64,000 nt of DNA from Candidatus Latescibacterota bacterium (lineage in GTDB: Bacteria > Latescibacterota > UBA2968 > GCA-2709665), in the NCBI GenBank assembly GCA_965248435.1, contig OZ252100.1, positions 4,914,102 to 4,978,101 on the forward strand, given 5' to 3'. The translations under genes were made by a program, and so were the position numbers. Numbering within the stretch: the stretch's first letter is position 1; each line of letters opens with the position of its first letter. The notes beneath the pieces are model-generated. The model saw only the letters and a list, made by a program, of their open reading frames with translations. It was not told the DNA's origin and did not search any database. Positions 1 to 64,000 of this stretch are shown in pieces.

Positions 1-554
1 GGCTGACGAACGGGGCGCTCCCGGACAGTGTCACGATCGACGGCCGGACTGCCCGCCGGGCAGAGCTGCCGTTCTACGATCCCGGAGACGAGAGGTCTCG
101 GGCCAAGGTGGCGCTGGATCTCGCAAGGGCCGTGGATGGAACTTCGTCCGCGATACAGGTCGACCAGGACATGGGGCGTTTCGAAAGGATCGAAGCAACG
201 CGGCTCGTGGCTTCTCCCGCGGCCCTGGATCGGATCGAATTGCCATCGGGCGCCCTCGCCCTGAGAATCGCTCCTGATGAGCTTCTGGTCACCCCGGTGT
301 TGTCGCTGGACGACCTGGATGACGCGCACACGATCGCCGAGCGCGAGACCGGGTTTGTGGGGGCGTGGGTGGAGATGCAGGAGGCAATGCGGTTTCTGGA
401 GGGGGCGTGTCCGTGGGTCCTGCCGACCGAACGGCCGGCCTTCGCCCAGGGCGCGGTCGCCGATATCCCTGTCAAGCTGTTGCTCGAGGAAGAGCGGGTG
501 CTGTTCGTCGTGCCGGCCCCTTACGCCGCTGACCTTGAGGAGCGAATGGCATGA
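1..554 (+). CDS. 5'-partial; sarcosine oxidase gamma-subunit-like / GcvT-like folate-binding domain protein
   Basis: Frame 3 is open from position 3 with no stop before the listed Met at 108. The gene ends 4 nt into the soxB start (ATGA overlap). Assigned from its position directly upstream of soxB-soxD and weak similarity to the SoxG C-terminus. It could instead be the C-terminus of SoxA. Confidence 0.4.
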   Translation, partial: LTNGALPDSVTIDGRTARRAELPFYDPGDERSRAKVALDLARAVDGTSSAIQVDQDMGRFERIEATRLVASPAALDRIELPSGALALRIAPDELLVTPVLSLDDLDDAHTIAERETGFVGAWVEMQEAMRFLEGACPWVLPTERPAFAQGAVADIPVKLLLEEERVLFVVPAPYAADLEERMA

Positions 555-1759
555 ACGAATTCGTCGAGCGCCTGATCTCGCTGCGCTGGGCCGAACCCAG
601 GAGCGCCTACGACGTCGTGATCGTCGGCGGCGGCGGCCACGGTCTGGCGACCGCCTACTACCTGGCGACGCGCCACGGCATCCAAAACGTGGCGGTGCTC
701 GAGCGCGGCTATATTGGCAGCGGCAACTCCGGTCGAAACACAACGGTGATTCGATCCAACTACGGGATCCCGGAAGCGGTCCGCTTCTATCAGCACAGCA
801 TCGAGCTCTACCAGGGCCTGGAAGCGGAGACCGGTCGCGGCGTCATGCACCAGCAGAAGGGAATGCTCTGGCTGGCGCACAGTGAGATGGGGTTGCGGGC
901 CGAGCGAACGCGTGCCGAGGTCAATACCGCCTTCGGCGCTAGGACCGAGTACGTGGAGCCCGAACGAATTCGCGAGATCTGCCCTCAGATCGACATGAGC
1001 GGCGGCGGTGTGTGGCCAATCCTGGGCGCAAGTTACCACGCCGAAGCGGCGACGGCGAGGCACGACCGGGTCGTGTGGGCCTATGCCGAAGGTGCGATCG
1101 AGCGAGGTGTCGACGTCGTCCAGCGCACGCCGGTCACCGGGCTGCTGAAAGAGGGCGACCGGGTCGTCGGCGTCGAGACGCCGAAAGGACCGATCTCGGC
1201 AGGTCTGGTGGTCTCCGCGGTCGGGGGCCACGTGACGACGCTGGCTTCGATGGCCGGTCTTCGGCTGCCGATCCGCACCCATCCCCTCCAGGCATTCGTC
1301 ACCAACCATTACAGGAATGAGTTTCACCCGATCGTGCTGTCGGCAGACCTGCTATTCTACGTGTCGCAGACCGCTCGGGGTGAGATGCTCCTCGGGGCCG
1401 AGATCGATCGCCAGCCGAGTTATTCCTATCGCGCGGGGCACGCGTTCATCCAATCGCTCGCGCATCGGGCGATGACGCTCCTGCCTTTCCTGGGGAACCT
1501 GAAGGTGCTGCGTCAGTGGACGGGCGTCTGTGACATGAGTCCCGACTATTCGCCTATCATGGGCAAGACGGGGGTCGACGGGTTCTACCTGACGACCGGC
1601 TGGGGCACGTGGGGCTTCAAGGCAATCCCCGCCGGCGGGGAACAGATGGCGAGGTTGATCGCGGAAGGAGAGACGCCGGAGCTGATGGCGCCCTTTTCGC
1701 TCGAGCGGTTTGCCGGGGACCGTACGATGGCAGATCGTGGATCGGCTGGAACACACTAA
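551..1759 (+). CDS. soxB: sarcosine oxidase beta subunit (FAD-dependent)
   Basis: 402 aa. N-terminal GGGGHG dinucleotide fold and the 'NTTVIRSNYG' segment typical of heterotetrameric SoxB. Followed by soxD. Confidence 0.75.
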   Translation: MNEFVERLISLRWAEPRSAYDVVIVGGGGHGLATAYYLATRHGIQNVAVLERGYIGSGNSGRNTTVIRSNYGIPEAVRFYQHSIELYQGLEAETGRGVMHQQKGMLWLAHSEMGLRAERTRAEVNTAFGARTEYVEPERIREICPQIDMSGGGVWPILGASYHAEAATARHDRVVWAYAEGAIERGVDVVQRTPVTGLLKEGDRVVGVETPKGPISAGLVVSAVGGHVTTLASMAGLRLPIRTHPLQAFVTNHYRNEFHPIVLSADLLFYVSQTARGEMLLGAEIDRQPSYSYRAGHAFIQSLAHRAMTLLPFLGNLKVLRQWTGVCDMSPDYSPIMGKTGVDGFYLTTGWGTWGFKAIPAGGEQMARLIAEGETPELMAPFSLERFAGDRTMADRGSAGTH

Positions 1760-1779
1760 TGTATGGTGGGTCGAATGGT

Positions 1780-1925
1780 AGACATGGAAACAAATCCCCC
1801 CTACCCCCCTTTTCCAAAGGGGGAAGGTTACTCTTTCCGAGAGAAAGTCCATTCGAAAGCAATTCCTCCCCCTTTCCCAAAGGGGGATTGAGGGGGATTT
1901 CAAAGATGCATCACAATCCTTCGTC
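1780..1925. repeat. R2 hairpin module alone (two cccccttt..aaaggggg hairpins + 'gagggggatttcaaagatgcatcac')
   Basis: Immediately 3' of soxB. The same module terminates R1 copies at 48.1 kb and 63.9 kb, and recurs at 62335-62395 and in degenerate form at 42715-42760. Confidence 0.6.
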
Positions 1926-1972
1926 GCTTCTACCGATAGGCCGATGAGAGCCAGGGAAATCAGGAGCTGCAA

Positions 1973-2215
1973 ATGAGTTTACAGATAGAGTGTCCGAACT
2001 GCGGCCGTCGACCCCTGGAAGAGTTCCTCTACGGGGAGATCCTGGTCGTGCCCGACAGCCTGACGGACGCGGATGAGCGCGACCTGGACCGGGGCTTCAT
2101 GCACGAGAATCCGGAGGGGCCTACGACGGAGCGCTGGTTCCACGCATTCGGCTGCCGCAGATGGCTGACCCTGACGCGGGACACGCGGACGGACGAGATT
2201 CTGGGCCACGACTGA
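1973..2215 (+). CDS. soxD: sarcosine oxidase delta subunit
   Basis: 80 aa starting 'MSLQIECPNCGRRP', the zinc-ribbon-like N-terminus characteristic of SoxD. Lies directly downstream of soxB. Confidence 0.6.
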   Translation: MSLQIECPNCGRRPLEEFLYGEILVVPDSLTDADERDLDRGFMHENPEGPTTERWFHAFGCRRWLTLTRDTRTDEILGHD

Positions 2216-2226
2216 ATCGAGGAGAC

Positions 2227-3198
2227 ATGCTCACACCACAGCAGTTGGTTCGTTATAGCGAGGACGGCTACCTGGTCCTGCGCGGTTTGCTCGAGCCGGA
2301 GCGTGACCTCGCGCCGCTTCGTGCGGAGTACGAATCGCTGCTGGATGTGGTAGCGGCCAAGCTCCAGGCCGACGGTGTCGTCTCTTCCAGACACGCGGAT
2401 CTGCCGTTCGGTCAGCGCTTCTGTGCCCTCGTGAAGGAGATGGGGGGGACGCTGATGAACCTCATGGATATCTGCCTGCCGCAGAAGGGGGTCACAGCCG
2501 ACACACCGGTCCACTGCGGTCCGGGCGTCTTCGGACTGCTCAAAAACCCGCGCCTGCTCGACGCGGTGGAGGCGATCGTCGGCCCGGAGATCACCTCCAA
2601 TCCTACCCAGCACGTGCGGATCAAGCCGCCTGAGGACTGTCTCGCGCAGGACGAAACGATCGTCGGTGAGATCGCCCAGACCGTCTGGCACCAGGATCTT
2701 GCCACGGTGATGCCCGAAGCAGACGAGAGCCTGATCCTGACCGTGTGGATCCCGGTCACAAAGGCCACCCGGGAAAACGGCTGCCTGCTCGTCGCGCCGG
2801 GCAGCCACAAGCAGGGCCTCGTGACACACAAACACGACCCGCGATCGAACTTCAGCCGACAGGCGATACCCGACGAGCTGGTCGGTGACCGGAGCGTCGC
2901 ACTGGAGATGGACCCGGGCGACGTCGTGTTCTTGAGCAAGCTGATGATGCACGCCTCGCTGCCCAACCTGAGCGAGGATGTTCGCTGGAGTGTGGATCTG
3001 CGCTACCAGCCCACCGGCGAGCCCACTGGAAGGCCCTGGTTTCCGGGCTTCGTCGCTCGCAGCCGGGCCGCGCCGGACAGCGTGCTGCCAGACGCTGCAG
3101 CCTGGGCGGCGCTTTGGCACGAGGCTCGCGAGCGGCTCGCGGCCGAGCCCCCCGCGTCGTTTCAGCGATGGCCGGAGGGGGATCCGGATCGCGCGTGA
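2227..3198 (+). CDS. phytanoyl-CoA dioxygenase (PhyH) family Fe(II)/2-oxoglutarate oxygenase
   Basis: Start chosen at the ATG at 2227, preceded by a GAGGAG ribosome-binding site. The longer listed ORF from 2161 overlaps soxD. PhyH-like architecture with a conserved 'WHQD' segment. Confidence 0.65.
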   Translation: MLTPQQLVRYSEDGYLVLRGLLEPERDLAPLRAEYESLLDVVAAKLQADGVVSSRHADLPFGQRFCALVKEMGGTLMNLMDICLPQKGVTADTPVHCGPGVFGLLKNPRLLDAVEAIVGPEITSNPTQHVRIKPPEDCLAQDETIVGEIAQTVWHQDLATVMPEADESLILTVWIPVTKATRENGCLLVAPGSHKQGLVTHKHDPRSNFSRQAIPDELVGDRSVALEMDPGDVVFLSKLMMHASLPNLSEDVRWSVDLRYQPTGEPTGRPWFPGFVARSRAAPDSVLPDAAAWAALWHEARERLAAEPPASFQRWPEGDPDRA

Positions 3199-3235
3199 CC
3201 ACCAAGACACGGTAGCTTGTTATGCGGGCTAGTCG

Positions 3236-4171
3236 TTGATAGACACGAAAGCTCCCATGGATTTCGGCATAAAACTTACAACAAAGGATTTCTTCGATAA
3301 GGAACCTTCACCCGTTATCGAAGAACAGGACGAATTCTTATCCCGCATCAAAAGCGCAGGCATAGATTTCGTAGAAATTCAGCACAATGACGGTGTATCC
3401 TGGGATGATATCTATAAACTCGCGAGACGATGCGCTGAGCACGGACTCTACGCTTCGGTCCATCCCTACCCTTCAGAGAATCTAAGGGCCGAAGTGTTTA
3501 CCGAGACCGATTCCTCCGACTTGCTTACGGAACTATTGAACAATGTCGCCACCGTCAAAGAGATTACCGGACGTGCTGTCCGCCTGACATTTCATGGCGG
3601 GGTCGCCAACGGAAGCCCGTGTCACCAGAATCTGGCGGATGCGACCGCGCACGCCAGGCAGTTTGTCGCGTGGATGGTGAACAAGGTGGAAACCGACTAT
3701 CCGGACATTCTCCTTTTCTTCGAAACGCAGATCCCTGCAGGTCTGGACAACGATGTGATGGTTCGGCTGGGCGACACCTTCGATTCCCTGCTTGATCTGG
3801 CAGAGGGAACAGATGCACGATTCACCTGGGATTTCGGACACAGCTTTGTGAGCTCACGGATCAACAAGCAGGCCTTACAGCCGCCTGCCGAATTCCTGGC
3901 ACGCGTAGGACACGTTCACGCGCACGACGTCGTCGAGATCGAAAAGGCGAAGTTTGGGCTCAGGGACCATCGCCCGATAGGCACGGGAATCTGTCCGTGG
4001 AAGGAATACTGTCAGCTCCTCAGCACAGTTGGCTTCGACGAAACGATCGAGTTTGAACTTGGCCTCGACCAGTTTGCAGACATCGAGGAATACGAGAAGA
4101 TGATCGCCGGCGCCACGCGTGACATCCGTTCGATTATCAGCAGTTCTGACAAGGATCCGATTCGTGTCTAA
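3236..4171 (+). CDS. sugar phosphate isomerase/epimerase (xylose-isomerase-like TIM barrel)
   Basis: 311 aa with TIM-barrel AP-endonuclease/xylose-isomerase-like motifs. GC is visibly lower than in the flanking genes. Confidence 0.55.
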   Translation: MIDTKAPMDFGIKLTTKDFFDKEPSPVIEEQDEFLSRIKSAGIDFVEIQHNDGVSWDDIYKLARRCAEHGLYASVHPYPSENLRAEVFTETDSSDLLTELLNNVATVKEITGRAVRLTFHGGVANGSPCHQNLADATAHARQFVAWMVNKVETDYPDILLFFETQIPAGLDNDVMVRLGDTFDSLLDLAEGTDARFTWDFGHSFVSSRINKQALQPPAEFLARVGHVHAHDVVEIEKAKFGLRDHRPIGTGICPWKEYCQLLSTVGFDETIEFELGLDQFADIEEYEKMIAGATRDIRSIISSSDKDPIRV

Positions 4172-5987
4172 ACTGTATGAAGGCTCATCCCAGCAGTACG
4201 ATGTGATTTGTGAGAAGAATGTGATGGTGCCCGTGCGTGACGGTGTCTGTCTGGCCACGGATATCTATTTTCCGGCACGGGGCGGGCAGCGGGCTTCGGG
4301 CCGGTTTCCGGTGATTCTGGAACGTACGCCCTACGACAAAGCGTTGGCGTCGTTGGTGAACAACGGCAACGCCTTTGCCCGTCGCGGCTATGTGTGCTGC
4401 ATCCAGGATGTGCGCGGGCGTTTTGAAAGCGAAGGTGAATGGTATCCGTTCGCGAAGGAGGCATCGGACGGCTATGACACGGTGGAGTGGCTCGCCGCCC
4501 AGGCGTGGTGCGATGGCCAGGTGGGCACGATGGGGGCTTCGTATGCCGGCAGCGATCAGTCCGCGCTGGCGACACTCAATCCACCACACCTGAAGACGAT
4601 GATCGTGGCGGTCGGTGCAAACAACTACTATCACTGCTCCATGCGCCAGAACGGGGCGCTGGAGCTGCGCTTCCTGATCTACGTCTTTCGGATGGCGACG
4701 ACCAGCAAGGAAGCCCTCGCAAATCCTGAACTCGGAGCGGCATTAAAAGAGGCCTACGCCAACGTCGGTGAACTGCTGACTAGGTTGCCGTTCAAGCGAG
4801 GGGCTACGGCATTGCACCGGCTGCCCCTCTACGAACAGTGGGTCCTGGACATCCTCACCCACGGTGAATACGATCCCTACTGGCAGCAGAGAGGCTATGC
4901 CATCTCTCACTACTACGAGGAGCACGCCGATGCGCCGACCCTTTACCTCGGTGGCTGGTACGACTCCTACGCACGGGCGACCTGCGAGAACTTCAAAGCT
5001 TTGAGCGAGCTCAAGGAATCGCGACAGGCGTTGCTGATGGGGCCGTGGACGCACGGTGGTTGGGATGTGACCTATGCCGGCGACGTCGACTTCGGAACCC
5101 ATTCCTTCATGAACTATAATGACCTGCGCCTGGCCTGGTTCGACCACTTCCTCAAGGGACTGCACACCGAGGTGGCCGATTGGGCGCCGGTCAAGATTTT
5201 CGTTATGGGGACGGGCGATGGCCGTCGCAACTACGACGGTCGCCTGTGCCACGGAGGCACCTGGCGCGACGAACCGAGCTTCCCGCTGCCCGACACGCGG
5301 TTCACGCCCTACTTCCTCCACACCGGCGACAAGCTCTCGCCCGACGCACCACAGGACACGGAGGTCGAGCCCAGCCGCTACACCTTCGACCCCCGCGATC
5401 CCGTGCCCAACATCGGCGGTTCCATCTCGGCGGCGGCCCCGATCATGCACTCTGGCGCGTTCGACCAGCGCGGCGCCGAGGCCTTCTACGGCTGTGGAGA
5501 CACCCTGCCCCTCAACGCCCGCAGTGACGTGCTCACCTTTCAGACGGCACCGCTGGATAGCGACGTGGAGGTGACCGGACCGATCACGGTCAAGCTATTC
5601 GCCGCCTCATCGGCCCGCGACACCGATTTCACCGCCAAGCTGATCGACGTGCACCCACCCTCGCCGGACGATCCGGACGGGCTGGCGATCAACCTGACCG
5701 ATTCGATCATTCGGGCGCGTTACCGCAACGGCTTCGAGAAGCCTGAACTTTTGGAGCCTGAACAGGTGGTTGCGTTCACGTTTGAGCTCTATCCGACGGC
5801 CAATCTGTTCAAGACCGGCCACCGCATACGTCTGGACATCAGCAGCAGCAACTTCCCCCGATTCGACGTCAATCCGAACACGGGGGGTCCGCTGGGAAGG
5901 GAACGCCGGTTTGAGCTTGCCCATCAAGCCATCTATCACGATGCTGAACACCCGTCGCACATCATCCTGCCCATCATCGATCGATAG
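4164..5987 (+). CDS. CocE/NonD family hydrolase (X-Pro dipeptidyl-peptidase S15-like)
   Basis: Start taken as GTG at 4164 after an AAGGA ribosome-binding site; the listed ORF start at 4119 overlaps the upstream gene. N-terminus 'YDVICEKNVMVPVRDGVCLATDIYFP', a GASYAG nucleophile motif and a C-terminal beta-sandwich are typical of CocE/NonD. Confidence 0.75.
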   Translation: MSKLYEGSSQQYDVICEKNVMVPVRDGVCLATDIYFPARGGQRASGRFPVILERTPYDKALASLVNNGNAFARRGYVCCIQDVRGRFESEGEWYPFAKEASDGYDTVEWLAAQAWCDGQVGTMGASYAGSDQSALATLNPPHLKTMIVAVGANNYYHCSMRQNGALELRFLIYVFRMATTSKEALANPELGAALKEAYANVGELLTRLPFKRGATALHRLPLYEQWVLDILTHGEYDPYWQQRGYAISHYYEEHADAPTLYLGGWYDSYARATCENFKALSELKESRQALLMGPWTHGGWDVTYAGDVDFGTHSFMNYNDLRLAWFDHFLKGLHTEVADWAPVKIFVMGTGDGRRNYDGRLCHGGTWRDEPSFPLPDTRFTPYFLHTGDKLSPDAPQDTEVEPSRYTFDPRDPVPNIGGSISAAAPIMHSGAFDQRGAEAFYGCGDTLPLNARSDVLTFQTAPLDSDVEVTGPITVKLFAASSARDTDFTAKLIDVHPPSPDDPDGLAINLTDSIIRARYRNGFEKPELLEPEQVVAFTFELYPTANLFKTGHRIRLDISSSNFPRFDVNPNTGGPLGRERRFELAHQAIYHDAEHPSHIILPIIDR

Positions 5988-6006
5988 ACTGAGGAAGCGA
6001 GTCAGC

Positions 6007-6795
6007 GTGACGCATCAGACTCCCTACGAATTGCGCTTATCCTGCCGTGAGGGCGTGTTCTCAGGGCCCACGTTCGAATCCGCTCCGGGAATTCTCCAGG
6101 CGAACCTGGTGATCGTGCCGGCGACGCTCGCGGACGATTTCGAAACGTTCTGTCGACTCAATCCGAAGCCGTGCCCGCTCCTCGAAAGAACGAAACCCGG
6201 CAGCTATGAACTGCGAAAACTGGCACAGGACGTCGATCTCCGCACAGACCTGCCCAAATATCGGGTGTTTCAGAACGGGTCGTTCGTTGCCGAACCGACG
6301 GATATTCTGAGCTGGTGGCGCGATGACCTGGTCGCCTTTCTGCTGGGCTGCTCCCTCTCCTTCGAGCACGCGATGCTGGCGTCCGGTCTTCCGGTGCGCC
6401 ACGTCGAAGAACATCGAAACGGTCCGGTGTATCGAACGAACATCCCCTGTCAGACGGCGGGGAGCTTTCACGGCCCCACGGTCGTCTCTATGCGGCCGAT
6501 CCCTCCCGGTCTCGTGGATCGCGCTATACAGCTCACTGAGAAGTATCCGTTCGCTCACGGAGCGCCGCTGCACGTCGGAGATCCATCCACGATCGGGATT
6601 AAGGACCTCCAGTCGCCGGACTTCGGTGAAGCCGTAACGATACACGCAGACGAGACGCCCGTGTTCTGGGCCTGCGGTGTGACTCCGCAGGTCGTACTGC
6701 TGGAATCGAAAACCGAATTTGCTATCACGCACAGTCCAGGTCATATGTTCGTCACTGATATCAAATCTGATGAATTTGTTTGGGAGAGGGCTTAG
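6007..6795 (+). CDS. putative hydro-lyase (DUF1445/UPF0317 family)
   Basis: GTG at 6007 follows a GAGGAAG ribosome-binding site. Conserved 'QANLVIVPATLADDFETFCRLNPKPCPLLE' block of the DUF1445 family. The listed ORF from 5770 would overlap the CocE gene. Confidence 0.55.
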   Translation: MTHQTPYELRLSCREGVFSGPTFESAPGILQANLVIVPATLADDFETFCRLNPKPCPLLERTKPGSYELRKLAQDVDLRTDLPKYRVFQNGSFVAEPTDILSWWRDDLVAFLLGCSLSFEHAMLASGLPVRHVEEHRNGPVYRTNIPCQTAGSFHGPTVVSMRPIPPGLVDRAIQLTEKYPFAHGAPLHVGDPSTIGIKDLQSPDFGEAVTIHADETPVFWACGVTPQVVLLESKTEFAITHSPGHMFVTDIKSDEFVWERA

Positions 6796-6859
6796 CGAGA
6801 CGCTCCAGCTGACGCGGATAAGCCGAGCCGCTGAGCATCACATAGGAATTCGCCAAACT

Positions 6860-7216
6860 ATGAAACCTGCACGTTGCATCTTTTTTACGAACAAAGTGGA
6901 ACTGATGGTCTCGTTCTATCGGGACGTGATGAAGATGAAGATCGTGAATCCTCCGAAGGCGATGGACTACGAAGCCGAAGATTGGGTTCAGCTTTCGAGC
7001 GGTGGGGTCGAGATCGGCATCCATCGGGCTGGAAAACCCGGATGCGGCGGACCGAACCGGAACAAGCTCGTCTTCATTGTCCGTAATGTGGGCGAAACGC
7101 GTGAGGCGCTTCAGAGTCGGGGTGCTCGTATGGGAAAGCACCAGGTCAATTCACAGTTCGAGTGTTGTGACTTCAAGGACCCCGATGGAAACGTCCTGCA
7201 GATTTCGAGCCGGTGA
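6860..7216 (+). CDS. VOC (glyoxalase/bleomycin-resistance) family protein
   Basis: 118 aa from the ATG at 6860, with a VOC-fold beta-alpha-beta-beta-beta pattern. Confidence 0.5.
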   Translation: MKPARCIFFTNKVELMVSFYRDVMKMKIVNPPKAMDYEAEDWVQLSSGGVEIGIHRAGKPGCGGPNRNKLVFIVRNVGETREALQSRGARMGKHQVNSQFECCDFKDPDGNVLQISSR

Positions 7217-7322
7217 ATGTCAGGCAAGATGAAGACCTAGGAATAGACCGAACATTCTCTACATCCACTCGCTTAGCCCGGGCGATATTCAAGATGAAAA
7301 TTCAAGTTCAACGGAGGAAAAG

Positions 7323-7739
7323 GTGAATGTTAACGAAGTTGTGCCGTTTTTCGCGGTGAGAGACATGGGGAAATCACTCGCGTTCTATGTCGATGGACTT
7401 GGGTTCGAAATGAAGACCAAATGGGAGGATGAAGGAGTGCTGAGATGGTGTCGCTTGCAGATCGGCGGCGCGGGATTGATGCTTCAGCAATTCAAGACGG
7501 AAGGGCACGATTCGTGGCAGTTCAGCGACAACAAAGGCGAAGGGGTCTCGATTTGTTTCTTCTGCGAAAATGCGGTCGAACTGTATCGGGGCCTCAAATT
7601 ACGTGGGATAGATGCATCGGAACCGGTCGTGGGCAACGGGTTGTGGGTAACGTCCGTGATCGACCCGGACGGATACAAGATGAGTTTCGAGAGCCCTACG
7701 GATGTCCCAGAAGAGACGGGACTATCGCAGATAGAATAA
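7323..7739 (+). CDS. VOC (glyoxalase/bleomycin-resistance) family protein
   Basis: 138 aa. 'FFAVRDMGKSLAFYVDGLGFE' is a typical VOC N-terminal motif. Confidence 0.6.
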   Translation: MNVNEVVPFFAVRDMGKSLAFYVDGLGFEMKTKWEDEGVLRWCRLQIGGAGLMLQQFKTEGHDSWQFSDNKGEGVSICFFCENAVELYRGLKLRGIDASEPVVGNGLWVTSVIDPDGYKMSFESPTDVPEETGLSQIE

Positions 7740-7760
7740 GTCATCAAGGAGATCTGGCGT

Positions 7761-8216
7761 ATGCACGTTTACCTATCCGGTGAAGTCCACAGCGACTGGC
7801 GATCTGAGATCGTCGACGCCTGCAAGTCAGAGCAGTTGCCTGTCACCTTCACGGGTCCGGTGACCGACCATGGCCTGTCAGACAGCGTTGGCGCCGACAT
7901 TCTGGGGGAAGAAACGGACGCATTCTGGGGCGATCACAAGTCGGCTAAGATCAATGCGATACGCATACGGACGATGATCGAGCAGGCGGACCTTGTCGTC
8001 GTAAAGTTCGGCGACAAATTTCGACAGTGGAATGCGGCCTTCGATGCGGGCTATGCGGTCGCAAAGGGAAAGCCGGTGATTGTGCTCCATCCGGACGATC
8101 TTCGTCATCCGCTCAAGGAGGTCGACGCGGCGGCCATGGCTGTGGCAGAGACGCCGCAGCAAGTCGTGGAGATTCTCAAGTACGTCGCTGCGAAGCAGGA
8201 GAAAATCGATTCCTGA
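7761..8216 (+). CDS. YtoQ family protein (nucleoside 2-deoxyribosyltransferase-like fold)
   Basis: 151 aa. 'MHVYLSGEVHSDWRSEI' matches the YtoQ N-terminal signature. Confidence 0.65.
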   Translation: MHVYLSGEVHSDWRSEIVDACKSEQLPVTFTGPVTDHGLSDSVGADILGEETDAFWGDHKSAKINAIRIRTMIEQADLVVVKFGDKFRQWNAAFDAGYAVAKGKPVIVLHPDDLRHPLKEVDAAAMAVAETPQQVVEILKYVAAKQEKIDS

Positions 8217-8791
8217 TGAGCCATTTCATTCTATCCCAGATATTGGCCGCTTTCGCCTTCGCGTGCGGCATGATCTCGTATCAGTTCAAGGAGAGACGTT
8301 CCATACTGCTCTGGATGTTCGGCTCTGCCAGCTGCAACGCGAATCATTTCTATTTTCTGGGCAGGCCAGGTCCGGCGTGTATTGCTCTCGTGGTCGGCGC
8401 CCGATCTCTTGTTTCCGCCTTCAGTATAAACCAAAGCCTGATGGTTCTGTTTCAGGGCCTTACTGTCGTCGGATTCTTCCTGACCTATCAGAATTCGTTG
8501 AGCTATCTCGTCCTGTTCGCCGGACTTGTGGCGGGATATGCGAGCTTCCAGCAGAGTGACAGAAAGATCCGCATCCTGTTCCTGCTGTGCGGGTTGATGT
8601 GGTTGACGCACAACCTGCTGGCCGGGTCCCCGGTCGGCTCGTTGATGGAGGCCACGTTCGTAACAAGCAATCTGATCGGCTACTGGCGTTTCTATCACCG
8701 CGGCAGATCGATCGACTCTGCGGACGATCAGGGAATGAAGCGGGACGGCGAGACTGATGTGCGCGTGGATGTTCGTGTTGGGCACGGGTGA
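8216..8791 (+). CDS. YgjV-like inner membrane protein
   Basis: ATG overlaps the ytoQ stop (TGATG). Multi-pass hydrophobic protein. The longer listed ORF from 8027 overlaps ytoQ and is unlikely. Confidence 0.5.
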   Translation: MSHFILSQILAAFAFACGMISYQFKERRSILLWMFGSASCNANHFYFLGRPGPACIALVVGARSLVSAFSINQSLMVLFQGLTVVGFFLTYQNSLSYLVLFAGLVAGYASFQQSDRKIRILFLLCGLMWLTHNLLAGSPVGSLMEATFVTSNLIGYWRFYHRGRSIDSADDQGMKRDGETDVRVDVRVGHG

Positions 8792-8829
8792 GAAGTGATT
8801 AAGCTCTGGCGAGAGCGACTGGATTAGGG

Positions 8830-9315
8830 ATGACGAGATTGGGTTTGGTCGTCGCAGCTATGCTCGGTCTGCTTGTCGGTCTGGGGGGCTTTGCGTTTCA
8901 TTATGGGGAGGGGCTTTCCTATTTCAGCAAGGACCCAGCCGCGTGCGCGAACTGTCACATCATGCAGCCTCAGTATGATTCCTGGCAAAAGGCCAGCCAT
9001 CACACGATGGCCACCTGCGTAGATTGCCATCTTCCTCACGACTTGATTCCAAAGTGGGTTGCAAAGGCTGAAAACGGATTCTGGCATTCCAAAGGATTCA
9101 CCTTTCAGGATTTTCATGAACCGATTTTCATTCGAAAAAGTAATCAGATGGTACTACATGACAATTGCCTCCGTTGCCATTCCGAATTTGTGCGAGAATC
9201 AATACTAACAACCGATGCGATCAACTGCGTACATTGTCACCGGTCCGTTGGCCATGGAGAAACGGTGGGACTCGGAAAGTTTCAGGCCGTTGATCTTGGG
9301 TCGACCAAACAATAG
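8830..9315 (+). CDS. nrfH: cytochrome c nitrite reductase small subunit NrfH (NapC/NirT tetrahaem quinol dehydrogenase)
   Basis: N-terminal membrane anchor and four CxxCH motifs (CANCH, CVDCH, CLRCH, CVHCH). Directly upstream of nrfA. Confidence 0.8.
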
Positions 9316-9333
9316 GCAATAGGATGAATAGTC

Positions 9334-10776
9334 ATGAACCGCATTAGATCACTCGCGGGTTACGGTGTAGTCATTGTGGTTGTCGGGACAGCCAGTGCTT
9401 TGGTCACGGCTCTGATCATGAATATCTTCGAGCGAAAGACCGAAGCGTTGAACCCGTACGTGCGCCTTGTGGAGGTGGGGGAAGATGATACCGACCCCAA
9501 GAAGTGGGGTGTTAATTGGCCCAAGCAGTTCGACTCCTACCAGCTGACAGCCCTCGCCACGCGTACTCGCTTTGGGGGACACGGCGGCAGCGAAGCGCTT
9601 CCGGAAGAGAAGATCGAGCGCGATCCGTGGCTTAAGCGAATGTTTCTGGGCTACGCCTTTTCCATCGACTACCGGGATCATCGTGGTCACGCCTACATGC
9701 TGCACGACCAGGAGGCGACCGAACGTCTGACCAAGCCCCAAACGGGTTCCTGTTTGCATTGTCATGCATCCGTCATGCCCTTGTATCGGGAGCTGGGTGG
9801 AGGCGACGCCATTGCGGGCTTCGACATGACCTACAAGATGTCTTATCAGGAGCTGAACACCAGGCTGCACGAGAGTGGCCATGCTCACGCTGTTTCCTGT
9901 GTTGATTGCCACGATCCCAGGACAATGGAACTGCGAATCACGCGTCCGGGATTCATTAGGGGAATTCAAGCTCTCGCCGAATCCGAAGCCCTCTTGCCAC
10001 AGATGCCCTCAATCGAACGCTGGCGTGACACGAATCGGAAAGCGCCTTACAACCCAAATCTCGTGGCCACGCGCACGGAAATGCGTTCTTTCGTCTGCGC
10101 TCAATGCCACGTGGAATACTACTGTTCCAGTGCAATGCCACTTGAGTTCCCCTGGAGCAATGGGCTTCGCGTCCAGGATGAAGAAGCCCACTGGAACGAA
10201 ACCACCTTACCCGACGGATCTCGATTTTACGACTATAAGCACGGTGAGACGGGCGCCGAGATTCTCAAGGCCCAACATCCGGAGTTTGAGTTGTGGTCGC
10301 AGGGGATTCACTCTCGATCGGGTGTCGCGTGCGCGGATTGTCATATGCCATATCAACGCGATGGAGCGACCAAAGTTTCAGACCACTGGGTACGAAGTCC
10401 GTTACTCAATGTCAACCGCGCGTGCCAGATTTGCCACCATGTCGAGGAAAAGGAGATCATTGCTCGGGTAGGTGCCATTCAGGAGCGAAACTTCAATCTC
10501 CTCCAACGCGCTGCCCAGGCGCTGATGGATCAACTCGATGCGATCCAGGCCGCCAAGCAGGCCGGTGCCACTGATACTCAATTGCACGAGGCCCTTGAAC
10601 TCCAGCGCAAGGCGCAGTGGCGCCTGGACTTCATTGCCGCAGAAAACTCGATGGGATTTCATGCCCCTCAGGAAGCGGCGCGGATCCTTGGTGAAGCGGC
10701 TGATTATGCCCGCCAGGGCCAGGTAGCTGCACTCATAGCAAAGGGATCTGCTGCGATCGACAGCAAGCCCGAGTAA
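9334..10776 (+). CDS. nrfA: ammonia-forming cytochrome c nitrite reductase NrfA (pentahaem)
   Basis: 480 aa with a signal anchor and five CxxCH motifs (CLHCH, CVDCH, CAQCH, CADCH, CQICH). The first haem motif is CxxCH rather than the canonical CxxCK. Confidence 0.8.
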
Positions 10777-10789
10777 GGTCTATTCTAAA

Positions 10790-11614
10790 CCATGGTAAGC
10801 GACCGCGATATCTTCTTCTTCGACCTGCGCGGGTATCTGTTGCTGGAACAAGCCCTGTCGGCCCAGGAAGTCGCCCAACTGAACAGCGATTCTGGACGAG
10901 GCACCTGAACTCAAGCCTGGAGAGTGGTGGGGCCACGTACACGCGCATTGGTATGACGACCACGACGGGCTGAACCTTCAGCAGATTTACGAAGCGGGTG
11001 AGCCGTTCGAACGGCTCATCGACCATCCGTCCTGGATCGACAAGGTCAAATGTTTCGTGGGTGGGGAGGGCACGTTCGACTGGAATCACGGACCGTTGTT
11101 CATCGACGAAAACTTCGCCAACTTTCGTGGGCCGGGCGAAGCGATCGGCATGCATTCGGGTGGACATCTCGGCTCGTTGCGTAACCAGTTTCGCGTTAAG
11201 AACGACAAGTTTCATTGCGGCCAGATCAACGTGCTTATGGCTCTGACGGACATCGGTCCAGGGGATGGCGGCACGCTGATCATCCCCGGTTCGCACAAGT
11301 CCAACTTCGCCCACCCGGACTTCGAGCAGGTTCGTATGCGCGCCGAACGTGCCGGCGACATTCCGGAGGGGGCCCTGGAATTCCACGTGAAGGCCGGCGA
11401 TGCCCTGCTCTTTGTCGACTCGATCTGTCACGGTTCGGCCAGGCGCGTCAACCCGGGCCGGCGGCGCACGGTCGTCTACCGCTATGGTCCGTCGTGGGGC
11501 AACTTTCGGCACAACTACGATGTCTCACAGGATTTGCTGGCGCGCCTGACGCCTGAGCGGCAGCAGATCGTAAGACCCCGTTCCGCCTGGCCGCCGGAAA
11601 CACCATCGGGGTGA
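10790..11614 (+). pseudogene. PhyH-family dioxygenase interrupted by a single-nucleotide frameshift
   Basis: The N-terminal frame 'MVSDRDIFFFDLRGYLLLEQALSAQEVAQLNS' hits a stop at about 10895. The protein continues in the -1 frame as 'AILDEAPELKPGEWWGH...' into ORF 11057..11614, which carries the 'GTLIIPGSHK' motif. One missing nucleotide near 10890 restores a single ~270 aa protein. Confidence 0.5.
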
Positions 11615-11834
11615 ATGGCATAGCGGGTGGCCCATCAGTCGATGGAACGGCCTGCCGACGCGGTGCGTCTAATACCATGGTCAGTTGTAGGCAGATGGAG
11701 AGAGCGGCTTTGAGAAAAGCCATCTATGACCGCGGACCACAGACGGCGGACCGCCAAACGCGAATGATCACGTTATTCGTCTCGCGGTCTGCGGTTTGTC
11801 GTCCGTCGCCTGCCTTTGAGGGAGGGATAAGAGA

Positions 11835-12179
11835 ATGGCTCTGGTCTTGAGCAGCAACGAGATTCCGGAAACGGTCGTGTCGGACCTCGCGATCCGGCGC
11901 ACAATCACGGGTGAAAACCTGATGCTGACGCGCTATGAAGCGAAGGCGGGCGCGGAGTTCGAGGGTCACAGTCACCCGGAAGAGCAGGTCGGCTACGTGA
12001 TCAAGGGTCGCGTCGAGTTCTTCATCGGGGAGCCGGAAGTGAGGTACGAGTTCGCCGCAGGGACGTTCTTTCGGTTCGAACCCAACGAGCGGCACCGGTC
12101 GAGGGCGCTCGAAGACATCGTTGTCGTGGACATCTTCTCTCCGCCGAGGCCGGAGTACGTGGCAGAGGCCAAGCGTTAA
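11835..12179 (+). CDS. cupin domain protein
   Basis: 114 aa with the two-His cupin motif 'EFEGHSHPEEQVGYVIKGRVEF'. Confidence 0.6.
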   Translation: MALVLSSNEIPETVVSDLAIRRTITGENLMLTRYEAKAGAEFEGHSHPEEQVGYVIKGRVEFFIGEPEVRYEFAAGTFFRFEPNERHRSRALEDIVVVDIFSPPRPEYVAEAKR

Positions 12180-12235
12180 TCCAGTCACGACCAGGCTTGA
12201 ATGGATATGTGGACCTCGTCTTACCACATAGGGTA

Positions 12236-12266
12236 ATTATAATGTATATTTATAGTACGCGACTAC
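12236..12266 (+). promoter_or_regulatory. possible sigma70-like promoter for the 12302 gene (TTACCA-N18-TATATT)
   Basis: The AT-rich spacer at 12180-12300 contains TTACCA...TATATT and overlapping TATAAT-like hexamers. The ribosome-binding site AGGAGG lies at 12288-12293. Weak, sequence-only call. Confidence 0.2.
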
Positions 12267-12301
12267 TTCAACCAGTCGGTGTAAACCCCAGGAGGTAACT
12301 T

Positions 12302-12931
12302 ATGAATCGATGGATCGCGCTTTTGATCGTTTTTGCGTTCGGGCTCGGTTCCCCAGCCTTCGCCGATGTGATCTGGCCGGAGACCGATCCGGAGCAGGAG
12401 GGGATCGCCGGGGTCATTCCGAATCCCTTTTACGCGGGGCGGCTCGAGGTCAGCCCCGTCTTATCGATGACTATCTCAGGAAACACACTCGTGTATCGCG
12501 CGGGTGCGTCGGTCGGCTACTCGATCACGCTCGGCCACCAGGTCGGTGGGTCGTTCGTGGTCGGCAACCGAATCTGGGATCGTAGTTCGAGGAGCGACGT
12601 CCTCCTGAGATCACCTGGAAACACGGGGAATCAGGGCACGCCGTATCGTTCCTTCGACGATGGATTCGGGTCCTCTCTAACCGGGTTCTATCGCTACAAT
12701 ATTCCCTGGGAGGTCGAAAAGCGGACCTTCCCGTTCGTAGAGCTGTTCGGGGGGCGTGACTTCTGGAGTTGGGGGGACATCAGCGAGCTCGGGGCAGGAA
12801 CGGGTGTTCGAAAGATGGTAAGCAAAAGGACCGCGTTGACGGCCCAATACGCCTATTCTGTCCTGTTTGCGAACGGTGAGCAGGCGCAGCGGCACGTCGT
12901 GACGGCGGGGATATCGAAGTTTTTCAGATAA
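12302..12931 (+). CDS. secreted or outer-membrane hypothetical protein
   Basis: Signal peptide 'MNRWIALLIVFAFGLGSPAFA'. Alternating beta-strand-like composition and a C-terminal aromatic residue. Preceded by an AT-rich spacer. Confidence 0.45.
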   Translation: MNRWIALLIVFAFGLGSPAFADVIWPETDPEQEGIAGVIPNPFYAGRLEVSPVLSMTISGNTLVYRAGASVGYSITLGHQVGGSFVVGNRIWDRSSRSDVLLRSPGNTGNQGTPYRSFDDGFGSSLTGFYRYNIPWEVEKRTFPFVELFGGRDFWSWGDISELGAGTGVRKMVSKRTALTAQYAYSVLFANGEQAQRHVVTAGISKFFR

Positions 12932-13080
12932 TCTCTCCAGAAGAGCAAAACAGACCCGGTCCCACGGTTGTGGGGCCGGGTTTTTTGTGCTCTTCACCGA
13001 ACTTCGGGACGAGGTGGGAGATCTAGGGGAAGACTCATCCTTCCCTTGCTACAATCGGTTCTTCCTACCCCACGACATCC

Positions 13081-13420
13081 CATGCCTCCGGCGGCCTACT
13101 TTTCTTGTCTCGCCACAAGAAAAGTAGGCAAAAGAAAGGCGCCGCTCAAACGCCGCGGGGGCTCGGGCCGCGGCACCTCACCCTCAGTAGAAAGGACGAT
13201 GGCGGCAATCAGGGCGGGACTCCTGCCCCGCCTGACGCCCACTATGGGACCGGCCCAGAGGGCCTAACCGCGTGGGAGGTGAAAGAACGAGGTTGCATGG
13301 GAGTCGCACACCGCGGCCCTGATGGCTTTGAGCGATGCATCTCGCGAGTTCGGGGTCGCTCGCAATCCGGCGAGTTTTACAAATAAAGCCTATTTTGTTA
13401 ACCCCAACATTCGGCGATGA
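13081..13420. repeat. modular structured repeat R1, copy (modules B + C2 + tail)
   Basis: ATGCCTCCGGCGGCC motif. Hairpin ctacttttcttgt/acaagaaaagtag and ggcgcc..ggcgcc. A ~140-nt domain closed by GGCCGCGG/CCGCGGCC. Tail '...ccaacattcggcga'. Confidence 0.7.
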
Positions 13421-13440
13421 ACCTTTTTTCGTCTGGTCGT

Positions 13441-13770
13441 TCATCTTTTGGTTTCCACTCGGGCGGCAAGCGGGCGGATCTTCTGGAGGTCCTTTCGGTA
13501 GCGCTGCTCTGATTCCCAAAGGTCCCTCGTACGCTGCGCATTCAACCAGAATTCTGGCGAATTCCCGAACAGACGGGAAAGCTTCAACGCCATGACAGGT
13601 GTGATCGCGCGTCTTTCCCTGAGCAGCTCATTCACTGTCTGACGCGAGACACCAATTCCCTTCGCGAGGGTTGCAGTTGTCAAATTGTAATCCGGAATGA
13701 AGTCTTCCCGAATCATCTCTCCCGGATGTGTCGGTGCGTATCTTCGCTTGCGCCTATTTGGTATGGACAT
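13441..13770 (-). CDS. higA: HigA antitoxin (XRE-family HTH)
   Basis: 109 aa. 'HPGEMIREDFIPDYNLTTATLAKGIGVSRQTVNELL' is the HigA/VapI-type HTH. Lies 13 nt downstream of higB. Confidence 0.75.
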   Translation of the reverse strand: MSIPNRRKRRYAPTHPGEMIREDFIPDYNLTTATLAKGIGVSRQTVNELLRERRAITPVMALKLSRLFGNSPEFWLNAQRTRDLWESEQRYRKDLQKIRPLAARVETKR

Positions 13771-13782
13771 ATGACCTCTCTC

Positions 13783-14067
13783 CTAATGATAGTCGGTGAT
13801 CTCGACGTCGAACGCATCGCCATCAGCAAAACGAAAGCAGATCCGCCATTGATCGTTGATCGATATGGAGAATTGCCCTCTCCGATCGCCTCTCAATGCG
13901 TGTAGTCTATTGCTAGGTGGGACCCTCAGGTCATCGAGTGTTTTCACAAGATGAACATATTCCAAACGACGAATCGCCCGCCTCAGAAGATTGGGTGGCA
14001 AGCGTTTCGATGTGCCGGTAATGAAAAGTTCCTCCGTTTCTCTGTTCCTGAACGACCTTATCATCAT
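13783..14067 (-). CDS. higB: HigB toxin (RelE/ParE superfamily mRNA interferase)
   Basis: 94 aa beginning 'MMIRSFRNRETEELF', a plasmid-maintenance killer-protein signature. Toxin-first order with higA. The region is low in GC. Confidence 0.7.
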   Translation of the reverse strand: MMIRSFRNRETEELFITGTSKRLPPNLLRRAIRRLEYVHLVKTLDDLRVPPSNRLHALRGDRRGQFSISINDQWRICFRFADGDAFDVEITDYH

Positions 14068-14231
14068 TGAAATGTAACGTGTAACGTGACGATTGTCAAG
14101 AGAGAATATGCAGAATTTTCGGGTAGCGAGGTAGGAAGATCCGTTGCACGTCGGATGGATAATCGATATTTTGCAGGCCGAGAGACGGAATCCCGTCGCC
14201 CTATCTTTTCGGTAGAATGGAGGTTTCCCTC

Positions 14232-15731
14232 ATGGCACTGATCGACATCGGCTCGCAGAAGCAGCTCTTCGTCGATGACTATTTGATCGAGAGCATGACG
14301 CTCACGAAGCGGGTGATGAACCCGGCTGAAAAGGTCGAGAACAACCCGGTGCTTCGCGCGGAACGTCCGTGGGAGGGGGATGAGGTGCGCCTCTCCTACG
14401 TCACGTTTGACGAACGGGACCAGGAATTCAAGATGCGCTACCGGGGCGGGACCCACACGGTGCAGCAGGGCGACGGGGAGGTGATCATCGAGGAGCGAAA
14501 CGCGGTCAACTGCCTCGCGGTCTCGAAAGACGGCGTGCACTGGGAGCGTCCGGTCGTGGGAGAGGTCGAGTTCCAGGGCAGCAAGGAGAACAATATCGTG
14601 CCCGAGCGTGCTGGGCTGCCTAATGCCGAGCACAAGCCCCCACACATCCTTGAGGATCTCCACGAAACGGACCCGGCAAAACGGTACAAGGCCCTCCGCT
14701 GGACGATGGACACCCGCGCACCGATGCAGGCCTTTCTGTATACTTCTCCAGACGCGTGGAATTGGACGCCTTACGAGAACAATCCGCTGTTCGATACGAC
14801 CCCGAAGATCGGGCGATGGGGCCCCTCTCACCTGATGGGCTGGGACCCCATAAGAGAGACCTACGCGATCACCATCGAGAATTCACACCACCGGCGTGGA
14901 CCCATGGGCAAACGGCTGATCGGCCGCTCGGAGAGCCCCGACATGATCGAGTGGAGCGAGCCGGAGACGATCCTGGTTCCCGACGAGCAGGACGCCCCCG
15001 ATATCGAGTTCTACAGCATGCCCACGATCGTCTACGAGAATATGTATGTCGGGTTGGTGTGGATCTTCAGCACGACCAACACGACCCACCACCCGGAGCT
15101 GGTCTTCAGCCGCGATGGTGTCCACTATGAACGCCGTTACCGCGCGCCGTTCATCCGCCGGGGGTCTGGTATAGAGTTCGACAGCACGTCGATCTACGCG
15201 TACCCGCCCATCGTTCACGGAGACCGCATCCTGACTTACTACGTCGGCACCAACTGGCGATCTCCCGAGCAGCTGCTGGCACTCGGCAAAAAAGGGACTG
15301 CCGCAGTCGGCCTTGCCGTAACGCGCCTGGATGGCTTAGTCTCCCTGGATGGGACCAAGGGGCGTCCGGTGGATGTTCCGACTCCTAATCCGCGGTTTCG
15401 CGATGCACCGCCCCCGCGGGTCGCCGATTTCAGCGAGATGGTCACGCGGTCCTTCGGCTTCTCGGGCTCGCAGCTGCATCTCAACCTTCGGCCTGCGTTT
15501 CAGCAGTGGGGCGCATCGCCGTGCGAGGTCCGGGTCGAGGTCCTCGAGCCGAATAACGACTATATCGATGGCTACAGGTTCGATGACGCGGACCCGATCT
15601 CAGGCCCGGATTCTCTGGACCACGTCGTTTCCTGGCGGAGGAAGTCGGACCTGAGCAACCTGGCCGGTAAGACGATCAAGCTTCGATTCTACTTTAAGAA
15701 CTGCAAGCTCTATTCGTTTCAATTCAAATAG
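14232..15731 (+). CDS. glycoside-hydrolase-like beta-propeller protein (GH43/GH32-like fold, putative)
   Basis: ATG at 14232 after GGAGG. 500 aa starting 'MALIDIGSQKQLFVDDYLIES'. The family assignment is tentative. Confidence 0.4.
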   Translation: MALIDIGSQKQLFVDDYLIESMTLTKRVMNPAEKVENNPVLRAERPWEGDEVRLSYVTFDERDQEFKMRYRGGTHTVQQGDGEVIIEERNAVNCLAVSKDGVHWERPVVGEVEFQGSKENNIVPERAGLPNAEHKPPHILEDLHETDPAKRYKALRWTMDTRAPMQAFLYTSPDAWNWTPYENNPLFDTTPKIGRWGPSHLMGWDPIRETYAITIENSHHRRGPMGKRLIGRSESPDMIEWSEPETILVPDEQDAPDIEFYSMPTIVYENMYVGLVWIFSTTNTTHHPELVFSRDGVHYERRYRAPFIRRGSGIEFDSTSIYAYPPIVHGDRILTYYVGTNWRSPEQLLALGKKGTAAVGLAVTRLDGLVSLDGTKGRPVDVPTPNPRFRDAPPPRVADFSEMVTRSFGFSGSQLHLNLRPAFQQWGASPCEVRVEVLEPNNDYIDGYRFDDADPISGPDSLDHVVSWRRKSDLSNLAGKTIKLRFYFKNCKLYSFQFK

Positions 15732-15744
15732 AAAGTGTATCGCT

Positions 15745-15885
15745 CCTCAGGACCTAACCCCCCCAACCCCCCTTCCCTGAAGGGAAGGGGGGAGCGGCGA
15801 GGAAGACGCGTTAGTTGACTTCCTCGTGAAAATGGCTTTTGTCTTCCCTCCCCTTTAGGGGAGGGACCGAGGGAGGGGTCCAGAA
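15745..15885. repeat. GC-rich hairpin cluster (R2-related), possible transcription terminator
   Basis: ccccccaaccccccttccctgaagggaagggggg and cttccctcccctttaggggagggaccgagggaggggtcc lie between convergent or neighbouring genes. Confidence 0.4.
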
Positions 15886-15975
15886 TTGCCGCATCCTCCG
15901 AACCGTATTTGTATGGTCAGGTCATTTTGAATATATTGGCCCAGGTGCTTCTCTATCTGAAACTGGAGGTGAGGT

Positions 15976-16761
15976 GTGAGCCTGTTTTCGCTGGAAGATC
16001 GCGTCGCGCTGGTCACAGGGGGAGGGCGTGGGATTGGACGTGGGATCGCGGAGGGTTTGGCTGCCCACGGGGCAAGGGTCGTCTGCGCTGCTCGAACCCA
16101 GTCACAGCTGGAGGAGGTCGTGGAGGGCATTCGGTCCGCGGGAGGCGAAGCAGAGGCCGTTCAGGTCGACATGGCGGATCTCGCCTCGGTCAGGAAGTGC
16201 GTCGAGGAGACGATTGCCCACTGCGGGCGTGTGGACATCCTCGTGAACAACGCGGGCACCAACGCCCGAATGCCCATCGTTGACGTCACTGAGGAGGACT
16301 ACGACCGGGTGATGGCTGTAAACCTGAAGGGGATCTATTTTCTGACGCAGGCGGTGGCCCGGGATATGATCCCGCGCAAGCGGGGAAAGGTGATCAACAT
16401 CGGCTCGCTGACGACGGGTGTCGGGATGCCGAAGATCTCTATCTATGGAGCGACAAAGGGGGGCGTTGGACAGCTCACGAAGGCGCAGGCGATCGAGTTC
16501 GCGGAACACAACATCCAGGTCAACACCCTCTGCCCCGGGTTTGTCCTGACCTACTTTACGGAGAAGATCTGGGCGGACCAGGCGATGCAGGCGTGGATGA
16601 AAGGCCGACTCGCGCAGGGGCGGCTGGCGACTCCGGAAGACATGGTCGGCACGGCGATCTTCCTGGCCTCGGAGGCTTCTGACTACGTTACGGGACAGTC
16701 GATCTTCGTGGACGGAGGATTCATGGCCGGAGAGCCGTGGCCGTTTCCGGATAACGTGTAA
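15976..16761 (+). CDS. SDR family oxidoreductase
   Basis: GTG start. TGGGRGIG cofactor motif, NNAG, and a catalytic YGATK tetrad. Confidence 0.8.
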   Translation: MSLFSLEDRVALVTGGGRGIGRGIAEGLAAHGARVVCAARTQSQLEEVVEGIRSAGGEAEAVQVDMADLASVRKCVEETIAHCGRVDILVNNAGTNARMPIVDVTEEDYDRVMAVNLKGIYFLTQAVARDMIPRKRGKVINIGSLTTGVGMPKISIYGATKGGVGQLTKAQAIEFAEHNIQVNTLCPGFVLTYFTEKIWADQAMQAWMKGRLAQGRLATPEDMVGTAIFLASEASDYVTGQSIFVDGGFMAGEPWPFPDNV

Positions 16762-16961
16762 CAATCGCGGAATCACCGCAGAGGCGCAGAGGCATGTCCC
16801 TGCGAAAGCAGGGATCGCAGAGGAAACCCGGCCCAATTTCATAACACCATTCCATGTCCGTAGAGACGCCCCGGCGGGGCGTCTCGAACCCGTAAATTGA
16901 TCGCACACTTGGATTGGGAATTGATAACGCGGTATCACACAAACCAGATTGATTCATCGAA

Positions 16962-18815
16962 ATGAATGACACTCTCGCCGGATTGATGAACGAAAGTTTT
17001 GAAAAGCACGCGGACCGAACCGGCATCCGCGTGCTCAGGGCATCGGGGGGAAAGGGCGAAGGACTCCAGTATGTACCGATCAGTTATGCACAGCTCCGGG
17101 AACAGCGAGACCGGCTGGCCTCCGGAATCGCGGGGATAGGGATCGAAAAGGGCGCCAGGCTGGGGATCCTGACCGACGGTGGGCTGGAGCCTGTCCTGAT
17201 TTTTCTGGCGGCAGATCTGCTGGGCTGTTCGTCGGTGCCGCTCTGCAACAAGCACCCTGACGACATCCTGCTTCACAGCATCAATGATTCCCGGATCGAG
17301 GTCCTGTTCGCCGACGCCAAGAGCGTGGATCAGATGGAACGCGTCCGGGATCGGCTGACGCATTCACCCCGGATCATCCTGACGGAAGGTCGGTCGGAAG
17401 ACACGCTGTCTTTTTTCGACCTGGCCAATTCGGGTCGGGGGACCGAGCCCCCGAAGGTGGAGCTCCATCCCGACGACGAATCGAAGGTCGTCTACACATC
17501 GGGTTCGTCCGGGCCCCCGAAGGGGGTCGTGCAGACGCAGGGAAACATCGTGGCGAACGTCCGATCGGTGTGGGATGCAATCTCTATGCGGGATCCGTGC
17601 ATCCTGTTCAAGTCTGCGCCGGACTACCACACGATGGGGATCCTGAACATCTATTATCCGTTGGCCAAGGGATGGATCCTGGACCTCGCCCGCTCCCCCG
17701 AGCGCGTGTTGACGGACATCCGGTATTCACAACCCCACTCTTTTTTGACTGTTCCCCTGGTTCTGGACAAAGTCTACGGCAACGTCCGGAAGGAGATCGA
17801 TGCGGGCGGGTTCAAGGGCAGGCTTGTCGCGCGGTCCGTTCGCGCCAAGCAGAGACGGTCGCGGAAAGAGGCGTCGATAGGCGATCACCTGATCTACGGC
17901 ACCATCGGGAAGCGGGTGGTTCAGAAGATCCGCGCGAAGCTTTCGGAACGCGTCGGCAAGGACCTGGAAGTGCTGATCGTGGGTTCGGCAAAGGCGGATC
18001 CCGAAGCGCTCGATTTTTTTCAGGACGTACTCGATATCAAGGCGTTCGAAGGCTACGGGACGACCGAATGCTGCCCGCTGATCGCGACCAATCGCCTCGG
18101 GGCGCAAAAGACCGGGACGGTCGGAAAACCTCTGCTTGAAGTCCGGATCGTCGGGGGGGACGGAGATGAGCTTGGATACGGGGACCCGGTGGAGGGGACC
18201 TACAGAGGAAGCGACGGACAGCACGGAGAGCTCCTGGTCTCCGGACGCCACGTGATGAAGGAGTACCTGGGCCTTCCCGAGGAGACGAAACAGACGCTCC
18301 AGGTGGATGAGGCAGGGAAGACCTGGTACCGCACCGGCGATCTTTTCAGCATGGATGAAGAGGGCTTTTTGACGTTCAGGGGACGTCTCGGGCGGCAGTT
18401 CAAGCTCAGAAACGGGGAGTTCGTGAATCCCGAGCGCCTCGAACGACTGTATGCACGCGTCCCGCTTATCGAGCACGTCCTCGTAGCCGGGGACCAGGGT
18501 CGCACCTTCCCGCTGCCGATCGTGACGGTCAATCTGGAGGAGGCCAGGAGCCAGAAGGAGATCCTGGAGACGCCTGTGAATGATGACGACGCGCTGAGAG
18601 GGGATGACAGGATCGCGGACCGGATCCGCGAGCTGATGCTGAAAGAGGCGGACGACGCGGGTCTGCCGGCGCACGAGCGACCCCAGAAGATCCTTGTCCT
18701 CCCCGACGCACTGAGCGAGCAGTCGGGGACGCTGACGAAGGGGTTGAAGAAGGTCGTGCCGAAGGCGGTTATGGAGAAATACAGCGCGCTCGTCGAAGAG
18801 GCTTACACGAAATAG
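16962..18815 (+). CDS. AMP-dependent synthetase/ligase (long-chain acyl-CoA synthetase-like)
   Basis: 617 aa. AMP-binding motif 'YTSGSSGPPKGV', plus 'GYGTTE' and 'WYRTGD' motifs. Confidence 0.75.
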   Translation: MNDTLAGLMNESFEKHADRTGIRVLRASGGKGEGLQYVPISYAQLREQRDRLASGIAGIGIEKGARLGILTDGGLEPVLIFLAADLLGCSSVPLCNKHPDDILLHSINDSRIEVLFADAKSVDQMERVRDRLTHSPRIILTEGRSEDTLSFFDLANSGRGTEPPKVELHPDDESKVVYTSGSSGPPKGVVQTQGNIVANVRSVWDAISMRDPCILFKSAPDYHTMGILNIYYPLAKGWILDLARSPERVLTDIRYSQPHSFLTVPLVLDKVYGNVRKEIDAGGFKGRLVARSVRAKQRRSRKEASIGDHLIYGTIGKRVVQKIRAKLSERVGKDLEVLIVGSAKADPEALDFFQDVLDIKAFEGYGTTECCPLIATNRLGAQKTGTVGKPLLEVRIVGGDGDELGYGDPVEGTYRGSDGQHGELLVSGRHVMKEYLGLPEETKQTLQVDEAGKTWYRTGDLFSMDEEGFLTFRGRLGRQFKLRNGEFVNPERLERLYARVPLIEHVLVAGDQGRTFPLPIVTVNLEEARSQKEILETPVNDDDALRGDDRIADRIRELMLKEADDAGLPAHERPQKILVLPDALSEQSGTLTKGLKKVVPKAVMEKYSALVEEAYTK

Positions 18816-18919
18816 CTTCAGCGATCGAAACACGGGGTTTCTGGCCTTATCATCTGGCGCCATTTGGAAAACTGGGGCCTTCCCGGTCTGGAGACTGGTT
18901 GCCCTCTCCACACAACCCC

Positions 18920-19117
18920 ATGCCTCCGGCGGCCAACTTTTCTTGCTCGCCCAAGAAAAGTTGGACTAAAGAAAGGCGCCCCTCAGGCGCCGGGGAGGCT
19001 GACTTTTCCGCGAACCGTCCCAGTAGCCCTAGAGATGTTTGTGTCCTTGGATCTCTTGTGGTGTCCACAAACGGGAGTGCTTGACGGATAAGCGCGGAAA
19101 AGTCCCACCCCACCCCC
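18920..19117. repeat. R1 copy (modules B + C1)
   Basis: ATGCCTCCGGCGGCC. Hairpin aacttttcttg/caagaaaagtt. Module C1 ends in 'aagcgcggaaaagtcccaccccacccc'. Confidence 0.7.
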
Positions 19118-19229
19118 AAACCGGTGGTCAGCCTTGCCGTTCTTGGTCTGGAATCACCCAAGCGAGAAGGCCGGCTAACATCTTGCGAACGTGGAATCGG
19201 GTCCTTATTTTAGAACCAGATAAAGAACC

Positions 19230-20588
19230 TTGAACCTGGACCAGGAGACAGTTATGTCCGAACGAATCCGTTCGGCCGCGAAAGAGGCACGCAGAGCGTC
19301 ACTTACGCTAGGCGTCTCGTCGGAGGCCCAACGGAACGCTGCCCTCGAGGCGATCACCGTGGCCCTGGAGTCGAATCAGGAGGTGATCCTGGAGGCGAAC
19401 CGGCGCGACCAGGAGGCCGCGGCAGAGCTCGTCGCAAAGGGCGAACTCGCACCGGCCCTGGCCAAACGCCTGAAGATGGACGCGACCAAGCTGCTTTGCG
19501 AAGTCTGTCCGGGTGTCCGGAGCGTGAAGGCCCAGTCCGATCCGATCGGCAAGACGCTGATGGCGACGGAGCTGGACAAGGGCCTGAAGCTCTATCGGGT
19601 CTCCGTGCCGATCGGTGTGATCGGCGTCGTATTCGAATCCCGTCCTGATGCGCTCGTGCAGATCGCTTCGCTCTGCCTGAAATCGGGAAATGCCGTGCTG
19701 CTCAAGGGTGGAAGCGAGGCGAAGGAGACGAACCGCGAACTGTCAAAAGTGATCTTGGAGGCGACCCATGGTCTGGACGGCATCCCCGAGGGGTGGATGT
19801 TTCAGCTCGAAGACCGGGAAGAGGTGCGCGTGATCCTGGATCTTCACGACATGATCGACCTGATTATCCCGCGCGGAGGGAACGAGCTCGTTCAGTCGAT
19901 TATGCAGAATACGAAGATTCCGGTTATGGGCCACGCGGACGGAATCTGTCACGTCTACGTGGACAAGGACGCGGATCTGAGCGATGCGATCGCGATCGCG
20001 ATAGACGCGAAGACCCAGTACCCTGCGGTATGTAACGCGGCGGAGACCCTCCTGGTACATCGCGAGATCGCCCCGGCGTTTCTGCCGGAAGTGGTCAAAC
20101 GATATCAGGAGAAGGAGGTGGAGGTCCGCGCAGACGAAGCGACGCGAGACCTGGTCGGGAACGGCGTGATTGCCGCTACAGACGCGGATTGGGATACGGA
20201 GTACCTGGATCTGGTCATCTCGATCAAGATCGTGGACGACCTGGAAGCGGCCATCGATCACATCAACACCCACAGCAGCCACCATACCGACGCGATCGTG
20301 ACGAAAGATCGGTCCGCCGCAAAGCAGTTTCTTCAAAAGGTTGATTCTGCATCGGTCGTGCACAACGCATCCACACGCTTTGCAGATGGATTCCGGTTTG
20401 GACTCGGCGCCGAAGTGGGGATCAGCACGAACCGAATTCACAGCAGGGGTCCAGTCGGCCTCGAAGGCCTTGTGATCTACAAGTACATCGTGGAGGGTGA
20501 GGGCCAGACGGCAGGAGATTACATCGGTGAGAACGCGGCCAGCTTCCGCCATCAACCTTTGTCAGAAGGCTGGGTCCCTCCAGAATGA
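19230..20588 (+). CDS. proA: glutamate-5-semialdehyde dehydrogenase (gamma-glutamyl phosphate reductase)
   Basis: Hallmark ProA segments 'LIIPRGGNELV', 'HADGICHVYVD' and 'CNAAETLLVH'. The alternative start at 19254 (MSERIR) is equally plausible. Confidence 0.8.
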   Translation: MNLDQETVMSERIRSAAKEARRASLTLGVSSEAQRNAALEAITVALESNQEVILEANRRDQEAAAELVAKGELAPALAKRLKMDATKLLCEVCPGVRSVKAQSDPIGKTLMATELDKGLKLYRVSVPIGVIGVVFESRPDALVQIASLCLKSGNAVLLKGGSEAKETNRELSKVILEATHGLDGIPEGWMFQLEDREEVRVILDLHDMIDLIIPRGGNELVQSIMQNTKIPVMGHADGICHVYVDKDADLSDAIAIAIDAKTQYPAVCNAAETLLVHREIAPAFLPEVVKRYQEKEVEVRADEATRDLVGNGVIAATDADWDTEYLDLVISIKIVDDLEAAIDHINTHSSHHTDAIVTKDRSAAKQFLQKVDSASVVHNASTRFADGFRFGLGAEVGISTNRIHSRGPVGLEGLVIYKYIVEGEGQTAGDYIGENAASFRHQPLSEGWVPPE

Positions 20589-20702
20589 GCCCGACTGATT
20601 CCCTCGGAGTACCTATTCGATGATCTTGTGTCTTTCGTAGGGGTGAGGCAGGGCCTTGCCCCTAATTTTATTTTCGGAAGCTTTTAGAAAGGGGAGAACC
20701 CA

Positions 20703-22247
20703 GTGGCATCACACCCTTTGCTCTTCTACAATAACGACGGCAGTCATATGCTCTACCTCTCGCCTCCAGTTTCACTGGACGAGTTCGTGTATGAGACGGT
20801 CGGGTATCTTTTGGGCACTCAGGTGGACGCGGTAGCCTGCCACATGTTCGGGTTCGGCGACGCCGTTCCACTTTTTCCGACGGAAGTACCTGGAGCCCAG
20901 GGTATCGAGCGATCTGAGGTCGAATGGGTGAGTGAGTGGCGCCAGGAGGAAATCATCCGCCTCCTGTTCGATCAGGGGGTCGACCCGTGGAAGGCCTCGC
21001 TGGAGGCCGCGCACAACGCCGGTATGGAGTTCTGGGCGGCCCTGAGGTTCAACGAGCTGCACGAAGGGCGCTTCCAGTGGAAGAGCGAGTTCCGCGTGAA
21101 CCATCCGGAATACGAGCTGGGCGGCCAATGTGCCGCCGACGGGCACGATCCGGAAGATCAATGCGTCGGGCTCAATTTTTCGATCCCTGAAGTACGCGCC
21201 CATCGCCTTGCGCTGATCGAGGAGGTCTGCTCGCGCTATGACGTGGACGGGTTCGAATGGGACTTCAACCGGGAGCCGGGACACCACTTTCCGGACTTGA
21301 AGGCGGGCGCGCCGATCCTGACGGCCTACGTGCGCGAGGCCAGGAAGGTGCTGGATGCCGTTGGCGACAAGCGGGGACGTCCCGTGGGGTTCGGCGTTCG
21401 AGTACCGGGCACGATCGAGGCGTGTCACCGAATTTCGGTCGAGATCGAAAACTGGATCAGCGAAGGCCTTGTGGACTATATCTGTCCGTCTCCCTACGCC
21501 GACACGTCCACAGACCTGCCGTTCGACGAGTTCGTGGCCCTGGCCGACGGGAAGGATTGCCGGATCTACGGCTGCCCGACCGAGATGTGCGGCCCGGGAC
21601 TCCACTGGCCCCCGCCGATCGAGACGCTGCGCGCGGGTGCGTGGAACGCCTGGCGCCAGGGTGTGGACGGGGTCTACATCTTCAACTATAACCATCCGAT
21701 CGTGAGCGACATGGATATGTCGGGTCTCTTTCGCGAACTCGGCAGCCCGGCAACGCTGGAATTCAGGGACAAAACCTACAGCGTGGCCGGAAGGAGAGGG
21801 CGGCCGGATGTCTTCAAAGAGAAGGTGCATCAGCTCCCACTGGCACTGGAGGAGCGGCCGACCGGTCCGGGCCAGACAGTGCGCTTTCTCGTGGGCGACG
21901 ATCTGGAAACCGCGGCCGAGCGGGGTGTGCTGGACGCGGTGACGCTGGAGCTGATCGTCATCGGCAAGACGTATGAGGATGTGGTGGAGTTCAAGCTGAA
22001 TGGAAGGCCGCTGCCTGAAGGCCCCCAGTTCAGGATGTATGAAAAGTACAAGATGGGTCTCGGCTCCAACGCCTTCCAGGGCCGATACGCGCTGAGGTAT
22101 GACCTGAGATCGGGGGACTGGATCAAGCAGGGGTGGAACGAGGTCGAAGTGGCGTTGAGAAAGAGGACGCGTCGGGTGAGGCAGCCGTTCGAGGTCTACG
22201 AAATGAACCTGGAGGTCAAGTATCGGGTATTGCCGATGCGGGCTTAG
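20703..22247 (+). CDS. TIM-barrel glycoside-hydrolase-like protein, paralog 1
   Basis: 514 aa. About 85% identical to the protein at 23777..25339. 'HPEYELGG' and 'FEWDFNREPGHHF' suggest a glycosyl-hydrolase-like (beta/alpha)8 fold. Confidence 0.5.
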   Translation: MASHPLLFYNNDGSHMLYLSPPVSLDEFVYETVGYLLGTQVDAVACHMFGFGDAVPLFPTEVPGAQGIERSEVEWVSEWRQEEIIRLLFDQGVDPWKASLEAAHNAGMEFWAALRFNELHEGRFQWKSEFRVNHPEYELGGQCAADGHDPEDQCVGLNFSIPEVRAHRLALIEEVCSRYDVDGFEWDFNREPGHHFPDLKAGAPILTAYVREARKVLDAVGDKRGRPVGFGVRVPGTIEACHRISVEIENWISEGLVDYICPSPYADTSTDLPFDEFVALADGKDCRIYGCPTEMCGPGLHWPPPIETLRAGAWNAWRQGVDGVYIFNYNHPIVSDMDMSGLFRELGSPATLEFRDKTYSVAGRRGRPDVFKEKVHQLPLALEERPTGPGQTVRFLVGDDLETAAERGVLDAVTLELIVIGKTYEDVVEFKLNGRPLPEGPQFRMYEKYKMGLGSNAFQGRYALRYDLRSGDWIKQGWNEVEVALRKRTRRVRQPFEVYEMNLEVKYRVLPMRA

Positions 22248-22250
22248 TTC

Positions 22251-22283
22251 GTCGATCGTTGGTCGTGGATCGTGGATCGTGAA
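22251..22283. repeat. GATCGTG-type tandem heptamer array
   Basis: gtcgatcgttggtcgtggatcgtggatcgtgaactg lies immediately 3' of paralog 1 and abuts the IS3 left end. Confidence 0.6.
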
Positions 22284-22315
22284 CTGATGTTACCGCGAAA
22301 AAGTGGACAGGTTAG

Positions 22316-23233
22316 TTAAGCAGCAAGGAGCTGCTCGTAGTTATGTGGACTTTTGTAGCCCAGGGTAGAGTGCCTCCGCCTGTGGTTGTAGAAACGGATG
22401 TAGTTTGAGATCCTTCTTCGCGCCTGGTTGACGGTGGCATAGGTATCGCGATGGACGCGTTCGATTTTCAGCGTTGAGAAGAAGGACTCTGCCACCGCAT
22501 TGTCAAAGCAGTCGCCTTTGCGACCCATACTAGACCGAATGCCGTTTTCAGCGACGGTATTTTGGAAAGCTTCACTGGTATACTGAGATCCACGATCAGA
22601 GTGAAAGATCAATTCCCTTGGGGGCTTTCGAGTTGCACGTGCCTTTTTGAAGGCTTCGACCGCTAGCTCCGCAGTCAAGGAGGCCCGGAGCGACCATCCG
22701 ACGATCTTCCGGGAGAACAGGTCCATCACGACGCACAGATAGGCGTGGCCTCCCACGATGGGGATGTAGCTGATGTCCGAGACCCACTTCTGGTTGACTT
22801 CATCGGCGTTGAACGCTCGACCCAGCAGGTCCGGAGACACGATGGCGTTTGAGGCTGCCTTTGTCGTGCACCGGAATTTGCGTGGGGTCCCAATGGCCTT
22901 CAAGCCCATCTTCTGCTTGATCCGGGCGATCCGGCTGGCACTGCAGACGATCCCGGCCTCGTTGAGCTCCTCCGTGATGCGAGGCGTGCCGTAAGTCTGG
23001 TCGGTCTCCCGGTGGATGGCTTTGATGTGGAGCGCCAGCACTTGGTTTTCTTGCTCCCGTTGGCTGACCGGACGGCTTTTCCAGGCGTAGTAACCGCTTT
23101 TGGAGATCCCAAGGGTCTTGCACATATGGGTTACTGAAAATCGGTCGCGGTTCTCCTCCACCAGGTGGAAGTTCATCTTTGGCGTCTGCTGAAAACGGCT
23201 AAGGCTTTTTTTAAAATGTCCCTCTCTTCGCAC
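22316..23233 (-). CDS. IS3-family transposase OrfB (DDE integrase core)
   Basis: 305 aa with an rve-type core and a C-terminal 'LGYKSP' motif. Expressed as an OrfAB fusion through the -1 frameshift. Confidence 0.75.
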   Translation of the reverse strand: MRREGHFKKSLSRFQQTPKMNFHLVEENRDRFSVTHMCKTLGISKSGYYAWKSRPVSQREQENQVLALHIKAIHRETDQTYGTPRITEELNEAGIVCSASRIARIKQKMGLKAIGTPRKFRCTTKAASNAIVSPDLLGRAFNADEVNQKWVSDISYIPIVGGHAYLCVVMDLFSRKIVGWSLRASLTAELAVEAFKKARATRKPPRELIFHSDRGSQYTSEAFQNTVAENGIRSSMGRKGDCFDNAVAESFFSTLKIERVHRDTYATVNQARRRISNYIRFYNHRRRHSTLGYKSPHNYEQLLAA

Positions 23234-23472
23234 AGATACTCGACCTGTCGCTTCAACTCGAAGATCTCCAGGTCCTTCGACTTGCGACGGCCTTTCCCGG
23301 GGAAGGCTTCCTGCTCATCCTCAACGAAGTCCCTCACCCAGCGACGCAACAACCCAACAGGCATGTCCAATTCTGTCGCGACATCTTTCGGAGTGCGGTC
23401 TTCAACCAGAATCTGCTGCACCGCTTCGACTTTGAACTCTCGGGAATACTTCCGACGCTTCCTGACACCCAT
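23173..23472 (-). CDS. IS3-family transposase OrfA (HTH)
   Basis: 99 aa, 'MGVRKRRKYSREFKVEAVQQI...'. Ends in a leucine-zipper-like segment before the slippery site. Confidence 0.75.
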   Translation of the reverse strand: MGVRKRRKYSREFKVEAVQQILVEDRTPKDVATELDMPVGLLRRWVRDFVEDEQEAFPGKGRRKSKDLEIFELKRQVEYLCEERDILKKALAVFSRRQR

Positions 23473-23776
23473 AGAAAGCCTCCTTGGATATGGGGAGACA
23501 TTCTACCTATACAAAAACCTTAACCGAGTGTCCACAAAATAGATAACCCCAAACGGCTGGATCACGGAGAAAGGCGGAAGAATGCGGAGGGCACGGAAGT
23601 ACACGGAAGAAAGGCGGAGGGTACGGAGACGATCTATTAGACTGAGCTACTTTACCGATTGAAAGGCATCACTGCGGTGGCGCAGAGGGCGTGGAGAAGA
23701 CATGTGGATCGTGGCGGGCGTCAGGCTGTAGCGCGACACCTTAGTCCAGTACAAAACAGATGCGAAGGAGAATCAA

Positions 23777-25339
23777 GTGGCATCACATCCCAGACTCTTC
23801 TACAACAACGACGGCAGTCACCTGATCTACCTCCCGCCTCCAGTTTCGCTCGACGCGTTCGTATATGAGACGGTAGGTTATCTGTTCGGCACCCAGGTGG
23901 ATGCGGTGGTCTGCCACATGTTCGGGTTCGGCGACGCCATTCCGCTTTTCCCGACCGAGGTGCCGGAGGCGAAGGGTATCGAGCTGGACCAGGTGGAATG
24001 GGTGAGTGAGTGGCGGCAGCAGGAGATTATGCGCCTTCTGTTCGATCAGGGGATCGACCCGTGGAAGGCCTCCCTGGAGGCCGCGCACGAGGCGGGCATG
24101 GAGTTCTGGGCGGGCCTGAGGTTCAACGACCTGCACGGAGGGCGGTTTCAGTGGAAGAGTGAATTCCGCGTGAACCACCCCGAATACGAACTGGGTAACC
24201 AGTGTCCGGCCGGGTCGCACCAGAGTGATCCAGAACGACCGTGTCACGGGCTCAACTTCGCTGTCCCTGAAGTGCGGGTCCACCGCCTGGCGCAGGTGGA
24301 GGAGGTCTGCACCCGTTATGATGTGGACGGGTTCGAGTGGGACCTGAATCGGCACCCGGGACACCACTTTCCGGACATGGAGGCGGGTGCGCCGATGCTC
24401 ACCGCCTACATACGTGAAGCGAAGGAGATGCTGAACGGCGTCGGAGATCGGCGGGGACGCCCCGTAAAGTTCAGCGTGCGCGTGCCGGGTACTGTTGAGG
24501 CCTGTCGCTGGATCGCGGTCGAAATCGAGACGTGGATTCGGGAAGGCCTTGTGGATTACGTATCTCCATCTGCCTACCACGACACGTCGACCGATCTGCC
24601 GTTCGACCATTTCGTTGCTCTGGCTGACGGAAAGGACGTCAGGATCTACGCGTCGCCTGGCGAGATGGTCGGGCCGGGACTCCACTGGCCCCCGCCGATC
24701 GAGACACTGCGCGCGGGCGCGTTCAACGCCTGGCAGCAGGGCGTGGATGGGGTCTACATCTTCAACTACAACCATCCGATCGTGAGCGACATGGATATGT
24801 CGGGTCTCTTTCGCGAACTCGGCAGCCCGGCAACACTCGAGTGGAGGGATAAACGGTATACCGTGGCTGGAGGGCATTCCGAGCTGAGGGGCGATTCCTA
24901 CGGTTTCAAATCGTGGAAACATCAACTTCCCGCGGCCCTGGAGGAACAGCCCACCGGTCCGGGCCACACCGTGCGCTTCCTCGTAGGCGACGATCTGCGG
25001 ACCGCGGCCGAGCGAGGCGTACTGGACGCGGTGACTCTGGAGCTGATCGTCATCGGCCAAACGTATGAAGATGTGGTGGAGTTCAAGCTGAATGGAAAGC
25101 CGCTGCCCGAAGGCCCCCAGTTCAGAATGTATCAAAAGTACAAGATGGGTCCCGGCGCGAACGCCTTCCAGGGCCGATACGCGCTGAGGTATGACCTGAG
25201 ATCGGGAGACTGGATCCGGCAGGGGTGGAACGAGGTCGAACTGGCGTTGAGAAAAAGGACGCGGCGGGTGAGGCAGCCGTTCGAGGTCTATGAGCTGAAC
25301 CTGGAGATCAAGTATCGCGTTCTGCCGATGAGACCTTAA
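23777..25339 (+). CDS. TIM-barrel glycoside-hydrolase-like protein, paralog 2
   Basis: 520 aa, collinear with paralog 1. Followed by the same heptamer repeat. Confidence 0.5.
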   Translation: MASHPRLFYNNDGSHLIYLPPPVSLDAFVYETVGYLFGTQVDAVVCHMFGFGDAIPLFPTEVPEAKGIELDQVEWVSEWRQQEIMRLLFDQGIDPWKASLEAAHEAGMEFWAGLRFNDLHGGRFQWKSEFRVNHPEYELGNQCPAGSHQSDPERPCHGLNFAVPEVRVHRLAQVEEVCTRYDVDGFEWDLNRHPGHHFPDMEAGAPMLTAYIREAKEMLNGVGDRRGRPVKFSVRVPGTVEACRWIAVEIETWIREGLVDYVSPSAYHDTSTDLPFDHFVALADGKDVRIYASPGEMVGPGLHWPPPIETLRAGAFNAWQQGVDGVYIFNYNHPIVSDMDMSGLFRELGSPATLEWRDKRYTVAGGHSELRGDSYGFKSWKHQLPAALEEQPTGPGHTVRFLVGDDLRTAAERGVLDAVTLELIVIGQTYEDVVEFKLNGKPLPEGPQFRMYQKYKMGPGANAFQGRYALRYDLRSGDWIRQGWNEVELALRKRTRRVRQPFEVYELNLEIKYRVLPMRP

Positions 25340-25340
25340 G

Positions 25341-25378
25341 TCGTGGATCGTGAATCGTGGATCGTGAAATCTGGATCG
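25341..25378. repeat. GATCGTG-type tandem heptamer array
   Basis: tcgtggatcgtgaatcgtggatcgtgaaatctggatcg lies immediately 3' of paralog 2. Confidence 0.6.
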
Positions 25379-25606
25379 CAACCACAGCGCGCCGCTTTGT
25401 CATTCCGAGCGACAGCGAGGAATCTCAACAGGCAATGGAGCAGCCGCTACTTCAAGAGATGATTCAGTTAGTATCTTACTGTTGAGATCCCTCGTCGCCT
25501 CGTTGCTCTGAGTTTACAACAAACGCAATGCTTGAATGGCTCCTCGGGATGACAAATCTGGCTGTTACGAGATAAGGGATACGCGAAATAGGATGGAGGT
25601 GACGGC

Positions 25607-26443
25607 ATGATTGTTGATGTACACACACACCTGACGCCCCTCGAGGGCTGGGGGCAGAGTTTCCTCGAGCAGGTCCCGAACGCGAACAACGCGGCCGTGG
25701 GCATAGACCTGCACGTCACACCCGAACGCCACTGGGCGGCGATGGAGGAGGTCGACAGGGCGATCGTGTTCGGGATCAACTCCCTCGCGCTCGAGATGCA
25801 CACGTCGAACGACTCGATCGCCGAGTATGCCAGCGCCCATTCCGAAAAGATCATCGGGTTCATGTCGATCGATCCGCACCAGGAGGACGCGATCGAAGAG
25901 ATCGACCGCTGCGTGCGTCAGCTCGGTTTGAGAGGGATCAAGATGAGCCCGGTCTACCAGCACTATCATCCGTGCGATGAGAAGGCGGAGCGCGTGCATC
26001 GACACGCGGAGAAGCTGGGCCTGCCGATCCTGACCCACGCGGCGTTTCACTCGATGTACCAGACGCCGATGAAGTGGGCGAATCCGATCCTGTATGACGA
26101 TGTGGCACAACAGTTTCCAAACCTGAAGATCATCCTCGCCCACATCGGCCTGCCCTGGTATTCGGACGCGATGGTCGTCGCGCGTAAGCACCCGAACGTA
26201 TTCGCGGACATCTCGCCCGTGTTCCACCTCAGGTGGATCAACCGTGCGCTCGATCTGTTTCACGAATTCTCGGTGATTCAGAAGCTTCTGTTCGGGACCG
26301 ACTTTCCGTTCACAACGACCGATCGGGCGATACAGAACTTGAGAAAGGCTCAACAGATTGGTCCCAAGGAGGCACGTGTGCCGGACGAGGAGATCGAGGC
26401 GCTGATCCACCGTGATTCTCTGAAGCTGCTCGGCCTGGATTGA
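25607..26443 (+). CDS. amidohydrolase-2 family (TIM-barrel metal-dependent hydrolase)
   Basis: 278 aa with the 'MIVDVHTHLTP' metal-binding start typical of PF04909. Confidence 0.7.
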   Translation: MIVDVHTHLTPLEGWGQSFLEQVPNANNAAVGIDLHVTPERHWAAMEEVDRAIVFGINSLALEMHTSNDSIAEYASAHSEKIIGFMSIDPHQEDAIEEIDRCVRQLGLRGIKMSPVYQHYHPCDEKAERVHRHAEKLGLPILTHAAFHSMYQTPMKWANPILYDDVAQQFPNLKIILAHIGLPWYSDAMVVARKHPNVFADISPVFHLRWINRALDLFHEFSVIQKLLFGTDFPFTTTDRAIQNLRKAQQIGPKEARVPDEEIEALIHRDSLKLLGLD

Positions 26444-26487
26444 TCGTGAATCGTGAATCGTGGATGGTGGATCGTGGATCGTAAATC
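26441..26487. repeat. GATCGTG-type tandem heptamer array
   Basis: tgatcgtgaatcgtgaatcgtggatggtggatcgtggatcgtaaatcg starts at the stop codon of the amidohydrolase gene. Confidence 0.6.
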
Positions 26488-26580
26488 GCATCTAAAGTCA
26501 TTGAATCGGCTGTTGAAGAGGGTTTTTAAACTGGTGTTCATTGGGACATAGCTTATGCCGGATATGTCAGGGGAGAAGAT

Positions 26581-27582
26581 ATGAAGGCCCGACTGATCGT
26601 ATCCAGCTGTTACGATTGGGAAACCACGGATCCGGAGCTGGAACGGCTGAAGCCGGAGGTCGAGGTATTTCGCTGTCCGGAGGGGCGTCAACTGACCGAA
26701 GCGGAGATGATCGGTTATCTTTCCGGGACTCATTACACCCTGTCCGCCGACGATCCGTTCAACGAGCGTGTGATTCGCTCCGCACCGTCGCTTCAGATGA
26801 TTAACTGTGACGGCGTGGGCGTGGATCACATCAACCTTCCCGTGGCCACCGAGTGCGGCGTGATCGTGAACAACGCCCCGGTCGTACACGACTCGAACGG
26901 AGAGTTCGCGGTCGGGTTGATCGTGGCGCTTCTGAGGAAGATTATCATCGCGGACAAGGGTGTGAGGTCCGGTGAGTGGCACGACCGGGTCCGATTCGCG
27001 GGCTATGACCTTCAAGGGAAGACGTTGGGCCTGCTTGGCTTCGGGCGGGTCGCGAAGGCGTTCGCCAAACGAATCTCGGGATTTGATATGAATGTTACTG
27101 CCTACTGCCGAGAACCCGACAGGTCGGCAGCGGAGGCGTTGGACGTTACGCTGGTCGGCCTCGACGAGCTGATCGAGGGTTCGGACATCCTGTCGCTCCA
27201 CGTCACCCTTACCGATCTGACGCGGGGGATGATCGGGGCGGAGGAAATCGGAAGGATGAAGACCGGGGCCTATCTGATGAACACTTCGCGAGGTGCGGTT
27301 GTGGATGAGGCGGCGCTGGTCGACGCACTGAACAGCGGAAAGCTGGCGGGCGCGGCCCTGGATGTGTTCGACGGCGAGCCTCCGAAGCTCGACAATCCGC
27401 TTCTGCACATGGAGAACGTCGTCCTCGCGCCGCATCTGGGCACCGAGACGTTCCAGACATTCCGAAGGGCGTTTCGGAGCGTGGTCGATGACATCCTGCT
27501 CCTCCGCGTGGGCAAGCGACCGGGAAACGTCGTGAACGTGGACGTCCTGAATCACGATCGATGGAAGGACCTCAACGCATGA
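26581..27582 (+). CDS. D-isomer-specific 2-hydroxyacid dehydrogenase (NAD-binding)
   Basis: 'GKTLGLLGFGRVAKAFAKR' Rossmann motif and the catalytic R/E/H arrangement of the PGDH/GDH family. Confidence 0.75.
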   Translation: MKARLIVSSCYDWETTDPELERLKPEVEVFRCPEGRQLTEAEMIGYLSGTHYTLSADDPFNERVIRSAPSLQMINCDGVGVDHINLPVATECGVIVNNAPVVHDSNGEFAVGLIVALLRKIIIADKGVRSGEWHDRVRFAGYDLQGKTLGLLGFGRVAKAFAKRISGFDMNVTAYCREPDRSAAEALDVTLVGLDELIEGSDILSLHVTLTDLTRGMIGAEEIGRMKTGAYLMNTSRGAVVDEAALVDALNSGKLAGAALDVFDGEPPKLDNPLLHMENVVLAPHLGTETFQTFRRAFRSVVDDILLLRVGKRPGNVVNVDVLNHDRWKDLNA

Positions 27583-27604
27583 ATCGGATGGTTAAAGGAG
27601 AAGC

Positions 27605-28489
27605 GTGATGCCCAAGCTGGCCGCATTTCCGAAGGCGTTTCTGGACGAAATGTGCATGGACGGGACGATGACCATCTGCCAGTGGGTGGAGATGGCCGCG
27701 ACGCTGGACGTCGACGGGCTGGAATTCTTCGGGGCCTTCCTGGAGCTCGAAGACCCGGCCTCCTGGAAGGCGTCCAGGAAGCTGGCGGAGGATCACGGAC
27801 TGACGATTCCGATGCTCTGCTGCTCACCCGACTTCACGCACCCGGATCCGGAGTTTCGGAACAAGGAGGTCGACAAAGAGAAGCGATGGATCGACATGAC
27901 GGCGGAGCTGGGTGGATCGTTCTGCCGGGTGCTCTCAGGCCAGCGCAGGCCCGGGGTGCCTCGCGAGGCAGGACTCGCCTTCTGCGTGGACTGCATCAAC
28001 ACGTGCGGTGAGTACGGCCGGTCTGTCGGGGTGACGCTGATCATCGAGAACCATTACAAGGACCCCTACTGGACGTATCCCGAGTTCGCCCAGCATATGG
28101 ATGTCTTTTGCGAGCTCCTGGATCGCATCGAACCCTCGGGGCTCGGTGTGAATTACGACCCGAGCAACACGCTGCTCGCTGGCGAAGACCCGCTCGAACT
28201 TCTGGACCGCGTGAAGCACCGGGTGATGACGATGCACGCCAGTGACCGCTACCTCGCGGAGGGCACGATCGAAGACCTTCGCAAGGAAGAGAACGTGGAA
28301 GGCTACGCCAATCGCCTGAGTCACGGGGAGATCGGAAAAGGGATGAACGACTACGACGCGATCTTTTCGACGCTGGCCGGGGTCGGATTCGAAGGCTGGA
28401 TCAGTATCGAGGATGGCATGGAGGGGATGGAGCAGCTGCGGGGGAGCGTGAAGTTTTTGCGGGAGAAGATGGCACAGCATTGGCCTTGA
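27605..28489 (+). CDS. sugar phosphate isomerase/epimerase (xylose-isomerase-like TIM barrel)
   Basis: 294 aa with AP_endonuc_2-like motifs ('LIIENHY', 'GEIGKGMNDYDAIF'). Confidence 0.7.
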   Translation: MMPKLAAFPKAFLDEMCMDGTMTICQWVEMAATLDVDGLEFFGAFLELEDPASWKASRKLAEDHGLTIPMLCCSPDFTHPDPEFRNKEVDKEKRWIDMTAELGGSFCRVLSGQRRPGVPREAGLAFCVDCINTCGEYGRSVGVTLIIENHYKDPYWTYPEFAQHMDVFCELLDRIEPSGLGVNYDPSNTLLAGEDPLELLDRVKHRVMTMHASDRYLAEGTIEDLRKEENVEGYANRLSHGEIGKGMNDYDAIFSTLAGVGFEGWISIEDGMEGMEQLRGSVKFLREKMAQHWP

Positions 28490-28560
28490 TCGCGTGGATC
28501 GTGAATCGTTGATCGTGGATCGTCATCTAATTGCGGATTGCGGATTTCGGATTGTGGAAT
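28487..28560. repeat. GATCGTG heptamer array followed by a GGATT(G/T)CG heptamer array
   Basis: gatcgcgtggatcgtgaatcgttgatcgtggatcgtc is followed by attgcggattgcggatttcggattgtggaatgaaagg. The second part recurs at 47438-47490 inside a long repeat copy. Confidence 0.55.
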
Positions 28561-28588
28561 GAAAGGCGAAACCTGACTGCAGGGGAGC

Positions 28589-29425
28589 ATGGCGATCCAG
28601 ATCAAACCCTACATATGGGAAGGACCCTACGCGGAGATGCGGGCCTCCACGGGAAGCTATCACGATGTGGGGCTCTGCGCGGAGGTCCGGGCGGACTGGA
28701 TGAAGGAGGGGGAGCGGATCATCCTTCGGTCGAGCGAGATCGTCGGCTGGCCGGAGTCTTATTTCTACGATGACCACAAACGTCCGTCCGATCCGGGAGG
28801 ACGAGGCCAGGGATACAGCCACCGATCCTTTGAGTGGGACCGCGGGCAGACCCCGGACCGTCTGTCGGTCGATTGCGATATCGACGGAAAAGGGGGCTTC
28901 TCACTCAGCCTCCGGTGTGACCAGGATGTCCTGGATATCGAGCTGAGCGTCCGAAATGGCCTTCGGGGCGTTATGGGACCGATCGACTGGCACTTCTGCG
29001 CGATCGGATTCGACTGCCCGCCGATCGGTGATCCTGAACTCACACGCACCTTCCTGTTCGACGGGGAGCGGCTGCGCTCTCTGCGTGAGCTGAGCGGCGC
29101 GCCGGAGTGTGAGATCTATTCGGTGACCGGGTCGGATGGTTTCGTCCCTGCGATTCACAGATCGCACCCGCGAGGCCCCGTGGACGCCGAGGCCTCCGTC
29201 GTCGTCCTGGAATCGGGCTGCGGTCGCTACGCGGCGGCGCTCGGGTTTGCGCAGGCCTACAATATCTTCAGCAACCCGCACAATATGTGCTTTCACGCCG
29301 ATCCCTATTTCGGGACCCTTGCAGGTCGGGGAGAGGAACGACAGATGAAAGGGCGCCTCTACCTGATCGAAGGCAATGCCACGGATGCCTTTGACCGGTA
29401 TCGCAGCGACTTTATCCATGAGTAA
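28589..29425 (+). CDS. conserved hypothetical protein
   Basis: 278 aa with coding-like composition. Its stop overlaps the start of the LarA-like gene. No family recognised. Confidence 0.4.
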   Translation: MAIQIKPYIWEGPYAEMRASTGSYHDVGLCAEVRADWMKEGERIILRSSEIVGWPESYFYDDHKRPSDPGGRGQGYSHRSFEWDRGQTPDRLSVDCDIDGKGGFSLSLRCDQDVLDIELSVRNGLRGVMGPIDWHFCAIGFDCPPIGDPELTRTFLFDGERLRSLRELSGAPECEIYSVTGSDGFVPAIHRSHPRGPVDAEASVVVLESGCGRYAAALGFAQAYNIFSNPHNMCFHADPYFGTLAGRGEERQMKGRLYLIEGNATDAFDRYRSDFIHE

Positions 29426-30692
29426 AAAGAAACCCTTTCCCATCGCGTATGGCCGGGGCGAGCTCCCGCTTCGGATCGATCCTGAGCTCGCCAGGGCCTT
29501 GAGGCCGGTCTCCCGGCCGGCCCTTTTGAACGCCCAGGGGCGATTCCAGGAGGCCTGTCGGCATCCGGTAGAGACACCACCCCTTCGAGGGGTCGTCGGT
29601 CCTGGCGACCGGGTGGTGATCGTGACGTCTGACAAGACCCGCCCGGTCCCGAACCGGCTCCTGATTCCCTGGATCCTGGAGGAGATTCCCGTCCCCGACG
29701 ACAAGGTTACGGTGCTCCTCGGAAACGGGTCTCACGGCGCCAATTCTCCCGACGAGATTACGGAGATGTTTGGCGAGGCGGTGGCGGAGCGGGTGGAGAT
29801 ACGCAACCACGATGCCTTCGATCCGTCGCAGAACAGAAACGTCGGAAAGACGGGCGATGGGACCGAGGTCTGGATGGACAGGGTTTACTTGGAGGCGGAC
29901 AGGCGGATCGTCGTAGGATTTATCGAGCCGCACTTCTTCGCGGGGTTTTCAGGCGGTGGAAAAGGGGTCGTCCCTGGCGTGGCGGGTATCGATACGATCC
30001 TGTCGCTTCACCGCGCAGACCTGATCGCACATCCAAAGAGTACGTGGGGCGAGCTGGAAGGGAATCCTATTCAGAATGAAATTGCGGATGCCGTATCCCT
30101 CGCGCCGCCTGACTTTATGGTGAACGTCACACTCAACTCGGAGAAAGAGATCACCGAGTTCTTCGTCGGGGATTATCAGGCCGCCCATCGGCAGGGGTGT
30201 TCCTCGGTAAAGGCGTCGGCGATGGTTCCGGTGTCGGAACCGGTCCCGATCGTGGTGACGTCGAACGGCGGGTATCCACTCGATCTGAACCTGTATCAGA
30301 CGGTGAAGGGCATCTCCGCTGCCGACAGGATCGTGGAAAAGGGGGGGACGATTCTTGTGGCGAGCGAATGCAGCGACGGGGTCCCGGATCACGGCAATTT
30401 CGCTGAATTGATGCGAAGCGGCACGTCCCCGAAGGAGGTGCTCCAGTGGGTCCACGCGCAGGATCGCCCCGTTCAGGACCAGTGGCAGGCGCAGATCCTG
30501 GCCGGCATCCTGGAAAGGGTCGAGGTGATCCTGTATTCAGGTCTGGCACCCGGGGAGGTCGAAGGGTGTAAGCTCGGCTCGACGGACGATCTGGAGGCAT
30601 GCCTCGACAGCCGACTGGCGCGCGCCGCGAATCCATCTGTCGCCGTTCTGCCCTACGGACCTCTGACCATACCCTACTTAGAGGGAAAGTAA
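29418..30692 (+). CDS. LarA-like nickel-pincer (NPN) cofactor-dependent racemase/epimerase (DUF2088 N-terminal domain)
   Basis: ATG at 29418 (MSKKKPFPIAYGRGELP) overlaps the upstream stop. LarA-like N-terminal domain with conserved His/Lys positions. Confidence 0.65.
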   Translation: MSKKKPFPIAYGRGELPLRIDPELARALRPVSRPALLNAQGRFQEACRHPVETPPLRGVVGPGDRVVIVTSDKTRPVPNRLLIPWILEEIPVPDDKVTVLLGNGSHGANSPDEITEMFGEAVAERVEIRNHDAFDPSQNRNVGKTGDGTEVWMDRVYLEADRRIVVGFIEPHFFAGFSGGGKGVVPGVAGIDTILSLHRADLIAHPKSTWGELEGNPIQNEIADAVSLAPPDFMVNVTLNSEKEITEFFVGDYQAAHRQGCSSVKASAMVPVSEPVPIVVTSNGGYPLDLNLYQTVKGISAADRIVEKGGTILVASECSDGVPDHGNFAELMRSGTSPKEVLQWVHAQDRPVQDQWQAQILAGILERVEVILYSGLAPGEVEGCKLGSTDDLEACLDSRLARAANPSVAVLPYGPLTIPYLEGK

Positions 30693-30715
30693 CGGCATCT
30701 GGAAATCGAGAAAAA

Positions 30716-30754
30716 CCCCGCACTTACACTAGGTAAGTGTGGGGTTTTTTTTAT
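30716..30754 (+). terminator. rho-independent terminator
   Basis: ccccgcacttacac-tagg-gtaagtgtgggg stem followed by T8, 24 nt after the LarA stop. Confidence 0.75.
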
Positions 30755-30769
30755 CAAGTAGGGACAAGT

Positions 30770-31011
30770 GGGTAGAAGTGGGCCTGGTTTTGGAAAGGTT
30801 TTTGGAAAGGTTTCTACTCAACGTAGTCAATGAGGTGATCGTAGCTTTGTGGGATCAGATGCCCGTAGAAGTCCTGAGTGATTGTAACGCTGGCGTGCCC
30901 AAGCCAAGCACTCACGATCTGGATACTCACCTTCCCCGAGGACAGAAGGTGGGCTGAAAACGTGTGACGAAGCATGTGCCAGTGTCCTTTCATCCCGCGC
31001 CGACGACACAC
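30770..31011 (-). pseudogene. tyrosine recombinase (phage-integrase type) C-terminal fragment
   Basis: Only box II and the catalytic tyrosine region remain ('WHMLRHTFSAHLL...LGHASVTITQDFYGHL'). No N-terminal domain. It abuts the IS3 remnant. Confidence 0.5.
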
Positions 31012-31039
31012 GGCCTTGAAGTGAATCGCTTTCCGGAGG

Positions 31040-31620
31040 CTCGTTTAGTTGAGTCCAGCCAGCATTGGCCGGGCTTCCTGCTCGTGGTAGTGTAGCCGTT
31101 CGAGCTCGACGGGTGGGATATCCCCGATGGGCCCCAGAGTCGTCTGTTGTTGAACCAGTCTACCCACTCGAGTGTCGCATATTCAACCTGATCGAGGTTC
31201 CGCCAGGGCCCTCGTCGACGAAGTCCACAATCACTTCGGTCGGCGGTCGAGCTCCGCCTGTGCGAAATAGGCCGACGCCTTGCGAAGGATCTCGTTCGCC
31301 CGCCGCAACTCTCGGTTCTCGCGCTGCAGTTCTTTGAGTTGCGCCCGTTCGCTGCTTGTCACGCCGCCTCGACGTCCCGTGTTCACCTCGGTCCGACGTA
31401 CCCACTTCCGGAGCGTCTCAGCCGCGCAGCCAATTTTGCCCGCGATCGAATAGATGGCCTCCCACTGGGAGGCGTGTTCGTCAGTGTGCTCGAACACCAT
31501 CCGAACCGCCCGTTCTCGAACCTCTGGAGAATACCTCTTCACGTTTGTCATGACTCTATCCTCTCAAGAAATAGAGTCTCCGTCAAGTCCGGGGCGATTC
31601 ACCGCGCGCACGGTTGTGTT
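31040..31620 (-). mobile_element. internally deleted IS3-family element (orfA plus the last ~55 codons of orfB)
   Basis: orfA at 31231..31551 is intact. Immediately downstream, a different frame encodes 'EYATLEWVDWFNNRRLWGPIGDIPPVELERLHYHEQEARPMLAGLN*', the conserved OrfB C-terminus. The DDE core is missing. Confidence 0.6.
31231..31551 (-). CDS. IS3-family transposase OrfA
   Basis: 106 aa, '[22 protein letters not shown]...'. HTH plus leucine zipper. Confidence 0.65.
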
Positions 31621-31633
31621 AAATGCCCGTACT

Positions 31634-32520
31634 CTATTTTGACTCACCAAGATGCATCAACGGCAGAGGCATGGGGCTGTCACTGTTGATGAAATACACC
31701 TTGGCTGCTGGATCTTTGGAGATGGCTTTAAGCGCTTCCAGCGCCTGGAGTTTGACGTAGTTAGGGTTCTTGCCGATGGCCGCGTTGATTTTCTCGATTT
31801 CGTAGGCCTGGACATCTGCCAGTACGCGGCGCTGGGCGGCCTGTTCTTCAGCTGCACCGCGTTCCGCCTTTGCTGCTGCTATTTTCTGTTGTTGCTCTGT
31901 GCGGAAACGCTCCAGTTCTGCCTTCTGCTTCTCAACTTCCTGTTCGCGCTCCTTTTTTGACTCAATCGCCTTTGTGATAAAGGGGGGTAGGGCAATATCG
32001 CGAAGGAGCACAGCCCCCACATCTATTCCCTCCGGACCCAGATAATCGCGCAGTCCTTCCAGCAGTGCAGTCTGCAAGGTGACCTGGGCTTGCTCAAGAA
32101 AGAAGTCCTCGGCGCGTTTGACCGCTTTGCCCTGTTCACGTATCAGGGAACGCAGCTTCGGGATGATATGCACTCTGACGACGTCTTCCGCGGTGCCGGT
32201 CTCCTTCAGGATGCGCGGGGCATCTTTGCGCATGAGACGATACTGCACGCTGACATCAATCTTGGTCTGTAACTGGTCCTGGCTGGGGACGCTTGCCCGC
32301 TCCAAATGGGTCTTCTGGCGTACGTCATACAGATGCCAGGCATAGAGCGGATTGACGGGAATATGCAACCCTGCCTCATAAGGCTTCGGCTTCACACTCC
32401 CGAACAGTGTCGCGACCGCTACATGCCCGCTGGAATGCTTTGGTAAAATTTGCTGCCAAAGAATAAGACAATGATCACTATCACGATTGTAACAATGAGA
32501 GACTTCGGGATCTGATCCAT
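31634..32520 (-). pseudogene. SPFH/band-7 (prohibitin/HflKC-like) membrane protein with a frameshift
   Basis: The ORF 31634..32395 lacks an N-terminus. Upstream, another frame encodes 'MMDQIPKSLIVTIVIVIIVLFFGSKFYQSIPAG' (TM anchor). Shifting one nucleotide near 32437 gives 'HVAVATLFGSVKPKPYEAGLHIP', a contiguous SPFH N-terminus. Confidence 0.55.
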
Positions 32521-32782
32521 CATTGTTTCCTCCTGAAAGGGTTAACGTGAATACCGACTCGAACCTTACCCAAAATACAAACTATCATATCAGGGTAGAA
32601 CCTGCAATGTAGGCAAACGCTGCCCGACCATCCACAAGTTCGATGACCTCTTCCAGGCAAGGCATCCGAAAGTGTTGGTTGCTGTAGTGGGACCGTGGAG
32701 AACTACGGGTAGAATTATAAAATCACGCCCACACAGCTTGCTGGGCTATAGGCCGCCGGCGCCTGAAACGGTCTCAGAACCG

Positions 32783-33007
32783 CTAGTCGCAACCGCATCC
32801 TAACTCTGGACGTGGATACATAGGTGGGGGCAGGTCACCCACCAGTTCCGAATTCTTGAGCGATTCAAATTGGCTGACTGGGCGAGCACCCACCTTTTCC
32901 CTGAAGGAAGCAACTTTTGGAGGCTCGTTCGACTCCGACAGAGCACCCATTGTCCCCGGGTCCATACAAAGATAATCAATACCACACAGAGACAAAACCT
33001 GTTCCAC
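32783..33007 (-). CDS. small hypothetical protein (74 aa, C-terminal CGCD)
   Basis: An ORF in a low-GC spacer of the island. No recognisable family. May be spurious. Confidence 0.15.
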   Translation of the reverse strand: MEQVLSLCGIDYLCMDPGTMGALSESNEPPKVASFREKVGARPVSQFESLKNSELVGDLPPPMYPRPELGCGCD

Positions 33008-33108
33008 ACCCTCCGGGCAAGTGATCCCCTCGTTTGGGAACGACGACGGGCGCTCAACATGTCAAATACACGCTGTGCCCTCTGTGGTTCTGCAGAATAT
33101 GTTGTGTC

Positions 33109-33771
33109 TTACTCCTCGAAGGGAAAGTAGTCGAGGACGTCGTACTCCCACACATTGGTGGGAAAGATTACGACCAGTTCGGCCAAGTCCTCGCCCAAGT
33201 TCTTGAATGAGTGGGGGACCATAGGAGGAATATTGACGATATAGGGGGCTTCCAATGTGAACACCGAATCGCCCAGCGCGTAAAGGATGGTCCCCTCCAA
33301 CAGGACGTGCGCTTCTTCCCCTACGTGCGTGTGCATCGGAGGTGCACCTCCGGGGGCCGTATAGGTGATGCCCACGGTCAGGTTCTGATAGCCGTGCCGC
33401 TGCCCTTCCATGACGTGCACATATTCGCCCGGCCCTGGGTTGATGACGACGAGTTCTTTCTTCTCAAGAGCAAACTCGCCCACCAATGTCATAGCCGGGG
33501 ACTTGAAGTCACCGGGGATCCTGCGGGTTTCGATAATGCCGTGGGGGTGATGTTGTGCATGCAACTGCTTTCTCGCTTCATCAATCGAGCTGATTAGTTC
33601 TCCGTGTGTGATCGTCTGTCCTAGCTTGGCGTCCTCGGGTGAATACGTAACAGTCGGTTCCGGTGGCAGCGTGGAGGATTTATCTTTCGCGTCGGACGGC
33701 TCTAAGTAAGCCAAGCCAACGATGCCTATGAGGATGAAGCTAACGACAATACGTGGTGTATACCTGTGCAT
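33109..33771 (-). CDS. secreted cupin-2 domain protein (cassette-like)
   Basis: Signal peptide 'MHRYTPRIVVSFILIGIVGLAYLEPSDA'. Cupin motifs 'HTHVGEEAHVLLEGT' and 'PPMVPHSFKN'. Confidence 0.55.
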   Translation of the reverse strand: MHRYTPRIVVSFILIGIVGLAYLEPSDAKDKSSTLPPEPTVTYSPEDAKLGQTITHGELISSIDEARKQLHAQHHPHGIIETRRIPGDFKSPAMTLVGEFALEKKELVVINPGPGEYVHVMEGQRHGYQNLTVGITYTAPGGAPPMHTHVGEEAHVLLEGTILYALGDSVFTLEAPYIVNIPPMVPHSFKNLGEDLAELVVIFPTNVWEYDVLDYFPFEE

Positions 33772-33821
33772 GGTACCCTCCCTTTAGGGTATGGTGAAAG
33801 CACGGTCCTGGACCGCAATGG

Positions 33822-33908
33822 CAGGTAACGTTCTCGGCACCCACGAACCCGCGCAGCGGGTTGGGCGGAAGCCCGAATGGGCTGAAGCCGTGGGTGCTCG
33901 TGTTAGCG
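33822..33908. other. attC-like recombination site E1 (imperfect palindrome TAAC...GTTA)
   Basis: gcaggTAACgttctcGGCACCCACGaacc...GTGGGTGCtcgtGTTAgcgg. Internal inverted repeat GGCACCCACG/CGTGGGTGC. Lies between the cupin and APH cassettes. Confidence 0.55.
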
Positions 33909-33940
33909 GATGTCGCCGACGGAGCTGGCCTGGGAGGCTA

Positions 33941-34846
33941 TTAGAGTTTCGGCATAGGCCATTCGGCGATTGGCCTTCCCGACCAGGTTGACCGACTGAA
34001 GAATCGTCCACCCGCACGGTTGATGGAGCCGAACCACGCCTGGATCGCAATTCCCCAGAAATGCTCAAAGGATCTATCCTTCAGATTCAGATCAGCACGG
34101 TCGTAATGCGACAGGACCTCATCTACGAACACCTCGCCGTACACCCAGAAACCATAGAAGTCCTTGGCCGGGTCAGTGATTTCGATGTCGCCCCAGTCTA
34201 TGATCCCGGTCAGCTTTCCTGAAGAAGGATCGTGGTAGATGTGCTTGTACCATAGATCATTGTGAGCCAGCACTGGTACGAATGCGTGATCAATGCTCTC
34301 ACTTCTTTCGATCCAGGAACCGAAGACATCCCGAACCTCTGGCTCAAGTTCGTCGGCCCGATCTGCGAAGACCTTCTTGGCCTCCGACCGGTAAAACAGG
34401 GACCTGTCGCCATCCACCACACCAACACTCCGAGCCTCCGAGACTGGATAACTGTGAAGTTCGTTGAGGAAGACGCCAAGCCTGCTTGCCGCTTCTGCCC
34501 TCCTGAATCTTGGTAGCCTGGAGAATCGCCAAGGTGAGAGCCGCGTTCCTTGAATTGCCTTATATCCAGCGAAATCCGACGCGCTGGGAATAAAGGTGTA
34601 ATCCGGAACTGGGATGCTATTAATCTCACGCCTGATGGCGCTGAGCACCGTCCGCTCCCGCGGAAGGCTCAGCCCTGTGTCCGCTACATCATTCAGAAAA
34701 CGAAAGGCAATCCCGTTGTCTAGCAGGATCATTACATGATCAGGGTATTTGTGGGTCTGAGCTCTCCGGTATTTTGACCACCTGAGTTTGGGGAACGAGT
34801 CCTTGATCCTCTGCAGATAGTAGTTTGTATCGTAGGGAGTCGTCAC
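33941..34846 (-). CDS. aminoglycoside phosphotransferase (APH) family kinase, cassette
   Basis: Brenner motif 'LAHNDLWYKHI' and 'IDWGDIEITDP'. Start set at the in-frame GTG at 34846. The listed ORF start at 34915 lies inside element E2. Confidence 0.6.
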   Translation of the reverse strand: MTTPYDTNYYLQRIKDSFPKLRWSKYRRAQTHKYPDHVMILLDNGIAFRFLNDVADTGLSLPRERTVLSAIRREINSIPVPDYTFIPSASDFAGYKAIQGTRLSPWRFSRLPRFRRAEAASRLGVFLNELHSYPVSEARSVGVVDGDRSLFYRSEAKKVFADRADELEPEVRDVFGSWIERSESIDHAFVPVLAHNDLWYKHIYHDPSSGKLTGIIDWGDIEITDPAKDFYGFWVYGEVFVDEVLSHYDRADLNLKDRSFEHFWGIAIQAWFGSINRAGGRFFSRSTWSGRPIAEWPMPKL

Positions 34847-34892
34847 GAGATCTCCAGGATCAAAGTGGACCCTAACACAAAGGCGGCGATTT

Positions 34893-34980
34893 CCGCTAAC
34901 GTTCTCGGCACCCACGAACCCGCCGCAGGGGGTTGGGCGAAGGCCGGATGGCCTGAGCCGTGCACGGTCGTGTTAGAGGC
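34893..34980. other. attC-like recombination site E2
   Basis: ccgcTAACgttctcGGCACCCACGaacc...CGTGcacggtcgtGTTAgagg. Same architecture as E1 and E3. Confidence 0.5.
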
Positions 34981-35024
34981 CGTGCGGCCCGGGGCAGGAA
35001 GGGGTTCTCAAGACCTGATCAAGA

Positions 35025-36482
35025 TTAAACCGACTCCGGACCAATCTCTATGGGCAAGCTAATCGTTACTGTCGTACCTTTTCCTACCTCGCTCTCCATC
35101 TTGATCCTCCCCTTGTGATCCTGGATAATCCTGTAGTCCGTAGACAATCCTAAACCCATTTTCACCCGAAGATCGGTGGCCTGAAAATCAACATCGAAGA
35201 TGCGTTCTAACTGCTCCGGTGGAATTCCCACGCCCGTGTCGCTGATCCGGACACAGACCTTGTCGTCCTCCTCAAAGGTGCTGACTCTTATTTCCCCAGT
35301 TTCCTCGATAGCCTGGAGCGCGTTCTTGAGCAGGTGCATGAAGACCTGGTTCAGTTGTCCGGGAGAACAGTAGATCGGCGGGATGTTCCCGTATTTCTTG
35401 ACCACGGTGATGTTTTCGCCTATCCGGTTTTGTAGCAGCGTCAGGGCGCTGTCGATCCCCGCGTGAAGGTCTACCACCTGGAACTCGGCTTCGTCCAGTC
35501 GTGCGAAATTTCGCAGACTGCCCACAATGCTGCTCAACCGTTCGGCACCGCTTGCCATCACCCGGTTGGCATCGGCTATTGCCTTGAACACCGATTGAAT
35601 GGTCCGATTATCTTTATACTCTCCGGGAAAGGTCATCTCCAGCGTTTGTTTCAGTTTACCTATAGCCCGTACCTGAGTATCGTGCATACTCGTAATAGCG
35701 CCAAGAGGCGTATTCATCTCGTGAGCCACACCGGCTATCAGACTACCCAGAGAGGCCATTTTCTCCTGCATGATAAGCTGACTCTGTGTCTCTTTGAGCT
35801 GATGCAGGGCATCTTCCAGGGCTCGGTTCTGTTCTTCCAGATACTGGAAATCGAGGGTTCGGAGATACGCCAGCGACAGCGCGTCGGTCCATTCCTCTAT
35901 TTTGATCAAGTGTTCTGGATCGGTTCCCCGGTGGCGAATCCCGATCCAACCGTACTCAAACGGCACGTTGGTAATAACCCATCCTTCACTCCCAAAAAAC
36001 GGCAGTTGTCGGTCGAAGCCCATCAGCTCGTGAAAAGGCTGCATTTCCGCTTTGTCCTCCTCCGAACTCCGCGCAATAGACCAGACCTTGCCCTCGCGCC
36101 ACTGACCCAGATCCTCCTCCCAATCAGCCGTAATGGGGACTTCCAATGCCGAAACGGTGGTTGTTTCGTCGATCTCCTTGAGTTCGGGAGAGGTCCACGA
36201 GATGCCATATTGCCGGGGATTTTCCAGGGCGGCGTACCACAGAATGCGGCCTTTGTCCTCGTCGACGAAGAAAAAGCCACACCCTGGTGCCTCTATATCC
36301 AGCCGCGAAAGCTCCTTGAACATCACCAGGATCACCTGGAGAAGGTCCTCCCTGGAACGCATGGACAGCACTTCGACCCGTATGCGTTCGATTGTTTTCT
36401 CCTGGGCTCGTTGTTGCCTAAGTTCGGCTAGTTCAATCCGGAGTTGCTCTTTGGACATCTCCATGTCTCTCATGCTAAACAA
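35025..36482 (-). CDS. cytoplasmic sensor histidine kinase (GAF-like N-terminus, HisKA, HATPase_c), cassette
   Basis: H-box 'AGVAHEMNTPL'. N, G1 and G2 boxes present ('LLKNAL', 'DTGVGI', 'GLGLS'). No TM segments. Confidence 0.75.
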   Translation of the reverse strand: MFSMRDMEMSKEQLRIELAELRQQRAQEKTIERIRVEVLSMRSREDLLQVILVMFKELSRLDIEAPGCGFFFVDEDKGRILWYAALENPRQYGISWTSPELKEIDETTTVSALEVPITADWEEDLGQWREGKVWSIARSSEEDKAEMQPFHELMGFDRQLPFFGSEGWVITNVPFEYGWIGIRHRGTDPEHLIKIEEWTDALSLAYLRTLDFQYLEEQNRALEDALHQLKETQSQLIMQEKMASLGSLIAGVAHEMNTPLGAITSMHDTQVRAIGKLKQTLEMTFPGEYKDNRTIQSVFKAIADANRVMASGAERLSSIVGSLRNFARLDEAEFQVVDLHAGIDSALTLLQNRIGENITVVKKYGNIPPIYCSPGQLNQVFMHLLKNALQAIEETGEIRVSTFEEDDKVCVRISDTGVGIPPEQLERIFDVDFQATDLRVKMGLGLSTDYRIIQDHKGRIKMESEVGKGTTVTISLPIEIGPESV

Positions 36483-36502
36483 CCTTGTTTTGGGCCGGAT
36501 GG

Positions 36503-36597
36503 CCTATAACGTTCCCGGCACCCACGAACCTGGCGAAGCCAGGTTGGGCGGAAGCCCGAATGGGCTGGAGCCGTGGGTGCTCGTGTTAACTGCAGTT
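36503..36597. other. attC-like recombination site E3
   Basis: ccTATAACgttcccGGCACCCACGaacc...GTGGGTGCtcgtGTTAACtgcagttgcgc. Confidence 0.55.
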
Positions 36598-36612
36598 GCG
36601 CAGACCGCTTTG

Positions 36613-37575
36613 TCAGATCTTCGCGATAATGGAATCTAAGTAATCGTCGAATCGACAAAACAGGACTTCCTGACCTGGGTCTTTTATGCCGTATTCAGTC
36701 CAAGGAGGATAAAATCCTGGCTTCGGAATCGCCCAATCCAGAATAGAATCTATCTCCCAGAATGAGTGATACAGGTAATGTGGAGCAGCGACCTTGTGGT
36801 ATTTCTCTCGGAAACTGCCTGCTATTTCGGGGCCGAACATCGTGGCAAGATTAATCTGACAATGAGCTACGTCCACGTTTGCGGGTCCCAGACAAGCGCC
36901 AACCCAATCGACGATCCCGGTCAGCTTTCCAGATACCCATAGGATGTTAACTGGATGGTAGTCGCGGTGGAGAAACACCTCGTCATAGGGAGGCGATTCT
37001 TCGAGTCTAATGTTGATTGCCTTCTCCCAAAGTTCAGATCGTTTCGACCAAGGTGGTACACAAAGTGTCTCGACTTCGGTATAGCTCTGGTAGTGCCATC
37101 TTACACCATAAACCGCGATACTATGAATAGTCGCCAAGGTCTCCGCTAGTTGGTCGAGCCAATGGTCCAAATTGGCCGGCTTTATGTTCACAGTTCCATC
37201 CAAACAGCTCATTAGAAGAGCGGGGTATCCGAAAACCGAAGTGTCTGCACTGTAATCGAGCAGATGAGGCGTTGGAAGGTCGGCAGAACTCAGCAATCGA
37301 AGCGCAGCCGCCTCCCGCACGATTGGATCTGGCTCCCTACCAAGCCGTTCCTCATCCACATAGAGACGTAATACATACCTTCTAGATTCACCTGCGACAT
37401 CTGCTTCCAGCAAGAAAACGGGTGAAGCGGGTCCGCAGATCAGTCTTTTGCTACTGGTCAATTTCGCGCTAGCGCCAATTGCTGAACTGATCCAGTCAGT
37501 AGCCGCACTATTGAGAATGAGTTCCGAACTCACAGCGACTCCAGAATCAAATAAGAAGGGGTTAGGGCTGCGCAA
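36613..37575 (-). CDS. APH-family phosphotransferase, cassette
   Basis: 'FLHRDYHPVNILW' and 'GIVDW' catalytic and Mg-binding motifs of the APH/choline-kinase fold. Confidence 0.6.
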   Translation of the reverse strand: MRSPNPFLFDSGVAVSSELILNSAATDWISSAIGASAKLTSSKRLICGPASPVFLLEADVAGESRRYVLRLYVDEERLGREPDPIVREAAALRLLSSADLPTPHLLDYSADTSVFGYPALLMSCLDGTVNIKPANLDHWLDQLAETLATIHSIAVYGVRWHYQSYTEVETLCVPPWSKRSELWEKAINIRLEESPPYDEVFLHRDYHPVNILWVSGKLTGIVDWVGACLGPANVDVAHCQINLATMFGPEIAGSFREKYHKVAAPHYLYHSFWEIDSILDWAIPKPGFYPPWTEYGIKDPGQEVLFCRFDDYLDSIIAKI

Positions 37576-37674
37576 TTGCAGTTAACGGTCTAGGCACTTG
37601 CGAACCCCGGAGGGGTTTGCCGAGGGCCGTCAGGCCCGAGCCGCAAGTGCCTTGTTAACTGCTGTTGCGCCCGG
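37566..37674. other. attC-like recombination site E4
   Basis: GGGCTGCGCAATTGCAGTTAACggtctaGGCACTTGCGaacc...CGCAAGTGCCttGTTAACTGCTGTTGCGCCCGGG. The extended terminal palindrome matches the ends of E3 and E5. Confidence 0.55.
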
Positions 37675-37677
37675 GTG

Positions 37678-38541
37678 TCAATAGAGCCTCTTCACCTCTT
37701 GGAGTCGAGTCAGCACATGTCTCTCGTAGGCCGTTTTCAGTCGCAATGAATCCCACGGTTTCCCCCGTCTCTTGATAGAGTCCACGACTACCGAGCCAAA
37801 ACCGAATGCCATGTAGTAGGGGAGATCTGCGGCGTCTACGCCGAAGAACCTGAGATCTCTGAGCCGAGAAAATAGCCGAGACGCAGGCCAAATAGGATTG
37901 TGGAGCAGGACTCCCACTAGAATCTCCTTTGTGCCGAAAAAGGCTTGCTCAAAATCAATAAATCTGTGGATGGCCCCGTTTTTCAGGAACAGGTTCTCTG
38001 GATTCCAGTCCAGCTTGATCAGCAGGTCTTCTGAAATCTCAACCCTGGCCACCGAGTCGCAGATGTCCTGAAAAATCGGACCGCAATCTCCGACATCCTT
38101 TGCCAGACGAGATAGGTTGTCAATCAAGGTCCCGAGATTTTCCTCTGCCCCAATCCCTTCGTAGTATTCGCCTTTGAGTTCGAGAGTTGGCTCTGGCCCC
38201 CTGAACAGACTTATGAGTTCATCGACGTAGTTATCGGTCAACTCGAGTAGCTCATCAGAGGGAAGTGGGCTGATGTCGCTCATCCGATCTCCCTCTGCTC
38301 GTTCGATAACGATGTAGTCATTGACACTCAGATCAATGAGTTTGGGGATTAGCTTTGACTCTTTGTAATGAGACAAGAATCCTACTTCACGCCTGAATTT
38401 GCCTGCTCTTTCCCCGTTTCCGCTGTAAGTCTTCTTCACAGACTTTCCATCGGAGAGGAACTCGATTTGGCTCTTCCTGCCTTGAGGCGATTTATGCACG
38501 GCAGATTCTCGCTTCTTTAGAGTCTTTCCCAATGGGCGCAA
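37678..38541 (-). CDS. protein-kinase-like phosphotransferase (APH/Kdo-kinase-like), cassette
   Basis: 'IKLDWNPENLFLKNGAIHRFIDFEQAFF' contains a D..N catalytic loop and a DFE Mg-binding motif of the PKL fold. Confidence 0.5.
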   Translation of the reverse strand: MRPLGKTLKKRESAVHKSPQGRKSQIEFLSDGKSVKKTYSGNGERAGKFRREVGFLSHYKESKLIPKLIDLSVNDYIVIERAEGDRMSDISPLPSDELLELTDNYVDELISLFRGPEPTLELKGEYYEGIGAEENLGTLIDNLSRLAKDVGDCGPIFQDICDSVARVEISEDLLIKLDWNPENLFLKNGAIHRFIDFEQAFFGTKEILVGVLLHNPIWPASRLFSRLRDLRFFGVDAADLPYYMAFGFGSVVVDSIKRRGKPWDSLRLKTAYERHVLTRLQEVKRLY

Positions 38542-38695
38542 TTGCAGTTAACGTTCTTCAGGTTTACGACGCCTGCTGTCCCGAAGGGCTGGCGCGGCAT
38601 TTGCGCTTCTCACCAAATGACGTGACAGAAGCAGGTGTGCCCCAAGGGCCAAGCGGAACGAAGTGGAGCGCAGCGTAAACCTGGTGTTAACAGAT
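38536..38695. other. attC-like recombination site E5 (long variant, ~160 bp)
   Basis: GGGCGCAATTGCAGTTAACgttcttcaGGTTTACG...CGTAAACCtggtGTTAACagatg. Inner inverted repeat GTTTACG/CGTAAAC. Confidence 0.5.
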
Positions 38696-38936
38696 GGCAC
38701 GCGCCGGGGTGGTTGTGGGGGCGGGCCAGGACGGCCCGCGTAGGGGTGCTTTTTCTGATTTTGACTCCAAGTTTTTAAATAAAGCGTGCTGTCATCAACA
38801 TCGTTCTCTTTATGTTTTATCTTCCAATTTAACGTGCCGATAAGCGGCGGCGATTAGCCGTCCGCTCCACTGGCTAGTTCGCCTCGACCTTCGTCCACCT
38901 GAAGAGCTGTCGACAGCTGACCCGTGTGCTCCGCCT

Positions 38937-39995
38937 TCACCACTGCACGCGGAGGCGCGTCCAACGGATGCCGCAGACGTCGTCCTCTACGCACCAATGA
39001 ACGGCAAGCACGATGTTGTCCTCAAGCAAAAGGCCCATCGGATAGCCGAACTGAATGAGCCCGATCTGCTCCTGACTGCTGACGTCCTCGGTAAGCTCAA
39101 GCCTTGACCGACCGTCGAACAGGGTGCCTTCGAACTCAAGCGACCAGCACGCGCCCGACACTCGGACCAGGCACATCTGTACGCTCTGGTCACCGAAGCG
39201 TCTGTTGTACAGCACGAGATACCGATCGTCCCCGAGCCAGATCGGGGTCATTGTCTGACCCTGGATACCGGTAGGGTACGGTCCTTCCCAACTGCGGCCG
39301 CCGTCGGTCGATACGCTAAACGCGTTCCTCAGGTCAGTGTCTCCCGCGAAGTCCTGGACCCACGCAATGGCCAGCATTTGTCCCGGTTCCGTCTCGATCA
39401 GCTTCTGCTCCAGATACCCGATGCCGGTGCCGGGGTCCTGGAAGACAGTATACATGCTCGGCCAGGTCGCCCCCTGGTCGGACGATTCGTGCAGCACCAC
39501 GCGCTCCCCGTAACGCCCGTCGTATAATGTCGCGGCCGGAGCGAGCCAGCGTCCGTCAGCGGTGACGACAATCGGGTTCGAGATCTCATAGGGCCCCGCA
39601 ATCTGAAAGGGAATAACTTCGGGAAAGGACCACGTATGGCCGCCGTCCGTCGAGCGGCACAGCACGGGTTCACAGACGCGACCCCGTCCGCCGTCCGCGA
39701 TGCTCAGCTTCTGGTCGCGCTGGCCGTACGCGAGGATCGTTCCGTCCGCGGTGCGGCTGAGGCGCAGATGGTTGGTCTTCACCGGGCTCTCGTCCCGCTT
39801 GAGGACGACGCCCAGGTACGACCAGATGAAGCCCCCATCGGCAGAACGGGCGCAGTGCGTGTCGCCTTGCGCGTGAGCTCCGCCGCCGCGACTGAACCCG
39901 CAGACGATGTCGCCGCTATCTAACCGTACTAAGGTGGGAAACGCTGAGTCGCCGCGGTCGATGTGGCCGGTACCGAGAATCTCGATAGTGGACAT
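38937..39995 (-). CDS. BNR/Asp-box repeat sialidase-like beta-propeller protein, first cassette
   Basis: Three S-x-D-x-G-x-T-W Asp-boxes (STDGGHTW, SSDQGATW, STDGGRSW). Confidence 0.65.
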   Translation of the reverse strand: MSTIEILGTGHIDRGDSAFPTLVRLDSGDIVCGFSRGGGAHAQGDTHCARSADGGFIWSYLGVVLKRDESPVKTNHLRLSRTADGTILAYGQRDQKLSIADGGRGRVCEPVLCRSTDGGHTWSFPEVIPFQIAGPYEISNPIVVTADGRWLAPAATLYDGRYGERVVLHESSDQGATWPSMYTVFQDPGTGIGYLEQKLIETEPGQMLAIAWVQDFAGDTDLRNAFSVSTDGGRSWEGPYPTGIQGQTMTPIWLGDDRYLVLYNRRFGDQSVQMCLVRVSGACWSLEFEGTLFDGRSRLELTEDVSSQEQIGLIQFGYPMGLLLEDNIVLAVHWCVEDDVCGIRWTRLRVQW

Positions 39996-40099
39996 GGAAT
40001 CCTCCAGGCATCTGCGAACTATTTCCTATACGGAAAAATCGCCGAAGAAAGCTATCAATGGTTTTCTTGGCGGCCAGGACGGCCGCCGGTTGTGGTTTT

Positions 40100-40250
40100 G
40101 AATTTGATGCGTGCTTTCTGTTAACTTCTGCATTCGCGCCCCATCGGCGCAAATACCACCCGATAGGGCAAATAATGCGCACTGCGCAGATCCTGCCAAT
40201 AATATAGATAATGCGCCTTATTTCGTGAATGCTATTTATAGGAGACACCA
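40100..40250. other. candidate attI-like region, with a GTTAAC core at 40120-40125
   Basis: GTTAACTTCTGCATTCGCGCC resembles the 3' ends of E3 and E4 (GTTAACTGC(A/T)GTTGCGC). Lies between the intI remnant stop and the first cassette. Confidence 0.35.
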
Positions 40251-40251
40251 A

Positions 40252-40536
40252 TTAACCGGAACCTGTCTCCCTCTCCATCGGGTCGTCCAGGGGATTCCTA
40301 ATCTGGGCGAGGTCCCTCCGGGTCATGTGAGTATGGATTCCCGTCGTTTTTGAACTTTTGTGGCTCAGGAGCTCCTGGATGTATCGGAGGTCCGTGCCCC
40401 TTTCAAGAAGATGGGTCGCAAATGAGTGTCTGAGGGTGTGTACGGACACCGGCTTCTCAATACCGGCCCGTTTGTAAGCTTGGTCGAAGATTTTCTGCAC
40501 GGATTGGATCCATAAAAAAATACCGAATGCCTAAGC
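40252..40536 (-). pseudogene. intI: integron-integrase-like (IntI) tyrosine recombinase, 5'-truncated remnant
   Basis: The frame opens right after a stop at ~40536. It encodes '...[51 protein letters not shown]...QIRNPLDDP'. Box II, the catalytic tyrosine region and the C-terminal 'R(S/N)PLD' motif resemble the IntI 'GVRSPLD' ending I recall rather than XerC/D endings. Confidence 0.5.
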
Positions 40537-40854
40537 TCCCAGAGCCCGTGACATTCGGCTTATTTGTTGCCGGTCGAACGCCACAGGCTGCACTCATAGG
40601 CACCTACAAATTCCACGACCGCTACGGACTCCGATTCGGGTTCCGAAGTCACTACACGATGCGACCGGGGCCTTGCTCCTGAACCCGGATGGACGCATGT
40701 GGACAACTCAGAACTTGCAGACGGCGGCAGATTTTGTAACTTTGGAGCGAAGCCGCGCACGGAGGAAGAAGAGATGACGAAGGGGAAGAGGGCGCGGATC
40801 GCGGTCAAAAATAGATAGAAAACGGAATAATCCCTTACTTAGAGGAGAACTGAC

Positions 40855-41700
40855 GTGGTCACTCGCTCAGACCCTCGACTCAGCCGCTTCGATCCGCTGC
40901 CTCAGATCCACTACTTCGATGATTTCGACGTGGGTCTGCAGGGATGGACAGCGCTGATCGGGAACTACGAGGAGACGCTGGATTCCGTGCTGCCCGGATA
41001 CCGGGACTTCGGACCTCCCATGCTCAGCAATGCCACGATGTGGGACACCGGATCGGCCGGTGCCTTCGACGGCACATATGCCATGAAGCTGGTTACGAGG
41101 CCGAAGTCGGGGTGCATGACGACCGCGGTAAAACGTGTGACCTGGCGCCATCAAGGCCCGATTCAGCTGGAGGCCTATGTGACGTTCAAACCGGAGGCGT
41201 CGGAATTGCGGCTTTCCGAGCTGGACGTGAGGTCGTTCGGCGTTTTGTTCGACCTGCACGACGCCACGCGGCGGGTGATGCCGCACCTGCGTTATCTGAA
41301 TGCGCTGGACGGACAGCCGGTCGCTCGCTGGCAGTATAAGAAGGAGCTGGAGACCGCCGAGGAGATCGGGACGTCGGGGAAGACCCGATCCCATCATCAC
41401 CTGGCGCCGGAGGGCTGGCTGGACGTGCCGGGCGAGCCCCAGCCCCTCTGTTACAACGAGATCGCGACGAAGCAGAACTGGCACTATATAAAGGTAGGGT
41501 TCGATCTGGCGTCGATGACCTACCTGAGTTTCCAGTGCAATGACCGGGAGTATGATGTCTCCGAGATCGCCCCGATGTCTATGCCTGCGTGGTCGAATCT
41601 CTGGTGTATGCTGAATGTAGTCTTCTTTTTGGAGACGGATCTGGACAAGAGGGCGTTTCTGTATGTGGATTCGGTGTTGGTTTCGGGGGAGACGGACTGA
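40855..41700 (+). CDS. hypothetical protein
   Basis: GTG after an AGGAGA ribosome-binding site. 281 aa. Translationally coupled (TGATG) to the following ORF. Confidence 0.4.
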   Translation: MVTRSDPRLSRFDPLPQIHYFDDFDVGLQGWTALIGNYEETLDSVLPGYRDFGPPMLSNATMWDTGSAGAFDGTYAMKLVTRPKSGCMTTAVKRVTWRHQGPIQLEAYVTFKPEASELRLSELDVRSFGVLFDLHDATRRVMPHLRYLNALDGQPVARWQYKKELETAEEIGTSGKTRSHHHLAPEGWLDVPGEPQPLCYNEIATKQNWHYIKVGFDLASMTYLSFQCNDREYDVSEIAPMSMPAWSNLWCMLNVVFFLETDLDKRAFLYVDSVLVSGETD

Positions 41701-42029
41701 TGCTTAACCGCAGTCATACTGCCGTCGTGGAGCTGAACCGGGTCTGGAAGGGGGCGTTCGAGACCGAGCCGTACGAGGCGGCATGGGCACGGGAGGCGAT
41801 CTTCTTCGTCCGAGTCCTGGAGACGACCGGACCGGAGCAGCGGGCTCGTGTTCAGATTTCACCGGATGGGATGCGCTGGTGTGACGAGGGGACAGAGGTT
41901 TCGGTTCCGGGAGAGGCGGGTGTGAGTTTCGCGAAGGTCGGGCATTTCGGGACTTACCTCAGGCTTGCGGGAGAATTGCCCGAGGGTGTGGAGGTCAAGG
42001 TGATTGTCTACCTGGTGTTGAAGGAATAG
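41700..42029 (+). CDS. hypothetical protein (109 aa)
   Basis: ATG overlaps the upstream stop. Coding-like composition. Confidence 0.35.
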   Translation: MLNRSHTAVVELNRVWKGAFETEPYEAAWAREAIFFVRVLETTGPEQRARVQISPDGMRWCDEGTEVSVPGEAGVSFAKVGHFGTYLRLAGELPEGVEVKVIVYLVLKE

Positions 42030-42067
42030 AGATGAAATTATTTTCCGGTAGAGACGCCCCGACGGGT

Positions 42068-42760
42068 ATCGTATCCGGTAGGAGCCAACTCCGGTTGGCG
42101 ACAAAATGATTCACGGTGTTGGCATACAACATTGGCCAAGTGATCACCCAAATCCTCTCCTGTGTCGGGGTGGGTCCAGTCACGATGTCAGAACAACATG
42201 CCTCCGGCGTCCCGCCCGTCGGCTCGCTGTCTTCGATCACGAACTCGCCGTGGATAATCACGAAGTCGATGCCGACGGGCTTCTGAACGGTTCTACCGGT
42301 ACCCTACTTTTCTTGTCTCGCCACAAGAAAAGGGCTACCGCAACCGCCACCCTTGGGCACAGCGCGGCTGTGCCCCTACACTCCAAGATTTCGCCGTAGG
42401 GGCGCGGCGTGCCGCGCCCGAAGGCAAAAGAAGGGCGCCGCTCAGACGCCGCGGGGGCTCGGGCCGCGGCACCTCACCCTCAGTGGAAAGGACGGTGGCG
42501 GCAATCAGGGCGGGACTCCTGCCCCGTCTGACGCCCACTATGGGACCGGCCCAGAGGGCCTAACCGCGTGGGAGGTGAAAGAACGACGTTGCATGGGAGT
42601 CGCACACCGCGGCCCCGATGGTTTTGAGTGATGCATTTCGAGAGTCCCAGGGCCGCCGGCAAGTCAGCGAGTTCTACCAATAGAGCATATTACCTTCCCC
42701 AACATTCGGCGAAGAACCTTGGAAAAGGGGGATCGAGGGGGATTTCAAAGTACGTCAGGA
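42068..42760. repeat. R1 composite copy (A' + amidohydrolase 3' fragment + B + extra hairpin module + C2 + tail + R2)
   Basis: Contains 'cggctcgctgtcttcgatcacgaactcgccgtggataatcacgaagtcgatgccgacggg'. On the minus strand this reads '...KPVGIDFVIIHGEFVIEDSEPTGG', a D-aminoacylase-like C-terminus. C2 is ~98% identical to the copy at 13150-13330. Confidence 0.7.
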
Positions 42761-42761
42761 T

Positions 42762-43535
42762 ATGACTCTACTTATTATCACCGTATCGACGCTGATTCTT
42801 TGCGGATTCTCAAACCCGGGCGCGGAACCGTTCGTGGTCGTGGAGCTGTTCACGTCAGAAGGCTGCTCGAGCTGTCCGCCTGCAGATCAGCTGCTGGGTG
42901 AGATTGCGGAAAAGGCGAAGAAGGAGGGCAGCCGGATCTTTCCGATGGCCTTTCACGTGGATTACTGGAACCGCCTGGGTTGGCACGACCCATTCAGCGA
43001 CGCTGCCTATTCGCAGAGGCAGAGTCAGTACGCCCGCGCGCTGGGCAGTCCGAGGAGGATCTACACGCCCCAGATGATCGTCAACGGCGTGGAGGGGTTC
43101 GTCGGATCGAGAAGGGAACAGGCCTACAACAGCATCAAGAAGATGCTGAAAGATCACGAGACAGACATCGGTCTCGTTCTGGAGGCAGAAATCGATGAGG
43201 ATGGGAAGCGAATCGAGGTGAGCTACCGCGTGGAGGGCACACCGGAACGGGCGATTCTGAATATCGCCCTGCTGGAGGACGGAATCGCGAACGAGATACC
43301 CCGGGGAGAGAACGCGGGACGAAGACTGAGTCACGAGCGGGTCGTGCGGGCATTCAAGACCGTATCTCTGGAAAAATCGGTCAAGGGGACGCTCGAAGTT
43401 TCGATACCGGAATCTATCGATCTGGATCGCATCGGCATCGTGGGGTTCGTGCAGGATCGTGAATCGCTGGCCGTTCTCGGGGCCGGACACGTCCAATTTC
43501 AAGACAGGGGAGAAGAGGTTGGAGAGGACCTTTAG
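42762..43535 (+). CDS. DUF1223 domain secreted protein
   Basis: Signal peptide, then 'ELFTSEGCSSCPPAD', the family signature. Confidence 0.6.
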   Translation: MTLLIITVSTLILCGFSNPGAEPFVVVELFTSEGCSSCPPADQLLGEIAEKAKKEGSRIFPMAFHVDYWNRLGWHDPFSDAAYSQRQSQYARALGSPRRIYTPQMIVNGVEGFVGSRREQAYNSIKKMLKDHETDIGLVLEAEIDEDGKRIEVSYRVEGTPERAILNIALLEDGIANEIPRGENAGRRLSHERVVRAFKTVSLEKSVKGTLEVSIPESIDLDRIGIVGFVQDRESLAVLGAGHVQFQDRGEEVGEDL

Positions 43536-44625
43536 GCTCGGCCTTGTCGGATGCGGATCGATGGGCCGGAACCACCTCGACACGGTCGCGCGTCTGCCTC
43601 AGGTCGAGGTCTCGGCGATCTGCGACGTCGTTCCCAAGGCCCTGCAGCAGTCGGGCGAAGCCTACCACGTGGAGGCCCGCTACACCGAATTCGATCGCAT
43701 GTATGACGAAGTGAAACCGGATTTCGTCACCGTAGCCACGCAGACGCGGGGACACCACGCGCCGACGGTGGCCGCTTTGGAGCGAGGGATATCGGTCCTT
43801 TGTGAAAAGCCTATCGCGATCGATCTGGTCGAGGCCGACGAGATGGTCGACGCGGCCGCATCGACGAACGCAAAGTTGGCGGTGAATCACCAGAATCACC
43901 TCAACCCTGGCATCCTCAAGGCGAAGGCGCTCGTTGAAGAAGGGCGAATCGGTGACATCGTGATGCTCCGGGGTCGCAACAAGGCAGGCCGAAGGAGCGG
44001 CAACGAGTTCATGGAAATGGGTACCCATATCGCGGATATGATGCTTTGTTTCGCAGGCCTGCCTGAATGGGTCGCTGGAACGATCATCACCCAGGGGCGG
44101 CTCGCGGATGGCACCGACATCATGGAAGCGAAAGAGATGTCTCAACGCGACCGTGACTCGGGTCTCGTGATGGGCGATCGGGCGATCGGCCAGTATGGAT
44201 TCGCTGGCGGGATCCTGGGGGAGATCCACTTCCCGGGATACGAGCAGCGAATAGAGCACAACTACGGCGTGGATATCCTCGGAACAGAGGGCCAGCTTTC
44301 GGTGCGGGCGAGGGGTGGGCTTCCTCAGAAGCTGTGGCACCTTCCAAGACCGATGGAAGGCCTGCCTTCGGAGCTGGGAGACTGGCAGGCCGTGGACCTC
44401 CCGGAAGGTGATTCGGGTGACGGGAAGGTAGAGCTATATCGCCGGCTGCTCGACGCGATCGGGAAGGGAGAGGATCCGCCCAGCAGCGGGGAGGAAGGTC
44501 GCCGGGCATTCGAGATGATCCTGGGCATCTATCACTCGCACAGAGCGGGCGGACGCCGGGTATCGATGCCGTTAGATGAACGCAGACACCCACTCGAGGT
44601 CTGGCGGAGCGAACTAGGTTCGTAG
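43459..44625 (+). CDS. Gfo/Idh/MocA family oxidoreductase
   Basis: Listed GTG start overlaps the DUF1223 3' end. The true start may be the in-frame TTG at 43519 (LERTFRLGLVGCGSMGRNH). 'EKP' motif present. Confidence 0.65.
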   Translation: MNRWPFSGPDTSNFKTGEKRLERTFRLGLVGCGSMGRNHLDTVARLPQVEVSAICDVVPKALQQSGEAYHVEARYTEFDRMYDEVKPDFVTVATQTRGHHAPTVAALERGISVLCEKPIAIDLVEADEMVDAAASTNAKLAVNHQNHLNPGILKAKALVEEGRIGDIVMLRGRNKAGRRSGNEFMEMGTHIADMMLCFAGLPEWVAGTIITQGRLADGTDIMEAKEMSQRDRDSGLVMGDRAIGQYGFAGGILGEIHFPGYEQRIEHNYGVDILGTEGQLSVRARGGLPQKLWHLPRPMEGLPSELGDWQAVDLPEGDSGDGKVELYRRLLDAIGKGEDPPSSGEEGRRAFEMILGIYHSHRAGGRRVSMPLDERRHPLEVWRSELGS

Positions 44626-44635
44626 ATTTTTTACC

Positions 44636-45691
44636 TTGAACATGGCATCTGACACCGTGACAGAGGACAAAGCGAAGGTCCTGGAAGCGGCCATCTCTCG
44701 CCTTCCTCGGATTTCCCTCGCGAGCAGGCCGACACCGCTTGAGGCCATGCCGAGATTGAGCCAGGAGCTGGGAGGCCCTCCCCTCTACATCAAGCGGGAC
44801 GATCTGACCGGGCTGGCCATGGGCGGGAACAAGACCCGCATGCTGGAATTCAACATGGCGGAGGCACTGGAAAAGGGTGCCGAGGTGGTGGTCTTCAGCG
44901 CCGCGGTCCAGTCCAACTACGCCAGGCAGATGGCCGCGGCCTGCGCGAAACTTGGGCTCGAGCTCAGGCTTCTTCTGCGCCCGGAAAAGGAGGGCGATCG
45001 AGAGGGGGCCCAGGGGAACCACCTGCTCCATCGCCTCTTCGGGGCCAAAGTCACGATCCTGGAAGACAATGACATCACCAAGAAGCCTGCGCTCATCGCT
45101 GCGGAGGTGGCGCGCGTGGAGGCGGAAGGACGGAGGCCCTACGTGCTGCGGGGGGACGACGCGATCGATCTGGACGCCATCGCCTATGCGGAGGTCGCGC
45201 TCGAGATCGTGAAGCAGGCCCGGGATCTGGGGATCGGCACGCTCTACATGACGGGTTTGAGCACGACGCAGGCCGGCCTTGTGCTCGGGCTGCGCTTCCT
45301 CGAGAGCCCGATCCGCGTGCAGGGGATCTGCCCGTTTTCGAACATGCCCCAGAGGTTCGCTGAAATGGCACAGATCGCGAACCAGGCGGCCCGGCGGTTA
45401 GATCTTGACATCGAGATGCGTGAGTCGGATTATGAGAACGATGACAGCTTTGTCGGGGAACGGTATGGGATCCCCACTGCCGTCGGGATAAAGGCCATCA
45501 GGACGGTCGCACGATGCGAGGGTATCTTCCTGGATCCCGTCTATACCGGCAAAGGGATGTCGGGGCTGTTTGCGCATATCCGGGAGGGCAGGCTATCGAA
45601 CGACTCGCCGGTCCTTTTCCTGCACACGGGGGGCGCGCCTGCGTTGTTTGCCTACGCCGAAGATCTGGTTCGCGATCAAATTGGTGTGTGA
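44636..45691 (+). CDS. PLP-dependent D-cysteine desulfhydrase / ACC deaminase family enzyme (fold type II)
   Basis: 'IKRDDLTGLAMGGNKTRML' contains the PLP-lysine motif of the ACCD/DcyD family. Confidence 0.7.
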   Translation: MNMASDTVTEDKAKVLEAAISRLPRISLASRPTPLEAMPRLSQELGGPPLYIKRDDLTGLAMGGNKTRMLEFNMAEALEKGAEVVVFSAAVQSNYARQMAAACAKLGLELRLLLRPEKEGDREGAQGNHLLHRLFGAKVTILEDNDITKKPALIAAEVARVEAEGRRPYVLRGDDAIDLDAIAYAEVALEIVKQARDLGIGTLYMTGLSTTQAGLVLGLRFLESPIRVQGICPFSNMPQRFAEMAQIANQAARRLDLDIEMRESDYENDDSFVGERYGIPTAVGIKAIRTVARCEGIFLDPVYTGKGMSGLFAHIREGRLSNDSPVLFLHTGGAPALFAYAEDLVRDQIGV

Positions 45692-45833
45692 GTTTTAGCG
45701 AAAGCGGATTATCTTATTGCAGTACTCCATTCCTTCCGATAGGTCAATGTAGTTTGTCATCCGACCAGCTCGGCGATTCTGGAGTAATGCAGTACTGGAG
45801 TATTGGCAAAAACAAAATCAGGGAGGTTTGACC

Positions 45834-46697
45834 GTGGCACGAAAAGCTCGCAGGAAACCGATGCTCAGGCTGATCGCAGCAGAGTGGACCATGAGGGGGT
45901 ATCCCGCATCCAATCGAGAGTGGTCCATGGATAGGAAGGTCAAAGCCGCGAAGGAGGCCGGGTTCAAGGGCCTCAGTGCGCCCGCGGACGACGAAGTGAT
46001 CGCGGCACTGCATAAGCACAAGATGGTCCACGTCGGAAACGTGGATGTCTCGACGGAGGGACAGGTCGCCCGCAGACTGAGGAAATTTCAGAAGGCGGGT
46101 GCCGTGCACATCAACGTCCAGCTGTGTGACCACGATACCCCGGTCAAGACGTCCCTGCCCGTCGCCAGGAAGGTGATGGTCGTGGGGGATGAGCTGGGCA
46201 TCAAGCCGGCCATCGAAGTTCACCGGGACACGTGCACGGAGACGCCCGAGAAGACCTTCGCCCTTGCAAAGGCCTACGAGAGGCGCTACAAGAAGAAGCT
46301 GAGGATGAATTTCGATCATTCCCACCCCGCGATTATCAAACAGCTTCGTCCGCCTACCTACTGGAAGCGGCTTTCCGAACGCCTGGATCTCTTCCTGATG
46401 GCCGAGCTGATCCATCTGAGGCCGTTTACCGGGAGCCACTGCCAGACGCCGGTGACAAACGGTAAGGGCAAGCTGGACACCGATTTTAAAACCTGGCTGG
46501 ACAATTTCTGTGAGCCGGCCCTGAAGGCGTGGTTGAAGGGCGCCGGGCCGGGCAAGGAACTGTTCGCCGTCGTCGAGCTTGGGCCGAAGGGGTCTGGCTA
46601 TGGGCTGGCCGTGTTCCCCGACATCTGGAAGGACGCGATTCGGGGGAGAAGAGAGATCGCGCGGGTGTTCAGGAGACTCGTCCAGGACTGGAAATAG
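45834..46697 (+). CDS. hypothetical TIM-barrel-like protein
   Basis: GTG start 7 nt after GGGAGG. No confident family assignment. Confidence 0.4.
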   Translation: MARKARRKPMLRLIAAEWTMRGYPASNREWSMDRKVKAAKEAGFKGLSAPADDEVIAALHKHKMVHVGNVDVSTEGQVARRLRKFQKAGAVHINVQLCDHDTPVKTSLPVARKVMVVGDELGIKPAIEVHRDTCTETPEKTFALAKAYERRYKKKLRMNFDHSHPAIIKQLRPPTYWKRLSERLDLFLMAELIHLRPFTGSHCQTPVTNGKGKLDTDFKTWLDNFCEPALKAWLKGAGPGKELFAVVELGPKGSGYGLAVFPDIWKDAIRGRREIARVFRRLVQDWK

Positions 46698-46731
46698 GAG
46701 TCGTTATCAGCGCCTGAAGCGGAGGACCGGC

Positions 46732-47244
46732 ATGAATCAGAAACAGCATCAACTGATGAAGATCCTTCAAAAGATCAGTGTGTTTCAAGGCCTCGAGATT
46801 TCGGAAGCCGAGCGCCTGATTCAAATTTGCAAGTTCCAGCAGTACGAAGATAATGAGCATATCTATAATGAGGGTCAGGCCAGCTCGGAGATGCTCGTCC
46901 TGATGCAGGGGAAGTTGCTTGTGGTCGGCCCAGCAGGTAACGTGTTCGGAGAGGTCAAGCCAGGGCAGCCGACCGGGGAGATGGGCGTCTTCACCGGGCA
47001 TCGCCGCTCGGCGAACATCGTTGCCGCCGAGAAGTCAGCTGCGCTTACGATCCAGAAGAAGGACCTCGACGAGCTTATGGATCAGGACCGCGAGATCAAG
47101 GCGAAGGTGCTTTCGAATGTGGTGGGCTTCCTTTCGCTGCGTCTCGAGGAATCCAACAAGCTGGTCGCGAAATACAGAACGGAAGTGGAAGAGCTGAAGG
47201 CGCAGGTTGCCGAGCAAGGTTCTCAGGTTTCCGAGGAAGGTTGA
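46732..47244 (+). CDS. cyclic nucleotide-binding domain protein
   Basis: cNMP-binding beta-roll ('FGEVKPGQPTGEMGVFTGHRRSANIVA') with a C-terminal coiled coil. Confidence 0.6.
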   Translation: MNQKQHQLMKILQKISVFQGLEISEAERLIQICKFQQYEDNEHIYNEGQASSEMLVLMQGKLLVVGPAGNVFGEVKPGQPTGEMGVFTGHRRSANIVAAEKSAALTIQKKDLDELMDQDREIKAKVLSNVVGFLSLRLEESNKLVAKYRTEVEELKAQVAEQGSQVSEEG

Positions 47245-47339
47245 GAGGGTCGAATTCGCGCAGATGATGGAAGAGGGGCAGATCCAAGGATCCGCCCCTC
47301 TTTTGTTTCTTCATATTATGACGATCTCGAAAGATCGTT

Positions 47340-48195
47340 GTTGATTACCAGGGAGGGGTGCCCCGAAGGGCTTGCCCCTGCAAGATTTAAAGCAGGGGGC
47401 GGGGTGGGTTATATCGCGAGCACAAAAAATCATGCCTCCGGCGGCCGCACAATTGCGGATTTGGGATTGCGGAATGAAAGGCAAAAGGGCGTGTTTTCGG
47501 AATCAGAAAATAAATGTGGTAGGAGCCAGCTCCTGCTGGCGAACCCATGAATGGGGCTTCGCATTCGAGGGTTTCCGATCGATGAATCGGTCGTGTCCCA
47601 CAGGACACGACCTGAGACGATCCACCAACGACGGCCCTTGCCTCCGGCGGAGAGGCCAGTTCCCTCCTGGTCGGGGTGGGTAATATCGCGAACTTCACAA
47701 CATCATGCCTCCGGCGGCCCGCCCGTCGGCTCGCTGTCTTCGATCACGAACTCGCCGTGGATAATCACGAAGTCGATGCCGACAGGCTTCTGAATGTTAC
47801 CGGTACCCAACTTTTCTTGCTCGCCCAAGAAAAGGCCTACCGCAACCGCCACCCTGGGGCACAGCGCGGCTGTGCCCCTACACTCCAAGATTTCGCCGCA
47901 GGGGCGCGGCGTGCCGCGCCCGAGGACAAAAGAAAGGCGCCCCTCAGGCGCCGGGGAGGCTTCGGCCGCGGTACCTCACCCTCAGTGGCATAAACAGTCC
48001 ACGGCAGGAGGGCCAAATCCTCACCACGCGCTCGCGATCACTGAGGAACCCACCCGCTGGGAGGAGAAATGGGCTGGTTGCATCGGAGTCGCACACCGCG
48101 GCCCCGACGGTTTTGAGCGATGACATTGCTTTCGTTCAATTCTTCCCCCTTTATCAAAGGGGGACCGAGGGGGATTTCGAAATGTATCACAATTA
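47340..48195. repeat. R1 composite copy, the longest (module D + two ATGCCTCCGGCGGCC motifs + A + gene fragment + B + C3 + R2)
   Basis: Module order read directly from the sequence. Ends with cccccttt-atc-aaaggggg and 'gagggggatttcgaaatgtatcac'. Confidence 0.7.
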
Positions 48196-49155
48196 TTGTT
48201 TTTGTACGAGATAGCCGAGGCGTTTGTCCACGACGTTCAGGAGGGGTTCGCCTTCCAAATAACGGCGGAGGTTTTCAACGAAGATGTCACCCTGGTTGTC
48301 CCAGCCTTCTGCTGACCAGCCTGCGACGTGGGGGGTGAGGACGACGTTCTCCATGTCCCACAACGGGCTGGACTCTGGGAGCGGCTCTTGTTCGAATACG
48401 TCCAGCCCGGCGCCCCCGATCTTGTTCGACTGAAGCGCCTGGATGAGGTCGGATTCGTTGATGATGCCGCCTCGGGCCACGTTGACGACCAGGGCCGTCT
48501 CTTTCATGTGGTCGAAACACTCCGCATTCAGGAGCCCTTTCGTCCTCGCATTCAGAGGCAGGGCCACGGCGACGACATCTGCTAGAGAAAGGGCTTCCAG
48601 CATGCCCTCCGGTTTGAAGATTCGATCCACGCCTTCAGGAGGCGTTTCTACCTGCGCGTCTACCGCGATGACCTCCATGCCCAGTGCGTGGAGTCGACTG
48701 ACCATGCCCCGCCCGATGCTGCCGAGCCCGAGGACGCAGACGCACTTTCCCTCGATCTGGGTGACTGTGCGATTCCGCTCCCACGTCCGGGTTTTGCGGT
48801 TTCGCTCGAAGTGAGAGATCAGGCGGGTAGAAGCCAGTATCAGCGAGATTGCGTGCTCCGCCATCGCCGTGTCGTAGGCCCCGGCGGTGTTGGTCATGAT
48901 GACGTCGCTTTCGATCATCTCAGGGTAGAGCATGGTCTCGAACCCGACCCCGATGCTCTGGACCCAGCGAAGCTGCTTGGCGGCCAGGAAGGCGTCCCTC
49001 GGAATCCGACCGTAGACCACCTCCGCATCCCCGACTTCGCTCATCAGGTCGGCATCCTTCACTGCGATTGCGTTTACCCTGGGTGATATCTCCCGCATGG
49101 CGGGGACCCACCTATCCCATTCCCCTTCCATCATCACGAGCTTGATTTCTGACAC
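48193..49155 (-). CDS. D-isomer-specific 2-hydroxyacid dehydrogenase
   Basis: 'GKCVCVLGLGSIGRGM' NAD-binding motif and catalytic R/E/H residues. Confidence 0.75.
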   Translation of the reverse strand: MSEIKLVMMEGEWDRWVPAMREISPRVNAIAVKDADLMSEVGDAEVVYGRIPRDAFLAAKQLRWVQSIGVGFETMLYPEMIESDVIMTNTAGAYDTAMAEHAISLILASTRLISHFERNRKTRTWERNRTVTQIEGKCVCVLGLGSIGRGMVSRLHALGMEVIAVDAQVETPPEGVDRIFKPEGMLEALSLADVVAVALPLNARTKGLLNAECFDHMKETALVVNVARGGIINESDLIQALQSNKIGGAGLDVFEQEPLPESSPLWDMENVVLTPHVAGWSAEGWDNQGDIFVENLRRYLEGEPLLNVVDKRLGYLVQKQ

Positions 49156-49234
49156 GAGCGATCCCTTTCTCCAGTTGTTTGTGAAACGCTAGGGGTAGGA
49201 TCAAACGTTTGCAAATCGGGGGGCAAAATGCCTT

Positions 49235-49600
49235 GGACATTCGCCTGTCACCACAACTTCCCCGTGCCTCCGGCGGCCTACTTGTCTCGCCACAAGAAAA
49301 GTAGGCAAAAGAAAGGCGCCGCTCAAGCGCCGCGGAGGCTTGGGCCGCGGCACCTTACCCTCAGCGGACCGATCGGACGCAGCAAAAGCCCATACTCCTC
49401 CCCCCACCTTACGCCCGCTGTGGGACCCGCCCCCACTCCGCGAATTTCCATTCGCCCCTGCCAACACCCCGAACCCCGCACCGTCCCACAGAGGGCCCCA
49501 ACCCCTTGGGAGAACGAACATTGGTGGTCGCAAAGGAGTCGCACACCGCGGCCCTGAGGCATTCGGCGGACCCACCGCAATTGCAATCGTCGCAACGCGC
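49235..49600. repeat. R1 copy (B + divergent C)
   Basis: gtgcctccggcggcc variant and ctacttgtctcgccacaagaaaagtag hairpin. Closing stem GGCCGCGGCACC...GCACACCGCGGCC. Confidence 0.6.
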
Positions 49601-49690
49601 GGACTTGCGAGATTTCCTGAGTTCACGTATCATTATGCCGCTATGAGAAACCATGATATGAAAAAATCCTCAGTTCGCAAGGAGTAGCCG

Positions 49691-50683
49691 ATGGCGGGAA
49701 GGGTTAACGTCTACGGAATCGGAAACGCCCTGGTAGACATCCAGTATCGCGTCGAACCGGACTACCTGGCCAGGATGCAGATCGAAAAGGGCGTGATGAC
49801 GCTGATCGAGGAAGCGCGCCATCACGAGCTGGTCGAGGGTCTCCAGGCGCTTTCTTCTGAACGTGCTTCAGGTGGCTCGGCGGCGAACACGATGATCGCG
49901 GTGGCCAACATGGGCGGAAGCGCCCACTATGGGTGCAAGGTCGCCCGGGATGAATTTGGCGATTTTTATCTGAATGACCTGGAAGCAGCCGGGGTGGGGT
50001 CCGATCCGTCTAATCGCGGGGAAGGGATAACGGGAAAGTGCCTGGTCTTCATCACGCCCGATGCGGATCGAACCATGAACACCTTCCTTGGCATCACGAG
50101 CACGTTCGGGCCCGACCAGATCGACGAAGAGGTCGTGAGCCAGAGCGACTATCTCTACATCGAAGGCTACCTGCTTTCCTCCGATACCGGGTTCGAGGCG
50201 GCGCTTCTGGCTCAGTCGCAGGCGCACGACCACGGGACGCCTGTCGCGATTACGCTGAGTGATCCCTTCATCGTGAGTGTCTTCAAGGAGCGTGTGCAGA
50301 CGATTCTGGAGCGCGGGGTGGATCTCCTCTTTTGCAATGATGCGGAAGCGATGGCCTACACGGAAACCTCAAAGATCGATGAAGCCTGTTCGGCCCTTTC
50401 CCGGGCGGTGGGATTCTTCGCGGTGACGTGCGGAGCCAGGGGGGCCGTGATCGGTGATCGAGATCGAACCATGGAGGTAGACGGCTTCAAGGTGGACGCA
50501 GTGGACACGAATGGCGCGGGGGATTCGTTCGCGGGTGCGTACCTGTTCGGGATCACGAACGGGTACGATGTTGGCGACGCGGGGAAGCTCGCGACCTATG
50601 TCTCTTCCCGTGTCGTCGCCAAGTACGGGCCCCGGCTTGACGCCTCTCTTAAAGGAGAAGTGGACCGGATTCTATCTCTCTAA
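49691..50683 (+). CDS. PfkB-family carbohydrate/adenosine kinase
   Basis: N-terminal 'GIGNALVDI' and C-terminal 'DTNGAGDSFAGAYLFG' PfkB signatures. Confidence 0.75.
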   Translation: MAGRVNVYGIGNALVDIQYRVEPDYLARMQIEKGVMTLIEEARHHELVEGLQALSSERASGGSAANTMIAVANMGGSAHYGCKVARDEFGDFYLNDLEAAGVGSDPSNRGEGITGKCLVFITPDADRTMNTFLGITSTFGPDQIDEEVVSQSDYLYIEGYLLSSDTGFEAALLAQSQAHDHGTPVAITLSDPFIVSVFKERVQTILERGVDLLFCNDAEAMAYTETSKIDEACSALSRAVGFFAVTCGARGAVIGDRDRTMEVDGFKVDAVDTNGAGDSFAGAYLFGITNGYDVGDAGKLATYVSSRVVAKYGPRLDASLKGEVDRILSL

Positions 50684-51950
50684 GTTGGCCCCGCGACTCG
50701 CTGAATGGGAATGTCGTCTTCTGACGGCATTCCCACCTCTCCGTTCTCCGCCTTCCAGATTACCGGCATCGTCGTGGCTACACCCACCACAGAGGCTACC
50801 GCGGCCGCTCCAAACAGCCCCACCGCGAGGGGCGCCCCCATTCCTTCTGCCATCGCTCCCAAGGTCAATTTTCCCACAGGTCCAAACCCGATCGCGAGCG
50901 CAACCGCCCCCATGGCACGGCTTCGCATCTCGTCAGAGGCCCGAAGCAGCACGATTGAGCTTTGCATAATCCCGAACCAGGACTGGCCGACCCCGAAAAG
51001 GAACATCAGTGCTATAGATAGATGAAAATTCGTAGAGGCCGAAAACCCGATCACGGTCGTTGACATCACGAAGGCACCAAGGCAGTAGACCCACCCGTTG
51101 CCGATCGATCGCCGCATCCTGTTGATGAGGAGCAGTGCAAGCAGCGAGCCGAGCCCGGGGGCCTTCCGAGGATACCGAGTCCGACCGGACCCTGTCCCAG
51201 AATATCTCGAGCGAATATTGGGTGGAGCACCTTGTGAGGGAAGATCAGGAAGTTCATGGCAGCCGTGATCAGCAGGGCTGCGAGGATCAAACGGCTGCCG
51301 ATGATGTAAGCCAGGCCGCCCAGGATCTGTTTGCCGGGAGAAGCTCCGGGTGTTTTGAACTGGGGAGCGTCGGGCACCGAAATGCGGGTCGTGAAGAACA
51401 GCCCGATTCCCGAAAAGACCGTCATCATCGCAAAGCAGCCCACGGGACCCGCGGCATCGATCAGGAATCCTGCCGTAAAGGGGCCCAGGAGCCGCGCGAT
51501 ACTCTGGAAGAAGCTGTCCAAAAGTACACCGTCTACAATCCTGGACTTTCCCACCAGATCGGGCATCAGTGAGCGCCGAGTCGGGAAATCCACGGCCCAC
51601 CCGATGCCGAGGATGAAGGAGCCGACCGCAAGGTGCCAGAAAGAGAGCGTGTCGGTCCACAGGAGGAGGACGATGGCGAACTGGACAAGGAAATTCAGTC
51701 CCTGGCTGAGCCCCACCAACCTCACGCGACCGAATCGGTCTCCGATCGGTCCTGAGAAAAAGCCGATGAACATCAGCGGCGCGGCGCGATAAAAACCGAT
51801 GAGAGAAACCATCCAGGCCGAATTCGTCAATTCCAGGGTGAGCCACCCGACGACGATCATCTCCATCCACATGCAAAGCCACCAGAGCGTGTTGCTGCTC
51901 AGCAGGAATCGATAGCTCGGGTTGGCGAGCGGCGCCAATCCCCCGCTCAT
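50680..51950 (-). pseudogene. MFS transporter with a frameshift in a C5 homopolymer
   Basis: The N-terminal ~250 aa (ORF 51066..51950) and the C-terminal ~130 aa (in ORF 50680..51882) are both MFS-like. The frames join by a 1-nt shift at 'ggaaggcccccggg' (~51155). Confidence 0.55.
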
Positions 51951-51974
51951 GATGGAGGTTTTCTTATTTTCAGT

Positions 51975-53025
51975 CAGCTGGATTCAATGACTAAGTGCAA
52001 CACTTGGACTTGAAGACTTCAGCTGGTGTTTTGAAGTTAAGACATTTTCTTGGTCGGTTGTTGATCCGGTTCTGAATTTTCTTTAACTCGTGTTTGCTGA
52101 CCTTTGAGAAGTCTGTCTTCTTGGGGAGGTATCTGCGGACCAGACCGATAGCGTTTTCCACAGCGCCTCGCTCCCAGCTGTGGAACGGTTTGCAGAAATA
52201 GGATTTGGTGCCAAGCACCTCGTTGACCCGTTGATGTTGGCCGTTTTCGGATCCGTTGTCATATGTGATGCTCTTCCTCATGTGGGGAGGATGTCGCCCA
52301 AGGCGTCGATTAATCGCTTCGGCGACCTCCGAGGGTCCGTTCTTTGCCAGCTTAGCCAGGTGTAGGTATCTCGACGATCGCTCAAGACAAGCGCCAACGG
52401 CCTGTTTGCTCTCACGAGAGATGATGGTGTCGGATTCCCAGTGGCCAGGTTGTTTCCGTTTTTCGATGTAACGGGGACGTCGATCGATCGAAATACGGCC
52501 TGGAATGTGGCTTTCCCGGTGTTTTCGGGTATGCCACCGCGGCTTTCGTTTTTTGTGAGCTCGGGATAAGCAAGCAACCAGATCCCGCTGCTTGTGCACC
52601 TTTGGATCGTAGATATACTGGTAGATGGCTTCGTGGCTGATACCCGCGCTCGGACGCTCCTCGGGAAGCCTCCCAGCGATCAACTCGGGAGACCATCCTT
52701 GCTTGAGTTTGGTCTCGACATATCGCCGGATAACCGGATTCTTCAGCCGTTTCCGCTTGCCGGCCTCCCGCTTACGTTTCTCAGCCCTTCTGTGAGCCTG
52801 GAGGCCCGAGTAACTCTCAGCTATCGGGGACGGATTACGTTTCAACTCTCTTGAAATCGTGCTGGCGCTCCGGTCAAGGGCCTTGGCAATATCTCTAAGG
52901 CTTGCACCAGTGGCTCGACAAAGCGCAATCTGCTCGCGTTCGTCTATCGTAAGATGCTTGTAATTGTTTCCCATACACTTAGGATAGGACAGTTGCTACC
53001 CTAAGTGTTGCACTTCCTTATTGAA
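51975..53025 (-). mobile_element. IS30-family insertion sequence
   Basis: Low GC. Single transposase gene. Terminal inverted repeats share AAGTGCAACACTT(G/A)GG (left ~51975-52005, right ~52995-53025). Confidence 0.7.
51991..52974 (-). CDS. IS30-family transposase
   Basis: 327 aa. N-terminal HTH ('LTIDEREQIALCRATGASLRDIAKALDRSASTISRELKRN') and a DDE core ('WESDTI', 'ITYDNGSE'). Confidence 0.8.
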   Translation of the reverse strand: MGNNYKHLTIDEREQIALCRATGASLRDIAKALDRSASTISRELKRNPSPIAESYSGLQAHRRAEKRKREAGKRKRLKNPVIRRYVETKLKQGWSPELIAGRLPEERPSAGISHEAIYQYIYDPKVHKQRDLVACLSRAHKKRKPRWHTRKHRESHIPGRISIDRRPRYIEKRKQPGHWESDTIISRESKQAVGACLERSSRYLHLAKLAKNGPSEVAEAINRRLGRHPPHMRKSITYDNGSENGQHQRVNEVLGTKSYFCKPFHSWERGAVENAIGLVRRYLPKKTDFSKVSKHELKKIQNRINNRPRKCLNFKTPAEVFKSKCCT

Positions 53026-53164
53026 CTCAGGTCATGGATAGCAATCAGATCGAAGAGGCTGCGCCATCAGGTGGGCCTGGACCACGGCGCGGTCAAATTT
53101 ATTCGCCGCCAGGAGGCGGCTCCTACCGGATCTACCGGTGTTTGAATTCATGTCATTCCCTCAA

Positions 53165-53660
53165 GTCATGTATAAGGTAGGAGCCAGCTCCTGCTGGCGA
53201 ACCCCTGAATGGGGGATTCATATTCAAGGGGCATATCAAACGAGGATCACAAGGTTCACAAAATCATGCCTCCGGCGGCCTACCCTTCGGCAGGCTCAGG
53301 GCATGCTTTTCTTGCTCGCCCAAGAAAAGTTGGACAAAAGAAAGGCTCCCCTCAGCCCCTCGATACACCGATCGCTCCCAGAAGCGGTCGCGGTCGGCAC
53401 TCGGGGGCTATTTTTCCGCTGAACCGTCCCAGTGGCCTTAGAGAGATAAGTGTCCTTGGATCTTTTGCGGCCTCTAAGAACGAGGGTGCTTGACGGATAA
53501 GCGCGGAAAAGTCCCACCCCACCCCAAACAGGTGGGTTTCTTCGCGCCTTTCGTGCTTCTTCGTGTCCTTCGTGATCCAGCGTTTGCGATCCACGAACGA
53601 CGGCCTTAGCCTCCGGCGGCCATTGTATGCGTAGGAGCCAACTCCCGTTGGCGACGGGAA
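53165..53660. repeat. R1 copy (A + B + C1) plus a partial A-like fragment at ~53595-53660
   Basis: ggtaggagccagctcctgctggcgaacccctgaatgggg ... atgcctccggcggcc ... C1. Confidence 0.65.
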
Positions 53661-53680
53661 AAATCACGACGTTGGAAGAA

Positions 53681-55143
53681 CTACCCGAAGAGCTTCCAGA
53701 AGAGACCCCATCCGCTGACGCAGGCCGACGTGATCAGGATCGCCGCGGACACAAGTGCGCCCAGAAGCACGGGGGGGCGAGTGCGATACGGACGCGGCAG
53801 TTTGAAGTTGAGATAGATGGCCGCGATCATGATCAAAGCGATGGCGAAGTTGGCGAGCATGAAGCCCGCGATTTGGGTCAGGATGTCGAAGGGAATGTTG
53901 AGCCAGACGATGACCATGGTCGTGGCGAGGAGGTAGACGCTGATGATGTGGCGTAGTTTCTGGTAATTCCATTCGCGATGGGGCCACACGGCCTGAAAAA
54001 ACTCGTGCGTGACGCGCGTGTAGATTTCCGGCAGGGCCTGAAGGGTGCCCCACAACGCGGCAACGATGTAGATGTAATAGACGACAACCAGAGACGGGTG
54101 GATGTTGGCCCAGACGTGCGCCTGGTTCGTGAGAAGACTCCATCCCTCGAATCTGGACTCGAGGGGGTAGAGCACGGCCGCACCAGAGAGCATGAAGGCA
54201 GCGGTCACGACGAACAACACGAGCGCTCCCATGCCTACGTCCCATCGCATCGGGGCCGTGAGGTGACGAAGATGAGCTACGGCGTCTGGAGAATCGGGGA
54301 GGTAATCGATCTCGTCCTGAGAGGAGGCGTGTTGGCGGATCTCTTCGATTTTTTCGTGGCCCGTCAAACCCCATCCGTGTAATCCGACCCAGTTGGCGTA
54401 GACGATGTATCCCATGACCGATCCACCGACGTATCCAAACGCGGTCCCCATGGTCAACATGGGGTGGCGGATCGCGTCTTCAGGTGCCCAGGCCGGGAAG
54501 GGAGGCAGATAGCCGAAGCTGAGGCTGCCGGTGAACGCGTCCGAAAAGTCGGGCCGGACGAGCAGGGTCCCGAAAATGGTACCGCAGACCAGAATAAAAC
54601 AGATGGCCAGCTGCTGCTTTTCCAGCCTGTCGTACGAAAGTCGCAGACCGAGCGTCAGGGCGAGTATGATAAAGAGGGAGGTAATCAGGTTTTCCAAAAC
54701 CGTTTCCGAAATCGAAGTGGCGACGCCCTGGAAGAACAGGTAGTAAAACAGGTCTCCACACGGTTTGGCGATGGGCACCCAGGCCAGCGGTGCCCCGATC
54801 ATTTCGATGAGGACCATGGCAATAAGCAGCCAACCGCGGGGACCGGGGAGGTGTACGAGTCTGTGCCCGATGTATTCGCCTGTAAAGGCGGTGTAACGGC
54901 CCAACAGGTAGGTGACGAACAGGCCTTTGACGACACAGCTGAGCAGGACGAGCCACAGGAGATTGTAGCCCGCCCAGGCCCCGGCCCTCACGACGACGAT
55001 CGTCTCTCCTGCCCCGATACTGGCCGAGGCGACGATGGCGGCGGGACCGAATACCGCGAGCAGAGCCCAGAGTTTGCGCAGGGACCAGGGCTCGGCGAAG
55101 ACGCCCTTGACAGGAGGGATCTCTATCTTGCGTGTGTTCACGG
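53681..55143 (-). CDS. NRAMP-family divalent metal transporter (MntH-like)
   Basis: 'ASIGAGETIVVVRAGAWAGYNLLW' resembles the Nramp TM1 consensus. 11-12 TM segments. Start tentatively GTG at ~55141. Confidence 0.55.
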
Positions 55144-55224
55144 CTGGCCGATTCCAGGCGGTGTCGGACGGATGGTCGACATGGAAAAAATCTCCCCTGC
55201 CCCCTCTCGCGACGCTGCGCGGGT

Positions 55225-55550
55225 CCCCTCCCGGGAGGGGTGCCCCGAAGGGGCGGGGTGGGTGCAATCAGGATCTCTGAACAACATGCCTCCGGCGGCC
55301 AACCCTTCGGCAGGCTCAGGGCATGCTTTTCTTGCTCTCGCCCAAGAAAAGTAGGCAAAAGAAGGGCGCCCCTCAGGCGCCGGGGAGGCTCCGGCCGCGG
55401 CACCTCACCCTCAGTGGTATAAACAGTCCACGGCAGGAGGGTCAAATCCTCACCACGCGCTCGCGATCACTGAGGAACCAACCCGCTGGGAGGAGAAATG
55501 GGCTGGTTGCATCGGAGTCGCACACCGCGGCCCCGATTGCATTTGCGAGT
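55225..55550. repeat. R1 copy (D + B + truncated C3)
   Basis: gggaggggtgccccgaagggg...atgcctccggcggccaac... The C3 module is truncated after 'gcacaccgcggcccc'. Confidence 0.65.
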
Positions 55551-55626
55551 ATAAGGCACATTGGTGAAGGTACGTATGTTGGAGAGAGAGGCGAGCGTTC
55601 AGATGGCAGGACTCTGGCGAGTGACC

Positions 55627-56412
55627 TCATATCATCAGGTCGCCGCCGTTGATGTCGAGGGAGGCGCCCGTTATGTATGCCGCCTGGTCGCTCGCGAGAA
55701 AGGCGACGAGGTCGGCGACTTCCTGGGGTTGTCCGAGGCGCGAAATGGGAAAGACGTTCTCGAAATGCTTGATGCGCTCTTCGTCGATCGTGTTGCGAAC
55801 CATTTCGGTGTCGATCAGGCCCGGGCAGACCGAGTTGACCGTGATGCCGAACCCGGCCTCTTCCTTGGCCAGGTGCCGTGTAAAGCCGAGGATTCCGGCC
55901 TTTGCGGCCGTGTAATGGGCGCCACCGACCGTGCTGATGTTCTTGCCTGCCGTTGAGGAGAAGTTGACGATCCGGCCCCAACCGGCGGCCCGCATGCTGG
56001 GCAGGACGGCCTGTGAACAAAGGAAGGTGCCTTTCAGGTTCACTGCGATCACGCGATCCCACTCCGCTTCTTCGATGTCGATCACCGGCGTGGGATACAG
56101 GATGCCGGCGTTGTTGATGAGGATGTGGATCGGCCCGAAACGGTCCTGGGTCTGGCGGACCATCTCTCGAACATTTTCGGAGCGGGTGACGTCGCCCTGG
56201 ATGGCGACGGCCTCCGCGCCTGAATTTTGGAGGGCTTCCGCTGTCGTGTCCGCGCGGTTTTGATCGAGATCGTTGACGACGATGCGCGCGCCGCGGGAGG
56301 CGAGGGTTTCGGCGACGGCGCGGCCCATGCCCTGGCCTGCGCCCGTGATGAGGGCGGTTCTGCCTTCAAGTGATGATGAGTTTGGCAAGCGTCTCTCTTT
56401 GTTGAATGTCAA
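55627..56412 (-). CDS. SDR family oxidoreductase (FabG-like)
   Basis: 'TGAGQGMGRA', 'NNAG' and a Y-x3-K catalytic motif. Start at MILTF (~56412). The open frame continues upstream only because a repeat-borne gene fragment happens to be in frame. Confidence 0.75.
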   Translation of the reverse strand: MTFNKERRLPNSSSLEGRTALITGAGQGMGRAVAETLASRGARIVVNDLDQNRADTTAEALQNSGAEAVAIQGDVTRSENVREMVRQTQDRFGPIHILINNAGILYPTPVIDIEEAEWDRVIAVNLKGTFLCSQAVLPSMRAAGWGRIVNFSSTAGKNISTVGGAHYTAAKAGILGFTRHLAKEEAGFGITVNSVCPGLIDTEMVRNTIDEERIKHFENVFPISRLGQPQEVADLVAFLASDQAAYITGASLDINGGDLMI

Positions 56413-56419
56413 AATCATT

Positions 56420-56735
56420 CCCTCCACCCCACAACCCCATGCCTCCGGCGTCCCGTCCGTCGGCTCGCCGTCTTCGATCACGAACTCGCCGTTGACGAAC
56501 ACGAAGTCGATGCCGACGGGCTTCTGAACGTTTGCTACCGGTACCCAACTTTTCTTGCTCGCCCAAGAAAAGTTGGGCAAAAGAAGGGCGCCCCTCAGGC
56601 GCCGGGGAGGCTGATTTTTCCACGAACTCTCAGTGGCCTTAGAGAGGTTTGTGTCCTTGGATCGTTTGTGACGTCCATAAACGAAGGTGCTTGACGGATA
56701 AGCGCGGAAAAATCCCACCCCTCCCCCCGAGGGAG
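56420..56735. repeat. R1 copy (amidohydrolase 3' fragment + B + C1)
   Basis: Same captured fragment as at 42.2 kb and 47.7 kb. On the minus strand it is in frame with the SDR gene, which creates an artefactual long ORF. Confidence 0.65.
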
Positions 56736-56784
56736 ACGCCTCGGCGGGGCATCTCTACGGGTGATGAATCGGGTCATTCCGCAA

Positions 56785-57990
56785 TTAGATAACGCCGAGG
56801 TTTTTACCCACGTCTTTAAATGCCGCGATCGCCCGATCGAGTTGCTCGCGCGTGTGCGCGGCCGAGAGCTGTACACGTATCCGGGCCTCTCCGCGGGGTA
56901 CGACGGGGAAGCTGAATCCGACGACAAAGATGCCCCTCTGATTGATGGCGCGCGCCATCTCCACGGTGCGGCGCTCGTCCCCGAGCATGATGGGCACGAT
57001 GGGATGGATGCCCGGGAGGATGTTGAATCCCAGGGAGGTCATTTGCTCCCTGAAGAAACGGGTATGTTCCATCAGGGTGTCCCTGAGCTCAGGGCTTTTC
57101 TCGGCCAGGTCGATGGCCTTGAGGGATGCAGAGACGATGGGCGGCGCCACGGTGTTGGAGAAGAGGTAGGGTCGGGATCGCTGTCTCAGATAGTCGATGA
57201 TTTCCTGGCGGCCCGTGGTAAACCCCCCGGACGCACCCCCCAGTGCCTTGCCGAGCGTGCTGGTGGTGACGTCGATCTGTTCAGAGACGCCGAAATGCTC
57301 GGGCGTGCCCCTTCCGGTGGGTCCAAGAAAGCCGGTCGCGTGCGAGTCATCCACCATGACCATGGCGTCGTATCGGTCGGCCAGGTCACAGATCGCATCC
57401 AGCGGAGCGAGGTCGCCCTGCATGCTGAAGACACCGTCCGTGGAGATCAGCTTGAACCGGACGGCATCGGCCGCTTTCAACTTGCTCTCCAGATCGGCCA
57501 TGTCCGAGTGCTGGTAAACGTTTCGCTGTGCCTTGCAGAGTCTGATGCCGTCGATGATGCTCGCGTGATTGAGGGCGTCGCTGAAGATCGCGTCTTCCGG
57601 AGTGAGGAGCGTCTCGAACAGTCCCGCATTGGCGTCGAAGCAGGAGCCATACAGGATCGTGTCTTCCGTTCCAAGAAAGCTGGAGATCCGTCGTTCCAGG
57701 GCCTTGTGGATGTCCTGTGTCCCGCAGATAAACCGGACCGAGGACATCCCGTAGCCGCGCGTCCGCATTCCGTCGACGGCCGCTTGGACCACCTCGGGAT
57801 GATTGGCGAGTCCCAGGTAGTTGTTCGCGCAAAAGTTGATGATTTCCCCATCCGCCGTCTCGATCCGGGATCCTTGAGCGGTGGTGATCTCTTTTTCACC
57901 CTTATAGAGCCCGCTGTCCTGAATGATCTTCAGCTCTTCTTCGAGCCAGGATTTCACTTTCGCGTATGACGCCAACAGAGACCTCCTCAA
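56785..57990 (-). CDS. kbl: glycine C-acetyltransferase (2-amino-3-ketobutyrate CoA ligase)
   Basis: Near-collinear with Kbl as I recall it: '[15 protein letters not shown]', 'RFICGTQD', 'DDSHATGF', PLP lysine in 'TLGKALGG', and 'RSRPYLFSN'. Confidence 0.8.
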
Positions 57991-58049
57991 GACAAAAGTT
58001 CTTCACCAAATGCCGGCGAAGGCGCGGCGGATTTCGAGACAAATCACGT

Positions 58050-58470
58050 TTGACCCACGCAAGAACCGATGCCTCCGGCGGCCTACCCTTCGGCAAGCTC
58101 AGGGCATGCTTTTCTCGTCTCGCCACAAGAAAAGGCCTACCGCAACCGCCACCCTTGGGCACAGCGCGGCTGTGCCCCTACACTCCAGGATTTCGCCGCA
58201 GGGGCTCGGGCCGCGGCACCTCACCCTCAGTGGAAAGGACGGTGGCGGCAATCAGGGCGGGACTCCCGCCCCGCCTGACGCCCATTATGGGACCGGCCCA
58301 GAGGGCCTAACCGCGTGGGAGGTGAAAGAACGAGGTTGCATGGGAGTCGCACACCGCGGCCCTGATGGATTTGAGCGATGCATTTCCCGAGTTTCAGAGC
58401 CGGCAACTGGGCGAGTTCTTAAAATCGAGTTCAGAATTACCCTAACTTCCAACATTCAGCGAAGCCAAGG
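58050..58470. repeat. R1 copy (B + extra hairpin module + C2 + tail)
   Basis: High identity to the copies at 13.1 kb and 42.4 kb. Confidence 0.7.
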
Positions 58471-58646
58471 GTGCTTCGAACCGGCGGATAATTTGCGGAA
58501 CGGTGGTCCAAAATAGGTGATAACCCCTCTAAAAGCAAGGTAGATATGAGCGACTCGAGGTGGGAGTTTCCTTGACTTCAATCCTGGCGATCCCGATATT
58601 TGCGTTTCTTGAAATCCCCTTTTAATCCGATCTGAAAGGCGTTTGC

Positions 58647-60443
58647 ATGTTCACATTCACGACGCGTCCGGTCATCATGGGAAGACGGGGCGTTGTTACA
58701 TCGGGGCACTACCTGGCGACGGCCGCCGGGTTTCGAATTATGGAACAGGGAGGCAACGCCATAGATGCCGCGGCATCGATGGCGTTCTGCTTGAATCTCC
58801 TCGAGCCGCACATGAACGGCATTGGTGGTGAGGTGCCCACGCTCATCTACTCCGCGAAGGAGCAGAAGACGTTTTCGATCAGCGGAATGGGCTGGTCGCC
58901 CAAGGCGTTTACGATATCGTGGTGCAAGGAGCGTGCGATCGACCTGATTCCGGGCGACGGCTACCTGCCGACGTGCGTGCCTGCGTCCGTGGACACCTGG
59001 GCGGTTGCCGTCTCGCGCTTCGGAACCCAGTCTTTTTCCGAGATCCTGCAGCCTGCCATCGAGCTCGCGAAGGAGGGATTTCCTCTTTACGAGACCCTGC
59101 GCGAACATTTGGAATCGGATGCGGAGTTCTATCTCGAGAGGTATCCCACAACGGCGGAGATCTACTGTCCCGGAGGGCGCATTCCGGAGGTCGGGGAGAT
59201 CATTCGGAATCCGGATTGGGCGGCGACGCTGGAGCTGATGTGCAGTGCCGAGCAGTCCGCAAAGGGGAATGGACGTGAGGCCGGGATCGAGGCCGCCCGA
59301 GACGTCTTCTACAAAGGAGAGATCGCGGAGCGGATGGTCGACTTCGCGCAGAACACTCCTGTGCTCGACGCCACCGGGGAGGAACACGCCGGACTTATCT
59401 CTTATGAAGACATCGCCGAGTGGCGCGCGGCTGTGGAAGCGCCGGTGAGCTTCCCGTTTCGCGGGCTGGACGTTCACAAATGTTCGTCCTGGACACAGGG
59501 CCCGGTCTTCCTGCAGCAGCTGGCCCTGCTGGATGGCTACGATCTGGCCGGGATGGGGCTCAACTCTGCAGACTACCTGCACACACTCATGGAGTGTGCC
59601 AAGCTGGCCTTCGCGGACCGCGAGGCCTACTACGGGGATCCACTTTTCGACCAGGTGCCGTTCGATGTGCTCCTCTCGCTGGACTACAACTCCGACCGGC
59701 GGAAACTTATCGGTCCGGATGCATCGATGGAGATGCGACCGGGGGACGTGGGAGAAGGCCTACCGGCGTTCGCGACCGTGGATGTGGTGGAGGACAATCG
59801 GAGGGCCATGGGCCTGGAGGGTGCGATTCGAGAGGTGTCACCCAAGAGCGGGAACCCGGGAGATACGACGCATCTGGACGCCGTGGATTCAGAGGGGAAT
59901 ATGGTCGCCGCCACACCGAGCGGCGGATGGATCAAATCTTCTCCGGTCATCAAGGGCCTGGGGTTCCCTCTGGGCACCCGGGGTCAGATGTTTTACCTGA
60001 ACGCGGATCGCCCGAATGCCCTGGAACCGCGCAAGCGTCCACGGGCGACGCTCACGCCTACGATGGTCACACGTCAGGGCAGGCCCTACATGGCGTTCGG
60101 CACGCCCGGGGGAGATACACAGGACCAGACGACGCTCCAATTCTTCCTGAATTATGAGATCTTCGGCATGAACATCCAGGAGGCAATAGACGCGCCGACA
60201 GCACATTCGAGTCACTTCCCCTCCTCGTTTTACCCCCGCGCCTCCCATCCCGGGCACATGACGGCGGAAGGCCGGATCCCTTCCGATGTGATCGCGGAAC
60301 TTCGGAGACGAGGGCACGAGGTGGACATGACCGGAGACTGGGCGACCGGCAAGGTCATGGGGATTCGCTACGATGAAAAGAAGGGCGTGATCTGCGGTGG
60401 TGTCTCGCCGAGGCGGGCGGTGGGATATGCAATAGGTTGGTAG
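58647..60443 (+). CDS. gamma-glutamyltransferase family protein
   Basis: 598 aa. Autoprocessing and nucleophile motif 'TTHLDAVD'. No signal peptide. Confidence 0.75.
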   Translation: MFTFTTRPVIMGRRGVVTSGHYLATAAGFRIMEQGGNAIDAAASMAFCLNLLEPHMNGIGGEVPTLIYSAKEQKTFSISGMGWSPKAFTISWCKERAIDLIPGDGYLPTCVPASVDTWAVAVSRFGTQSFSEILQPAIELAKEGFPLYETLREHLESDAEFYLERYPTTAEIYCPGGRIPEVGEIIRNPDWAATLELMCSAEQSAKGNGREAGIEAARDVFYKGEIAERMVDFAQNTPVLDATGEEHAGLISYEDIAEWRAAVEAPVSFPFRGLDVHKCSSWTQGPVFLQQLALLDGYDLAGMGLNSADYLHTLMECAKLAFADREAYYGDPLFDQVPFDVLLSLDYNSDRRKLIGPDASMEMRPGDVGEGLPAFATVDVVEDNRRAMGLEGAIREVSPKSGNPGDTTHLDAVDSEGNMVAATPSGGWIKSSPVIKGLGFPLGTRGQMFYLNADRPNALEPRKRPRATLTPTMVTRQGRPYMAFGTPGGDTQDQTTLQFFLNYEIFGMNIQEAIDAPTAHSSHFPSSFYPRASHPGHMTAEGRIPSDVIAELRRRGHEVDMTGDWATGKVMGIRYDEKKGVICGGVSPRRAVGYAIGW

Positions 60444-60669
60444 GTTAGGCGGGATCACGAAGGGACACGAAATCCCACGAAGAATACGAAAGACAGCCAG
60501 GAGCGCCGGAGCTGGAGTAATGGGGGTATGGAGAAATGGAAAGGCAGGCTTTGGAGTACTCCATCACTCCAGTAGTGCAATACTCCAGGATCGGGAGGCT
60601 GAAAGGTTGCGGCATCGGACGAATCAAGTGACGAAGCAATAGAAAGGCAAACACATTGAGGGGATCAAC

Positions 60670-61428
60670 GTGAACATCAGACCTAACCGCGTTAAACGCA
60701 AACTGGACGCAGGTGAGATCGCGATCGTCGCGAACGGATTCGACCGGGCCGACGATGTGGATGCCTTCGGCCCGTGCGGTTTCGACGGCGCCTGGCTGGA
60801 AGGTGAGCACGGTCCCGTCGACGCCGCCACGATCGGAGACCTCACGCGGGCGTGCGATGTCTGGGGGATGACCTCCGTCGTTCGATTGAATCGGAACGAT
60901 CAGGCGTTGATCTACCGCACGTTCGATCTGGGCGCACAAGGGGTGGTCATTCCGCACGTAAACACGAAGGAGGAGGCAGAAAGCGTCGTAAAAGGCGGCA
61001 AGTTCCCTCCAGTCGGTCTCCGCGGTGTGTATACGGGGCGGCAGGGTTTCAGCGTTCCCGACTACCACCATATCGCAAACGACGAGACGCTGCTGATCAT
61101 CTTGATCGAGGATATCGTCGCGGTCCAGAACCTGGATGAGATCCTGGAGGTGGATAACATCGACGTGTTTCTTGTCGCACCCTCCGATCTATCGGCCTCC
61201 ATGGGCCACATCGGAAACCTCCAACACCGGGAGGTCCAGAAGACGCTCGATGAGGCACACCAGAGAATCATCGCGAGCGGTCGGACGGCGGGCGCACTGG
61301 CGAAGAATGAAGATGTGGCGAGATACGTCTCCGCGGGTGCACGTTTTCTGCTGACGGCATCTAAACATTGGATCGCTGCCGGTGCGGCCGAGTTCAAACA
61401 GCGTGCGGAAGAGGCGCAGAGCGGCTAG
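60670..61428 (+). CDS. HpcH/HpaI aldolase / citrate-lyase beta-like family protein
   Basis: TIM-barrel aldolase motifs. GTG start. Confidence 0.65.
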   Translation: MNIRPNRVKRKLDAGEIAIVANGFDRADDVDAFGPCGFDGAWLEGEHGPVDAATIGDLTRACDVWGMTSVVRLNRNDQALIYRTFDLGAQGVVIPHVNTKEEAESVVKGGKFPPVGLRGVYTGRQGFSVPDYHHIANDETLLIILIEDIVAVQNLDEILEVDNIDVFLVAPSDLSASMGHIGNLQHREVQKTLDEAHQRIIASGRTAGALAKNEDVARYVSAGARFLLTASKHWIAAGAAEFKQRAEEAQSG

Positions 61429-61499
61429 GATTGTGGCGGTGTCCGTTTGTCGGAATCCCTAATGCCCAACCCTGAGCCGGCCGACTTAAACGGCGAATT

Positions 61500-62165
61500 G
61501 GATCCGGTAGGAGCCAGCTCCTGCTGGCGAACCCCTGAATGGGGATTCATATTCAGGGGGCGTATCAAACGAGGATCACAAGGTTCACAAAACAATGCCT
61601 CCGGCGGCCAACTTTTCTTGCTCGCCCAAGAAAAGTTGGACAAAAGAAGGGCTCCCCTCAAGTGCCGGGGAGGCTGACTTTTCCGCGAACCGTCTCAGTG
61701 ACCCTAGAGATATTTGTGTCCTTGGATCTTTTGTGGTGTCCACAAACGGGAGTGCTTGACGGATAAGCGCGGAAAATTCCCACCCCACCCCACGAGCAGA
61801 GTGAATAAAATTGTATCCGGTAGGAGCCAGCTCCTGCTGGCGAACCCCTGAATGGGGATTCATATTCAAGGGGCGTATCAAACGAGGATCACAAGGTTCA
61901 CAAAACAATACCTCCGGCGGCCAACTTTTCTTGCTCGCCCAAGAAAAGTTGGACAAAAGAAGGGCGCCGCTCAAACGCCGCGGGGGCTGGGGCCGCGGCA
62001 CCTCACCCTCAGTGGAAAGGACGGTGGCGGCAATCAGGGCGGGACTCCTGCCCCTCCTGACGCCCACTATGGGACCGGCCCAGAGGGCCTAACCGCGTGG
62101 GAGGTGAAAGAACGAGGTTGCAAGGGAGTCGCACACCGCGGCCCTGATGGGTTTCAGTGATCCTT
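61500..62165. repeat. two tandem R1 copies (A-B-C1 then A-B-C2)
   Basis: Module A recurs at 61509 and 61820, about 95% identical. The two units differ only in the C module. Confidence 0.7.
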
Positions 62166-62430
62166 TTCGTGGAGTACACCTCGTCTAGTGGATGAGTAGG
62201 GTGGATCTGACGAGATACGCTTCACGAGATACGAGATGCGGTAACAAAGTCCCCTCTTAGGTCGGGGTGGGTTACGATCGCGGCGCCGGACATGAATTTC
62301 CAAAGCGGGGAGTAGTCTCTTCGCAAAAGGCATACTTCCCCCTTTCCGAAAGGGGGACTGAGGGGGATTTCAAATTGAATCACGATGACTCTTCAGATTA
62401 TTTGAGCAGGGTAAAGCCCGGGTCCAACAC

Positions 62431-63441
62431 ATGGCGAACAACCAACTAAGCGCGGCGGTGATCGGGTTAGGGGTCGGTGGCAGGCATATCACCGCCTACA
62501 GAGAGGCCGGTGCGGACGTGCTGGCCATTTGCGACACGGACGAGGACATCCTTGGACAGGTCGGGGATGTTTATGGGATAGCGGATCGCTATACCGATTT
62601 TCGTGAGCTGGGGATGCGGGACGACATCGATGTCGTGTCCGTATGCACCCCCGCTCATCTGCACACCGATCCCGCCGTGGCGATGATGGCTTCAGGGAAG
62701 CACGTCCTTATCGAAATGCCGATGGCTTCTACTTTCGAGGATATAGAACGGATCGTAGACACGGCGCGGCGGACGAACCGGAAGGTGATGCACGGAGGTC
62801 AGGTCGCGTACAGCGAGGCATTCGACGAGATCAAGCGAGGGGTGACGTCAGGCGAATTTGGTGATGTCTACTACGCCGAGGGGGATTACATCGCCAGCCG
62901 TTTGGATCTGCTGCGGGGCGGGTGGCGGCAGCATCTCCGTTCGAACTATAACGTCGTCGCGGACCGGGGCGTCGTACCCATAGACGTAGTGCAGTGGATC
63001 GTTGACGATGCCCCCACGGAGGTTATGGCATACGGGAACGGAATCGCCGGGCGTGGAGAAGGGCTTAAGGCCACCGACTGCATCCTCTCCATGATTCGCT
63101 TCGAGGGTGGGTGCATTGCAAAATCGCTCGTCACGATGGGTGCCGCGAGGCCGGGGTTCAGGAATCTGCAGATCTATGGAACGAAGAAGACGTATGTGAC
63201 CGAACCCTCACCTCCGGGTCACCTCCTCTCGGATGCAGAGTCGCGCAGGTGGACGCATCTCGAGTTCAAGGAGGATCGACGTGACGCACGGAGGTCGTTG
63301 ATCGCGGACCTGTTGTGGGCGATCAAGACAGATACCGAGCCCCGGGCGAGCCTGGTTCAGGCGGCGCGCACGGCGGGGATCTGCGCGGCGGCGTTCGAGT
63401 CATTGAAGGCGGGAAGGCCAGTTAAAGTGCCACAGTTTTAG
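62431..63441 (+). CDS. Gfo/Idh/MocA family oxidoreductase
   Basis: 'AVIGLGVGGRHITAY' Rossmann motif and an 'EMP' motif. Confidence 0.7.
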   Translation: MANNQLSAAVIGLGVGGRHITAYREAGADVLAICDTDEDILGQVGDVYGIADRYTDFRELGMRDDIDVVSVCTPAHLHTDPAVAMMASGKHVLIEMPMASTFEDIERIVDTARRTNRKVMHGGQVAYSEAFDEIKRGVTSGEFGDVYYAEGDYIASRLDLLRGGWRQHLRSNYNVVADRGVVPIDVVQWIVDDAPTEVMAYGNGIAGRGEGLKATDCILSMIRFEGGCIAKSLVTMGAARPGFRNLQIYGTKKTYVTEPSPPGHLLSDAESRRWTHLEFKEDRRDARRSLIADLLWAIKTDTEPRASLVQAARTAGICAAAFESLKAGRPVKVPQF

Positions 63442-63442
63442 G

Positions 63443-64000
63443 TCCGCGAACCGTCTCAGTGACCCTGGAGATATTTGTGTCCTTGGATCTTTTGTGGTGT
63501 CCACAAACGGGAGTGCTTGACGGATAAGCGCGGAAAAGTCCCACCCCACCCCACGGGCATCGTGAATGAAATTGTATGCGGTAGGAGCCAGGAACCTCTG
63601 AATGGAGCTTTCATATTCAAGAGCCATATCAAACGAGGATCACAAGGTTCACAAAACAATGCCTCCGGCGGCCTACTTTTCTTGTCTCGCCACAAGAAAA
63701 GTAGGCAAAAGAAAGGCGCCGCTCAGGCGCCGCGGGGGCTTTGGCCGCGGCACCTCACCCTCAGTGGCATAAACAGTCCACGGCAGGAAGGCCAAATCCT
63801 CACCACGCGCTCACGATCACTGAGGAACCAACCCGCTGGGATGAGAAATGGTCTGGTTGCATGGGAGTCGCACACCGCGGCCCCGACGGTTTTGAGCGAT
63901 GACATTGCTTTCGTTCAATTCTTCCCCCTTTGGAAAAGGCCTGTCCCGAGCGAGCATGCGAGTCGAGGGAGGGACTGAGGGGGATTTCAAGATGCATCAC
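63443..64000. repeat. R1 composite copy (C1 + A + B + C3 + R2), truncated by the window end
   Basis: Begins 2 nt after the stop of the 62431 gene. Confidence 0.65.

Follow-up and report, generated by a model that had tools for sequence, protein, structure and literature searches.

A truncated integron-like recombinase upstream of a same-strand cassette array, probably carried on an integrative island, in a Latescibacterota genome

We analyzed a stretch of 64,000 nucleotides (hereafter, the window) from a 5.66-Mb Latescibacterota genome and found an array of gene cassettes preceded, on the same strand, by the C-terminal remnant of a tyrosine recombinase. The region is probably a decayed same-strand integron-type platform, with an integrase from a clade that lacks the IntI-specific insertion, borne by an integrative island that has a dead integrase of its own. 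By itself, the window holds an ordinary decayed integron, one more case of stranding by integrase truncation and IS insertion. The lead worth following comes from relatives of the remnant, namely intact insertion-less enzymes that, in at least two phyla, head long attC arrays. The features discussed here are as follows, in window positions.

30669–30684: left copy of a direct repeat, core CCCTACTTAGAGG at 30672–30684, within the last LarA codons (from comparison with a related genome, L179)
30817–31020, minus strand: second tyrosine-recombinase fragment, phage-integrase type, last 68 residues (tblastn)
31023–31602, minus strand: IS3-family remnant, with OrfA HTH_Tnp_1 at 31237–31551 and most of OrfB deleted, ends TGAATCGC
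31603–33825, minus strand: last unit, with a cupin gene (33109–33771), approximately 560 nt of non-coding sequence, and a frameshifted SPFH gene (approximately 31634–32522)
33817–34895, minus strand: cassette 5, APH-family gene (33941–34915) and attC5 (33817–33916)
34888–36505, minus strand: cassette 4, histidine kinase gene (35025–36482) and attC4 (34888–34986)
36498–37580, minus strand: cassette 3, APH-family phosphotransferase gene (36613–37575) and attC3 (36498–36599)
37574–38545, minus strand: cassette 2, 287-aa open reading frame without a Pfam match (37678–38541) and attC2 (37574–37668)
38546–40124, minus strand: cassette 1, BNR_2 (sialidase-like) gene (38937–39995) and the long attC1 (38546–38694), from Pfam, folding, and the contig L086
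40120–40251, minus strand: predicted attI-like region from the remnant's stop to the first cassette, core GTTAAC at 40120–40125, blocks CTATAAATAGCATTCACGAA and AATGCAGAAGTTAAC
40252–40533, minus strand: pseudogene, C-terminal 85–92 codons (approximately) of an integron-like tyrosine recombinase (Pfam, NCBIfam, tblastn)
40534–40829: right-end sequence of the island, containing a marginal hairpin, with no homologue by BLAST
40830–40845: right copy of the direct repeat, core CCCTTACTTAGAGG at 40832–40845, 10 nt short of the start of the DUF6772 gene (40855)

Recombinase remnant, attI-like region, and cassette array

The reading frame of the remnant opens on the minus strand after a TAG (40531–40533) and stops at a TAA (40252–40254), and its homologous part by tblastn is 40255–40524. 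It aligned with Pfam PF00589 at model positions 108–169 of 172 (E = 4e-18) and matched the last 75 or so positions of every Xer/IntI NCBIfam model, the best being TIGR02249 (integron integrase; 90 bits, positions 240–313 only), followed by XerD (85 bits). In comparison with solved structures, VchIntIA (2a3v) scored best at 65 bits, followed by XerA (53) and XerD (46). The catalytic set R-K-H-R-H-Y is broken: the deletion took away Arg I and Lys, and His stands in place of the catalytic Tyr (TTGIHTH, versus KTTQIYTH in VchIntIA), with H-x-x-R and the second His kept. A second change relative to VchIntIA is LGH to LSH. A tblastn search with ten full-length homologues detected no N-terminal recombinase part in the whole 64-kb window; only two recombinase pieces were found, both C-terminal, at 40255–40524 and, more weakly, at 30817–31020. 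Because the N-terminal part is missing from the window and the next gene beyond the 5' end of the remnant lies on the plus strand and starts at 40855, the 5' deletion is real. The loss amounts to 200–330 codons, according to which relative serves for comparison. The initial annotation, made from the sequence without database searches, had described a 5'-truncated, inactive remnant upstream of cassettes on the same strand, and this description holds: approximately 85 C-terminal residues survive, and five complete attC sites follow on the minus strand.

The same annotation had placed a hairpin with a 24-nt spacer directly upstream of the opening of the frame (approximately 40522–40560). The hairpin is present, with ACCGAATG at 40522–40529 pairing with CATTCGGC at 40552–40559 and a T-run after it on the minus strand, but its spacer is 22 nt and its stability is marginal (dG = −10.4 kcal/mol, z = −2.0; 5 of 200 shuffles fold as well). 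The suggestion that the sequence upstream of the remnant might match a mobile-element end gained nothing from BLAST of 40500–40850, which gave no match in any of the fetched loci, the window, or the plasmid collection. The CTTAGGC at the truncation point could be taken as a hint, an unsupported one, of a secondary-site junction. An attC remnant upstream of the truncation point (40536–40700) was rejected, as this segment folds no better than shuffled sequences.

Each minus-strand gene from 39995 down to 31634 is followed by an attC-type element, so that the window contains a cassette array of one polarity bounded by attC sites, that is, an integron-type array. Four of the five complete sites fold, far better than shuffles (z = −4.1 to −7.4), as an R-box, unpaired spacer, and L-box hairpin with a branched tip. 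The L''/L' boxes of attC4 are mismatched and pair poorly. Of a sixth site, the R''-L'' half alone survives (TTAACACAACCGTGCGCGCGG, approximately 31603–31625), the rest having been cut by the IS3-family remnant. The four shorter sites (attC2–attC5) align well, with compensatory changes in 6 of 21 pairs, and were used to train a covariance model, R1. Applied to the four sites from which it was built, this model scored 91–106 bits on the minus strand (best plus-strand score, 16 bits), and its search of the window returned nothing comparable beyond these sites, missing the long attC1. A hand-written attC detector recovered attC1, attC2, attC5, and attC4 (with R' shifted), missed attC3, and gave one likely false match at 15752–15816; a relaxed version was discarded after it gave approximately 2 matches per 20 kb in control loci. 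An Rfam scan of the whole window at gathering thresholds returned no match. With at least two attC sites and, as judged by tblastn, no functional integrase within the 64-kb window, the array would be classed as CALIN-like, in agreement with the frozen array proposed in the initial annotation.

The boundary between the remnant and the array is supported by an independent 19.8-kb contig (L086). Window positions 38549–40138, covering cassette 1, are 98% identical to L086 positions 2247–3835, and the match is limited by R' of attC1 at one end and by a point 13 nt past GTTAAC at the other. Because the L086 copy of cassette 1 ends 13 nt beyond it, GTTAAC at 40120–40125 is a true cassette boundary, which confirms as a cassette junction the motif singled out earlier as an attI candidate past the stop. 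The 130 nt or so upstream of GTTAAC are only approximately 58% identical to L086, yet blocks CTATARRTAGCATTCACGAA and AATGCAGNAGTTAAC are kept. A similar block directly follows the stop of a related remnant in another genome (L171), and in L086 it precedes cassette 1. We read 40120–40251 as an attI-like region, the predicted site adjoining the recombinase gene. Two sigma-70-like promoter matches within it face the cassettes (40229 to 40201 and 40199 to 40172). The possibility that 40126–40250 is an attC site was rejected, as it has no R''/R' pairing and folds with z of approximately −2.

Borders of the island

The segment from approximately 30685 to 40845 (approximately 10.2 kb) is absent from six related genomes (L081–L085 and L179). 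In the five sister genomes L081–L085 (80–87% nucleotide identity), the flanking genes are adjacent, and in L179 (87–90% identity) the LarA gene runs straight into the DUF6772 gene. A 16-nt stretch of L179 matches both 30669–30684 and 40830–40845 of the window. Because of these empty sites and the match at both ends, the segment can be identified as an insertion in the last LarA codons. The junctions carry an imperfect direct repeat of 14–16 bp, CCCT(T)ACTTAGAGG, and the element has rebuilt the 3' end of LarA (TIPYLEGK-stop versus TIPYLEEN-stop).

The second integrase fragment (30817–31020) lies just inside the left junction, and the recombinase remnant heading the array sits approximately 300 bp inside the right one. 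Repeats at both junctions, empty sites in relatives, and an integrase fragment at the left junction are the features of an integrative island, and we regard the segment as a decayed one. The direct repeat suggests that the island was gained here rather than lost in the relatives, and the second, phage-type integrase is likely to have moved it. The IS3 remnant interrupts the last attC on one side and this integrase fragment on the other. The inserted island of approximately 10 kb, with its direct repeats and second dead integrase, had gone unnoticed in the initial annotation.

Relatives of the remnant and the arrays behind them

Relatives were gathered by searching representative proteins exhaustively and by scanning a single genome for each species; a word-indexed protein search gave only fragments of 76–161 aa and was not the source of the full-length relatives. 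The full-length relatives split sharply into those with and those without the IntI-specific additional domain, which is the I2 helix, with the motif ALxxKYPxAxxxWxWQ, between patch II and box II. This domain is held to be indispensable for the recognition of folded attC sites. All of the 28 closest loci (55–72% identity) lack this insertion of approximately 45 residues, and insertion-bearing IntI enter only at 57% identity and below. In the insertion-less relatives, GKGxKxR and HxLRH are spaced by approximately 66 residues, versus 107 in IntI, and the KYP...WxW motif is absent. Their domains are PF13495 and PF00589, and their closest NCBIfam models are TIGR02249 and NF040815. On TIGR02249, whose curated cutoff is 265 bits over the full model, the full-length insertion-less relatives scored 184–250 bits, below the cutoff and with model positions from approximately 178 to 234 skipped, versus 466–467 bits for the bona fide IntI L054 and L076. 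The remnant (90 bits) also falls below this cutoff and by score is not called an IntI.

We ran a strict attC detector on all loci. An Ignavibacteriota MAG (L001) encodes an insertion-less recombinase of 290–316 aa (250 bits on TIGR02249, positions from approximately 178 to 234 missing), with GTTAGCC approximately 25 nt past the end of the open reading frame and then at least 10 homogeneous attC sites of approximately 130 nt over 10 kb on the same strand. In a Gemmatimonadaceae MAG (L006), a 420-aa insertion-less recombinase (224 bits) is followed by GTTATGT approximately 170 nt past its stop, a toxin–antitoxin pair, and then at least eight attC sites of approximately 158 nt, again on the same strand. 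Both enzymes retain every catalytic residue, and no other tyrosine recombinase lies within 10 kb of either. Two Bacteroidales contigs (L004 and L021) have one attC each, 1–1.6 kb downstream of the recombinase and before the contig end. Finally, a 5.46-Mb genome (L171) carries a remnant with the same tail as that of the window (69% amino-acid and 67% nucleotide identity), truncated at a different point and frameshifted as well; 10 attC sites of the window's family (26–59 bits with R1) share its strand.

The same order, on one strand, therefore recurs in the window, L001, L006, and L171, across different phyla and attC families: the 3' end of a recombinase gene, 25–170 nt, a GTTA core, and an attC array. 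The background of the strict detector was three isolated matches in 546 kb of 80 metagenome relatives, and in the control loci L081–L090 it matched only at the attC sites of L086; such rarity indicates that the arrays near recombinases are not due to chance. The link between insertion-less recombinases and attC arrays holds for only part of the clade and is not general. Among insertion-less loci, L002, L010, and L028 had no convincing attC array, no convincing attC was found at L173-type loci (a frameshifted relative followed by a toxin–antitoxin pair), and no arrays were found in the 80 more distant metagenome relatives (546 kb). In L171, the remnant has attC sites to its left and right, and in L086 the attI-like block lies mid-array with no recombinase there, so the remnant-plus-attI module may itself be moved. 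A further locus (L172) has a related recombinase fragment adjacent to a transposase, in the midst of numerous other recombinase genes.

These observations bear on the reading that remnant and cassettes are unrelated, the remnant being Xer-like or mobile-element integrase debris next to a CALIN, for example from an element targeting attI/attC-like sites or the island end. Most members of the insertion-less family do lack a nearby attC array, the remnant lies merely 300 bp or so from the right end of the island, the L172 fragment adjoins a transposase, and most CALINs have no recognizable intI pseudogene (Cury et al. 2016, PMC4889954), so that CALINs lacking one do occur. We nevertheless consider this reading unlikely: order, spacing, and strand recur across phyla and attC families, against the low detector background given above, and the conserved block that follows the stop in the window and L171 precedes the same cassette in L086.

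The initial annotation had assigned the remnant to the IntI clade, in a Treponema-type arrangement, and had named phylogeny beforehand as a test. In a neighbor-joining (NJ) tree of the C-terminal part, restricted to the 78 or so residues of this mutated pseudogene that can be aligned, the remnant was nearest to L002 (Gemmatimonadota) and L001 (Ignavibacteriota), both insertion-less, and 95 of 100 bootstraps gave it a local clade free of IntI-type sequences. In the full-length tree, insertion-bearing IntI are monophyletic, with L001/L002/L003/L006/L010/L028/L046 as their immediate sister. For both NJ trees, sampling was confined to the 80 database loci with the greatest similarity to the remnant. 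Identity agrees with this placement, being 67–72% to L001/L002 versus 48–57% to 34 insertion-bearing IntI, as do signature residues: the remnant has TDLRYIQ, SSKTT, and xLxxIRxPLD of the insertion-less class, where the IntI counterparts are YDIRTIQ, DVSTT, and GGxGVxSPLD. The RNPLD ending, previously taken as a mark of IntI, is not diagnostic, since R(S/N)PLD is common to both classes. At the limited resolution of so short a fragment, the remnant thus appears to group with an insertion-less, "integron-like" sister clade of IntI, outside canonical IntI, and the earlier clade and Treponema-type assignments are not upheld. Its ancestor presumably lacked the additional domain; that region falls in the deleted part, and its absence is read from the relatives.

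Could the remnant still be the 3' end of a canonical IntI with the additional domain, in an inverted, Treponema-like arrangement, its similarity to insertion-less enzymes being noise from a short C-terminus? Such an origin would suit the context of an attC array and the top matches to VchIntIA and TIGR02249, and canonical IntI with downstream same-strand arrays do exist (L054 and L076). However, the TIGR02249 match does not discriminate, because insertion-less relatives also score best or near-best on that model, and identities, signature residues, and bootstraps all favor the insertion-less group; we regard a canonical origin as quite improbable. It is very improbable indeed that the 82-codon open reading frame within the remnant (GTG at 40500), although predicted by gene callers (P0001) and matched in L171 by an uninterrupted frame of similar extent and tail whose amino-acid identity (69%) exceeds its nucleotide identity (67%), encodes a small working protein, for instance one with a regulatory or DNA-binding role. 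The frame retains nothing of the core-binding domain and only half of the catalytic fold, Arg I and Lys being lost. The nucleophile is mutated, the truncation points in the window and L171 differ, the L171 copy is frameshifted, and no promoter or ribosome-binding evidence was found for the frame. Truncations that were recent and independent, in genes functional until shortly before, better account for the high ratio of amino-acid to nucleotide identity.

Under the favored reading of a decayed same-strand integron-type platform, the island (30685–40845) would have entered the last LarA codons by site-specific recombination, bringing a recombinase gene, an attI-like site approximately 130 nt past its stop, and an array of at least six cassettes on one strand. 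The recombinase, a member of the insertion-less sister clade of IntI, would have lost its first 200–330 codons, with Arg I and Lys, and its Tyr would have changed to His, and the IS3 remnant would have cut both the distal end of the array and the island's own phage-type integrase. As the recombinase is now dead, insertion and excision of cassettes in cis would have ceased, leaving the array frozen unless a related recombinase acts in trans. The insertion-less type of recombinase was presumably the cognate enzyme of this array.

Implications and comparison with known systems

Stranded cassette arrays, as this region illustrates, can still travel by riding an integrative island. Beyond the window, we put forward tentatively, as a possibility that we do not yet favor, that, in several phyla, same-strand cassette arrays have their cognate integrase in the insertion-less sister clade of IntI. 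The lineages concerned would include Ignavibacteriota (L001), Gemmatimonadaceae (L006), possibly the two Bacteroidales contigs, and the lineage of the window and L171. If this were true, "integrons without an IntI" would exist, some CALINs called by current tools would be complete or decayed integrons of a second type, and the additional domain would be either a later gain on an array-associated enzyme or dispensable. Because surveys define IntI by the additional domain, they count an array behind an insertion-less relative as a CALIN devoid of an integrase. If enzymes such as those of L001 and L006 work on their neighboring attC sites, the integron would have to be defined more broadly, there would be an exception to the structural rule that extrahelical bases cannot be read without the I2 helix, and a living, bench-testable intermediate for the origin of IntI from Xer-like ancestors would be at hand.

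CALINs, clusters of attC sites lacking an integron integrase, are abundant, for reasons recognized as puzzling (Cury et al. 2016, PMC4889954). The window resembles a CALIN with an integrase pseudogene (PMC4889954) in its attC-bounded cassettes, lack of a functional integrase, adjacent pseudogene, IS, and cassette genes of diverse, mostly non-resistance function. It differs in that an attI-like site is kept and the unit rides an integrative island with its own direct repeats. The pseudogene of the window would be invisible to an IntI-specific profile, because the region concerned is deleted and the relatives lack it. Inverted (same-orientation) integrons are known from Treponema and other lineages (Cury et al. 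2016, PMC4889954; Wu et al. 2013, PMC3607928) and share with the window an upstream integrase gene, cassettes on its strand, and an attI past its stop. Their integrases, however, carry the additional domain and, in the canonical examples compared here (L054 and L076), score approximately 466 bits on TIGR02249, versus 218–250 bits for the insertion-less relatives with which the remnant groups.

In the literature searched, IntI was always defined via the additional domain, and we found no report of attC arrays headed by insertion-less enzymes. Smyshlyaev, Bateman and Barabas (2021, PMC8138268) described an "integron-like" subgroup of simple tyrosine recombinases whose members have the insertion in a "not fully conserved" state, and they called the insertion essential for integron function. 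The insertion-less clade fits the description of that subgroup (PMC8138268), with the difference that here two intact members and two remnants head attC arrays. The carrier, in turn, resembles tyrosine-integrase islands in gene 3' ends, with repeats of 14–16 bp at both junctions, the last target codons replaced, an integrase gene just inside one junction, and empty sites in relatives. It differs from them in that the target is LarA, not a tRNA gene, the integrase has been cut by an IS3 remnant, and the cargo is of integron type.

Borders of the island and its left end

An imperfect direct repeat of 14-16 bp, CCCT(T)ACTTAGAGG, is present at 30669-30684 and again at 40830-40845, and together the two copies enclose the entire integron segment. 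The left copy lies within the final codons of LarA, whose 3' end has been rebuilt by the element, and the corresponding locus is an empty site in the five sister genomes (L081-L085) as well as in the closer relative L179. Two features occupy the left end of the island:

30817-31020, minus strand: integrase fragment #2, a 68-aa C-terminus of a tyrosine recombinase of the phage-integrase type, just inside the left junction
31023-31602, minus strand: internally deleted IS3-family element with ends TGAATCGC

In the IS3-family element, OrfA looks intact and OrfB is reduced to its extreme C-terminus. One end of the element adjoins the truncated last attC and the opposite end adjoins integrase fragment #2, the arrangement that IS-mediated adjacent deletions would be expected to leave. 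After integrase fragment #2 come a tandem AACCTTTCCAAAA repeat (30790-30815) and, at 30711-30749, a strong hairpin bearing a T-run.

Irregular sites and genes within the array

The L'' box of attC4 (34888-34986, minus strand), CACGACCGTGCACGG, differs in type from the L' box and resembles that of the truncated attC at 31603-31625. Because the two boxes are of different types, attC4 folds no better than its shuffled versions (z −0.6), and the site may be a hybrid of two attC types, formed by homologous recombination. The SPFH/Band-7 gene on the minus strand appears frameshifted at ~32395-32525: its N-terminal membrane helix is encoded on a short ORF that stops at ...IPAGM*, and the SPFH domain resumes in another frame (HVAVATLFG...). 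The non-coding stretch of ~560 nt between this gene and the cupin gene contains no detectable attC. Two GC-rich hairpins in cassette 1 resemble each other and have an identical GTCCT loop, each with a CCACAACC motif nearby:

~40067-40089: hairpin in the 5' leader, GGCGGCC-GTCCT-GGCCGCC
~38725-38745: hairpin ahead of attC1, GCGGGCC-GTCCT-GGCCCGC

Repeats and a duplication elsewhere in the window

A dispersed family of intergenic repeats (~70-120 nt), with 82-94% identity to L179 6776-7106, was found in at least 10 places and may represent a REP/MITE-like element of this lineage. Its sites include:

~13079, 18917-19124, 49265, 53300-53525, 55223, 56545-56726, 61593-61791, 61906 and 63443-63726

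Separately, a gene of ~515 aa occurs in two paralogous copies (20703-22247 and 23777-25339), both at 79-85% identity to the gene that the sister genomes have only once. The duplication is lineage-specific, and ~1.5 kb has been inserted between the two genes.

Related arrays and recombinases

In L086, an independent contig sharing cassette 1, the homologous attI-like block is located mid-array without a recombinase. Upstream of this block are an attC of the classical kind and the 3' fragment of a tRNA gene, the latter with TTGTTAGAAAA repeats on either side; these features of L086 lie at 1168-1225, 1950-1995 and 2140-2265. It therefore seems that arrays acquire attI modules by shuffling. The array of L171, in another genome, contains two separate remnants of the window-type recombinase (7347-7469 and 9899-10267) that are 2.5 kb apart and flanked on both sides by attC sites, and several palindromic CCTGCCTGCGC...GCAGGCAGG repeats surround an inserted transposase gene.

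Many related recombinases without the IntI-specific additional domain (L002, L004, L005, L006 and L021) have an N-terminal extension of ~100-140 residues with the conserved motif (I/V)K(T/S)(I/L)PGxxWxPxxKxWxxP, for which no Pfam model matched; the recombinase of L001 has no such extension. At locus L172 (1-6385), upstream of a 145-aa fragment 74% identical to the window remnant, seven tyrosine-recombinase genes stand in a row that adjoins a resolvase and a transposase and includes two tandem sets of three, in the style of a recombinase-in-trio.
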